Assembly (NCBI GenBank): GCA_002245135.1
Contig: NGBS01000314.1
Coordinates: 62,001 to 126,000, forward strand
Direction: 5' to 3'
DNA from: Proteromonas lacertae
Taxonomy: Eukaryota
Length of the DNA stretch: 64,000 bases
The position numbers and the translations under genes were made by a program. Positions within the stretch are counted from its first letter, which is position 1, and the number at the start of each line of letters is the position of its first letter. The notes under the pieces were generated by a model, which searched no databases, had not been told where the DNA came from, and saw nothing but the letters and a program-made list of their open reading frames with translations. This document shows positions 1-64,000 of the stretch, piece after piece.

Positions 1-439
1 TCATTATTAAAAACTAATTGCAGATCTATGTAAAGAGACAAAAAGAAAATATACAATACTAACATTTTGAAGATCTTTTATATTTAATAATATTTTTAAA
101 ACAAAATATATGCATCTCATATACAAAGTAACAGCTTTATAATCCTTCAGCGTCCTCAATGGCATATGAAAATATATTTCTGTGCCATTGAGCCGCTGAA
201 GGTATTATATTATGATTATCTCATATATGAAATATGAGAAATCAAAAACATCTCCTTGACAAACGGCGTGAGAAGATTTAGAAATATGCCGTTTGTCTAG
301 GAGATTTAGAAATATGAAGTTTGAAGTTAATGACAATATAGATGGGTGTTGCTTTTGGTAATTGAAGGTCAAGGTAAATTTTTACATATAATAGAATGAT
401 TCACGTTCTATTACAAAGCTATAAAATGTAATAGAGAAA

Positions 440-1441
440 ATGAAAATTATATATATAACTCTATTTATAATATTTATAATTTATAAAATATATAATATTA
501 ATTCATATTCAGTTGTAATATTTATAGCAAATAGTTTTATTAATTGGTCAACAAATTTTGAAAGTGGTAAATATGAATGTAATAGCAACTTAATATGCTT
601 AATAACATATAATCTCACTTCAGATGTTGATTTTGTTTTATATAATGCATGGACTAAACATATCAATTATAACTTTACCAAAAGGCAGAAGTTATTACTG
701 TGGTCTCCAGAAAAAATGTCATGGAAAAGAGAAATGATTGGTATAAGTTTAGGAAATAACAATAAGTATTATGCAGCTATTGACTATAGGCTATTTTATT
801 CTCCCTATCATTTTTCTCAACCGTATTTATATATGATAAACAAATCATTAAAAGAAATTATTAAAAATGCCAAAAAGAATATACATAACCTTAAGTCGTT
901 TATGTCTAGAAAATCAATTGTGTATATACAAAGAAAGAATTATACAAAGAGAACTAGAATAGTAAAAGAAATGATGAAATATTTAAATATCGATTCATAT
1001 GGCAAAAATTTAAATAACAAAAAGTGGCCTAATGGTAAAACAAAATTAGATATAATAAAACAATATAAGTTCTGTTTAGCTATTGAAAATTCAATTGAAA
1101 CTAGTGCTACTAACCACTTTTATTCTGATGAAATTGATAATGATTATTCAACTGAGAAGCTATTAGATTGTTTGGAAGGAGGATCTATACCAATTTATTA
1201 TGGACCAAAGAATTCGTATTTGTTTATGCCTAATAATCATAGCGCTATAGATATGGGTAAGTTTGATACCCTAAATGATATAATTAAATACATAAAAAGA
1301 ATAGAAAATTCTGAAGAATTATTAAAAGAATATATATCATGGACTAATACTTATTTAAACAGCTGGTATATAAGATTTTCCCTTACATATAAATATACTA
1401 AATGCAGGTTTTGTCAATGGGCATATAATAATAGAGATTAA
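440..1441 (+). CDS. GT10 alpha-1,3/4-fucosyltransferase (type II membrane protein)
   Basis: N-terminal TM anchor; alpha-1,3-FucT motif IDSYGK...YKFCLAIENS...DYSTEK...GSIPIYYG; intronless. Confidence 0.9.
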   Translation: MKIIYITLFIIFIIYKIYNINSYSVVIFIANSFINWSTNFESGKYECNSNLICLITYNLTSDVDFVLYNAWTKHINYNFTKRQKLLLWSPEKMSWKREMIGISLGNNNKYYAAIDYRLFYSPYHFSQPYLYMINKSLKEIIKNAKKNIHNLKSFMSRKSIVYIQRKNYTKRTRIVKEMMKYLNIDSYGKNLNNKKWPNGKTKLDIIKQYKFCLAIENSIETSATNHFYSDEIDNDYSTEKLLDCLEGGSIPIYYGPKNSYLFMPNNHSAIDMGKFDTLNDIIKYIKRIENSEELLKEYISWTNTYLNSWYIRFSLTYKYTKCRFCQWAYNNRD

Positions 1442-1976
1442 TATGTTACAACAAGATGAGAAACATTTTATAACCTTAAAAAATATATCAACTATTTTAT
1501 TATTAATGATTCAAATTATATATTGTAGAACTTTTGAATTCTTTAAAAAAGACTATCAATAATAAAAAATAATAAAGATTATACATTTGCTATCATTTAT
1601 TTATTGAAGATTCTAAAGTAAAGACGAGAAGATCACCATTCCCTAATCAGTGTAGAAGTGCATACACTCTATGATGAAGCATTCTCTTATTGACGCTTGC
1701 GAGAAGATCAACATGAAGAGTTGTCTTGGATAAGAAATGAAGAAGTTGATCTTGAATGTCACGAGTTTACTTGGGGTTACCATCTTCCTTGTAGATAACT
1801 TCATAGGCAAAGAAGATGAAGACAATCTTATATCCTTAGAAAGGAAGTAACTCAAGATGTTGGCTGGAAGATCCTTTAAATTGGATAATCCTCATTGATA
1901 GCAAATGACACTAATAATAAAATTAAATAAAACATAGTTTCGAAGTTATATTCTCCACCTATAATTTTGAAGTTAT

Positions 1977-2978
1977 ATGAAGAATTATATGAAGAGATAT
2001 AAAATATTGCTTTTACTATTACTTGTGTTATTTATATTAATTCATTATATACTTTCAAATAATGCAGATTATATCATACACAAAGATAATTTCTATTTTA
2101 GAAATATTCTAAAAAAGTCAACCTCAAAAAGAAAATGCATTATATACTCTATAAATCCTACAGCTGGATTAGCAAATACATTAAGAGGTTTATCTAGCAG
2201 TATATATTTATCTTACTTCTATAGTAGTAGTTTCTTTTTAAAAGGTTGGAATTCTATAATATTCTATTTCGATTTTCCTAGAGAATGTATACTTTTATTA
2301 CATAATGTTAGTGATATTAGATACTATAATCGTTTTAATGAAAACATATTATGTGAAGTAGATTTACATAAAGAATCACTTATATTAACTGAAATTCATG
2401 GTTTTATGGATGTATTATTAAAACAGTTCTATAAATCTCTACAAATGAATGTGCTAAGGAAAAAATATAAACTCAAATCAATCAATAGAGGAGTATTAAG
2501 TAGAATAGTATATAAAGAAATATTTATCCCTTCTTCTGTAATTTATAATTATTTAAATATGTTTAATAGTAGAAGAAAGATGAAAAAAGTATTAGGAATA
2601 CATATTAGATCAGGATCTTTTAATAATTATACAGAAAATTATTTTAATCATAATATAAATATAAAGAAATATTACTCAAAATCTTTATATATAATTAAAA
2701 AATATAACTTATCATACGTATTTACTTTATCAGATAATGAACATTATTTAAACCAAATGAAAAATCACTTTAAAAATATATTAATTAACATATCATTTAA
2801 AGGAAATATAATTCATTCAAGATTCTCATTGTATAATTCCTATATAAATGATGATGCAATAAGAATAGTGTCAGAATTTATTATACTTTCTAATTGTAAT
2901 GTAATTTTAGGAACAAAAATGAGTTCATTTTCATATGAATCATGTAACAGGTTAATGAGAACGTGTTTCATCATATGA
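1977..2978 (+). CDS. GDP-fucose-dependent fucosyltransferase (GT11/GT23/NodZ/O-FucT superfamily)
   Basis: TM anchor; AGLANTLRG, LGIHIRSG, FTLSD and SSFS motifs typical of alpha-1,2/1,6/O-fucosyltransferases. Confidence 0.75.
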   Translation: MKNYMKRYKILLLLLLVLFILIHYILSNNADYIIHKDNFYFRNILKKSTSKRKCIIYSINPTAGLANTLRGLSSSIYLSYFYSSSFFLKGWNSIIFYFDFPRECILLLHNVSDIRYYNRFNENILCEVDLHKESLILTEIHGFMDVLLKQFYKSLQMNVLRKKYKLKSINRGVLSRIVYKEIFIPSSVIYNYLNMFNSRRKMKKVLGIHIRSGSFNNYTENYFNHNINIKKYYSKSLYIIKKYNLSYVFTLSDNEHYLNQMKNHFKNILINISFKGNIIHSRFSLYNSYINDDAIRIVSEFIILSNCNVILGTKMSSFSYESCNRLMRTCFII

Positions 2979-4153
2979 TTAACAGTATATTAATAATATG
3001 GTATGAAATATTTATTATTACTACTTTTTTTATTCTATCTTATAATATGTATTATAAATTTTTCTTTCATATGAATGAAACATTTAATCTTAAATCTATA
3101 AAAATAAGTGATTCTATATTTTTTGTTTCATATTACTATGATTATAGATATAATGCAATGAGATTATTATTTTATAATAGAATGAAAATATATCCAAATA
3201 TAACATGCAGAGTGTATTATTATATACATGATGATATATGTAATATGAAAATATATCCCAGTTTATCAGAAGAAAATACAGTAATGAATATTCTAATTTT
3301 CGTTAAAATATTCCCATACAAAATTAAATTAAATAATCGTTATATATATTTTAGTAATAAAAATATAAAATATAATAAAAAAGATGAACATAAAATAACT
3401 GTTTGTGTAGGAAAAATGATTAATTATACAGCTCATAATATGTTAATTCAAATGATAGAATCATATATATACTTAGGAGTAGATTATATTGTAGTTTATA
3501 AATCATCATGTTCTAAATTGGTAGACAAGGTATTAAATTATTACTACAGTAAAGGAATAGTAGAAATAGTGAAATGGGAAAATGATTTTGATATAAAGTA
3601 TGCCAAGAAAAAAACTTATGGTCAAAGGGTTAAATTGAATGATTGCTTTTATAGAAACTATTACAAAACAGTTAGTATTATCATGACTGACCTTGATGAA
3701 GTATTATGGCCTAACAAAGAAAACAGCATTTCTGAAATGATTGAAAGAATAAAGTATGAAGAAAAAAAAGAGCATGATGTATATCTGTTTAGAGAAAGAA
3801 TATTTAAAAGAAATTACGTAAAATATAATGATAGATATATTCATAATATTGAAGATTGTGATATATTTTCATATCATATATACTGCGATTATACATGGAA
3901 GTGGCCAAAAATATTCATTTATAATTTATCAAAGATTACATCTGTAAGTATTCACTGGATAACAGGATTTTTAGATAATTATACAGAAATGAAAGTAATT
4001 TCTAACATAGGCTTTATTAGACATACAAGGAGAATATATCCATATATTGTAAAAGGATTAGAAGGCAATTGGTCATATTACAAATCAGATATGAAAGAAA
4101 TAATAATTAATAAAAATTCGAAAATGATAAGCAAAGTTATATTTGGTTATTAA
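2963..4153 (+). CDS. GT92/DUF23 family glycosyltransferase
   Basis: TM anchor; ITVCV, YLGVDYIVVY, GQRVKLNDCFYR and TDLDE (DxD) motifs; true start probably the ATG at 2976. Confidence 0.8.
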   Translation: MFHHMINSILIIWYEIFIITTFFILSYNMYYKFFFHMNETFNLKSIKISDSIFFVSYYYDYRYNAMRLLFYNRMKIYPNITCRVYYYIHDDICNMKIYPSLSEENTVMNILIFVKIFPYKIKLNNRYIYFSNKNIKYNKKDEHKITVCVGKMINYTAHNMLIQMIESYIYLGVDYIVVYKSSCSKLVDKVLNYYYSKGIVEIVKWENDFDIKYAKKKTYGQRVKLNDCFYRNYYKTVSIIMTDLDEVLWPNKENSISEMIERIKYEEKKEHDVYLFRERIFKRNYVKYNDRYIHNIEDCDIFSYHIYCDYTWKWPKIFIYNLSKITSVSIHWITGFLDNYTEMKVISNIGFIRHTRRIYPYIVKGLEGNWSYYKSDMKEIIINKNSKMISKVIFGY

Positions 4154-5234
4154 AAATGAAACTAGTTTTACTCCACAAATTATAAAGTTTCGAAAATGAA
4201 TATAAATACTTACCTTTTAGTTGATGATAACCGTAAATACTTTCATGTTCACATGATAACCTACTTTCTTTAATTAAATTAATACATCTTAGATTATGAA
4301 AAATAATATTCATTTTCTTTTTATTTAATCTATAAATCAACCATGCAATATGTTGATCATCCATTCGTATTATATGCCTTTCATTTAATGATTCATTATA
4401 CAATAAATTTGATAAATAGCTAGGCCATAATGCAAATGATCCTGTGAAACATGGAATACCTATGTTGGGTATTACTGTGTTGTAATAACCTTCTACATTT
4501 TTAGGAGAGCTGTATTTGTATTCTTGATCAGTGCTAATATGCAAAAGCCTCCATGTTTTGCATGCATAGAATAGATTATGTTTATCTTTATTAATTGTAA
4601 TTAGATCAATAATTCTTTTATAATTGATGTATTGATCTGCATCCATTTTACCATAGTACTTTGCTGAAGGACATATCGTTGGTAGTATTTTATGTAAATA
4701 TAACGTATATATTGTTTCATTCGAAAATGATTCATGTATTGGCATTTGTGACATATCTTTGAATAAATTGTTCTCATATTCAAACTGCCTTTGGCATACT
4801 TTTGTTGTATAACCAATAAAAAAGTGAAGTTGTATTGTTGTATTTATTTCTTTATATACTTCTCTGACTGCCATTCTCTCTTCTAATTCATCACATGATG
4901 TTATTACAGATATAAATATTACTGTTTCTTTTCTACATATATTGTGATTATTATATAAATATGGGTATTTGTATGGATAAGGACCTGGAATATCAAACAT
5001 CGTATAAGGTATATTTTTTATTTGGCTATAATTCTTGATCAAACATTTAAAGATACATTTCTCATATAAACATTTATTAGATATATCATATGAATGTTTA
5101 AATAATTCTTTGATGGTTTTTATTTTATACTCTATACTTTCTTCTTTAGTTAATTTATACTCTCTAATATTAATAATAACAATATAGAGAGGTAATAAAA
5201 TTAAAATTTCTCTTATATAAAATAACACCATCAC
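4137..5234 (-). CDS. GT31 beta-1,3-galactosyltransferase-like
   Basis: TM anchor; ERMAVR, FFIG, KMDAD (DxD), PCFTGS and MDD motifs. Confidence 0.8.
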   Translation of the reverse strand: MMVLFYIREILILLPLYIVIINIREYKLTKEESIEYKIKTIKELFKHSYDISNKCLYEKCIFKCLIKNYSQIKNIPYTMFDIPGPYPYKYPYLYNNHNICRKETVIFISVITSCDELEERMAVREVYKEINTTIQLHFFIGYTTKVCQRQFEYENNLFKDMSQMPIHESFSNETIYTLYLHKILPTICPSAKYYGKMDADQYINYKRIIDLITINKDKHNLFYACKTWRLLHISTDQEYKYSSPKNVEGYYNTVIPNIGIPCFTGSFALWPSYLSNLLYNESLNERHIIRMDDQHIAWLIYRLNKKKMNIIFHNLRCINLIKESRLSCEHESIYGYHQLKGKYLYSFSKLYNLWSKTSFIFNNQI

Positions 5235-5254
5235 TTACATCTTTTAAAATATTA

Positions 5255-6100
5255 TCATCTATATTCATAATCATTTAAATGGTATAACTTCAAATTTTTA
5301 ACACAATTTGCTGGATATCCTGATAATACATTAATGTAATAAAACCATTGAGTACTTTCTGTGTTAAATAAAGAACAATTATCAGGATTGTTGGGAATTA
5401 AAACAGCATCTTTTACTTTATTAATCATTTTATCCATTATTTTTTCTTCAGTTATTTTAATTTTTCCGAAATTAGTATAATAATCTTGAAGAAATGAATA
5501 GTATTCTTTATATAAATATCTTATTGCTTTATCTTTCCCACCGAAACACCCACCCTGTATAAAGTGTTTAGAATATCTATGTGGATATATTGTAAAGAAG
5601 ATCGGTGAATCAACTTTCTTAAATAAAGATTCTATATGATAAGGATTTGGGTAATGTTTTGCATTTTGAAGAGATTCATAGTGAAACGTTGTGATATCAT
5701 TAAAAAAATACATACTTGCTTTAAATCTAGTAGTAATATAGTACAACAATGCAATCTTAGAATGATATAATTGGTTTACTTTGTTATTAACTATTTTTTC
5801 TATGTTCAAATCTTTTATTATTGGTATACTTGTTACATTATCAAAAAAGAATGAAAATACCTTTTTAGACTTTGGTGCAATATGCTTTAGTTTTTTATCA
5901 GTATAAAACACCACTTCTGTTTTTACTATATTGAAATATTTCTGTGATAATTCTATGTAAGTGTTAATAGAGTGATGATGATTTACAATTGGGAAATATA
6001 TAGTAAAAATCAATATTGTAAATTTGTTTATCGAATAATTGATAGATATACAAAATAATATTAAAATAAAGTATATTAATGATATATTCTTATATAACAT
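5255..6100 (-). CDS. HtrL/WlaTC-like putative glycosyltransferase
   Basis: TM anchor; VFYTD, LYHSKI, FFNDI, FIQGGCFGGK and TEEKIM pattern resembles HtrL-family proteins. Confidence 0.5.
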   Translation of the reverse strand: MLYKNISLIYFILILFCISINYSINKFTILIFTIYFPIVNHHHSINTYIELSQKYFNIVKTEVVFYTDKKLKHIAPKSKKVFSFFFDNVTSIPIIKDLNIEKIVNNKVNQLYHSKIALLYYITTRFKASMYFFNDITTFHYESLQNAKHYPNPYHIESLFKKVDSPIFFTIYPHRYSKHFIQGGCFGGKDKAIRYLYKEYYSFLQDYYTNFGKIKITEEKIMDKMINKVKDAVLIPNNPDNCSLFNTESTQWFYYINVLSGYPANCVKNLKLYHLNDYEYR

Positions 6101-6111
6101 TCAAGTAAGAT

Positions 6112-7461
6112 ATGTTTAAAATAGTGTATTTATTTGTGTATATTTTTTTGTTTAATTATCTTATAATTAAGATCAATAGCAATAAATATTGTATGATGAA
6201 AAGAAGAGAATGTAAGAGAATTTATCCTCATGACAATTTAATGCTACAATCAAGTAAATATTGTATGAATAATCCTTTTTTATTTTCTTTTGGGGATTAT
6301 CCATATAATTATACAAATTTAAAGACAATTATGAAAATTTATAAAATTGAAAAGAGTACATTCTTTTTCACAGTAATTGATGATAATAGTTTCAAATATT
6401 TACTAAATCTCTACACAGTATTCTTAATTCCATTCAAAATTAGCAATTTAATAACAATTGTATTTTATCAATCTACTCTAAAGAAATGTAAAATACATAA
6501 GATATTTTGTATATACGAAGAATGGCCGTTGTTTATAAAAAATACAACAAATATAAGCACCAGAAAGAAATTATGGTTTTTAAAATATTACTTTATATAT
6601 AAAATAATAAAGAATAATATATCAATACTATTTGTTGACAGTGATGTTCTATTTATTAATAATTGTTTAAATGATTTAGTAAATAGAAAAGAAGATGTAG
6701 TATTATTGAAAAGTCAATTGCCAAAGAGACAAACATACGGTAATTCAGGTATAACGTATATATATATATATATATATTTACCTGATAGAAAAATAACTTC
6801 TACAATTCATACAATTGAAATGATGACATATGGATTGAAATATATAAAACAACACATTCAGCAAGGAAGAAAAGGTTATTTAGGAGATCAAGAAGTTCTA
6901 ACTATAGCACTAAGAAAATTTTGCAATATCTCTAAAGGATTATATACTCTTCCTTTATATACTGTTGGAATACCACCAGAAAATGATATAAAGAATTTAT
7001 GTGCTATTCATCCAATCCATTGTGATAAAGAATTCTCACTTAAAGAGAGATTACTATATTATGTTGATGATAAACACTATTATACATCTCTAGATAATAG
7101 ATATATAAGTATTTCAAGAGTTAAATTAAAGAAGAGTATTTATAATGTAATAAAAATATGTAAAAGATATAATCTTATACTCATACTTCCAGATCAATAT
7201 TGCAAAATGCCAAATTGTGTGTATAGAATGAATAATAGCTTCGGTGATCTTTTATTGATTGATTATATAAAAAACTTTAACATAAGTATTAGAGAGTCAA
7301 TATCCTTTTTTATATTGAGATAATAGTTACTATTTACTATGTAATCATTTTTGAGACATCCTATAGTACCAGCTGATGTTAAGAATACTAAAATAAATAT
7401 TGAACTAAATCAAATAAATCAATCTATTGTTTCTTCATACAATATAATTATCGTTAAATGA
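6112..7461 (+). CDS. GT77-like nucleotide-diphospho-sugar transferase; introns 6756-6788 (GT-AG) and 7300-7344 (AT-AA)
   Basis: TM anchor; ILFVDSDV, NSG and DQ motifs; removing the introns deletes the YIYIYI artefact and restores C-terminal RESSFLRHP. Confidence 0.75.
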
Positions 7462-7557
7462 ATATTTATTTAAATTCACATTAACACTATAAATTTAAAT
7501 ATAATCCCCATGATAGAAATATTAATAGTTCAATTTTTATTATTCATATATTGGTAG

Positions 7558-7953
7558 TTATATTAATGTCACAAGTGAATTATTTTCTAAATAAATAATT
7601 ATATTCATATACAGTTTTTTGAATTGTAATCCTGAGCTGTCTTTTTCGAAAACAATTAATTTGTAGTTACATGATTTTGTTATTTTTAGTATCTTGTAAC
7701 TACAAATTAATCTTGCTTTTTGTGATGATACACCCAATATTCTAATGATATTATATCTTTTGTCATAGAAACAGGAAAATATTGTAATTATATTTAAGAT
7801 TGTTGTAAGGTTTATATTATTATACTGTATTATTTTAATTTCATTATTGAATGATAAAATTATACAAATTGTATTACAAATATATAATAAAACAATCATA
7901 ATTAATACGCTGTGAATTAATGACATTATATTCAGATGTTTATATTTTTGCAA
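7558..7953 (-). pseudogene. Truncated paralogue of the GT92 N-terminal region
   Basis: TM anchor then FSCFYDKRYNIIRIL, similar to FVSYYYDYRYNAMRLL in 2963..4153; no catalytic domain follows. Confidence 0.45.
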
Positions 7954-8992
7954 TTATTAATTTTTCTAAATCTTTCTAAATGGTCAAATAGTTCAGCTTT
8001 ATCCCAGAAATAATACCTTTTTGTTATACATTTGCTATGATCTTTATAATATCCTTTGTAAAGAATTAATAACGAAAATGTTGAATAACCTGTAAGTAAC
8101 AAATAGTCAGATTTACTAGTTAAATATATGTCAATTATTGTTTTATCAATATCTTTACTATTGAAGTGTTTGGATTTTGCAGAATGTTTTACATCATTAG
8201 AAGGGTTATATATCAATACATTTTTATTCACTTTCATAAATAATTCATTAAAATATTTACTAAATGAACTTAAGATAAACATACAATTATTATTACATAA
8301 TGAATGTGACAAATTATTAATGATATATATTTTATTGATGCTAATATTGCATGAGACCAAACAACTATCATATAATCTTGCATGTACACCGATCAATGAA
8401 TGATTTTTATATATATGAAGTATAGAATTACCTATTTGAATATGTCTATCATGAAATAAGAAATATTTACTGTACAATATATAATTAACCTCAAGTATCT
8501 GATCTAATATATTACTCTTGATTGAACATTTAATGAATCTTAATCGCTTTAGTATTCTATAATATATTTTGGCTTTAATTATTGTAGGAACTAAATCATG
8601 TATGCTGAATATAGAAATAGAAAATACTTCAGATTTAACGATGTTGTTTATCATATCTATAGGACTTAAACAGTAATTATAAAAAGAAAATGACAAAGAT
8701 ACATTTATATTCTTTCTAGAATAAAAAGATTTTGTATTAACGTTATTAAAATTGAAATATTGATCTAAATTTTTACCTATAACTAACAATAAGTTATATA
8801 TGTAATACTATGAAAATTTCTATTTGAAATGAGTGATAAAAGAAAAATACCAGGTATTCCTGCTATTCTATTACCTAATCCATCATTTTTCACTTCTGCA
8901 AAAATGTATAGAGAAGGTTTTATTTTGGCTGCATATTTGTAATTAAATATACTAATTATAAAAAACAAAATAATAACATAAAATAACAACAT
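7932..8992 (-). CDS. GDP-fucose-dependent fucosyltransferase (GT11/GT23/O-FucT superfamily), one intron ~8783-8808
   Basis: Exon 1 has TM plus DGLGNRIAG; a GTATTAC...TTAG intron joins it in frame to IGVHAR and GYSTFS motifs. Confidence 0.75.
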
Positions 8993-9145
8993 TATGATAA
9001 ACTATTTATCAACTTAATATATAGTATATAAATGAGACTGTGGCCCTTTGTGACAGAGTCTTAACGAGTTTTATAAGAGTCCGTCCCTTTATAGAATAAA
9101 CTTTATAATATCCAATTGGTAACTAGTTAACAATTGTAAAGACCC

Positions 9146-9530
9146 TGTTGTGCGCCGTTTGTCATAGTTGGCCATTTGTCTACCAGACACTTTTAAAACA
9201 AACTAAATACATATTCTTACTTGTCTTGATGAAAAATTGTTACTTTTATACTTACTTTGTTATATGACCTACCTCTGCAGTATACATTTTTGTTAATATA
9301 AATAGTTTGAATATTTGTGCCGTTTGTTTTCTAGAAATTTTTGAATCAAACTAAATGCATGTTTAGCTAATATAGACTAAAATATATTAACTGAAATGAT
9401 TAGAACAACTTAATGTTGGTCATAAGACATTTAAAATGAAAAAAGAAAATATAGAATCAAGCCTCATTCAAGCCTATTTTTACATTTCTTCTTTTTATAT
9501 AGAAAGATTTAATAATTCTTACATTCTAAA
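9146..9530. mobile_element. Left half of foldback MITE family A
   Basis: Starts TGTTGTGCGCCGTTTGTCATAGTTGGCC; near-identical to the copies at 14403, 18685 and 20432. Confidence 0.85.
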
Positions 9531-10055
9531 GATTTAATATTGAACTTCTGATCCATGAGTGGGTATTATTAAATATGATTTGTTTATGCTAGTAGAAGGA
9601 TTTTGAAAATTATATATCCATTTTTGTATTACATCTGTTCCATATAATACATTTGTCTCATTATTGCAGATATATTTATGTTGGATGTATGACCAGTATG
9701 TTTTTATTAAGCCATTATTACATTTTACATAATTTAAAGTGTATAATATAACTTGTTATAGTATTCATGTCCGTAACTGTAGTTGTTATAAATAATATCA
9801 CTATCCTTACAATTAATTTTCTTAATGATAATTTTACAATTATTATATATATTATTAAAATTATAATTATAATTATATTCATTATTTGTAATAATCATAA
9901 ATATAATTATGAGTGTTGTGCGCCGTTGAGCCGCTCTCATCATATAATTACTTTTAAAACAAACTAATATCATTTTTATCTTAGTTATAAAGTGTTATTA
10001 ACAAATATATAGTTAGTTTGTCATATGACCTACATCTGTAATATACTTTTTTATG

Positions 10056-13000
10056 GAGGAGATTTTTTTAGAACGGCTGTTCAAATTTTTAACACCCTAT
10101 TTCTAGTGGTGTTACAGCCTTTATATTAAATTTCTTCTAGATATAGATAAGTAATTAAGAGTTTCTGAAACTATCTGTGAATTTCGTTTACTTATGATTA
10201 ATTCATTTTGACATTAGTTTTAAAATTGAGGTCCAAACAAAAGTGCATAATATCTGCATTTAGGACCTCCAATTATTTTCGTAATAATATGTTTATTTAA
10301 TGAAAAAATAAACAAAACATTTTCACAAAGCAAACCTCAAGTTTGAATGATTTTAAATTTTTTATTTTTTAAGCTCCTTATTCAATAGCTGAATAAGAAA
10401 TATTATTATGTGGTTTTATGATTAATATACAAAGACACAGTGGTGCTAGAATTAAAATATAGTGAATATGTTAAATGTTATTTATTAGTTACTAGTCATT
10501 ATGGATAATTTAATTAAAATATGAAAGAGATAATTGTTTTTGGTTGTCACAATTAAATTTAATATGTAGATGAAGTAATAAACTAACAATGTTGATGATA
10601 AACATCGAGAATTGTAGCAGAATTAGGAAAGATGTTTGAGAAGAAGATTTATTGGAATTTAAATGGTGAATCTGACACACCCACTGGCTTTTAGTTATTT
10701 AGCAAAGGAAAGAAAAATAGCAGAAACAACAGCTCTAGTAATATACTTAATATCTGGATCTAATTATTAAGATCTTTTAGACAGATTTTAGATATGCTAT
10801 TTATACACATATTTATTTTTCTTATTGTGTGGAATACTACATAGTGTTGATTGGTTATCCTTAATATTTCTTTTTTAATAATAAAATAATGGGGTATTTG
10901 GGGGAAATTTTGGTTGATTAAGAATTGCATTTCTACTAGTTTTATTGTTTGTTTTTGAAATAAAGTTGTAATTTTTTATTTACGTATATCTAATTATATA
11001 GACTAATTGTACCAGTATGAATAAAATTGAAATTGTAAATGAATGTGTAGTGATTCCTGTTAGTAAGGACAGTCACTCAATAGTCGATGGCAGATGTAAA
11101 GAGCTGGCAAAGGTGTGCAAAATATACTCACCTTTTGAGACGTTTGCAGATATACACGAAGATATATTTAAATCCAAGTTCAAAACGAAAGGTGATGTTT
11201 ATTTTATCGTTCATCTTTATGGGTATCAAGTAGGTTTTAAACCAGTTGTGCATTATTCAAGTCATGCAAAGAAGGAATTAACATTTTCCTGTGATTATGA
11301 AGGAGGATGTAATTTTTGTGTTAAGGTTGATTATACTAAGGAAATAATAGTTGAATTTAAATCTCACAATCATAAGTTGAATAGAATTATAGATAAAAGA
11401 ACAATTTATAAATTGACTAATGATATTGAAAATGAAGTAATTTCAATGGCTCAGAACACAAAATCATTATTGCCAAATATTATTAAAACAGTTAAGGATA
11501 TATATAAAATAACTAATAATGTAGAAAAGCAGATAAAAACAAAAGTTATTAATTTCAAAAAAGAATTAAGAAATGAAGAAGAAGGGATGCGAAGATTTTT
11601 CTTTAATGTTGAACAAAAATATACTGTATACAAAAATAAAGATACAGTTTTAGTTATTATGGACCAAGAAAGGTTGCAAAAATATTCTACTTTGGTTTGT
11701 GATGGAACTTTCAATGTATTTTTGAATAATATGCAACTGTATCTATTGTATATGCAAATAGCACCACACAAGTTATTGTTAGTTGCTTTCGCAATAACTA
11801 GAAAAAAAGACAAATCCACATATCTTTTTATATATCAAAAACTTAATACAAATGGCAATATAGTAAGTGTTATACATGACAAAGAGCTTGCCGTTTTATA
11901 TGCCCTTCGTGAATTAAATATCCAGTTTGTTATAGATACCTTCCACTTTCTAATATATATTCGAGATAAAGCATTAAAAAGTATTTTATATAATTATATA
12001 ACCAATCCACTGCAAAGAGAAATTATTGTAGAAAATACAAGTGATAAATATAAGTCGTATTTTACAAAAGATGGTGTTTCTGAAATGGGTATATATGGAT
12101 GCCATAGCACTAGCGCGGTTGAAGCATTAAATCATTATATTAAAAGTTCACTTAAACATCGTAGATCCAGATATGATGCAGTATTGACAGTATTGGAAGA
12201 CATCTACAAAAAACAATATAAAATAATTAATGAAATCATTACTGTTAATAACGATAAATTAGTGAGTATATTTTGAAGAATGAGAATGATAAATATATTG
12301 TAAGTTGTAATAATGATGTAATTAGCTGTAATTGTGAATATAGAATGGTAACAGGAATACCATGTTCGCATATGCTTTATATTAAAGTAAAATTTGATAT
12401 AAAAGTGGATACTTATAAATTAATATGCAACGAGTGTTTTAAAAGTTACTTTTTTAGTAGTATACCAATTACAGATTGTTATTTCAGTAAAATTCATTAT
12501 CCAACAGAAGTAGTAGAAAGTATAGAAAAAAATTTAAATGAAAAAGAGGTATATAATAACATTATTAATTATGAAAACATAAACATTGATGAAGAAGAAT
12601 TTGTCAAATTAAAAGCTTCTATTCATAAATCATATTTTTCATCTATGTTACAAAGTATTGAAGATGATACAATAACAGAAATATACCAATCACTAATAAA
12701 TTATATATATGATAAAATAGCAGAAAATGAATTTAAAAAATTCATAGCAAAAGATTATAGCAATATTGAAAAAGAAGCATCAGAGATAATAATAACAGCA
12801 ATATATTTATTCATAAGTAATTCTGAGGAAGGATATAAAATAATTCAAGATGATGCTACTTTAAACTATATAAATAATATCTCTACAAAAAGAACAATTT
12901 ATATGTCAAAGAGGATTGAATGTTCATACGAAAAAAAGAATAAAAGAAAGAAAATAAACTAAATTTTAATTATTATATTATATAATTATATTTGTTATAT

Positions 13001-14161
13001 TATACGATTTTAGTTTATTTTATCAATTCAAATACTATCAATTATACTATCAATATTTTATCATTTATTCATTCTTTTATCATGTATTTACATTCTTCAT
13101 ATAAACTGTAATAATATATATTAATATTTTCTTTTGTTTTATTGATATTATAATCTTCATTAAATAACAATTTCTTATTATCTATATTGATAATACACTT
13201 CTCTAATCACATTCTAATTCATTAAATTCTTATGGTGTTGTGAAGAATAAATCATATAATCTCATATTCTCTTCTTTTCTAATAATAATTTATTATTAAA
13301 TGAAATTAATATCACAGTAACAAATTATCATAGTATTTAAAATATCAATTTCAATCCTTTTGAGGTAATTTTTAACAAATATAGCTTAAAAACACTTATT
13401 AACACTTTTTTATTAATAAACTATAGAATATTTTCATAATAATCTAATGGCTATTAGATCCAGATATTAAGTATATTACTAGAGCTGTTGTTACTGCTAT
13501 TTTTCTTTCCTTTGCTAAATAACTAAAAGCCAGTGGGTGTGTCAGATTCACCATTTAAATTCCAATAAATCTTCTTCTCAAACATCTTTCCTAATTCTGC
13601 TACAATTCTCGATGTTTATCATCAACATTGTTAGTTTATTACTTCATCTACATATTAAATTTAATTGTGACAACCAAAAACAATTATCTCTTTCATATTT
13701 TAATTAAATTATCCATAATGACTAGTAACTAATAAATAACATTTAACATATTCACTATATTTTAATTCTAGCACCACTGTGTCTTTGTATATTAATCATA
13801 AAACCACATAATAATATTTCTTATTCAGCTATTGAATAAGGAGCTTAAAAAATAAAAAATTTAAAATCATTCAAACTTGAGGTTTGCTTTGTGAAAATGT
13901 TTTGTTTATTTTTTCATTAAATAAACATATTATTACGAAAATAATTGGAGGTCCTAAATGCAGATATTATGCACTTTTGTTTGGACCTCAATTTTAAAAC
14001 TAATGTCAAAATGAATTAATCATAAGTAAACGAAATTCACAGATAGTTTCAGAAACTCTTAATTACTTATCTATATCTAGAAGAAATTTAATATAAAGGC
14101 TGTAACACCACTAGAAATAGGGTGTTAAAAATTTGAACAGCCGTTCTAAAAAAATCTCCTC
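10056..14161. mobile_element. Mutator-like (MULE) DNA transposon, apparently full length
   Basis: ~709-bp near-perfect TIRs (10056-10764 and 13453-14161); 9-bp TSD TTTTTTATG at 10047-10055 and 14162-14170; internal transposase. Confidence 0.95.
11017..12962 (+). CDS. MULE transposase with SWIM zinc finger (1-nt frameshift at ~12272)
   Basis: N-terminal CxxxGCxF...HNH finger; CDGTF, HDKE, DTFH and STSAVEALN catalytic motifs; CNC...GIPCSH SWIM in the second frame. Confidence 0.9.
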
Positions 14162-14402
14162 TTTTTTATGAACTTCATTATTCTCAATATTAAACTTATT
14201 TTTTTATTTTTTCTATTTTATTGTTTCAGTCACTACTATAGTCTAAAATACATTATTTGATATGAATAGAATTCACTGTTTGTAATGTTAAGGCAGAGAA
14301 AAAAGAAATAAGAAGTTCAAGCCTACTTTTTAATTTTGTTTTTTAGAATGTAGTGACTGAAACAATAAAATAGAAAAAATAAAAAAATTAGTTTAATATT
14401 GA

Positions 14403-15670
14403 TGTTGTGCGCCGTTTGTCATAGTTGGCCGTTTGTCTACCAGACACTTTTAAAACAAACTAAATACATATTCTTACTTGTCTTGATGAAAAATTGTTAC
14501 TTTTATACTTACTTTGTTATATGACCTACCTCTGCAGTATACATTTTTGTTAATATAAATAGTTTGAATATTTGCGCCGTTTGTTTTCTAGAAATTTTTG
14601 AAGCAAACTGAATTCATATTTAGCTAATGTAGACTAAAATATATTAACTGAAATGATTAGAACAACTTAATGTTGATCATAAGACATTTAAAATGAAAAA
14701 AGAAAATATAGAATCAAGCCTCACTCAAGCCTATTTTTACATTTCTTTTTTTATATAGAAAGATTTAATAATTATTATATTCTAATCATTTTAACTAATG
14801 TATTTTAGTCTATATTAGCTAAATATGCATTCAGTTTGATTCAAAAATTTCTAGAAAACAAACGGCGCAAATATTCATACTATTTATATTAACAAAAATG
14901 TATACTGCAGAGATAGGTCATATAACAAAGTAAGTATAAAAGTAACAATTTTTCATCAAGACAAGTAAGAATATACATTTAGTTTGTTTTCAAAGTGTCT
15001 GGTAGACAAACGGCCAACTATGACAAACGGCGCACATGTTGCGCGCGATAAAGAAATTTGCACGATAAAGGAAGTAATTGTTTATATTTAGATCTAATAT
15101 AATATTATTGTTAATGCCATTATGCTGTGCATGAGTATATAATCATTTTGTCTTATAACAGTCATATACAATAGTTATGTTCTATTATTCATAAATATTT
15201 ACTACATATCCATCTTACTTATTTCTATAATTTAACATTATTTTTATTTCATGTATCACTGGAAGAAATTGAAATAAATAGTTCTTTGATGAAAAGATTA
15301 AACAAAATCGATGTTACGATGGTTTGAAATAAAAAATAAAATATTGGCTTGAAGAAGGCTTGAGCATATTTTCTTTTTTCTTTAATATTTTTTTAAAGGG
15401 TACTATATATATATCAATATGTTAATAAGACATATATATTAATATATTCTAGCGATTTAAATAATAAAATAATTACAAAAATTAATAATAGATGATATAA
15501 ATCTTATTGAAAACTTAATGACAATTTCAACATATGTAATTTATTAGACAAAATAATGTTATATTTATTTTCACTCGGCCTTCTTAATATGTATTAACAT
15601 TTTCAATTTAATGGAAACTTATTACTTCCTTTATCGCGCAAATTTCTTTATCGCGCGCGACAGCACAACA
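14403..15670. mobile_element. MITE family A inserted in MITE B
   Basis: TGT...ACA ends; 5-bp TSD ATTGA at 14398-14402 and 15671-15675. Confidence 0.9.
15037..15662. mobile_element. MITE family C inserted in the right TIR of MITE A
   Basis: TIR TGTTGCGCGCGATAAAGAAATTTG / CAAATTTCTTTATCGCGCGCGACA; 5-bp TSD GCACA at 15032-15036 and 15663-15667. Confidence 0.9.
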
Positions 15671-16721
15671 ATTGAGAATAATTAAGTTCATAAAAAAGTA
15701 TATTACAGATGTAGGTCATATGACAAACTAACTATATATTTGTTAATAACTCTTTATAACTAAGATAAAAATGATTTTAGTTTGTTTTAAAAGTAATTAT
15801 ATGATGAGAGCGGCTCAACGGCTAACAACAACACCTTCTTTACTATAGATTTTTTATAGTAAATCCAATTGATCCTGCGTTAATTTCTGATATATCCTTT
15901 TTTTAGGAGTTATAACTACAGTTTCTGGAATAACATTTATAGAAGGAGCAATAGTGCTACTTGTCATTACTTCTAATTGATGATGAGTTAAATACTCAGA
16001 TGGTTCAGGCATTCTGCAGTATTCATCATTAAGATTAACATAGTTAAGTGTCATATTATTCAAATCTATGTCATTTATAATGTAATATTTTTATACTTTG
16101 TTTTGAGTGAGATTAACTTACAAGTAATGATGAACAAATAATTCAAAAAAAGAGAGCTTGAAAAAAGCTCAAGTATTTCGCAATAAATCTCATGTTTTTA
16201 GAAAATGTCGGTTTCACACTTAAGTATTTTGAAAATAACTCGAAGGCTTTCTTAAGTTTTTCTGAAATTATCTTAAGTAAAAGTAAAATCACTGTACGAC
16301 ATTATACATAGATTTAGGTTATACTACAAATATTAAACTATAAATAAATGCTATAATGAATGGTGAGTTTTATTGTACTAAAAACAAATATAACCAAAAA
16401 AACTTATGAAAAAATTATTCAAAACTGTCATTGAAAAGGTCAAATTATTTGCTTTTGTTAGTGACTTTACGGTATTCGATTTTCGGTCTGCTAATCTTTT
16501 TGTGATACAATGTGATATATTATGATTGAATTAGTTTATATAAAGGAGATATAAAGAAAAAATAGATTAATTGAATATCTAACATCTGTTGTTATTATTG
16601 CAACAATTGTTGGATAGGAATAAACATAAATTTATCAGCCATAAAACATCTGTAATATACTTAAACATAATTCGACATTTTTTACCGTTTCATAAGGTTT
16701 GAAGTGTCGAATTATTAGGTT

Positions 16722-17681
16722 ATGACTGTATTTGATTTTCATTCACAAAATATGATATTTAGTAATATATATTTTAATACATTCAGTAGTATTGTTCTAT
16801 TTATCATAATAATATTTTTAATGTTAAAATTATGTATTATAAATAATGAATATTTAAAAAATAAAAAGAAATTATCAAAATATTTTGAGTATAAACATCG
16901 AAAAATGAATTGCAAACTAATATATATAAGAATGGTGAATAGAAAGCCAGCAGTAGAATGGCCTCCACCAAGATTTCCACCGCCACATTTATATAATGAG
17001 TTTATTCAGTATGGAGAAATGCCAATAAAAACTATATATTATAAAACAGACAAACGTTCTGGTTCTAGCCATTTTGTTAGTAAATGGACTAAACAAATGA
17101 TAGAAGAAATGAAAATAGATTTTACATATAATAAAATAATAAGTAGTTATGGAATACATTCTCAGAAATTAATTGATGAAGCAATAACAAAATATTCTGT
17201 TACTAACAAAGATGTTGCTGTAATAGGATCATTATCTCCTTGGATTGAAGCAATAATTTCCTTAAAACAGCCTAAATCAATAACAACAATTGAATATGGC
17301 AAAATAAATTCTACCATTCAATATATAAAGACATTTATTCCAAATGAATTTGCAAAAGAAGCTTTGAAAAAGAATGTGAAATTTGATTATGTAATATCAT
17401 ATTCATCTTTAGAACATTCTGGTCTTGGAAGATATGGAGATGAATTAGATCCTAATGGAGATATACATGCAGCTGAAGAAGTATGGTGTATGCTTAAAAA
17501 TGGAGGTTATTTTTTGATAGGTTTGCCTTTTTCTAATACATCATTTATTAGATGGAATGCAGATAGAGTTTATGGGCCTGAGCGTATGAAAATTTTTGCT
17601 GCAAATTTTGAACAAGTTGAATTTTTTGGTAAACCTTGGAAGAATCAAAATATCTTACTATTGAGAAAAATCAAAATGTGA
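16722..17681 (+). CDS. DUF268-family SAM-methyltransferase-like protein
   Basis: TM anchor; VAVIGSLSPWIE, SSLEHSGLGRYGDELDPNGD and WNADRVYG are DUF268 hallmarks. Confidence 0.85.
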   Translation: MTVFDFHSQNMIFSNIYFNTFSSIVLFIIIIFLMLKLCIINNEYLKNKKKLSKYFEYKHRKMNCKLIYIRMVNRKPAVEWPPPRFPPPHLYNEFIQYGEMPIKTIYYKTDKRSGSSHFVSKWTKQMIEEMKIDFTYNKIISSYGIHSQKLIDEAITKYSVTNKDVAVIGSLSPWIEAIISLKQPKSITTIEYGKINSTIQYIKTFIPNEFAKEALKKNVKFDYVISYSSLEHSGLGRYGDELDPNGDIHAAEEVWCMLKNGGYFLIGLPFSNTSFIRWNADRVYGPERMKIFAANFEQVEFFGKPWKNQNILLLRKIKM

Positions 17682-17706
17682 TAGTAAATATTTATTTATT
17701 TGCTAA

Positions 17707-18594
17707 TTATATTGTCTTGCTAAAGCTATTTATATATTTGTTGTTATAATTTTGTACAAAATTACTTTCATTTTCAAACTTGTCACTAAAACAAATAATA
17801 TGTGATAACCTAAGTCCATCTATTTCAAATAAACATCCAAGTGTTATTCTTACAATTTTATACTTTCCTACCAAATAACAATTATAATCTAATCTTTCTA
17901 AATAGATTACTATGAAAGATGATTTTGTTTTGCATAAAAAATGATATTCTAAATAAATAATCTTTATTATTCCTTTTGATAAAAGATTTTTGCTTGTAAA
18001 TATAACTTCATCTTCATATCCTTCTACATCAATTTTTAGAAAGAATATATCTCCTATTTTTGTATATTTTTCATAGTAACTATCAAGATTCATGAATGTT
18101 ATGTTAGTAGTATATAAATTTCTAATCTTACTCATCATACTTCCTGCTTTATCATACTTCCAAATAATTTTATCTCTATTATATCCAATTGCTGTGTTTA
18201 TAATCATTATATTTTTCGAAGAATTAAATTTGCATATACTAATCTCACAATTCAAAGGTAACGGTTCAGCTAAATATATTCTATTTTTAGGATAATACTT
18301 ATGAAAGATTTCAGTAACTTCTCCGATATTTGATCCTATATCAAATATACAATCATTTTTTGATAATGTATTGTAAATGTGTTTAAAATTTGTAAATAAT
18401 TGTTTTCTAATATCATCATCATTAAATATATGTCTATTCCGTGTATCGAAGTATTTTTTATTATTTATAAAATAAGAATCACATTGTGTAGTTTTATATT
18501 TTGATTCATGTTTATGCTCACATGTTAAGAGAAATAGCAATATAAATAAAGCAAATAGTATAACTAATTTAATATCTTTACTTACACACAACAT
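17707..18594 (-). CDS. FkbM-family methyltransferase
   Basis: IFDIGSNIG, AEP and LKIDVEGYE motifs; likely start MLCVSKD followed by a TM; the ORF-track start lies inside the adjacent MITE. Confidence 0.85.
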   Translation of the reverse strand: MLCVSKDIKLVILFALFILLFLLTCEHKHESKYKTTQCDSYFINNKKYFDTRNRHIFNDDDIRKQLFTNFKHIYNTLSKNDCIFDIGSNIGEVTEIFHKYYPKNRIYLAEPLPLNCEISICKFNSSKNIMIINTAIGYNRDKIIWKYDKAGSMMSKIRNLYTTNITFMNLDSYYEKYTKIGDIFFLKIDVEGYEDEVIFTSKNLLSKGIIKIIYLEYHFLCKTKSSFIVIYLERLDYNCYLVGKYKIVRITLGCLFEIDGLRLSHIICFSDKFENESNFVQNYNNKYINSFSKTI

Positions 18595-18684
18595 GTAGAT
18601 TATTTTAATTATACACTTAATTTTAAGAATGTTACATTGGCTGTATATTTCTAACACTATTTCTGCTTTATATTTAAAAACATC

Positions 18685-19310
18685 TGTTGTGCGGCGTTTG
18701 TAATAGTTGGCCGTTTGTCTACCAGACACTTTTAAAACAAATTAAATGTATATTCTTACTTATCTTAATGAAAAATTGTTACTTTTATGCTTGACCTTAC
18801 CTCAGCAGTATACTTTTTTATTAATATAAATAGTTTGAATATTTGCCTCCGTTTGTTTTCTAGAAATTTTTGAATCAAATTAAATGCATATTTAGCTAAT
18901 ATAGACTAAGATACATTAGCTGAAATGATTAGAATATAATAATTATTAATCTTTCTATATAAAAAAAGAAATGTAAAAATAGGCTTGAGTGAGTATTGAT
19001 TCTACATTTTCTATTTTCATTTTAAATGTCTTATGATCAACATTAAGTTGTTCTAAACATTTCAGCTAATGTATTTTAGTCTATATTAGCTAAACATGCA
19101 TTTAGTTTGCTTCAAAAATTTCTAGAAAACAAACGGCGCAAATATTCATACTATTTATATTAACAAAAAAGTATATTGCAGTGGTAGGTCATATAACAAA
19201 GTAAGTATAAAAGTAACGATTTTTCATCAGGACAAGTAGGAATATACATTTAGTTTGTTTTCAAAGTGTCTGGTAGACAAACGGCCAACTATGACAAACG
19301 GCGCACAACA
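18685..19310. mobile_element. Complete foldback MITE family A (~626 bp)
   Basis: Element is largely a long inverted repeat with TGTTGTGCG...CGCACAACA ends. Confidence 0.9.
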
Positions 19311-20268
19311 GCTTATATGATAACGTAACATTATATCCCTTCATAACTCATTATGAGTAATAACATTATGTAATTAGTTTTTTTCTAAAGTTTCTAATCG
19401 CTCAACGGGGAGTTGTACTCAACGGGGAACAACAAACTAATTTTTGTGATTTTCTATTATAATGTATCAGTCACTAATACAGTCTAAAATACATTATCTG
19501 ATATGAATAGAATACATTATTTTTAATGTTAAGGTAATAAAAAAGGAAATAAAAGATCAGACTTGAGTGAGGCTTAAACTTATTTTTTCTTTTTTTTTAT
19601 GTAACCGCCTTAACATTACAAATAGTGAATTCTATTCCATATCAAATAATGTATTTTAGACTGTAGTAGTCACTAATATATTAAAATAGAAAAAATAATT
19701 AAATTAGTTTAATATTGATAATAATGAAGCTCATAAAAAAGTATATTACAGATGTAGGTCATATGACAAACTAACAATATATTTGTTAATAACTCTTTAT
19801 AACTAAGATAAAAATGATATTAGTTTGTTTTAACATAAGTATTAACTCGGCCTTCCAAATAAGTATTAACATATTCACTTTAATGGGAACTTATTACTTC
19901 CTTTAATGCGCAAATTTCTTTATCGCGCGCGACAGGTTTACCTATAGGTCAAAACCTATATTTTTAGCTTTACCTTTACCTTCATTATACTAATTATTAG
20001 TTGACCTCCTATTGAACATGAGTTAACAAGCATATTATCTAACCATAAATACAAAATTAATGTTTTATACATCATCTTTCAAATATCAAATTTGACCTTC
20101 GGTCGATGCACTTTTTATATTACAATAATTTTGATGTATTTCTCAATGATGACTCACAATAACATATTATTAACATAATATTAAATTAATTATAGAATAA
20201 AAAAAATAAAAGAAAAAAACATCAAGCTTGATGGTTTGACTAAGTAAATCTTTATTTTTTAAGATTTA
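19311..20268. mobile_element. Scrambled TE fragments (MITE B internal part, MITE C right end at ~19934, hAT subterminal fragment)
   Basis: Matches 14171-14400/15676-15790, 15570-15662 and the reverse complement of 54035-54104. Confidence 0.7.
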
Positions 20269-20324
20269 GGTAATGGTCCAAATTTAGAGTTTTTGAGCTA
20301 AAGCTCTAAATTTGGACCATTGCC
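20269..20324. mobile_element. 56-bp PIF/Harbinger-like micro-element
   Basis: GGTAATGGTCCAAATTTAGAG...CTCTAAATTTGGACCATTGCC hairpin flanked by a TTA duplication (20266-20268 and 20325-20327). Confidence 0.7.
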
Positions 20325-20431
20325 TTAGAATATAAAAATAATTATTGTAATGAATATAATACTCAAAACAAGAAAAGAACAACTCCTGCCCTTTTTATTT
20401 TTATTTTTTCTCTCTTTAACAAAATGACATC

Positions 20432-22137
20432 TATTGTGCGCCGTTTGTCATAGTTGGCCGTTTGTCTACCAGACACTTTTAAAACAAACTAAATGTATAT
20501 TCCTACTTGTCTTGATGAAAAATTGTTACTTTTATACTTACTTTGTTATATGACCTACCACTGCAGTATACTTTTTTGTTAATATAAATAGTTTGAATAT
20601 TTGCTCCGTTTGTTTTCTAGAAATATTTGAATCAAACTAAATGGATGTTTAGCAAATATAGACTAAGATACATTAGCTGAAATGATTAGAATATAATAAT
20701 TATTAAATCTTTCTATATAAAAAAGAAATGTAAAAAATAGGCTTGAATAAGGCTTGAATCTATATTTTCTATTTTCATTTTAAATGTCTTATGATCAACA
20801 TTAAGTTGTTCTAATCATTTCAGATAATGTATTTTAGTCTATATTAGCTAAATATGCATTTAGTTTGCTTCAAAAATTTCTAGAATACAAACGGCGCAAA
20901 TATTCAAACCAGGGTTGTATAAATCGGTCATGACCGACGGAGAAAACCGATCGGTCGTAGGTCAATAAATAAATGTTGACCGACACCAGGCTGTAGTAAC
21001 TATTAGCTGACCTCCTCCTAAACATGTGATATTAATAATATTATCTAACTGTACATATTGAATTCAAGCTCTATATATCATTCTATAAAATACCGAATTA
21101 ACCGTCGGTCGATGAGCTTTTTTCTTTCTTCATAATTGAATCTAACCTTACCAATGAGTTATTCTATTGTGTTATATATGTAATATAAAGTATAGAATGA
21201 TTATAAAAATTTGAAAGAAAAAATGGCAAACTTTTAGCTTGACATTAATCATTTCTTAAAATTATCATAAATGTATCTAATATAATCTATCATTATATAT
21301 TCTAGGAGTATAGTTTTACCAATTGGAGCGGCTCGTGAAGTTATTGCCTTAAAAGAGGCAAATATGCTTAAACATCTTAATTTTAACTTTTACAAATCCT
21401 TTTGGTATAATATGTTAAAGATAAAAAGCCTTGATAAATGCATTTGCAGTAAAAAGAAAGAGATTAATTATGCCAAATGAAGTACAAGAATATTTGCAAT
21501 ATGATATTCATTACACCTCTGAAACCATTGGAAATATCTGGCTATCATTAAAGTCCAAGTTTCCTAGGGTATACATACTTGCCAAGAACAGTTTAAACAG
21601 TCTAGCAGCATCTTCAGAGCCGGACAAATAAGTAACTTATCCAAATCAAATTTATCATGTGATAGATTACAAATGAAACTGATGATTAGTAGAAATAAAT
21701 AAGAACATAATTATATAAAATACCTAATTATTGTTGAGTATTAAATTGTAATTCTTTATAAAAAGTTAAAAATTATTTAATTGAATTGAAAATATATGAA
21801 TCAAGTATTAAAATATATTATAAGATAGTTTTTATGAAAGGAAAATTAGTATATAATGAATTAAAATAGATTTTATAATATACGGCTTGTAAGGCTTGAC
21901 AGACTGAATGTCAAGGCAAAACCTATAGGTTTTGACCTATCTCCGTCGGTAACCGATAAATACAACCCTGATTCAAACTATTTATATTAACAAAAAAGTA
22001 TACTGCAGAGGTAGGTCATATAACAAAGTAAATATAAAAGTAACAATTTTTCATCAAGACAAGTAAGAAAATACATTTAGTTTGTTTTAAAAGTGTCTGG
22101 TAGACAAACGGCCAACTATGACAAACGGCGCACAACA
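20432..22137. mobile_element. MITE family A interrupted by a hAT element
   Basis: 5-bp TSD ACATC at 20427-20431 and 22138-22142. Confidence 0.9.
20910..21970 (+). mobile_element. Non-autonomous hAT deletion derivative
   Basis: CAGGGTTGTAT...ATACAACCCTG TIRs; 8-bp TSD ATTCAAAC (20902-20909 and 21971-21978); hAT dimerisation-domain remnant WLSLKSKFPRVYILAK at ~21480-21631. Confidence 0.9.
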
Positions 22138-22254
22138 ACATCCTTCTAATTGGTAAATCAGATTTGACAATTATAATTTTTGAATCTTTATTATTTATTG
22201 TAATATATTAGATGATGAAGAAAAGAAAAAACTAGAAATAGGAAAGACTATTAA

Positions 22255-24154
22255 TTATATTTTAACCTTTTTATTCTTCATCTTCTTTTCTTTCAATTTA
22301 TCAATCTCTTCCTTCTTCTTATTCAATCCATATGTTATTCTTGAATGTAATCTTCTTGCTTGTTTAGGCATCATTATCTGTTTCAATTGTTTTGTTTCTT
22401 CTTCTAATTCTTGCTGATTTTTCTTTCTTTTTATTGCTTTTTCAACTTGCTTTTCTTTCTTCTTCTTTTCCACTTTCACATTCTCAGATGGTAATTCTTT
22501 TTTATCTTTATTCATCTGTTCATCCTCCAATTCATTGCTAAATTCAATTTCTTCCTCACTTGAACTTTCATCATCAATATTACCAGATTTCTTATTCTCT
22601 ATCTCATTTGTAATTACTTCTTTAACTGATTTTAACTTATCTAATTCCATTCTATAATCAGGAATATATCCTTCTTTAGAATCATCAACAAATGGTGATA
22701 AATGAGGCGGTAAGATTGATCCTTCTACATACTTTTCAATTGGTAATAACATCTTTGAATTAATTGAATCATATACCCATTGTGGTTGAATATATTCTCG
22801 ATTTGGATATTTATTATTTGTTATTGGACGATCTACTATTTGATGAGTAATTGTTAAATCATTCTCTTTAAATGGAGATTTTGGATTTTCATAACCAACT
22901 TCACCATTGAAACACTTTATTATAAATTCTAATGATTTAATTGGAACTTCTCGAGATAAGAAAAATTTCAATCCTTTGAAAAGATTGATTAATAATTCAT
23001 TTTGATTATGCTTTTCAATCAATTGTTTTGCTTCTTCACTGTCTTTAAATTCTTCATCTAATTCAATTACATTATCATCTTCGTCTTTATTCTCATCATC
23101 ATCATCATCATCTTTCTCTTCAATTTCTTTGATTTTTATAAGTAAATTCTTCATTTTTTCATTAACTTTACTGTTATTTACTTCCTTTTCTTTTTCTACA
23201 GATAGTTTTGTAGTTTTATTCTTATTCTCTATTTTAATTGAATCTAAATTAACCCCTGATTTATCTAATTCTTCATCTATTTGTGGTGGATATTTATAAC
23301 CAGAGTCGTTGTATAACTTAAACAATATAAATTGCATTAGAATTGTATAAAACTCTAAGAAAGTCTTCATTACATTGAAATCTACATCACTTGGTATGAA
23401 TGGAGTAAATTCATATGGAACAATCCATGTTATTTTCTCACCTTGTATTTCACTCTGATAATATATGCCTTTTATACTTACAAACACTTTTCTTAGTGTA
23501 TGAGATAAACTACAATATAAATCCCATTCTTTTGATAATCTTTGACACATTAAAATTACTTCTGATTTTACAGCTCTGATACTTGGTAAACGAGAAAAAA
23601 GGAAAATCATTGACAAAGCATCATCCAAATCCTTTAATGCATCAATAAAAGTAGGATATCTTTCTTTTATTAAATGATCTATATCATATTGAGGAATATC
23701 ATCATATAATCTTCTAGCACCATCTACATCCTTTTTAAATGATGATTTTTTAACCTATTAAAATGTATTAGAGTATTTTATTATATACCTTCTTCATAAA
23801 TGTCTTAATTTCTCTGAATTTTTCTAAAATTGGTTCATGTGAGCAATATAGAATATCTTTTACGTGATAATATGTTTTATCATGTCCACTGCTCTTATGC
23901 TTTGGATCTCTTGGGTAAATTCCTTTCAAAATACACAATCGCCTTAAATATAAGAATAATTAAATATACCTAAAGTCCTTTAAACTGATTTGTAATCTTT
24001 TTAAAGCTTGACCTCTTGTAATAAACTGAGATGATGATCCTGTTCTTCCTTTCTGAAGTATTTTACCAAATCTATCTAGCTTTCTTTTACTACCAATGTT
24101 TATTGCTTTTGATTTGACTGATTTCTTCTTCGGTTTGCTTCTTTTATGCTTCAT
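22255..24154 (-). CDS. PES1: Pescadillo/Nop7 ribosome-biogenesis protein; introns 23943-23969 and 23755-23788
   Basis: [26 protein letters not shown] and [14 protein letters not shown] motifs; LPPHLSPFV. Confidence 0.95.
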
Positions 24155-24268
24155 TACTTTTTTGTAATGACAAAAATAGATTCGTTTCACAAATTTCTTT
24201 TTTTTATTTTCTTTCTTTATTATTAAATTCACAACAAAACTTTTATATAAATTAAATTACTATTTAAG

Positions 24269-24976
24269 TTAACAACACAATTTTTCTTTTTTACTTCTTT
24301 TGAATCAATATTAATTGATAATAACTTTGCAATTCTTTGATTCTCTTGAATCTTATTAACACATTCTTTTCCTAAATCATAAAATGCAATTTCTATGTTT
24401 TGACAATTAAATGCAGAAGTTTCATAGAATTTAATTCCATATTGATCAGCCAATTGTTCACCTTCCAAAGTTGTTACAATCTATTGAATGAATATTAATA
24501 GAATATATACTCTATCACTTGAATCTGACTTATTAGCAATTAACATTTTTATAACACTTGCATCTCCATATTTTGAGATATCTTTCATCCATCTATTGAT
24601 ATTATTAAACGATTCTCTATTTGTAACATCATATATCAACATCACACCTTGAGCACCACGAAAATAAGCGACTGTTATTGTTCTAAACCTTTCCTGACCA
24701 GCTGTATCCCATATCTTTTATACATGAAGAATATTAAACACTTACTTGTAATTTAACACGCTTATGATCCATTGTGAGAAACTTAGTTTTAAAATCAATT
24801 CCTATTGTTGTTATAAATGTATCTGAAAACATATTATTTGTATATCGAAGTAGCATAGATGTTTTTCCAACTCCTAATACAATATAAATATGATATTTTT
24901 TACCACTATCACCAATCATCAACAACTTCGTTTGTATATCATATGGATTTTCATTATTAATAAAGTAGTTACTCAT
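24269..24976 (-). CDS. Rab8/Sec4/RabE-like GTPase; introns 24874-24903, 24715-24745, 24481-24510
   Basis: KLLMIGDSGVGKT, FITTIGIDFK, WDTAGQERF, NKSD and ETSA motifs; one extra A at ~24283 gives a KKKLCC* prenylation tail. Confidence 0.9.
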
Positions 24977-25198
24977 ATCTATTCGTTTTCTATAAAATTA
25001 ACCCAATTATCACGAAGATTTGAAATATATATCCTTTATCTTCTTCAATTATTTGATTGTGTGATTTTTATTTAGTATATAATTTATATTTGTTTTATTG
25101 CTATTTCATGTTTTCATTGATGAAATAAATGATATTTTATAAAAATAGAAACTTGGCTTGAGGTTTTGTTTTTGAATTTTTTTATGTCTTAATAACAA

Positions 25199-27227
25199 AT
25201 GAGGGAAATTATAGATAATTTAACATTTAACTCAGATTTTGATTCTGGAAATCTGATGAAAGTTAAAAAAGTATTTAATTCAACAAATTAATGTGAATAG
25301 AATGATAAAGGAGAGTATGAATTATGGATTAATTCTGATGGATGGGAATTTGGGATTATTACAAAGTATAATAGTTATATTTAGTAAATAGTATGTCTTC
25401 TTGGTTTTATTTCAGTGTAACAGGAGGAGAAATTGATCAAGTAATAACACTGAAGGTTGTAAATTTGAATAAGCAATCCCCTTTATACTCAAATGATTAT
25501 CGTGTTATTCAAAAAACAGTTCCTACAGATATTGATTGGAAAAGATCTGGGTATGTCATTTCTATAACATTAATATTATAGTCCTGTAATACACAATAAA
25601 GAAGAAAACACATTTTCAATAAGTTGGAATTATATGTTTGAAAGTTCAACAGTTACTGTGTTTTTTGCATTTTGTTATCCTTATTCTTATGAAACTATTG
25701 TAGCATATATGAATAATTGTGATTTTAGACACTATAGTGGTGATTATTCTTCAATGGATATGTATTATAATCGTGAGTTATTAATATATACACCAGAAAG
25801 GAGGAGAATTGATTTATTAACTGTATTTCATTTATTATTGAGTATATTTATAGATATCTTCAAGTCATGATAAGATTGTAGATCAAGAAGAAATAATTGA
25901 TGATTTATTTCCAGAAGGTATGTCTCATAGACCAATGAGATATCCTGGAAAGCCTGTAGTATTTGTCAGTGCAAGAGTTCATCCAGGAGAAACTCCTGGT
26001 TCATATATGATGGAAGGATTTCTTAATTTTATAATGAGTAAAGATAAAAGAGCAGAGAGATTAAGAAATATATATGTGTTTAATATAGTTCCAGTAATTA
26101 ATCCTGATGGTGTTGCTAGAGGGTATTACAGAACTGATATATATGGTGAAAATTTGAATAGATTCTATGATGAACCAAATTTAGAAAAACAACCAGCAAT
26201 ATATGCAATTAAAAAGTTATTAGAATATCACTCAAATAAAGGTAATTTATATTTATATTTGGATTATCATGCTCATGCATCTAAAAGAGCAATATTCACA
26301 TATGGAAATCATTGTACAACTCTTGAAGAACAAATTGACAATCTTTTATTTATATCTTTTTATAAGAATAGTAATTTATTATAATGAATATTCTTTAATT
26401 TATAATATAACCTTACTTCGTATCACTTAATACTCCTTATTTTGATTTAAATCAATGTGTATTTTCAGTAAAAGGAATGAAATCGAAAGACAAGAAAGAT
26501 AAAGGAAAAACAAAAGAAGGATCTGGAAGAGTGGCTATATATAAATCATTCAATTGTATTCATTGTTATACATTAGAAAGTAATTATAACGATGGATTAA
26601 GAATACATCCAACAACTGTTGCATCAGGAGATGGTTCAGAATGTGCAACTCCACCAAGATTAAATCCACAGTTAGTAAAATATACACCAGCAATATGGAG
26701 AGAGATGGGAAAAGCATCAGCAATAGCTATGTTGGTATAATTAGGATTATTTAATTATTATTATAGGATATAAGAGATGAAAATCCGTGGAGTAGAATTA
26801 ATACAAGTTTTTATGGATCATTATCTGGTCTTCAAGAGCATATTAAGTCAAGATTAAAAAATGATGTAGATTATAGACAATACTTTCCACCTGATCCTCC
26901 AAAAGAAGTATCACCTAAAAGGAGTATGTATTTGATCATTTATATAGTTTAATAGCTGTATTAAAACAAGCAGTTGTTCCAATTGTTTTCCCTCCTCCAA
27001 AAGCTCCAAATACAGGAAGTGGATTACCTCCACCAGCTGTAATAAAATATAGAAATAGAAAACCAGTCAGATCAATCAGTCCCATTGTTGTGCCAAAACA
27101 CAATATCGGAGATGAGGTATTTAGTGGAATTGGAAGGTATAGTCCAGTAGTTTGTGAAAATAAAGATGCAATGAGATATCCAATGAGACCTTCAAGAGTA
27201 AAACATAATAATTCAAAATGTAAATAG
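25199..27227 (+). CDS. AGBL5: Cytosolic carboxypeptidase 5-like tubulin deglutamylase, 7 introns (one AT-AA at 26352-26410)
   Basis: FNSDFDSGNL, WFYF, FAFCYPYSY, SARVHPGETP, NPDGV, NLNR, DYHAH, KEGSGRV and YTLESNY motifs. Confidence 0.85.
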
Positions 27228-27341
27228 GTTTAATTCAATCATTTTGTTAAATATAAAATGTATTCTTAATTCTGTAAATAAACATAATATAATAACTATT
27301 AAAATACATTACAAATACTAATAAAAGAAATATAACAGAAA

Positions 27342-29518
27342 TCACTTTGGCGGTCTAATTAATCATAAAAATATAACAAGTTAAAATACTTTGATATAAT
27401 ATTCAATTGAGGTAATAAATGACCTGTTGTTAAACTAGCATCAAACTGAATCTCAGCCTATATGATAGTTAATTACATAAATCCATACATGTTTTGTATT
27501 TCCTCCTCCAGGTGTCATTGGACTGGCATTACTACCTGTATCTCTAACAAAACTACGTTTTCTACCTCCACTAGGTGTTGGTGCATTTACTGGTGAGACT
27601 AATGCTCTTGAATTTCTGTTGTAACTTTTTATAGTTTTTAATGGAGATGGAGCTAAACTAGCCAATCGTTTATCTATCATTTTACCATTTCCTGAATTAA
27701 TAGAACCAGCAACACCATTAAGAAATGGATGTTTCAATATATGAGTTGCTGATATTCTTTGTCTTTTATCAATACACACCATTCGTGATAATAAATCCTA
27801 ATTGAAATAAATAGATCAAATTATACTAATAAAGCTGGTGAATATCTTTGGAATTCTGGTCTTTGTAATGCATCATTCAATTTCTTTGATCTTCTAATGA
27901 AATATTAATATATATATATTATACGCATCATATGCTGATTGATCTTTTCCTTCAGGTAATCTCATATCATTATCTGGTCCAATAACTAAATCCATTAGAA
28001 TAATACCTAAACTGTAAATATCTACAGTACAACCATCATATGCTTCACCTGCTAAGATCTATTATATATAAAAATATTTAAAGAATATAATACTTCTGGA
28101 GCAATATAACCTGGTGATCCACAATATTGTTTTAGTAATTGTCCTGGTGTTGTTTTTATTGACAAACCAAAATCAGTCAGTTTAGCATTTCCATCATCAT
28201 CAAATAGTATATTCTCACTATTAAAACATATTGGTTATAACTGACTATAATAATTATACGGCTTTAGATCTCTATGAGCAATTGCTCTTGTATGACAATA
28301 ATCAATAGCACTGGCTATTTGAAAAAATATTTTCTTTATCATATCTTCTCTCAACTCACTACCTGCATTACAGAGAAAATGTCTCAAATCTCCACCTCCT
28401 AGATGTTCTAACACAATATAAATGAAGTTCTGTGTATGTTCAACCCCTAATAATCTTACTATATTTTGATGTGTTAATATTGTCATTAATTTAATCTCAG
28501 CTTCAATTGCTTCTAAATCTTCAATATTGTGTAACTTTTCTTTTGATAATTGTTTTATTGCCACTTTCTGTCCAGTTTCCGTATTTCTTCCTAATCTAAC
28601 AGTACCAAAACCTCCTTTTCCTAATACAATATCTAAATCATATATTCCTATATGATCATCAGTTTCCTTCACTTTAGATATTGGAGGAATTGTACTGAAT
28701 TTATATGGTCTTAAATATTTCCATAACAGTGTATCTATTTTCTTTGTTAAATTTATTATTTCATTTTTATAATCATCAATTCCTTGTGGTTTTATTAAAG
28801 CATTTTTATCACAACAACTATCATTACTTGAATCTTGTTGATGTTTTAAAGGTGATGTGTCTGATGATGAAATGTCTGTTGAAGGAGGTATAATATTCAT
28901 ATTATTTCTATTATTGTTGGCATTTGAATGAGCATTTTCATTAGCTGGTTGTGCTTTCATTGAATACATTATCTGCAATAACTATAATAATTGAATATAT
29001 ACGGCTAATCTTGCTAAAAACTGATCTTTAGTGTATGGAGCAATATATACATCAGTTACACCAAAATTTTGACATTCTATAGCTGTTTTAATATTATTAG
29101 GCTCACATAATAACAACACTCTTGGACATTTTAAACTATATTACAATAATATATTGAATTTAGAAAATACGTTTTTTGCAAACGCTGTTTTATTCTAGTA
29201 AACGCTTTCAAAGCATTTGCTGCTATTTTTATATAATATAATAAACAAATACCTGGCATTCCAGCATGTTCTAAATCAATAATAAACACTTCTGCTGTGT
29301 TTCCTGTTGCTAATTTCTGAATACATTCATTTGTACTTCCTTTTGTTACAATTTCAATTCCTTTATCCTATATATTAAAATATAATAGATAAAACTCATA
29401 ATACTAAAACAAACTCACATATTAAATCCACTATTGATGTTTCTGTAGATGCTATTAATAAAGATTTAGGAAATAATGTATTGTCTTCTAAGCTTGGAGG
29501 ACTTGAAGGTGTTTGCAT
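27342..29518 (-). CDS. AMPK/SNF1-like (CAMK group) Ser/Thr kinase with an N-terminal receiver-like domain, 10 introns
   Basis: GKGGFG, VAIK, HRDLKPEN, DFG and CGSPGYIAPE after splicing 29-42-nt GT-AG introns; N-terminal ~120 aa follows a CheY-like pattern. Confidence 0.85.
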
Positions 29519-29797
29519 TTACAATTTATGTATTAAATATCAGATTCTGTAAGAAAAAATATAATAAAATATAACAGAACTATTCTTTTCCGTTTATATC
29601 GTTTAGATAAGAAAGAAAAGAAAGAAGAAAATAATCGTTACAAAATATAATCAAGCTATGCTTGATCAAAATAAATTTAAATCTTTTAATTTAATCATCT
29701 TCTGTATTACTTAATACTCTAAAAAACAAATACTTTAAAATAATTAAAATAACATAAAAAAAAGAAAAGAAAAATAAAGTAAAACAGTAGAGATTAT

Positions 29798-31221
29798 TTA
29801 TCTTAAACACATAGATTTGGTTTTTATAGATTTTCCATTATTACTACTATTTTTACCACTTTTGCTTGAATTGCCAAACACTTTCCAAAATCTCAATGTT
29901 TCATCAACAGAAGATGTGCAAACTGTTTCTCCATCTGGTGATACACACATATTCAATATTCTTCCTGTATGACCTTTTAATTCTTGCATTAAATTCATTG
30001 AAGGGTAATTCCAAAGACTTAATTGATTTTTACTATATCCATGACTGGAGAGTATTTCTTTCTCATATTTATTCCATAACAAACCACTAACTTGAGAACC
30101 AGTGTCAATACTATTCAATAACGAATTATTATTTATATTCCATAGTTTTATTGTTCTATCAGCAGTTCCTCCTCCAGATGCTAAAATATTTCGTTGATAT
30201 GGAGACCAAGCTAATGCTTTCACTGCTGCCGTATGTTCTGTATAAACACTTCTTGGTTCAACATGTTCACCTGTTAATGTTCCATTCCAAATACAAACAG
30301 CATTATCATTTGCGCCAGATGCTAAATATGAACCATCATTTGACCATTTTAATCCACATATCTCTTGTGTATGATGTTCTAAATGAGCAATATCGTGATT
30401 AGCTAACCTTGTATCATGATTAATAATTAAACCATCTCTACTTCCACTTGATAATAAAGCTTCATTCCAATCTAATGCCGAAACACGACTAATATGACCT
30501 GAAAAACTTCTAATACGTTTTTGTTCATTCACATCCCAAATCTGTATTTGATGTGATGATGTACCAAATGATAAATAACTTCCATCTTTTGAAAATGAAA
30601 CAGAGGATATATAATCTTCTAAATTTTGAGTATCAAATAATTCTATTGTATTTCCATTTGTTGCATTATACAGATATATTGATGTTTCAAGTGCAATTGC
30701 TATAATATTTGTACTACTCCATGATAATAGATTTAAGTAATAATCATCTCTGATATTTGGACAATCTAAAGTCTTATCACATGTTGATGGAACTTCTCTT
30801 GTCTTAATTGTAATTGATTCCTTTATTACATTATCAGAATATAACACTCTACTAGATGTTGAAAATACTGCTTGAGATTCAGGAGCCTTTTCTTTGAAGG
30901 CCAAAACACGATGGTCTTGTTGTTCAACATCTAAATTCTTAGCAAGAGTATTTTTAAAAGCTTCTTTCTTTTGACTACTACACATAGATGGTGTTTGTTC
31001 ATTTGACTGTTTTGAAAAATATGTGTTTTCTAAGTTCATTGCACATCTATTTGGTATATAACGATCACTCTATTTTAATGAAATATTAATAATGTTTATA
31101 CACTTGGTGAATCTGTCAACACTTCCTTTTCTAATGCTTTCCTTCTCCATCTTGGTGTTTTACTAGTTTGAGTATATTTACTTAAATCTAATAATTCTTC
31201 TAATTCTAATGACTCTGCCAT
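29798..31221 (-). CDS. CDC20: CDC20/Fizzy APC/C activator; intron 31070-31101; 1-nt indel at ~31173
   Basis: PRWRRK, C-box DRYIPNR, DDYYLNLLSWS, WD40 repeats, GGGTADR, DETLRFW and C-terminal LR. Confidence 0.95.
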
Positions 31222-31386
31222 TGGTGAATATATATGTTTAATCTAAAAGAAGTAATTAAAAAATGAATAAAAAACAAAAATAAAAATACAACTGTCAAAC
31301 TTCTATCAAACTTAAACTGTCATTTCAAAATAGATTTGAAAAACCCAAAATAATCAAAATAAAACAATTACACAATTAAATATTAA

Positions 31387-34119
31387 TTATATACTCTCTC
31401 CTTCATAATTCTCTTCACTTTCTTCATTGATTATTGATTCATCTTCTTCATCCATTTCATTCAACGGTAATTCTTTAAGAAAAGTAGATGGTCCTTCTAT
31501 TACTGTGCTATTTGCTTCAGCAATCAATTGTTGAGGAGAAGGAGTTGCTTTTCTAAGTTTTCTTTTTGGTTGAGCAGTTAAATTTGGGTTTAATGACAAT
31601 AACATTTGTGGTTCTTCAGCATTTTCATCAATTGTTGTTAAATCAGTTGTTGCTCCAGCTAATTCTGGTGGTAATGTTGGTTCTGCCTACAGTATCAGCA
31701 ACTTCATCTCTCTCTTCATCATCTTCTTCAAAATTGTCATACTCTTCATCATCTTCATCTATTTGTTCATCAATGTCATTCTTCTTTTTAGTTTTCTCTT
31801 CATCTTTTTTCTTATTTGCATCACTATTACCTATTATCATCATCTTCACTACTTTTATTTCTATTATCTCCATTATCTTCATCACTTTTATCATCTTCAG
31901 AATTTTCCAAATAATCACTATCTGAATCATCTTCTGGTGGTTTCATTCCACCTTCCATATTTTCATCATCATCATCATCATCGTCTTTCTTTTCATTATT
32001 TTCTATATCATCTTTCTTTGCTTTTGATTTTTTTGTTTTTTTACCTTTTTTAGATTTCTTTTTCTTCTTTTCTTCTGAACTGCTTGATCCTTCTTCCTCA
32101 TCTTCGTCATCTTCATCATCATCATCTTCTTCTTCTTCACCTTCTTCATCATCTTCTTCAGATGAATTTTCAATATCTTCATCATCATTAGGCTTCATCT
32201 TATTTTCTTCTTTTTCTTTATTCTCTTCTGGTTGGATATTCAAACTTGGTACTATTTGACTATGATTATCCTTACTCTCATCCTTTGTAGCAAACGATTC
32301 ATCATCAAAATCAAGTTCTGAATCATTCTCATCTTCTAAACCATCTTTCTCTTCAATTTCTAATTTTGGTTTTTCATTTGACTCTTCTTTATCAGTTTGC
32401 ATATATCTTCTTGGAGTTGCTTTTACTTCATGATCAGCAGATGGTTCAATACTTTCTACAGTAGCAACATGTGTTAATGATAATAATGATCCAATATGTG
32501 AAGATACTCTTCTTAACGATCTAGATTCTGGAGATATTGGATTTGTATCTTTAGACAAGAATGGATGATTGGATAATTCATCTAATGTCATTCTATTCTC
32601 TATTTCCATATTCAATAATCCTTTCAATATTTCAACTGCTTCATCACTTATACTTGAAGGTAATTTAACTAAATTCCAACTAATAGCTTCATCATTATTT
32701 GCTGTTTCTATTACTTTAATATTCATTTTATATGAACCTGGATTATACAATTCTAACATTATACATCCTACACTGAATAAATCACTACTACAATTTGAAT
32801 AAGACAAATTATTGATTATTTCTGGAGCTGTATATGTTGATGTTGGAGTTTTTAATGGAAAAGAATCTTTTTGAGTATTAACAGCATTATGAAATACACC
32901 AATTTTTAATTCACTTGACAAGAAGTATAATTGTTTTGGAGAAATATCTCTAATCACATAATTCTCTTTGTGAAACTTCGATAATTCTTTAATCATCTCT
33001 TTTAAAAACCATCTAATTTCATCTTCATTAAACTCTTCTTCTTCACTGCTTCTGTAAGCTATTTCTTCATACAGTGATTTTGTATTCATCTTATCAAAAG
33101 ATAAATGTAGTAAAGGATTATTGATATTTTCATCATCTGTATCTGTTGGTATTTCATCATCAATACTACTCTCTAATGAATCATCTAAATTTCTCATATT
33201 ATTATTGTCATTATTATCTAAACTAGGTGATAAATCATTGTTAAGATTATTATCATTATTGTATTTTCTATCATTATTACTATTATTGTCATTATAAATA
33301 TTCTTCAATTCTCCATCTCTCAAAAATGAATGAGAAATAACATTATCAAGAGATATTCTTTGTTCCATATTCTTCTCCAACATAATTTTTATTAATGCTA
33401 ATAAATCTGATGATATATCAGAAGGTAAAGTAATATCATCCCAATTAATATCACTCTTATTTGATTCTTTAATCTTACTGATATTACTTTGAAATTCTTT
33501 TGGACTAACTAATTCCAGTAATAAACATCCTAAACTAAATATATCAGATTTATAATCTGCTGATGATGGATCTTTATTTACTTCTGGTGATGAATAATTA
33601 GTATTACCATGATATTCACATTCTGTTTTATCTCTCAAACATAAAATATTGGAAAAATCACCTAATACCACATGATTTGGTGTAATAAAAATATTCTTAG
33701 GACAAATATCTCTATGAACATATTTATTATCATGTATATCCTTCAGTCCTTTACTTACCTCAGTTAAAATATATCTAATTTCATCTTCAATAAATGGATT
33801 TGATTGCCTACTTTCTATTTCACTCTGTAAATTCTTTTCACAATATTGTAATACAATGTATAAATTTTCATATTCTTTAATTAATTGAATATATTGAACC
33901 AAGTTTGTATTTCTACATACACCTAATAATCGCAATTCTGGGTATTTAAATATTTTGAAAAATTTCTTTTTCTGTAATTTTTCTTCTTTAATCACAACAA
34001 TCTATTTCAATTACATTAACAAAGGTAAATAATACTTGATCAGTATCTTTGGCTCTTGCTTTCCAAAATGAACCACTTTTACCAGTTGCAATCTTCTCTA
34101 TTCTTTCGTAATTTTCCAT
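31387..34119 (-). CDS. Divergent tandem kinase/pseudokinase (NEK-like) with long acidic tail; intron 34002-34035; two 1-nt indels (~31833, ~31687)
   Basis: Domain 1 has HRDICPKN, GDFS and YSSPE; domain 2 has IRDISPKQ, GVFH and YTAPE. Confidence 0.75.
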
Positions 34120-34286
34120 TTAAAATATTATAAAACGATAATGGTGTGTGAAAAATTATTTTCAATAACCAAAAATAGTATCTACGTTTCTACCTTTAAA
34201 AAAATCTTCTTATCAACTCAATATACACATTTACATGATATTTTAAAGGCTATCTTAAAAATAACATAAAATTTATTTTTTCAGAC

Positions 34287-35622
34287 ATGAATTTAAAGTA
34301 TTATTTATTAATTTTTACATTTGTTTAGTATATCGCAAAGAAATTCAAACCATCCAGCTCCATTATTTCCTATCCCGAGAAGAAGCTACAGAGACTCTTC
34401 AAAAAGTGATGGACATCTCTTAGAGAATACTTTACCTTCCTATCCTTCCAGAGCCGATTCTATACATTTTGAAAAATCCGGAAATCCTGATGTATCACAA
34501 CCAGCCCCTTTAAAGAACAAAAAACTTGAGGAATTAATACATAAGTCAAATATACCTCCTAATTCACCTATATCATCTGTAAAATCTTCTCACAATTGTG
34601 CACAGCCATTGATTTCAAATATCCCAGAATATTCACTTCCGAAACAAATTTCCTCAAATGCGCTTCCTTTACCTAAATCAAATTCTTCATCTAGTCAAAA
34701 CTCTTTATTATCGTCAATGTCTTCAATGAGTTCACCAAGTCAACGTCCAAAACGTAGACCAAGTGTAGTTAATCATTTAGAATTAGAATATCAATTATTA
34801 CCAGATAAAGTAGGTGAAGGTGCTTTTGGTACTGTATGTAGAGGAAGATCTTTATCAACAAATCAAACATTAGCTATTAAATGCGTTAAAAAGTCAATAT
34901 TAAGAACAGGTGAATTAAAAGAATCAATAGAAAATGAAGCGATGATTCATCTTAATTTGAATCATCCTAGAATTGTTCATTTGTATGATGTATGTGATAC
35001 AGACGATGGATATTATTTTATAATGGATGAAGTGAAAGGATATACATTGAATGATCGTCTAAATTGTACATGTGATTATCCAATATCCGAAGAAGAAGCT
35101 TGTCATTATACATATGAAATATTACAAGGACTTGAGTATTTACATACTCGTAATATAATACATTGTGATTTAAAACCTGAGAATATATTACTAGAAGATA
35201 GAGGAGCAAAAGCACCCAATGATTTCATTCATTATGATGTGAAATTATGTGATTTTGGTTTGAGTAAAGAAATTCCAGAATCACCAATAAAAGATAAGAA
35301 TATTTATATACAATTAGCATCAACACAAGGTACAATGGGTTATATGGCTCCAGAGATGTTTATGCAAAAGAGAGGAACAACATCGTCTGATATATGGAGT
35401 GTTGGTATTTTGTTATTTAAAATGTTATTTGATTATGATCCATTTTATCCATACAGTTCCTGTGCAACTACTGATTTAGAATATGATGAATATGCATGTG
35501 GTAATGTCAGTCCTCAAGCAAAAGCAGTAGTTGATCATATGTTGGTCAGAGAACCATTTGGTCGATCATCTGCTAAAGAATTGCTGAAAATGAAATGGTT
35601 TGATAAAGAAAGAGAAAGATAG
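34287..35622 (+). CDS. CAMK-group Ser/Thr protein kinase; intron 34298-34328
   Basis: GEGAFG, AIK, HCDLKPEN, DFG and GTMGYMAPE motifs; Ser/Pro-rich N-terminus. Confidence 0.9.
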
Positions 35623-35792
35623 ATATATTCATTTTCTCGCATCTTTTTTTTTCAATTATAAATACTAGTTAATATAGAAATAATCAATGTTTATATCATA
35701 TACACTTACAACTAATATTTTATATTTATTCATACATTTTTTATTTGTTTTTTAATTTATTAACAAATACAAAACATTAACATATAAGAATA

Positions 35793-38700
35793 TTAAAATA
35801 TACTTCTTCTATCTTTAACATATCCAGATATTTTTGTAAGAGTACTTTTACCTAATTTGGATTGTCTTGGTTCATTACAACATGCATAAACACTAGCTGT
35901 TCTTTTTCTATAAACTGGATATAACAAACCAGCCAATTCTTCTTTTCTGTATTTATTTTCACTACCAATATATTTCAAACCATTATATAAACGAGGTGGA
36001 ACAAATCTACACACAACACCATTAATAACTGCAAAACAAGCAATTAATATACACAGCAAATGTTGAACAACTGTTAATCTTTTACAATGAAATACTGTCG
36101 ATCCAAATGTAACAATTAATATCTGTATAATTATTTCAAACAACCAGATACATGAAAAAGCAGGAGTTGAAAACATATTACTAAAGAAATTACATTCATT
36201 GTATATTTTTCTTGCATCAATCTGATTGAATATCTGCAATAAGGCAAATGTATGAAATATCATTGTTACATGTGTTGTTGGTTTTGATCCATATCCTAAT
36301 CCTATACCAATTGGTTCTCCAAATATATTATGACCTCCAAATGTGATAAACAATACAATCATAACCTGAAAGCATAAATATGATGCTATGTTCCTAAACA
36401 TGGTTGGACTAATAATAAACTCATCTTTGTTGTATGGAGTTCTTTCCAGCAATTCATCAGTTGGATATTCTGTTGCTAAAGCTAAAGATGGCAAATGTAT
36501 CCATAATCAAATGAATCCATTGCATTTGTACTGGAGTAATTGGTGTTTCATGAATTGTTATTGCTGTAACAAAACCAATCACTGTTGCTACAGCGCCGAT
36601 AGCTAGAGTGAATTGAATGAATTTTCTGCAATTATCATACACACTTCTACCCCATTTCACAGCAGCTACAATTGACAAGAAACTATCATCCATTAAAATA
36701 ATATCTGATGCTTCTTGTGCAACTGAAGTACCACCTATTCCCATCGCAAATCCAACATTTGATTTAGCCAAAGCTGGAGCATCATTTGTACCATCACCAG
36801 TAACAGCTACAATTTGCCCTCTTTCCATCAATCCAGTAACTAATAAATGTTTATCTGTTGGAGCTGATCTTGCCAACACTTGAAGTGTATTTACCAATGG
36901 GTCAAATTCAGCTTGATTTCTAATCACTTTATACTTTTGTGATTCTTGATCATGTTGTTTGGGATCTTTTCCTAATTGCCTAACACAACCATATTTTTTA
37001 CATTCATCAGTACATGCATCTTTTCTTTTTTCTATAGCTTCTCTTTTCCACATATTACAAAGAGATGTTCTATGGCCAACAATAGATGGAAAACCTTGTG
37101 GACTGACATAATCAGCTTTGAAGTGTTTATCCATTGAATAATCATGACAATGGCATTCATGATTGAAATGAGGTGGTAATACTAAACCACCAACTAATTC
37201 TCTAAATTGACTTCCACTCATACAAACACCTGGTGGATAATGAATATTGTGTTTATCTCTGTGACATTGTGGATGATAAATATGACACTGTTTAGCAATT
37301 GATTTGGCTGTATCCATTGCATCACCAGTTACCATTCGTACAAATATACCAGCATCTTGACATCTCAATACACAAGCAGGTACTTCAGGTCGAATTGGAT
37401 CTTCTAAACCTAAAAATCCTACTAATGTTAATTTATCTTCTATAGCTGGACATAAACCTACACCCTTTTGATCAACTGATGAATATTCAACTAATTCACT
37501 CCAATCAATTGGATGATCAAAATCTCTATAAGCTAAACCAATAATTCTTAAACCTTTCTTTGCCATCTTGTTAACCACTGTTTCAACTAACCTTTGTCTA
37601 CTTCCTTCACCAACTATATGTCCATCTTCATCTTCAGACAAAATACCATCCAACACTTTCAATTCACCATCTGTACTTTGCATATTCTCTGACAATCTAA
37701 CCAACATTTCTGGAGCACCTTTTACATATACTCTATATTTATTCTCAGAATATTTCACTACACAGGAAGATCTTTTTCTATCACTGTGAAATGGAATTGT
37801 GGCTATTACTGATGCTTTATCTTTTATTTCTTCAGTTGTTTTAGGAAAATGATTTCTTATTGATTTATAATCAATACCAATCTTTTTCATCCAATACAAT
37901 AAAGCAGCATCAACAGATGAACCAATAGCTCTTTCATTTTTATCATCAGTCATAAATCCATCATTATTTAAACAACAGTTCTCACAAATTAATTCTTTAA
38001 TTTCACTTGATATTTTCTTTGATTCTTCAATAAATACTTTTTCTTCATTCATATCTCCTTTTCTATCAACAAGATATCTTCCTTTTCCATCTAATATCCA
38101 TGCTTGAACGACAGACATTTGACCTTTTGTTAATGTACCAGTTTTATCACTACAAATCGTATTAGCACCACCCATTGTTTCACATGCATTTATATGTCTT
38201 ACTAAATTATTATCTTTCATCATTCTTTTTACAGAATAAGCTAATGCAATAGCTACAGCAAAAGGCAAACCTTCAGGAACCATTACAATTAAATATGAAA
38301 TTCCAGTCAAAATATAACTCAATAAAGAATTCCAATTTGATTTATCCCAATATGGATCACCATTTTCATTAACAGTTCCTTTACCTGTTCCAAATTGGAT
38401 AAAATGAATTAATAGTAATATAACAGTTACTAGAACAGCTAATATAACACTTACTATGGAAATTTGTTCTGTTAATCCTTCTAATTTTTCTTGCAATGGT
38501 GTTGTATCTTCAGATGATTCAACTAATGATTCTAATTTACCAAATACACTATTTCTTCCCACAGCAACAACCAGACAAGTCATATATCCATCATGCACAT
38601 CAGAACTTGATACTAGAAATGGGTTTTCTTTATCTTTAATTACTTGCCTATATTCACCAGTAATTTTAGATTCATCCACTTTACCATTAACTCCAGATAT

Positions 38701-39449
38701 AAGAATACCATCAGCTGGAACTGAATCACCTCCTGTTAAAATCATTATATCACCTACAACTAAATTATCTGTTGAAATAGTTTGTTCTGTTCCTTCTCTT
38801 AATACTTTAATTTCTTTATTTGCATTTATTTCTGTTAAATCTGCAAACTGTTTATCTTTAGCCCATATCTGTTATTGCTTCAACATTGATAATTACTACA
38901 ACAGCTATTAATATAGCAAAACCATCTATCCATCCAGTTTCTGGACCTTCTGTTGCCATTCCAGCTATTATTGCAACAACAGCAGCAACTATAAATACTT
39001 GAATTAAAACTTCGTGAAGACCTTCACAGACAATCTCACAGTATGTGACAGGTTTATGTTTAGGATGATGATTATTTCCGTAAATCTCTTCTCTCTTTGG
39101 ATCTAATACCTGATAATTTGATAATCCCTATTTATAATAAATAATATAACAATATAGTATTATACTTTTAATAGATCTGTACCTAATGTTTCTGCTATAT
39201 GATTTAATCCACCAAATTTCTCTATTGTTGTGAAACCAGCGTTCTCCATTTGCCAATCAAACAGATTTGTTTTATGTTCAGCATCAGGTGCTCCTAATTC
39301 ATTAGCAGTATACTTAAACTTCTAGATTTCAATAAAGAACAAATAATTATTTAATAAATAGTTATAATTTATACATCACATGTGTTATCATCTGATTTCT
39401 TTACAGCAAGTTCATAATATATTTTATTTCCAGCCATATCTTTCTTCAT
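35793..39449 (-). CDS. Plasma-membrane-type Ca2+-ATPase (P2B); introns ~39322-39374 and ~39128-39165; 1-nt indels at ~38865 and ~36490
   Basis: PEGLP, ACETMG, CSDKTGTLT, KGAPE, MVTGD, TGDGTNDAPAL and LIMDT(FA)SLALATE motifs. Confidence 0.95.
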
Positions 39450-39566
39450 AAATTGACTATGAAAAGTCAAAAACTATTATTACCGTTTCACATTTAATTT
39501 TGTCAAAAAAGTTCTAGTGCGAAAAAAATCCCCATTATCATCTAAAACGGATATATTTTTAGAATA

Positions 39567-40792
39567 ATGTTTTCATTTCGATTTGTGAGTGTATTACATA
39601 AAAATTTATCACATAAAAGTATTTACAGATTATATGGATCTTGTGGAATTGTGGGAATGCCTAATATTGGAAAATCTACACTTTTCAATGCATTAACTAA
39701 AACGCAACTTGCAGAAGCATCTAATTTCCCATTTTGTACAATAGAACCTAATCATGCTAATATCCTTTTTAAAAATTCATTTTCAATAATATTTGAGTTA
39801 TGCTTAATATCAATTAAAAAGTATCAATACCAGATAAAAGGTTAGAAAAATTAGCTAAAATTGCAAAATCTGGAGTTATTAATAGATCTCAAATAGAATT
39901 TGTTGATATTGCTGGATTAGTAAGAGGAGCTTCGAAAGGAGAAGGCTTAGGAAATCAATTTTTGTCTAATATTAGACATGTAGATATAATACTTCATAGT
40001 ATTCGCTGTTTTGATGATGTAAATATATCTCATGTTGAAGAATCTGTTAATCCAATTAGAGATTTGAATATAATTAAAAATGAACTTATATTAGGTGATT
40101 TAGAAATAATGGAAAGAAGATTATCGAAGAAAATGAAAATAAAAATGAATGTTAAACATGAAATATATGAATTTTTAGTGAATGAATTAGAGAATGGTAA
40201 TTATTTATATGAAAAGAAATATGACAGTGATGTATATGAAGTAATAAAAGATATCCTATTGATCACTGCAAAACCTATAATTTATCTATGTCATGTCAAT
40301 CCAAATGATTGTTTAAATAGAAATAATTATACAAAATTAATAAGTGATTATATATCACCATTAAAACCAATTGTAATATCTCCATTGTTGGAAGAAGAAG
40401 CAAGTCAATTTGAGGATGATTATTCACAATTGGAGTATTTACAATCTTATGGTTTAGATAAAACTGGGTTGAGTAATATAATACTAGAATGTCAAAAGTT
40501 ACTTGATTTGGTTTATTTCTTTACTGTTGGACCAAAAGAATCTCATAGTTGGAGTATAAGAAGAGGAAAGAAAGCAATTGATGCTGCTGGAACAATACAC
40601 AGTGATTTTATATCTAAATTTGTTAAAGCTCAAACAATTAGTTATGATGATTATATAAAATATAGTATTTGATTATAGTAATACAATTAAATAGATGGAG
40701 AAGAAGGAGTTCGCAAAGCAGGTAAAATAAGAAGTGAAGGAAGAGAATATGTTGTGAAAGATGGAGATATTTTCAACTTTTTATTGAGATAA
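39567..40792 (+). CDS. ychF: YchF/OLA1 Obg-family ATPase, probably organelle-targeted; introns 39760-39818 (AT-AA) and 40665-40694
   Basis: [48 protein letters not shown] and [11 protein letters not shown] motifs; basic/hydroxylated N-terminal extension. Confidence 0.92.
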
Positions 40793-40901
40793 TGTTTAGT
40801 TATTCATAGTATTATGAATTTAAATAAATAAAAGAACATTAATTAGAACATTAACATAAAATAAACATATTCCTAAGTTAAATAACCTAACAATTGTTGA
40901 A

Positions 40902-41332
40902 TTATTCCTTTTTTCTCTCTTTTTCTCCACTAAATTCATCTTCTTCATTTATATTTTCATCTTCATCCATTTCGTTCAATAAAAACTATAACAATAAATA
41001 ATTTACATTTATTTCAATACCTGCTTAAGAAAATCTGACGGGCCTTCTGGAAATGAGTGCCTTTGTCGCAGCAATTTCAATGTGTCAGGAGATGGGGTAG
41101 ATTTCCTCTTCCCTTTTTGTTTATTTAATGCCTTACAAATATTTAAGTATATATATCCTAATACTTTTATTTCATCATTTAATATCAAAGAATTTGTATC
41201 TTTTTTATCTAATTGTATTCTTCGAGTATCTGTTGGTATTGGGCTGAATTGTACTACAAAACTTGGCTGTGGTATATTATCGACATTATATTCATCTATT
41301 TCTTCTTCTTCTTCTTCATATTTCTCTTCCAT
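40902..41332 (-). CDS. Small acidic hypothetical protein; introns 41132-41164 and 40986-41020
   Basis: GT-AG introns of 33 and 35 nt give a continuous ~120-aa frame ending KERKKE*. Confidence 0.6.
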
Positions 41333-41502
41333 TGTTGTTTTATTTGGTAAAAACAAAAATGTAATACAATACAAAATGTATTAAATTGTATTTGTGTGTA
41401 TAATTAAAAAATTCAAAATTATTGATAATACATGTTTATTTAACAATAAATTCATATTATTAATATTTAATGAAGAAATAAAATTCAATAAAATATAAAT
41501 TA

Positions 41503-44500
41503 TTAGTTGATTCTCTTTGGCGGTTTTGAATTAACCACTTTTTTAATATTTTGAGTTAGATAATTCTTTTTAACTGGTTGGCCATTTGATAATTTACTAG
41601 CAACATCTTTAGTAAGTCTTGCACTAACCTTTGATTGTGTTTTTGGAGCTGAATAATTGGGGAATGTTCCTCTTACTTCATAAGTCCACATCATCTCATC
41701 TGTTACAATTAATAATTTCCCTATTAACGTATTTCCATACTCTTTTGGACTAAATGAAACAATGAATTGTGTTCCTTCAGATCCATATGGTTGTAATGTA
41801 CCTCTCATTGGATATACAGAGAATTCTATTGGTGTTTCTGGAGTAAAATAAGCATCAAATTTAGCTGTTTCAACAAATTGGTTTTGTAGATTAAATGAAA
41901 CTGAAGATGTTTGATTCATTGAAGATTCAATAGTAATTACATCATCAATAAGCGGATCTGATGCTTCAAATAATAAATCATATCTCCATCTACCACCACT
42001 TCGTTTGTTCAAAACCAAGTTTGCTTCACATGTTATTGGTTTTGTTGGTGTGAATCTTATTTGATATCTTAATGGTTGATCTAATGATGATATATGATCT
42101 AACAATGGCTCAATAATCAATGATCGATTTAGTAAATCTTTCTTTGACTCATCTAACACTATTAACTCATAATCGAAATACTCTACTTCATCGATTGATT
42201 CTATTGCATGTAATTTTATATCCAATGTTTCATTTACACCTTCTCTTGCTCTGCATTTAAATTCATATCTCTTTTCTGATTTTGGTGCTTCTGCAACTGC
42301 TTTAAATGGATAACTCCACTTCAATTCTTCTTTTGTTCCAACTGTTGTTAGATTAATTAAACCTTCATAAGTGGTTATTTCTTTGGGTGAAAATAATATT
42401 GGTATTTGAATATTACCCTGTGATGATAATGTTTGTTGAGATTTTTTCAATAACAACGATATAACATCTGAATAGTTTTCATCAACTTCTAAACTAATAT
42501 TTATTGCTAAAGAGGTTGGGAATGGATTGTGGAAGAATAAAGATCCAGGAATACTTTCATTTACAACACATGTCAAATCAATATTATCCATTAAACCAGG
42601 TTCAGTTCCATGACCATCTACTGTATATTTCAATTCACCTAACTTTCTTCCTAAAAATACAAATGTAATATTACATGGTTCTAAATTGTTTATTGATGAA
42701 GGGAAATACTCTACGTTAATACGTCTTGTACTATAACCTTTCAATTGCATTCTACTTGGTGTAACTTTATAATTATTTAAATTTGAAACTGCTGCTTTTA
42801 ATGTAACATCTTCACCGATTGGATTTTCTATTATGAATGATTGTGAAGTTTTACTACCAACTGCACAAACCATATCTTTTAATCTAACAGGTTCTGCTTG
42901 ATCAGCTACTAAATGTAATTTATACCAAAATTCTCCTAAAACATTGTGTATAAATGCAATACTACCTTCTTGTTCACCTGGAACTAATGGATTAAATAAT
43001 AATTCATATGATGCTGACTGTAATGGCTCTAAATGGAATAATGGTGAACCAATTAAACCTTCTCCTGTCAAATTTACATCAAAATCTACTGCTTCTTCTA
43101 ATGGATTGGCTAATGTTATATTCACTGTTGTTGCTAATCTAACAGTTGTGTGAATATCAACATCCTCCATTGGCGGAGCAGCTGAAACTGTAACTTCCAT
43201 TGTATACCATTGATATCTTTCATCTTCACCAACAAATGTAATTGTACCTGAATAAATACCTGCTAATAATGGTGTTATTGATAAAGTATATTCTGATTGA
43301 GATTTTGGTGGAACACAAATTGTAGAATCACCACTAATATGTGGAATATCACTTTCTACTTTAAACACTTGTTCTTGATTTGTATCATTATATACTATAA
43401 ATTCTTGAGTAATAGTTTCTCTTGCTTGACATGATAATTCATAATTATCTAAAGCTAATGGATCTTCACCTTTTCCTTTCAGTGAAAAATAGAATTTTTC
43501 TCCATTTACTACATTAGTCAATGTTAATTCACCTTCTATATCACATATCCATGGTGGAGAAAATAATAATTCAAATTCATTTTGACTATTTGCATCTAAA
43601 TGAATTTTCTTTGGACCTTTGAAATGTTCTGCATTTAAATCAACATCTAAATTCCATTCTTCATCTGTATTATTCATCAACGGAATTGCTTGTTTTATCT
43701 TTTGACCTGCTGGTGCAACAGAATTCTATTATGGCTTTAGTATTCTTATCATTCACTACTGCATCAATAGTATAATATCTGCAATCACTTCCATCAACTA
43801 ATATCAATTTACTTGTATATAATCCAGCTGCTTTTGGTTGAAATGATAATGTAAATGTATTTGGAGCTTTTGCATTGATTTTCATGGAATTAGATACTTC
43901 CACTTTTGATAATGTTGAATTTTCAGATGTTAATTGCATTGGAATCACATCTGGAGCTGTAAAATAAGGACTTGAACATTCCACTTTGAAATTAATTGGA
44001 TTATCTCTGTATGCTTGAGTTGCTTTTTGTAAAATATCTCTTACTTTTGTTTTAGCTCCACCACTATATTTTTCTAAAATACTGTTTCTAGCTTGATCTA
44101 AATATACATTTGATGGAGGGAAGATAAGAGTCTTTTGTACTAATGGTATTAAATCAGTGACAATTCTAATCTTTTCAATCATTGGAGGATTCTTCGCTTC
44201 AGCTATAAATTGGTAAATAAATTCACCACTTTGTGGATCTAAGAAGAGAATATTACACTCGTAAGTTCCTCGAAAGAATGGTAAAAAGTTTAATGTTAAA
44301 TTTGTTTTACCTTTAACTGTAATTGCTAAATATTTCATACTACATGAAAAACCATTTGTTTTATCAAATACATGTTGTTTATCAAACTTTTCTAGTGATG
44401 ATTGATCTAATGGAGTTGAATTCTTAGACAATTCTTTGTTATCTTGAGTATTGTTTGGATTATGAATTCTTTTAGCTTTTGGTTTAGATGGTGGTGGGGG

Positions 44501-47500
44501 AATATAAGCTGTGAATTTCTGATCAATTGATATTTCATATCTACCATCACAATTAAATGGATTTTCAATTTCAACTTGTATTTCTTTATTAATATAAACA
44601 TCACCTTCATATCTTATTGTTTTTGCAGGATGGCGAGATGTTATTTGTGATTCTAATCGAAATACCATTGCTGCTGCTCCTAAACCACCATCTCTTTTAT
44701 TACTAAACACCAACTTTCCTTTAACACTTTTTGAAAATCTACTGATAAACTCTATTGGATAACTTAATGAACTACCTGGTTCTAATGATATTTCTTGACA
44801 ATCCATCTTGAAATCAGAGGATCCAGAATATTCTACAGTGTATAATATTGTCTTATTTGATGGATTTCTTAGCTGAATATTTTTTACTATTTTCTCACCT
44901 AATGCTCCTGTAAATACTATTGTTGTTTTTGGTAAGAATTGTGGTAATGTTTGATATAAGTATAATACAAACAATAACATATCTCTATCATTTGGATTTG
45001 TAAAGAAATTTAAACTTGGTACAAATGTTAATTTCAATAATTGTAAAGACTTTAAAAATCTATCAATATTCAATTTCTTATCTTCATCTGTACTTGGAGT
45101 TTCATTATAATGTGCTAATGGCATTCCTTCATTTCCCATTTCTGCTACATGACTTAATACTAAATGGATAAATATCACACCATTTGTTAAATTGTCTGTA
45201 AAATTAATTACTCGTTTTAAATAAGCACCATGCATTTTATGATGATGAATAGTCAACCATCTTAATAATAAATTCTCACTAATACCATATATATTACTGA
45301 CCTGTTATACTTGCATCTAATTGTGGTGTTATATTTCCTGAATTACTATTATCTTTTACGCCAGGTAAATTGAAGAAATTGATAGGTGAAACTCTGAACA
45401 ACACCAATATTCTTACTATTTGATATAATAAGGTAGTCCAACATGATAATGAATAATTAGGATATTCTTCTAAAAATGTATTCTGTAAAGATTTAATCTC
45501 CATATCTTGATATATTTTATCTGGATTTGTTTTCTCAATAACTTCGTTTTATACAATACATAATCATCTGATGATAATAATCCTTTTGGATCAACTGTAT
45601 TTAATAAAGCACCATGAGACTTTAAGAAATTCAACATTTCATTATACATTTCTATTTTCTTCTCTAATTTCTGATCTGGTTTAGTTGGCCATACTTTTGG
45701 CATTCCTGGTATTCTTTTATTTGTCAATAATCCTAGTAATTTATAAATCAAAACACCATCATCATATTTCAATTGTTCAATACTAGTAATTTGATCTGCT
45801 GAAATAGTTTGACTAATGAAATCTAATAAGAATGATATATTATGTTGAGATGGTATTGGAGATGGTGGAGTAACTTCTATATCAACAATTGACGATTTCC
45901 TACCATTTGTAATACTTTTCTTTGTATCTAATGATTTATAACCTTGTTTTCCAGATTGTAAATATTTTATATGATCAATTTCATATAATTGAACTGGTCT
46001 TTTATCTTGAGCATATAATGTATGGGTTTGATTGTGTGATAATATATATGGATAATTTGATAATAAACAATTATCAGCTGTACCTGTTACATTTATACTG
46101 AATCTGTTATTCTGATTATCACTAAAATCTATTCTTGCTGTAAATGACATACTCTTTGTTGCTGTAAATGTAACAACCACAGGTATTTTCTTTATCACAC
46201 TATTTACTACTTTGCCATTTGGAAATGATAATTCTAATGGTATTTTTGTTTGATCTAATGGTATTTTGTATTTCAAATCTAATGATTCATATCCACTATT
46301 AATAATATAAAACATACCAACAGCTTTTGTATTTAATGGAACAATTGGTAGAATAATTTCTTGACAATCAAATTCCAATTTGGGAAATGCACCTGATCCT
46401 TTAAACCCTAATTGCATATATTCAACATCTAAATTATGATCTAAGAATATTGGAACATGAGCTTTGAATGATTTTGCATCTTCTGGCAGAAATTCAACAT
46501 GTACTTTCATTGTTTCACCAACTAATAACTGTCCTTTCATTGGAGCAAGTGTGAATATTTCAGCATTCTCATCGATTTGATTTTCATTATCATTTACTAT
46601 TGCACCTGCTTGCCAATCAATTGTATTTGTGTCTTGATTCGTTAATGTAATCTCAGCATGATATGGAACTAATTTTGTTCTATCAAATGGAACAACTTTC
46701 ATTCCAAAATCAAGTAAACTTGTTGATAATAATAAACGAGGTGGAACTCCATTTCCTGTTACTACTCTACTGATATTTGGATTACTTCCAACTCCAATTA
46801 TTGTTAATGGGAATTCAAATGAATGTTCACCTTCTATTTTTGGATAAAACAATAAATTAAATTTCAATGTCTCTTTAGGTTCAATCACTAATTGGAATTT
46901 CATATATTTATGAACATTTGTTTCATCTTTTTCTTCTTCTCTCGTTTTATCAATAGGTATAACAACTGTTCTCTCTCCATTCTCTTTTGTAGGATAATCA
47001 TCTATTGTAAATTCAGAATTCTTTGATAAATCCAACAACATTAATGCTGTAATAGAACCACGATTCTCTATTGTTACTTTTCTTTTACATCTTCCACCGA
47101 TTATTACATCTCCCATATTATATTCATCTTCTAAAAGTAAAACTTCAGGAATTTTTGCTTCAGCTCTAACTGGTAATGTATATGATTTTCCACCTCTTAC
47201 TGTTAAAGTGATATTTGTTGATTGTTCTGAATAATTCTGTTCATTATTTGGTTTGATTATAACAGTTATTAATGAAGATGATTTTGGACTAATCATAAAT
47301 CTATCAGGTGATACTGTAAAGTCTTTATGATTTGATTGTGCCCATACAACAACTGGTGTTTGAGTATTTGGATTAGTTATTTTCCATTCTTTACTAGTTG
47401 CCATACCAACTGGAACTAATGACATATCCAATGAATTGGGTGTATATGTTATTTCACTTGGTGTTTCTTCAGCTCTACATCTAATCACTTGCGGTTTACC

Positions 47501-50080
47501 TCCTGTAATAACACACTTCAATATTATATCATTTGCTTTTTGATATTGAGGTGTATATTTCACATTAATATCTAAACCTAAATTTGGTTTTAACAAACCT
47601 TTGGACGGAGATACAGAATATACATCATCATCAGTACAACTCCAAATAAACTCAGCATCAACATTACCTGGATTATTCATTCTAATTGTTTGAGTTAATG
47701 AACTTTCTAAATTATCAGGAGGAAATCTGAAAAACAAATCATCTCTTGATACTTCTACAATTATTGGAATTACTAATGCCAATATTCTTACTTTTATTTT
47801 ATGAATACCATTAATTGTAAAATACACAAATTGTTCAAAGTTTTGTTCATGTTCAGCACACATAATTACATCAAATCCAGCTGTTGTTCCTGGAGGAATC
47901 ACTTGAGATTTTGGCTTACTTAATTTCAATTCATCATATTTATAATCAACTGAAACTAAAATACACTGGTGTAAATCATTATTAATACAAAAACTCTTTG
48001 CCACTTTTGAGTTTGTACTTACTCTACCAAAATCTAATACAGTTGGAGAAGCTCTAATATCTGCTAATTCTTCATCACTCAATTGTTGCTGACATGCTCT
48101 TGCTTCAGCTGGTGTTGATGGATTTGCTTTGAATTTCTTTTTAATTAACACATTTTCATCAGCAATATATGCAGGTTTCTTATTTATTATCTTTCCATTT
48201 GCATCAATTTCTTCTTTTAAATATAACTGATCTTTTGCTGGTGGTAATGGCAAACGAGGAGATAATAATCCATCAAATGGAGGAATTCCTAAATCAGTAC
48301 CTTCTGGATTAGTCATTATTTCATGAATATTGGCTGTTCTAGCTTCTTTCTTTGCCTTTTCCTTCTTCATTCTACTTTCTTTTATCATATTGTTATACTT
48401 CATTTTATGCTCTTTTATTTCTTCTAATTTTGATACACCAAACGTATAAATAGCATCATCCGTTAGTTTGAATAATCTTTCCTTTTGTCTAACTTCATCT
48501 TCTTGTTCTAAATAATCCCATGGATTTGGTCTTGTCCATTTTGGTGGATTTGTACTGTTTGTTCCAGCTAAGACATTAATAGCAAATTTTGGTTCTTCTT
48601 TCATTGTTTTGATATGATTTGTCTTATTACCTACTATATTACAAGTTCCTTGCACTCTTAATGGCAATACAGTCAATCCTTTATCACATACTATTTGAAA
48701 CATACTTTTAAATTTTCCTAATTGTGTAGGAATAAAACTAAAAACAACATCTAATGATTGTGATGGATATAATGTACCTGATGTTGGATTACAATGAAAA
48801 TGAGCAATTTTATTAATACACCAATCCATTGGTAATTCTTTACATTCATTTGTTAATGTAACAATATGATCTAATCTATCATTGGTTGAACAATCACCAA
48901 AATCAATTTTATTCGTACTTATTAACATCATAGGTTGAATCATTCTTGAAGATACATTGTAAGTCATCATTTGTCTTGTTTCTGAACATTCAAATGTCAC
49001 TTGTGTTGAATATGGTACTGATGGATCATCAGGCATCTCACTTTTAAATCCTTGACTTCTACCATCAAATTTGGGTTTGAATGTAAAATTCACTACTTTT
49101 TCTTCATAAGGATTTACTAAGCCAGTTTTTGGTGTAAAAACAAGTGGATCATAATCAACGGGTATAGTTTGTACTACTGAATCAATAGCTTCAACTTTGT
49201 CTTCATTATTATTTTCATTATCATTATTTTTCTTTTCTTCATTATTACCACCATTATTACTTCCATCATTGTGTGAAATCATAAAGGTACAAGGCTCAGG
49301 ACCATTATTTACTACTACAATTGGTATTGTCTTTTGCTGACCATAATACATTGGTCCAAATGAAAAACAATCTACACTTTCTCTATTACTTGAAAATAAC
49401 ACTTCTAATTTCTGATCAACAACTGTTGCACTTATATCTATCACTTTATCAGGCTGATCTTTTACATGTACAGTTGCTATTCCACGATAAGTACCTACCA
49501 CATTACCTGTGAATTGAAATCTTATCTTTTCTTTCCAACTTTCATCATCTTCTGGATGATATCTTGGTTTTGCTTTCAACATTGATTTGGATGGACTTAC
49601 TTTTACATTTGAACCTTCTTCTACTTCTATTTCGTATATACCATCAGCTAAACCTTCATTTCGAATTTCTATATAAGATGAACAATTATTACCCAAAACT
49701 ACTCTACCAAAGTCTATAAATGGTTGGAACTCAAACTGAGGATGAGGAAAATAAGCATGTAATGGAATTTCCATATGACCATCATTATCATAAGCAATGT
49801 AGAAAGAATCATGACAATCCTTTGTTTCTTGTGTTGAAAATGTTACATCAACCTTCAAGTCTAATCCAGGAGAAACTGTAGTGGTTGTAACAGTATCAAC
49901 TGTGAAATTAGGATTTGTTGGTGGATCTATTCTTACTCTATGTGGAACAGTATCTGCATTTTGAATTGTAAATGTTATCACATATTGAGGTCCTGCTGCT
50001 ACACCTTGAAATTCAATTTCTGGAGGAAACACTCTAATTGATCCTTTTTGCTCTGAAAGACTAATACCCAATGTTGTCAT
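41503..50080 (-). CDS. CFAP47: Cilia- and flagella-associated protein 47-like (~2,850 aa), broken by three 1-nt indels (~45547, ~45299, ~43716)
   Basis: Many tandem ASH/Ig-like repeats (LDFG...N) and a CH-like region (SNIYGISENLLLRWL...NFTDNLTNG); the four ORFs join with single-base corrections. Confidence 0.8.
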
Positions 50081-50232
50081 GTAATAAAATTATTTTGTAT
50101 TGGATATAGAAATTTAGTTTGTGAGAGATTTTTAAATGAAATTATTAAAAAACGATTTTTGAGGTTTGAGTTTGATCAAGCTTTTTGTTTTTAACGACAA
50201 TCAGTAAATAGAAGAAAAATTAGATTTATATT

Positions 50233-53082
50233 ATGAGGTATGATTGTATATTAGAAATTATCGTCAAATAGTCAAATAAACAAAACAACTTGTGAATCAA
50301 TTAAAGTATGTGTAAGAGTTAGACCTAAACTAGAAAATGAAAATGAAAGGCAGGAGTGTGTTACATGCACTAGTACTTCAGTTATTGTTCAAAATAGACT
50401 AAAGTGCAGATACGACTATATTTTCTCACAGACATCCACTCAAGATGATTTAGTTTCTAAATGCATGCCGATGATAGAGTATGTAAATATAATATTATTG
50501 AATATATTGTAGAGATTTTCTTCAAGGATATAACTGTACAATATTTGCCTATGGTCAAACAGGAAGTGGTAAAACACACTCAATGTTTGGTAAAGGTTTA
50601 GAAGAAATGTTCTTGAAAGGACAAAGTTTTAATAATTTACTTCACAACAATTGGGGTATTATTCCAAGATCTGTTGAGTATCTATTTCAATCAATGGCTA
50701 ATCTAAGATTGCATGAAAGCAATTCTACATTCTCATTGTATTGCTCATTTCTACAAATATATAACGATGAAATTTTTGATTTATTACAAGACAAGAATAT
50801 GAAATATCCATTGAAATTGAACGAATATCCAAAACCAGGACAAAAAGGTATTAATGTTGTGATAAGAGGATTATCTGAAGTAAGAGTCTATTCATTAGAA
50901 GATGTTATGTCATTGTTATATAAAGGTATTGCTAATAGATCAACTTCATCAACTGAATATAATGCTACTAGTAGTAGATCACATGCAATTCTTCAAGTAT
51001 ATATATATATATCATATGATATAATTATAATTATTATAGCTGAGATTAGAAAGTGAAGAAATTACAGAAGATAATATTATCATCAGAAAGACTTCAAAAT
51101 GTAACTTAGTAGATTTAGCTGGTTCAGAAAAATGGAATACTAATTACAAGTTTGATGCTAAAAGAACAAATGAATTGATTAATATTAATACAAGTCTACT
51201 GGCATTAGGTAATTGTATTGCTGCATTAGGATCTAATAATAGTCATATTCCTTATAGAGATAGTAAATTAACGAGATTATTACAAGATTCATTAGGTGGA
51301 AATACAAAAACATTGTTGTTAGTTACTATATCTCCTCTAGTTGAATATGAAGATGAAACTGTCAGTTCATTGACATTTGGTGATAGAGCGAAAAAAGTGA
51401 TGATTAAAGCACAAATCAATACTGTTAGTGATTCATCAAACCAATTTTCTGATTTGAATCATCAATTACTTCAATTACATAAGGATTATGCTCAATTAGA
51501 ATTAGAGAATTTGGATTTAAAAAGAAAATTGAGAGATCATACAAATCATAAGGATGGATATAATGAAGATGAATTTAATGACAATGATCAAGAAGATATT
51601 ATCAATCTTAGAAAAGAATTGACAATTTTATCAGATAATTTTAAAGATATTAAATCAACAATGGAGTATTATAAAGACACTATTGAAGTTCAAAAAGCTA
51701 AAATTAGATCATTAGAAAATGAATTACTACAGTATAAAATGTCAACAAATAGATCCACTGATTCTGAGAGAAATAATAATAGTAATACTCCTTTTATTGA
51801 AATAGAAAACAAACCAAGAGATGTTACATATGATATTAATCAAGATCCACTACAACAAATGCAAAGTTCAGATGATTCTTTGACTTTTACATTTCTCAAT
51901 TCACCAATACATGAAAGCGAAAATAAAACAATCAATAACAACATTCCACCATTAGATTTACCTTATCAAAGTAAATGTTCTCATGACGATCAACCTGAAA
52001 CGTATATAAATCCAAGAGATATTCAAGTTTTAACAATGCAATCAGGTTGTAGTGTAGAATTAGCTCAAGAAATGTTAATACAATTTGATGGAGATGTTGT
52101 TACTGCATTAGAAGAAATATTAGATATAAAAAAGACAATGGAAGAGGAAGAGAATAACAAAAATCATCAAAATAATGAACAAGAAGAAAATGATAAAGAG
52201 TTTAATGAATATGATAATGAAAATGAATTAGAAGAACAACAACATCAGCATGAGGAAAAACAACAGGATGAATATTATGATGAAGAAAATGATAATGATA
52301 ATGAAGAAGAAGCTGGTATTTATATTGAACCTCCAAGATTTATTTACTCACAAGATGAAAGAAGAAGTTATTCAAATCATTCAGATGAGGGTAATATTGA
52401 TGATGAACAAATGCAGATTAAAGTAAAACCATCAACTGATCCTGTAATTAGTAGAAAGCATAGAAGCAAATCTACTAAACATGGTTATGCTGATGAAGAT
52501 GAAGATTACTATCGACAGGAAATTGAAGATTTTAATTTGTATATGCAAAGTAACAAATACAAAAATGAAGTAGAGAAATTACCACCATTGAAGAATAAAA
52601 AGAAAGACAAAAGAACAGAGAATCTTAGAAAATTGAATAGAACAGATTCTAATATGTCTGTTATTCAAAGAGCACCAATACCGTTAGAGAAATTGAAGAA
52701 AGATCCTTATGCTTACTATGAAAGACCTATTCTACAGACAAATAGAACAATTTTTACATCCAGAAAAGATGACAAAAAGAATGAAAAAGAAAGAAAGAAG
52801 GAATTGACAAAATTACAACAAAAGAAGAAGAAACTAACAGAAGAAGAGAAAGAGTATAATCAACCAAGAAATCCACATTTAGAAGCTGTTTATGGTTATT
52901 ATCCTCCTATGAAGAGTCAAGCTCATGTAGAACAAAAAGGAAAAGCAAGTAATAAAGCTAAAGCTAAAAGATTATTAAAACAAAGTCAAAGTGAATTGCT
53001 ATTGACAAACAAGAGAAGTTTATTAAGAGATTATAAAAACTTGATGGTGTTAACTACTACACCTCCAGAAGAATTTGTGTAA
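50233..53082 (+). CDS. Kinesin motor protein with coiled coil and UBA-like tail domain; introns 50238-50271, 50479-50512, 50997-51039
   Basis: VCVRVRP, AYGQTGSGKT, SSRSHA, DLAGSE and HIPYRDSKLTRLLQDSLGG motifs. Confidence 0.92.
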
Positions 53083-53238
53083 TTTCATAATATATATTTA
53101 TTAATGTTTATTTCTTATTTGAATTTATTTTCTCTAGTTATTCATTTGATATAAACCATTTAATTTTGTGAATTTTAAATTAGGGTAAATAGAGTTACTT
53201 AATTTAATATGTTAAAAATAAAATTTGATAGTGGTTAA

Positions 53239-54104
53239 CAGGGTTGTATAAATAGGTAACCTATAGGTTATAGGTAAAACCTATAATCTAGCTTTGACCT
53301 TAGGTTGGTCAAACCTCAAGCATTATTTTGTTAAAATCTATTTTAATAACTTACAGAGTAACATTTGTTTAATACAAACTATCATACTATATAAAATATT
53401 ATTCCTGCTTCTTATTTTACTTTAGTTACTATAGTTATGACTAAGATTGGTTGAAATTGTATAAATATCTATTCTGATATATTATATTCATCTACAAACT
53501 ACTCAATAGTGATATTTAACATATTTATAAAAAACTTGTTATTTTGATGACTAATTTATATTGATTAATATCTCTAAAAAACAAATATTAATGTAATTAT
53601 AATAATAAATCTATATTTCTGGATATTAATGATTTGTTTTCAATAAGTCTCTTACTTTCTCAGTTTCTGAAAATAAATAATCATTATAAAACTCTCTTAG
53701 AGGTATAATATATCCTAGTTTGAAGTAAAAACTTCTAAATTCTGGTGAGTCTAATATTGTGGTACTGACTGCATTGAAGGTTATTAATTTAAATAGATCT
53801 TTGTTGACAGAATCTGAATTGACTTTGACTTTTACCATATTCAATAATCTGAATATTATATTTCAATCACGTTTTTCCAAAACATTTCGCAGTAGTTAAT
53901 ATTTTTATGAAACATTTTATAATTGAATAAATGAACAACTTCTTTCAATGCGAAAGGAGGTAATGTGATATCCCTATAGTTTCATTTATTATAAAGTCTT
54001 ATAAATATTGAGTAATTATACATCTAAAGAATCTAAATCTTAAAAAATAAAGATTTACTTAGTCAAACCATCAAGCTTGATGTTTTTTTCTTTTATTTTT
54101 TTTT
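53239..54104 (-). mobile_element. Degenerate hAT element (same TIR type as 20910), interrupted at 54105
   Basis: CAGGGTTGTATAAAT terminus; 53626..53844 resembles the N-terminal region of the neighbouring hAT transposase (LDSPEFR vs LDSQDFR). Confidence 0.7.
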
Positions 54105-56080
54105 TAGGGCTGTATAAATTGATCAACCAACCAACCAATTGTTGTAACCATTGGTTTGAAATAAACCATTGGTGGGCATGCTAAATATTTTTGTGAAATT
54201 TTGAATAGATTAGGAAATCTTTGTTGTATGAGAAGCCATAACTCAGAATTATTTTTCTTTGTGCTATTCACTATGTTGTATTGCATAAACCTCTCCAGTT
54301 CATTATCAACATCTGCTATTTTCCTCTTGATTCCTTTACAGGATAAGCACAAATCTAAATCGTTTTCACTGTCTAGTTCACTATTATCTATTTGTACATA
54401 ATTATCTTCTTTCTCTTCATCATATATTACTTGTAATGATGTTGTTGTCAATCTTAATTCTTCATTACTGAATAAAATACAATTCTGAATATATGACTTA
54501 GTTCGTAAGTCTAATAAACAACACATTAATGGTATAAAACTATCGTTGTTAATATTATTAACTCTTTCTATTAAATTGTTTCTGATTGCTATATTGTATT
54601 CTTTCAAATCCTGGGGTAATTCAATATAGTCCATCTCATGGATTAACTGCTTTAATTTGAGGTAGGCTAAGCTAATTGTTATATTATTTGATTCTAATTC
54701 TATAGTTTAACTATTTATAGGTGATAACATTTTTAGAATACCATTCAGTACTATAAAATCTGAAGGAATATACTTATATAGACTGTCATTTGGTTTTTCT
54801 GCTTTGATTCCCATTCTCTTATATTTTTCGAAATCTGTAATTAATTTACTTATTTTATTTTAGTAAATTACCAATTCTTCTTTCACTTCGCTGATTTTGG
54901 ATAATACAGCATAGATGGAATTCCATCTAGTGACTGTATATGATGGAATTGATGTTGATATAACTTTTCTATTTGAACAGGTTCTAAGTTCTTTAGCTAA
55001 AGTGAGATATACATCAACTACATCTTACATTCGAGATATTAATATCTTTTATTGATTTTACCATATTTGGAGCATTGTCACTAGTCACAGATGTAATTTT
55101 TATGTTGAACTCATTTTTTAATTTCATTATCAAATCGGAGATAGTCTCTTATTTCTCATTTGAGACTTCAGTTACTGCCATAGTGTATAATTTTTGTATA
55201 AAATCATCATTTAAATATACACAACTTACTGCAATATACTGTACACACGCTTGACTCTTCCAACCATCCATCATAATACTAACACTACGGCTATTTAGCT
55301 CTGCTTGTAAATTACTTTTCTTTTCTTTAAATTTTAATTCCAAATACTCTGTGTATGTTTTTCTTCTGGGTGCATTGTAATTGAGCTGTCTGCAAAAGCC
55401 TCTAAAATCTTGAGAATCCAGAAATGAAGCTGATGTTCCACTATTAGTTATAAAATCAAATAATTTGTTATTTATATTAATTTGGTCAAGTCTCTTTTCA
55501 CTATCTTAATATTTGTGAGCATTTTCCATATGCGCTCTTACAGCTTTCCCATTGGCAGCATTTCCTTTATAGTATTTACCACAAAGGACGCATACACACA
55601 TTTCGCTATCTTGTATCTTCAAGAATCTATTCCAGTGATTCTTTGTGTGGTTAAATGATAATTTCTCTAATTTGTGAGAATTGAACAAGTTTATTACCTC
55701 ACTGCAAGCACCAGGAGGTAGTCCTAAATCCCTAAAAAATAAAAATGGAGTTTATAAAAATATAGTATATACATAACGAAGATATAAAATGAATCTTTAA
55801 TAGTTTGTCAAGCCAAAGATTATTTTATGTGTTATAAATGCTATTTTTTCATTTATGTTATTTAATTAGATTATATATATTATTGTAAATTGTCTTCATC
55901 CAATTAAACAAACTATAAAGCAAAAATAAATCAATCAACCAATTGGTTAAATTGGTTTTGATATTTACATCAAGAATAGATGAATATTTGGTTATGTGTA
56001 TTATTTGATATGTGGAAGATTATGGATTGTCGATTGGTTACTAAGAGTTTATATGAGCTATAGATTGGTCATTGACCAAT
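54105..56080 (-). mobile_element. hAT element with decayed transposase (BED finger, catalytic and dimerisation remnants)
   Basis: TAGGGCTGTAT terminus and CAACCAA subterminal repeats; fragments CVLC...AHMENAH, MMDGWKS, VTRWNS, LLDLR and WLLIQQRFPNLFKISQKYL with stops and frameshifts. Confidence 0.85.
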
Positions 56081-56470
56081 GGGATCTTGCGTTTTGGGTG
56101 TCCACTCAAAATTTGGACACCCTATTTCTAGAGGTGTTTCAACCTCAATACTCATATTTATCTTACTATTATCATAAATCTAAGCGTTTCTGAACTTATC
56201 TTTGTATTTCGTTAATTTTCAATTCACACATTATGACATTATTTTTAAAATTTGAGCACCTCATGGTCCAGACTATAGAGCATAATAACTGCATCTTGGA
56301 TCTCCAATTTTTATTTATATATTATGCTTATTGAATGAGAGTGCTCAAAAAATAACAAGAATCGACACAAACATAAGTTTGATCATTTTTTCAATTTTTA
56401 TTTTTTGAGCACCTGCCTCCTATAGGAAGTAAGGGCTCAATATAATAATATATTATGTGTATATGATGAT
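56081..56470. mobile_element. Solo TIR of a second MULE family related to the 10056 element
   Basis: GACACCCTATTTCTAGAGGTGTTTC resembles AACACCCTATTTCTAGTGGTGTTAC, with further collinear blocks; no partner TIR in the window. Confidence 0.65.
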
Positions 56471-58174
56471 TATATCAAACATTAATTTAATTATATTAAT
56501 CAAATTTTCGTAATTTAGCTATTTCCTTAATTATTTATAATTGATTTATATGCATAATAAAATAATACACATATGTAACACATAATATTTATATGTACCT
56601 ATTTATACTTTTATCAAACATATTTGTAAATATTTCTAATTATAAGCATACAAAACACTAATAGATGTATATTTATTTGTTACTCAATGATAATTTAACC
56701 TTTGACTTAAAAATCAAATCAAAAATCCATAATAACATCAATGTGTCTTTTTTTCTCAGTTTGCAAAGCTTCTACTATAGCTAAATTTGCACCTTCTTCT
56801 ACTACATTACCTTCTTTACTAATACATCTGTAAAACTACCAGTCATTAAGACAAGTTAAGAATTTGGAATGATTTACTTCAGGTTTTGGAATCATGCTTT
56901 GATAATTTGCTTTCTAAAGCATTTCTTACATCTATAGTGAAGTTACCTCCATAACCTTCTGCTAATCTTTTCATATATTGTACAGCTACTTCTTTAACTG
57001 TGTATAACTTTTACTTTATTAAATCACCTATTTTAGAAACCTTTGTATGTTTAAAACAGAGTTAACTTCTACATCACCACATAATCTCAATACTATTTTT
57101 ATTTCTTTTCCATTCTATAAACAAGTCTCGATTATCACTTTAACAAGTACATTGGTCTTATGACGTTCCGCTACAATAGGAATAATTTCTTTATTTTAAT
57201 ATTTTTAGTTATTTTCTTTTAATGCTACAACAATAGCCTTATCTGAGCTATCATCGTTATCTTTTATAAATATTTTGGCTTCTTGCAATTTTATCTCTGG
57301 AGTTGTTACATCTAGTTGTTACTCTCCTCATTTTTACTTTCATTCATTATTTTACCATCTCTACTGTCTGATTTATCTTCAAGTAGATGGAGCTAAAGGT
57401 AAACAACTGTTATTATATTTATTGTACCCTATATTATGTAAAATAATAAGAAATTACGTGGTTGCTTCAGTTCTTATCACCGAATATGGTTAATATGCGT
57501 ATTATGTGTATATTCATAATCATGTCCATTTCTTTTACACAATTCATAATAAAATACATCTATTTCTTTAAATAATTGAAAATCTTATTCAAGCTTTAGT
57601 TTGAAAATTCCATTTATTTTCAAGTTTATTAGGTTATGTCCTATAGATATCAACATAATTTTGTATATTATATTGTATTTTTACAGTAGGAATAGAATAG
57701 GCCCCAATGAATAATACTTCAAGGTGGATTTTAAGAAAAGTGGTTGTGGAATTGCTATCAATGATAATTTTACTAATTTGTATTTTAATATATTTAAGTA
57801 GTTTAATGGTATATTTTATTTATATATAAATAGCGTTTGCAATAAATAAAGAGAAATTAGTGGAAGCAAAGAATAAATACCTATGAAAGCAGTATGAATG
57901 AATGAATGACGAATCAGATAATGAAAATTATAGTGTAAAAGGAAGAAATCCATGTTTAAGACAATCCTTTGAATTATGTTGGTTAGTTGAAACATACCCA
58001 ACAAAACATTCATCAAACGAAGAATATTTGTGAATATTTAAATTCTCTCATTCGTTTGCTTGAAATTAATCGAGTGAGAAGAATTGAATATAGTGTAAGT
58101 AGAATAGTTAAATGTTGTTCCCCATATGGCGGAAATCCCCGTATGGCAGAAATCTATATTGCAGAATGATTCAA

Positions 58175-58420
58175 TCAAAACTAATATGATATTCATGATG
58201 TTAGGAGTTAGTTATTAACAAATATATAGTTAGTTTGTCATGTGACCTACATCTGTGATATACTTATTTATGAACTTCATTATTATCAATATTAAACTAA
58301 TTTTTATATATTTTCTATTTTAATTTATCAGTCACTACTAATGTTTAGATACTGAAAAAAGAAAAAAGAAAAAATAAGTTCAAGCCTCACTCAAGCCTGT
58401 TCTTTAATTTCCTTTTTTAA
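58175..58420. mobile_element. MITE family B fragment
   Basis: Matches 9960-10055 joined to 14171-14320, i.e. the uninterrupted form of the MULE target site. Confidence 0.75.
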
Positions 58421-58544
58421 ATAAGCTGCTGTTTAAGTTATTGTAAGAATAAAAAAACCCTTAATAATAGATTCTATTTATTTTTTATTACCACCACAAA
58501 TACAACAATTTCTTATATACTCTTCCATTTTTCTTTAATAAATA

Positions 58545-60268
58545 ATGAAATATTATATTGATATACAAATATTAAGAGGTTTTTCAATATTATTTATAAT
58601 TTTATTTCATTTTAATATTATTAAAAGCGGTTATAAAGGAGTAGATGTTTTTATATTAATATCAGGATTTTTAGTATACAATCAATACGAGAAAAACAAA
58701 TCAATTCTACTATTTTTAGTATATAGGATACAAAGAATAATGATACTATCATATTTTGTTCAGTTTTCCATACTAAAATTCTATTCAGTATATGATAAAT
58801 ATAATATATCAAATGTAATTGATGAATATAATAATGCTTTGCTATTTGTTTCAAATATTTATTATTATTACATAGGTAATGATTATTTTTTGTCTAATAC
58901 TAAGAAAGTGTTGTTACATTATTGGTATATATCAATGGATCTTCACTTATATTTTATTTATCCATTAATTCATAAAGCAAAAATGATTTTCATATTCATA
59001 TTTTATTTAATATTCTTGATAATTCATATAAAAGATAATAGTTTTTCATATTATTTTGCAATAGCTAGGTTGTATGAATATTTGATAGGAAATACATCAT
59101 TTATATATAGAAGAATAAATAATAAGTACATAAAATATGTTTCTATTATTTTAATTCTCTATTCACTTTCCTTTACATTAAGTAATTACTATATAAGTAA
59201 TATAATAATTCTATTATTTACTTATTTATATTTAGTAAATGAATCACAAAGTATAAGTATATATATTATTGAAAAAATTGGAAATGTATCATATATCTTG
59301 TATCTTATTCATTATCCATTATCAATTAAAAATAATTCAATCATGTTGCTAATTTTATTAATGCCCATATATGTTATTCTTAAATATATAGAAAGCTCTA
59401 TTACTATACATTTAAAAGAATTCAATATAGTATATTCATTAGCATTTGTTCTATTCTATTATTTTATCTGTAGAATTGTGTCATATAAAATATCTAAGAG
59501 TAAAACAGAATTTAAAGATAATATACCTAAACAAACATTTATAAATAATTGTTGTGATAATTTTGAATATAGCAGAAATGATATATTAATTATTGGTGAT
59601 TCTCATTCATATAGATTCCTTGTAAATGTGTTACTTATAATATGTGGAAATGAAATTAAGATATACTATAAATTTGTCCATTCAAACTGGATTATACATA
59701 ATTCTATAAAATATATTAATGATATTTATAACAAATTTTATTGATAATTTCCATGAATATGATATCTTGTAGATTGAATTATAAACTACCTATTTTAATT
59801 GATGAATATACCAAATATGTTTTATTCTTAAAATCAAAATGTAAATATTTAATAGTATATAAACCTACACCAACTTTCAATAAGTCAATAGATTGTTTAA
59901 CACAAATCAAAAATAGAATAGCTATAATAAACTATAATATCACTTATATACCTTTTAATCTGAATATCACATATAATAAATATTTCATTCTCAAAGATCT
60001 ATCAAAATATTATTGTAACAATAGAATATGCAACCTTACATATAATAGTAGATGTATTTACGATGATTACAATCATTTAAATTCATTATTTTATCGTAGT
60101 ATATTTAATATTGTAAAGATTGATATACTAAAATACATTCCACATGTTAAACAAAAAGACATGAAATGCAAAAGTTTTATTGTATATAATAATATAATCC
60201 CTTACAATTGGGTTTTTTTAAGGAGCTTCTGTATTAAATCATATTATAGTAAATCTGATTTACAATAG
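58545..60268 (+). CDS. Acyltransferase-3 + SGNH (OafA/YrhL-like) O-acyltransferase; 1-nt indel at ~59738
   Basis: IQILRG...FH, GVDVF, RIQRI, LLHYWY, multiple TMs, IIGDSH and DYNH (DxxH) motifs. Confidence 0.85.
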
Positions 60269-60666
60269 TATTTAAAACATTTACAAGGAATGCAATTCGA
60301 TAGTCAATTAACAGGTAAATGAATTGAAAAGCAACTTAATAGGGTTTAATCTTTCTATCATATTACATTTAATTCTATCGGCATATTCTTTCTACTGTTA
60401 TAAATGCTAAAAACAGTGATAGTGACATTATAGAACCATGGTGTGATTATGCAAGTGATCCTCTGATGTAGAGAATGAGATTGCCCATTTCCTAGATACT
60501 ATTATTAACATTATTAGATTGAAGTATGAATTAGCTGTTAGAAATTAATAATGTGGAAGCAATAAGTTAAAGAGATGATGAGTAAAACTCAGTTTTAAAG
60601 AAAGCAATTGAAAACAACTAATAACTACAATGAAATTATTACAATTAAAATTGTATTACATATGTA

Positions 60667-62475
60667 ATGTTTTTTAATGTTATAGAATCTGTCAAAGGTT
60701 TTTCATGTTTATTAATTGTCTTGTATCATATATCACCAAAATTAATACCTAACGGATTTTTAGGAGTAGATCAATTTTTTATATTATCTGGATTTCTTAT
60801 TGTTAACTCTATTCAAAATAGTAAATACAAATCCTTTAAATTTAATGACTTTATTAATAAAAGAATACAGAGAATTATACCATTAAAATGTGTTGTATTA
60901 TATTATGTTTTATATGTGAATAGACATTATCTAAAAGAGACAATATTTGATTTGGAGTATGATTCTATTACATCATTGTTATTCTATTTCAACTATAAGT
61001 TAATTAATGATAATAATGATTATTTTTCTAAAACTACTACTAATTTAATTCTTAATTTTTGGTCTTTATCAGTAGAAGAACAATATTATATATTAATAGC
61101 AATAATATCAATAATTGCTTCAAAATTGAATAATATAACATCTATAATTATTCATATAACCATAATATGTTTATCTTATATATCTTTTTATCACTACTAT
61201 ACAGAATATTATGTTATATCATTCTACAGCGTTATATCTAGAATGTGGGAATTTAGTTGCGGTTCATGCGCTTACTATTATAATAATTATTATTCAAATC
61301 GATATCTTATGTATTTATTTGTTATTATTCAAGTCATGTTAATGTTTTCAAGCAAAATTGGTGTTATTTGTCATGTATATATAAATGCTATAACAGTGTA
61401 TCAAATCAATTACTCAAAATATAATAATGATATATTTTTCTCCAACTATATCATCAGATTTATAGGTAGATTATCCTATTCTATTTATCTATTTCATTAT
61501 TCGAATGTAATGCTGTTTAACTACAAAAAGGGAATAATTGTGACAATATTAGGATCAATTATTTTATATTATATAATTGAACAGCCATTTAGAAAATATA
61601 TATCAGGTTTAGTTATTATTGTATTTTATATAGTATATATTTTTATCTTTTACAGAATGTATGTTAAAGATTATAAATATACTGCAGTAAGGAAAACTGA
61701 TTATTATTTTATAAAAGATATGTGCTCATATGATATAGTAGACTATATAATTAAATCAAGAATTAATATATTGTTATTAGGTGATTCACACGTTTTACAC
61801 TTCATTAGAGCATTTTATAATAATAAATGTGATGTTGTATTATATTATTCATATATATATGATGCTGACATGTATAAAAGCAAATATCGCACAATAAACT
61901 ATTTATTAAAATATAAATTTGATTTAGTAATAATAGGATTTTTTGAACAATTATATAGAAATGAATCATATAAATATAAAATATATTTATTAATAGAATA
62001 CATCAAGAATATTACTAAGAATGTATTAGTTATATCAGATAATCCATTAATAAAAGTTGACCCCAATAATTGTCTCTTATCAAAGAAATGTAGTTATGGT
62101 ATTATTAATATAAATTGTAGTATTATTCCACCTCATAATCTATCCAATTATAAATTCTCAATTAACCTAAATGTTTATGATTATAATACAAATAAATACA
62201 CCGTACAAGGAAATAAATGTGTATTCTTTGCAAAAGGAATTCCTATATATAGGGATCAACATCATTTTAGTGGTTTTTTTGTAGAAACCATTTTAGCAAA
62301 TGAAATACATAATTTGTTAAACCTAATATTAGAAAGAACTATATACAAAGATGTATCTGTTTCTCATATAAAGTTTCATTGTTTGGAAAATGATCATAAT
62401 ATATATAAAAAAATTTGTTATAGAAATAATTATAAAATACAGAATATACATATAACAAATATAAAACATAAATGA
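60667..62475 (+). CDS. Acyltransferase-3 + SGNH (OafA/YrhL-like) O-acyltransferase
   Basis: GFLGVDQFFILSGFLI, RIQRI, WSLSVEEQYY, SYSIYLFH, LLGDSH and RDQHH motifs. Confidence 0.9.
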   Translation: MFFNVIESVKGFSCLLIVLYHISPKLIPNGFLGVDQFFILSGFLIVNSIQNSKYKSFKFNDFINKRIQRIIPLKCVVLYYVLYVNRHYLKETIFDLEYDSITSLLFYFNYKLINDNNDYFSKTTTNLILNFWSLSVEEQYYILIAIISIIASKLNNITSIIIHITIICLSYISFYHYYTEYYVISFYSVISRMWEFSCGSCAYYYNNYYSNRYLMYLFVIIQVMLMFSSKIGVICHVYINAITVYQINYSKYNNDIFFSNYIIRFIGRLSYSIYLFHYSNVMLFNYKKGIIVTILGSIILYYIIEQPFRKYISGLVIIVFYIVYIFIFYRMYVKDYKYTAVRKTDYYFIKDMCSYDIVDYIIKSRINILLLGDSHVLHFIRAFYNNKCDVVLYYSYIYDADMYKSKYRTINYLLKYKFDLVIIGFFEQLYRNESYKYKIYLLIEYIKNITKNVLVISDNPLIKVDPNNCLLSKKCSYGIININCSIIPPHNLSNYKFSINLNVYDYNTNKYTVQGNKCVFFAKGIPIYRDQHHFSGFFVETILANEIHNLLNLILERTIYKDVSVSHIKFHCLENDHNIYKKICYRNNYKIQNIHITNIKHK

Positions 62476-62476
62476 T

Positions 62477-62531
62477 TTCTCACAGTATTTTATAATTATT
62501 TTCTCACAGTATTTATATTCTCACAGTATTT
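62477..62531. repeat. Three copies of TTCTCACAGTATTT
   Basis: Direct repeats at 62477, 62501 and 62518, immediately after the acyltransferase stop codon. Confidence 0.8.
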
Positions 62532-62607
62532 ATGATTCATAAGATTAATCTCATTTATTTGGTAGTACTGTTGTTGGTAATACATCTGAATTATTAACAT
62601 CTATTAA

Positions 62608-64000
62608 TCAATTATCAACATCCAATGTTTTACTCCAGTTCAATAGTTTTACTTCATCATCTTTAGATTCTTCTACTGCTTCTATTGTGGAATTATCAAT
62701 TACATCTTTATGATAATCTGTTGATTTCCATTTTAATTTTCTAAGTGAATAAAGTAAATCATAATGTCTATCATATAATTTTAATAAACTATCCATCATT
62801 TTAAATTTAAAAGAGAAGTAAGAAACTGTATTTGCATATGAGATATAGTTGTCAAATGGATCTAAACTAATATCTATATCATTGTGAATAAAAAGATCAG
62901 AAAATTGATGAAACATAATTAAAAACGGATTGGATAGTTGATATGTTACAAATTTTCCTCTTATATCAAATGAACAGAATCTCAATTGATAAACTACTTT
63001 CCATGGATTGCAATATTGTAAATTATATAACAGAGATCGTCAGTATTGGCCTTAATTGTATCGACGTTACTTGTTGAGACCATGGACTTGCTTATAGCAC
63101 TTATCGATCTTGTTGGATATATCACTAGTGCAGAAGGACTTTGCCTTGGTATTGGTTTCATCGATAGTAGCTATCCTTTCTCCATTGAGGTTCTGAATAT
63201 CGCCTTCAATGTTATTCATCTGGTTCTTGAAGTCCTTGTTGTATCCATTGGTGATCTCAATCTCTTGAAGTAGCTCCTTGAACTTAATCATGTTGTTGTT
63301 GATTACGGTGTTGATTGTCTTGTAATCTTTGTAGTTGACTCTCATCTTATCAAGGACTCCGAGAGTTCCAATTAGTTGATTCTCTAGGTCGGTAAGTTTC
63401 ACTAGACTCTTATCATCGACAGTGGTAATGTACTTGAGCATGTCGTACATGTTGATCTCATCGATGTTGAGACTCCCGGCTATAGACGATAGCAAGGAGC
63501 TCAACTTAGCTAACTTCTCATCCGTGGATGCTTTCAATTGACTAACACTTTCATCGGTGGTATCAATGGAGCCTTTGACTTCTTCAATACTCTTACTCAT
63601 TACTGGGACTTGTTCTTCCAGGTACTGCTTTTACTGATTGCTAGTTCCCGAGATGCTCTTCAAGGATGATGTTACCGACTCTCCAAAGTCTTCTGGCATC
63701 TTACTATCGATAGACTTACTCAGCTCCTTGACTTCCTTCAGATCTCTATCCATCTCTTCCATGTTATCAACTTTACTTTGCACCTCCTTGAGTGTTGTCT
63801 GGATGCTTATACATGCTGGTTGCACCTTGTCTTCCAAGTAGTCCTGGATGTGCTGATGGTCTTGCTCTAGCTTAGGGATCTTCTTACTGACTTCTTCAGA
63901 GTGCTCATCCAGCTTTCTCTTGATTGATTCTATCGATGATGTTACTTCCTCCTGCTGAGTATCGTTGATACTTACTGGAGTACCTCTAATCACATCTTGA
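62608..64000 (-). pseudogene. Coiled-coil/helical-repeat protein gene, interrupted and partial (continues beyond the window)
   Basis: Heptad-like ORFs 63631..63993 and 63067..63600 are in one frame separated by a single TAA; further breaks near 63070-62990; markedly higher GC. Confidence 0.5.

Follow-up and report, generated by a model that had tools for sequence, protein, structure and literature searches.

Probable AT-AA U12-type introns in three genes of a 64-kb Proteromonas lacertae window

Genes and AT-AA insertions in the window

The window, i.e., the whole stretch of 64,000 nucleotides analysed here, has a GC content of 26.4% and codes for CCP5, a kinesin, and domains of the flagellar protein CFAP47, with GT-AG introns of about 30 nt. 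A passage of PMC10690189 gives 27.0% GC for Proteromonas lacertae and describes Blastocystis as devoid of flagellar genes, and the text of PMC5953543 mentions rquA intron positions common to Proteromonas and Blastocystis. A quick tree of pescadillo (39 rows, the window and 38 of the 120 matches) places the window and its relative P0274 beside Blastocystis sp. Blastoise with an SH-aLRT of 91, a node that is unstarred and for which compositional bias was flagged. An exact look-up of five ORFs of the window gave no match; the GC content, the flagellar genes, and this tree make a Proteromonas-like relative of Blastocystis the likely source. The YchF tree (35 rows, with 30 of the 118 bacterial-type matches and with one of the ychF loci described below, L002, left out) includes no other eukaryotes and carries a long-branch warning, and it was not used for placement.

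Three genes of the window, all on the plus strand, carry an insertion that begins with AT and ends with AA. The ychF gene (39567 to 40792) codes for a bacterial-type YchF GTPase, whose N-terminal extension is likely a mitochondrial targeting peptide; its AT-AA insertion at 39760 to 39818 is 59 nt long and in phase 1, and a GT-AG intron follows at 40665 to 40694. The gene for a CCP5/AGBL5-like carboxypeptidase (25199 to 27227) has six GT-AG introns and a 59-nt, phase-0 AT-AA insertion at 26352 to 26410. The third gene (6112 to 7461), coding for a nucleotide-diphospho-sugar transferase of the PF03407 glycosyltransferase family, has a 45-nt, phase-0 AT-AA insertion at 7300 to 7344 and a second, in-frame GT-AG intron that ends at 6788. 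It lies within a nearly intronless cluster of glycan-modifying genes (425 to 8807 and 16719 to 18741), whose members include a GT10 fucosyltransferase, a GT92 enzyme, a galactosyltransferase, the PF03407 transferase, a DUF268 protein, and an FkbM methyltransferase.

During minor splicing, U11 pairs with ATATCCTT at the 5' splice site and U12 with a TCCTTAAC-type branch site. All three insertions open with the donor ATATCYTTT, at the starts defined by homology, and the extended U12 5' splice site RTATCCTTT is thus present, as ATATCCTTTT in ychF and the glycosyltransferase and as ATATCTTTTT in CCP5. The putative branch sites, all AT-rich, match well in ychF and CCP5 and weakly in the glycosyltransferase. 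More specifically, the predicted branch site of ychF is TGCTTAAT (39801 to 39808, A at 39807, position -12), which aligns to the CCTTAAC (L001 and L002) and CTTTAAT of the three relatives described below; that of CCP5 would be TTCTTTAAT (26391 to 26399, A at 26398, position -13); and the candidate of the glycosyltransferase, the weakest of the three, is TTTAC (7333 to 7337, A at 7336, position -9), which is similar to the CCTTTAC variant found in Blastocystis ST1 introns. Relaxed matches to the donor occur 34 times on the sense strand; 31 of them fall inside coding frames and the other three are the AT-AA insertions, so that none of these matches in the window reveals an additional U12 donor where a frame breaks. 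The donor matches at 1830, 15892, and 25029 fall away from the exon ends of every modelled gene.

Several other elements occupy the window. A Mutator-like DNA transposon at 10056 to 14161 has perfect terminal inverted repeats of 709 nt (10056 to 10764 and 13453 to 14161), flanking direct repeats of 9 bp on either side, and a pair of transposase-like ORFs (11002 to 12962) with a weak SWIM match below the cut-off; it is probably a recent insertion. Nested non-coding repeat families with inverted arms of 100 to 475 nt, similar to MITEs or foldback elements, lie between and around the genes from 9100 to 22200. Decayed transposase-like ORF fragments at 54104 to 55774 on the minus strand have no Pfam match, and we take them to be hAT-like from their motifs. 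Two tandem acyltransferase-3 genes (58542 to 62475), one with a matched SGNH domain, resemble bacterial O-acetyltransferases, presumably of the OatA-like type, and may have been acquired horizontally.

Splice junctions compared with homologous proteins

The motif RTATCYTTT occurs 18 times in the window, compared to 10.6 +/- 3.1 times in shuffled sequences, and since this enrichment is only mild, the junctions were tested by homology. For this, every join that leaves the frame open was listed and its translation scored against homologous proteins, without imposing any rule on splice sites. The references were the first 40 of 118 full-length matches for ychF, the 22 of 120 matches that span the junction for CCP5, and a single protein for the glycosyltransferase. 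The AT-AA join ranks first of 840 joins in ychF and first of 831 in CCP5; in the glycosyltransferase it ranks second of 593, behind a 1-nt slide that lacks splice signals. Starting from the U12 donor, AA is the best-scoring end in all three introns. This ranking bears out the ychF intron of the original prediction, with its coordinates, its sequence, and its AA end, and the two companions predicted in the same 64 kb are present as well.

It had also been claimed that no GT-AG intron can join the flanking exons. This holds if a collinear protein is required, but in the three genes the frame stays open in 7, 3, and 3 GY-AG joins, respectively. All of these score below the AT-AA join, the best of them reaching 210 against 236 in ychF, 93 against 158 in CCP5, and 132 against 167 in the glycosyltransferase, so that a reading of the insertions as major-type introns yielding a collinear protein fails. 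The spacing of YchF proteins points in the same direction, as 115 of the 118 full-length matches fit the test pattern and every one of these shows the spacing that an AA end produces, with K or R as the junction residue in 103 of them. An AT-AG end 3 nt later was predicted to leave the protein one residue short; indeed, it deletes the junction residue, and none of the 115 matches is that short. AT-AC ends fare no better, given that the in-frame AC located 12 nt (ychF) or 6 nt (CCP5) later deletes conserved residues. We conclude that the three insertions are almost certainly real U12-type introns. Homology supports the prediction that they are removed from the mRNA at the called junctions, and AA is probably the junction most used in each of them.

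In six-frame views, otherwise intact genes (Ca-ATPase, CFAP47, a kinase, a Rab, and others) change frame about a dozen times where no gap is long enough for an intron. These switches, located near 24280, 31690, 31830, 36490, 38870, 43720, 45300, 45530, 59740, 63035, and 63100, are most simply single-base assembly errors. A fourth AT intron considered in the Ca-ATPase gene (36468 to 36444) was rejected, as it bridges such a one-base switch. Given these single-base switches, a C may also have been lost at the CCP5 junction, and we judge that there is a small chance that this intron is really AT-AC. More broadly, the introns might be of U12 type with a canonical end in at least one case, through the AG 3 nt downstream in ychF, an AC in CCP5 if the assembly lost one C of a CCC run, or mixed tandem ends. 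Several of the frame switches lie in runs, AT-AG is a frequent end in Blastocystis ST1 (94 of 284), and the sequence does offer an in-frame AG at 39821 and two occurrences of AC, one out of frame at 26411 and one in frame at 26416. Nevertheless, against the homologues, the AG alternative scores 222 compared to 236 in ychF and the AC alternative 144 compared to 158 in CCP5; the missing YchF matches with one residue less speak against the AG end, and the Blastocystis-like locus L002 has an AA end without an in-frame AG or AC nearby. The AA end of ychF does not depend on how long the A run is and finds support in relatives, and in the glycosyltransferase the nearest in-frame AG before 7344 (7326) leads to a stop, with no C run adjoining the junction. 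Canonical ends are, on this evidence, quite unlikely, and we retain the AA junctions.

Introns at the same positions in relatives

A scan with the exon-intron pattern of ychF recovered three loci in metagenome contigs (L001, L002, and L003), each of which has a phase-1 U12 intron where the window has its own, and no locus in viral contigs or prokaryote genomes. These introns (ATATCCTTG...YTTAAY) are 43, 43, and 53 nt long, share a branch A at -8, and end, as judged by homology, in AG (L001), AA (L002), and CC (L003). L003 is Blastocystis ST4, one of its introns, of 30 nt, being an exact match to the published list; the GT-AG intron of L001 has no match among the rows listed of the ST1, ST4, and ST7 intron list, and L001 and L002 are therefore named only Blastocystis-like. 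The ychF position is common to the window and all three loci, including ST4, and the CCP5 and glycosyltransferase positions are common to close relatives only. The ychF intron is thus, as far as its orthologous position indicates, ancestral and common to Blastocystis.

The 3' ends of U12-type introns are chosen by their distance from the branch point. The original prediction had proposed this explanation for the AA ends, and it is supported by the three Blastocystis-type orthologues, whose branch A is at -8 whichever of AG, AA, or CC closes the intron. Variation of the last base of minor introns, with an AT-AN class, is described in PMC8280824, as is the need of human cells for CENATAC and TXNL4B to splice such AT-AN introns. 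The intron of L003 (minus strand, about 9122 to 9174) is known from a single contig, on which an alternative AT end, 3 nt before the CC, would lengthen the protein by one residue; CG closes one ST1 intron (OAO15251_3). These two cases suggest that even ends without a penultimate A may be tolerated. The ruler is nevertheless not fixed, since the distance from the branch A to the intron end differs within the window (9, 12, and 13 nt in the glycosyltransferase, ychF, and CCP5, respectively). In addition, canonical ends lie close by, with an AC 1 nt downstream in CCP5 and an AG 3 nt downstream in ychF, both of which should compete with AA.

Independent Logan contigs add further relatives. In clusters P0001 (86%, 17 members, 15 of them among those listed) and P0002 (69%, 8 members), the ORFs start inside or before the ychF intron and read through as ...K|KV and ...L|KV, respectively, which means that the last intron base must be A in both; the protein leaves the second-to-last base open (xA). 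The terminal A of the ychF intron is therefore no miscall. For CCP5, the relatives P0142 and P0402 continue into the intron as LLF-ISF, which fixes the donor and the phase of 0 and leaves the end free. For the glycosyltransferase, P0264 has no insert and reads RES-TFLRHP, whereas in P0272 and P0273 the reading RES-ISF runs into an intron at this position. The intron of P0272 and three cluster mates is 39 nt long and ends in a Tyr codon, so that its end is AC or AT and not AA; if this cluster belongs to the group, it would argue against AA being universal there.

The read-through also bears on the possibility that the minor spliceosome was lost or is degenerate, and that relic introns are removed by the major spliceosome. 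The branch motifs are AT-eroded, one of them weak, and an Rfam search of the 64-kb window, minor snRNAs included, gave no match, as this explanation would have it. However, each of the three introns retains the nine-base U12 donor, which is compatible with the read-through of the relatives (ISF, and KYLF in P0002), and every one of the 25 curated major introns is GT-AG and shorter than these. Blastocystis ST1, according to the main account of its genome, has 346 U12-type introns in 6,544 genes together with four minor snRNAs and seven minor-specific proteins (Gentekaki 2017, PMC5608401). We therefore regard relic introns as very improbable, and removal by a minor spliceosome remains the preferred reading.

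Minor-intron number and the cause of the AA ends

The window contains 28 GT-AG introns (25 curated, of 26 to 43 nt, and 3 located by motif) and three AT-AA introns. The three minor introns of the original count are thus confirmed, but its total of about 37 is reduced to 31, giving a minor fraction of 3/31 (95% CI 2-26%). This count may miss in-frame introns inside ORFs and excludes doubtful ones in a transposon relic and at 56.7 to 57.4 kb, and coding-looking parser introns linked to frame switches were dropped beforehand (CFAP47, the kinase at 31 to 34 kb, the gene at 62 to 64 kb, and the last Rab call). The minor introns were rightly predicted to be longer than the major ones (45 to 59 nt compared to 26 to 43 nt), and the same pattern is found in ST1, where minor introns are mostly 37 to 53 nt long and major ones about 30 nt.

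A fraction of 3/31 exceeds the approximately 1% of ST1 (P = 0.004), which might indicate an expanded class of minor introns, gained anew as in Physarum; the presence of one of them in a glycosyltransferase family with close homologues only (12 matches) would fit such a gain. The expansion, part of the original prediction, is nevertheless not seen per gene, where three introns in about 27 genes compare with 346 in 6,544 in ST1 (P(>=3) = 0.17; 0.15-0.21 for 25 to 30 genes). What raises the fraction is the scarcity of major introns in the window, with about 1.1 introns per gene compared to about 5.5 in ST1, and the choice of a window that looked odd inflates it further. A large per-gene excess, the mark of a Physarum-type expansion, is thus absent, at least from this one 64-kb window; the ychF intron is ancestral, and the inverted-repeat signature of Physarum, judged by eye, is found in none of the three introns. 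Expansion appears unlikely to us, and retention of older introns is preferred.

As a baseline for the intron ends we used the S11 list of PMC5608401, covered as far as part of its ST7 sheet, in which 284 rows start with ATATCCT, every one of them on the sheet for ST1 (36,252 introns); only such starts were counted, by hand and with duplicate rows included. The ends are AC in 168, AG in 94, AA in 15, AT in 6, and CG in 1. None of the 284 rows is on the ST4 sheet, though L003 shows that ST4 has such an intron. Compared to these 15 of 284, AA ends in three of three introns of a window selected for looking odd differ with a Fisher p of 2e-4, and the lower 95% bound on the AA share is 29%. It is thus likely that AA is enriched among the minor introns of the window.

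Base composition may account for much of this enrichment. The introns of the window consist of 39% A, 49% T, 6% C, and 6% G, and when the end preferences of ST1 are re-weighted by these values, assuming 50-60% GC for ST1 introns, 25-31% AA ends are predicted. Under this mutation model, three of three AA ends have a probability of 0.015-0.03, and two of two, when ychF is excluded because Blastocystis already has a non-canonical end there, of 0.06-0.10; the former value suggests that the model may under-predict. We estimate that AA makes up 25-60% of the minor-intron ends in this lineage, mainly through mutation pressure and not a new specificity of the spliceosome, and that the main cause is probably mutation pressure where the last base is relaxed. 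The model predicts higher shares of AA and AT ends also in the tortoise Blastocystis genomes, whose GC content is as low as 21-23% (PMC10690189).

The whole could then be explained as follows. The minor spliceosome would remove the three introns, cutting a given number of nucleotides beyond the branch point and tolerating any last base, and AT-biased mutation would have turned AC or AG into AA at many ends. The lineage would have retained ancestral A-type minor introns at about the per-gene rate of Blastocystis, with far fewer major introns, which would inflate the minor fraction. We give this combined reading a probability of roughly two in three.

Alternatively, the minor spliceosome of this lineage may have shifted its 3' preference, AA being the main, selected end and not merely the result of drift. 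The difference from ST1, which persists after correction for base composition (P = 0.015-0.03), the A at the end of ychF in two further relatives, and the apparent preference for AA over an AC 1 nt away in CCP5 and an AG 3 nt away in ychF are all in line with selection. On the other hand, this evidence comes from three introns of a window picked as odd; the ychF position already ends in AG, AA, or CC in Blastocystis-type loci and is therefore not an independent case, and P0272 and its three cluster mates end in AC or AT at the glycosyltransferase position. A selected AA end seems doubtful to us for these reasons, and drift of a relaxed last base is favoured.

AT-AA is an already known subtype of minor intron, and A-type minor introns whose last base is relaxed have been described before in this lineage. 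The window resembles Blastocystis ST1 in its A-type ATATCCT donor and, as predicted, in a YYTTNAY branch site near the end, as these are described in parts of PMC5608401 and PMC10639083 (Larue and Roy 2023), in minor introns longer than the major ones of about 30 nt, in a relaxed last base (AT-AA in 15 of 284), and in the ychF position common with ST4. It differs in that ST1 ends are mostly AT-AC (168) and AT-AG (94), that the branch A of ST1 is mostly about 7 to 9 nt from the end (by eye) compared to 9 to 13, and that the motifs of the window are AT-eroded and its major introns about five times sparser per gene. In animals and plants, AT-AA is the commonest non-canonical end in the data presented in PMC10639083, and orthologues change among AT-AC, AT-AA, AT-AG, and AT-AT in examples given there, in Table 2 of PMC1557818, and in PMC8280824. 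All non-canonical ends together make up only about 4% of minor introns there, by the figure in PMC10639083, and PMC1557818 gives three human AT-AA introns. Physarum polycephalum is another protist with many non-canonical minor introns, AT-AA being 27% of 1,014 non-canonical U12-type introns, but it has thousands of mostly GT-AG minor introns with a TTTGA branch motif and a proposed transposon origin (according to the preprint's account, bioRxiv 10.1101/2020.10.12.336362), whereas the window shows a predicted branch motif of the classical kind, one ancestral intron, and no per-gene expansion.

The AA ending, known in Blastocystis at low frequency, may be far commoner in this lineage. A literature search outside Zahonova 2023 (the P. 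lacertae genome paper) and the supplements of PMC10639083, which may hold terminus counts, found neither minor introns in Proteromonas nor an AA-dominant genome. It is conceivable, though less likely than not, that this is the first genome in which AT-AA introns form the majority of minor introns, with the cut counted from the branch point and AA taken even over an AC or AG 1 to 3 nt away. If AA is common or dominant, the lineage offers a natural experiment on how far the minor spliceosome can do without the 3' dinucleotide, and one in which the base composition of a genome is seen reshaping splice signals under weak selection; if AA reaches only about 25%, the result is a modest extension of the Blastocystis and Physarum pattern. 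The ychF intron, ending in AG, AA, CC, or xA across relatives, makes distance and sequence separable in tests. Gene finders restricted to GT-AG and AT-AC introns would mis-model these genes.

Relatives at 65-69% (P0002 and P0274) read through the last GT-AG intron of the window's ychF (40665 to 40694) and both introns of pescadillo (23755 to 23969). P0002 keeps the minor intron of ychF, yet is without that last GT-AG intron, and such comparisons suggest a faster turnover of major introns than of the minor one in this group.
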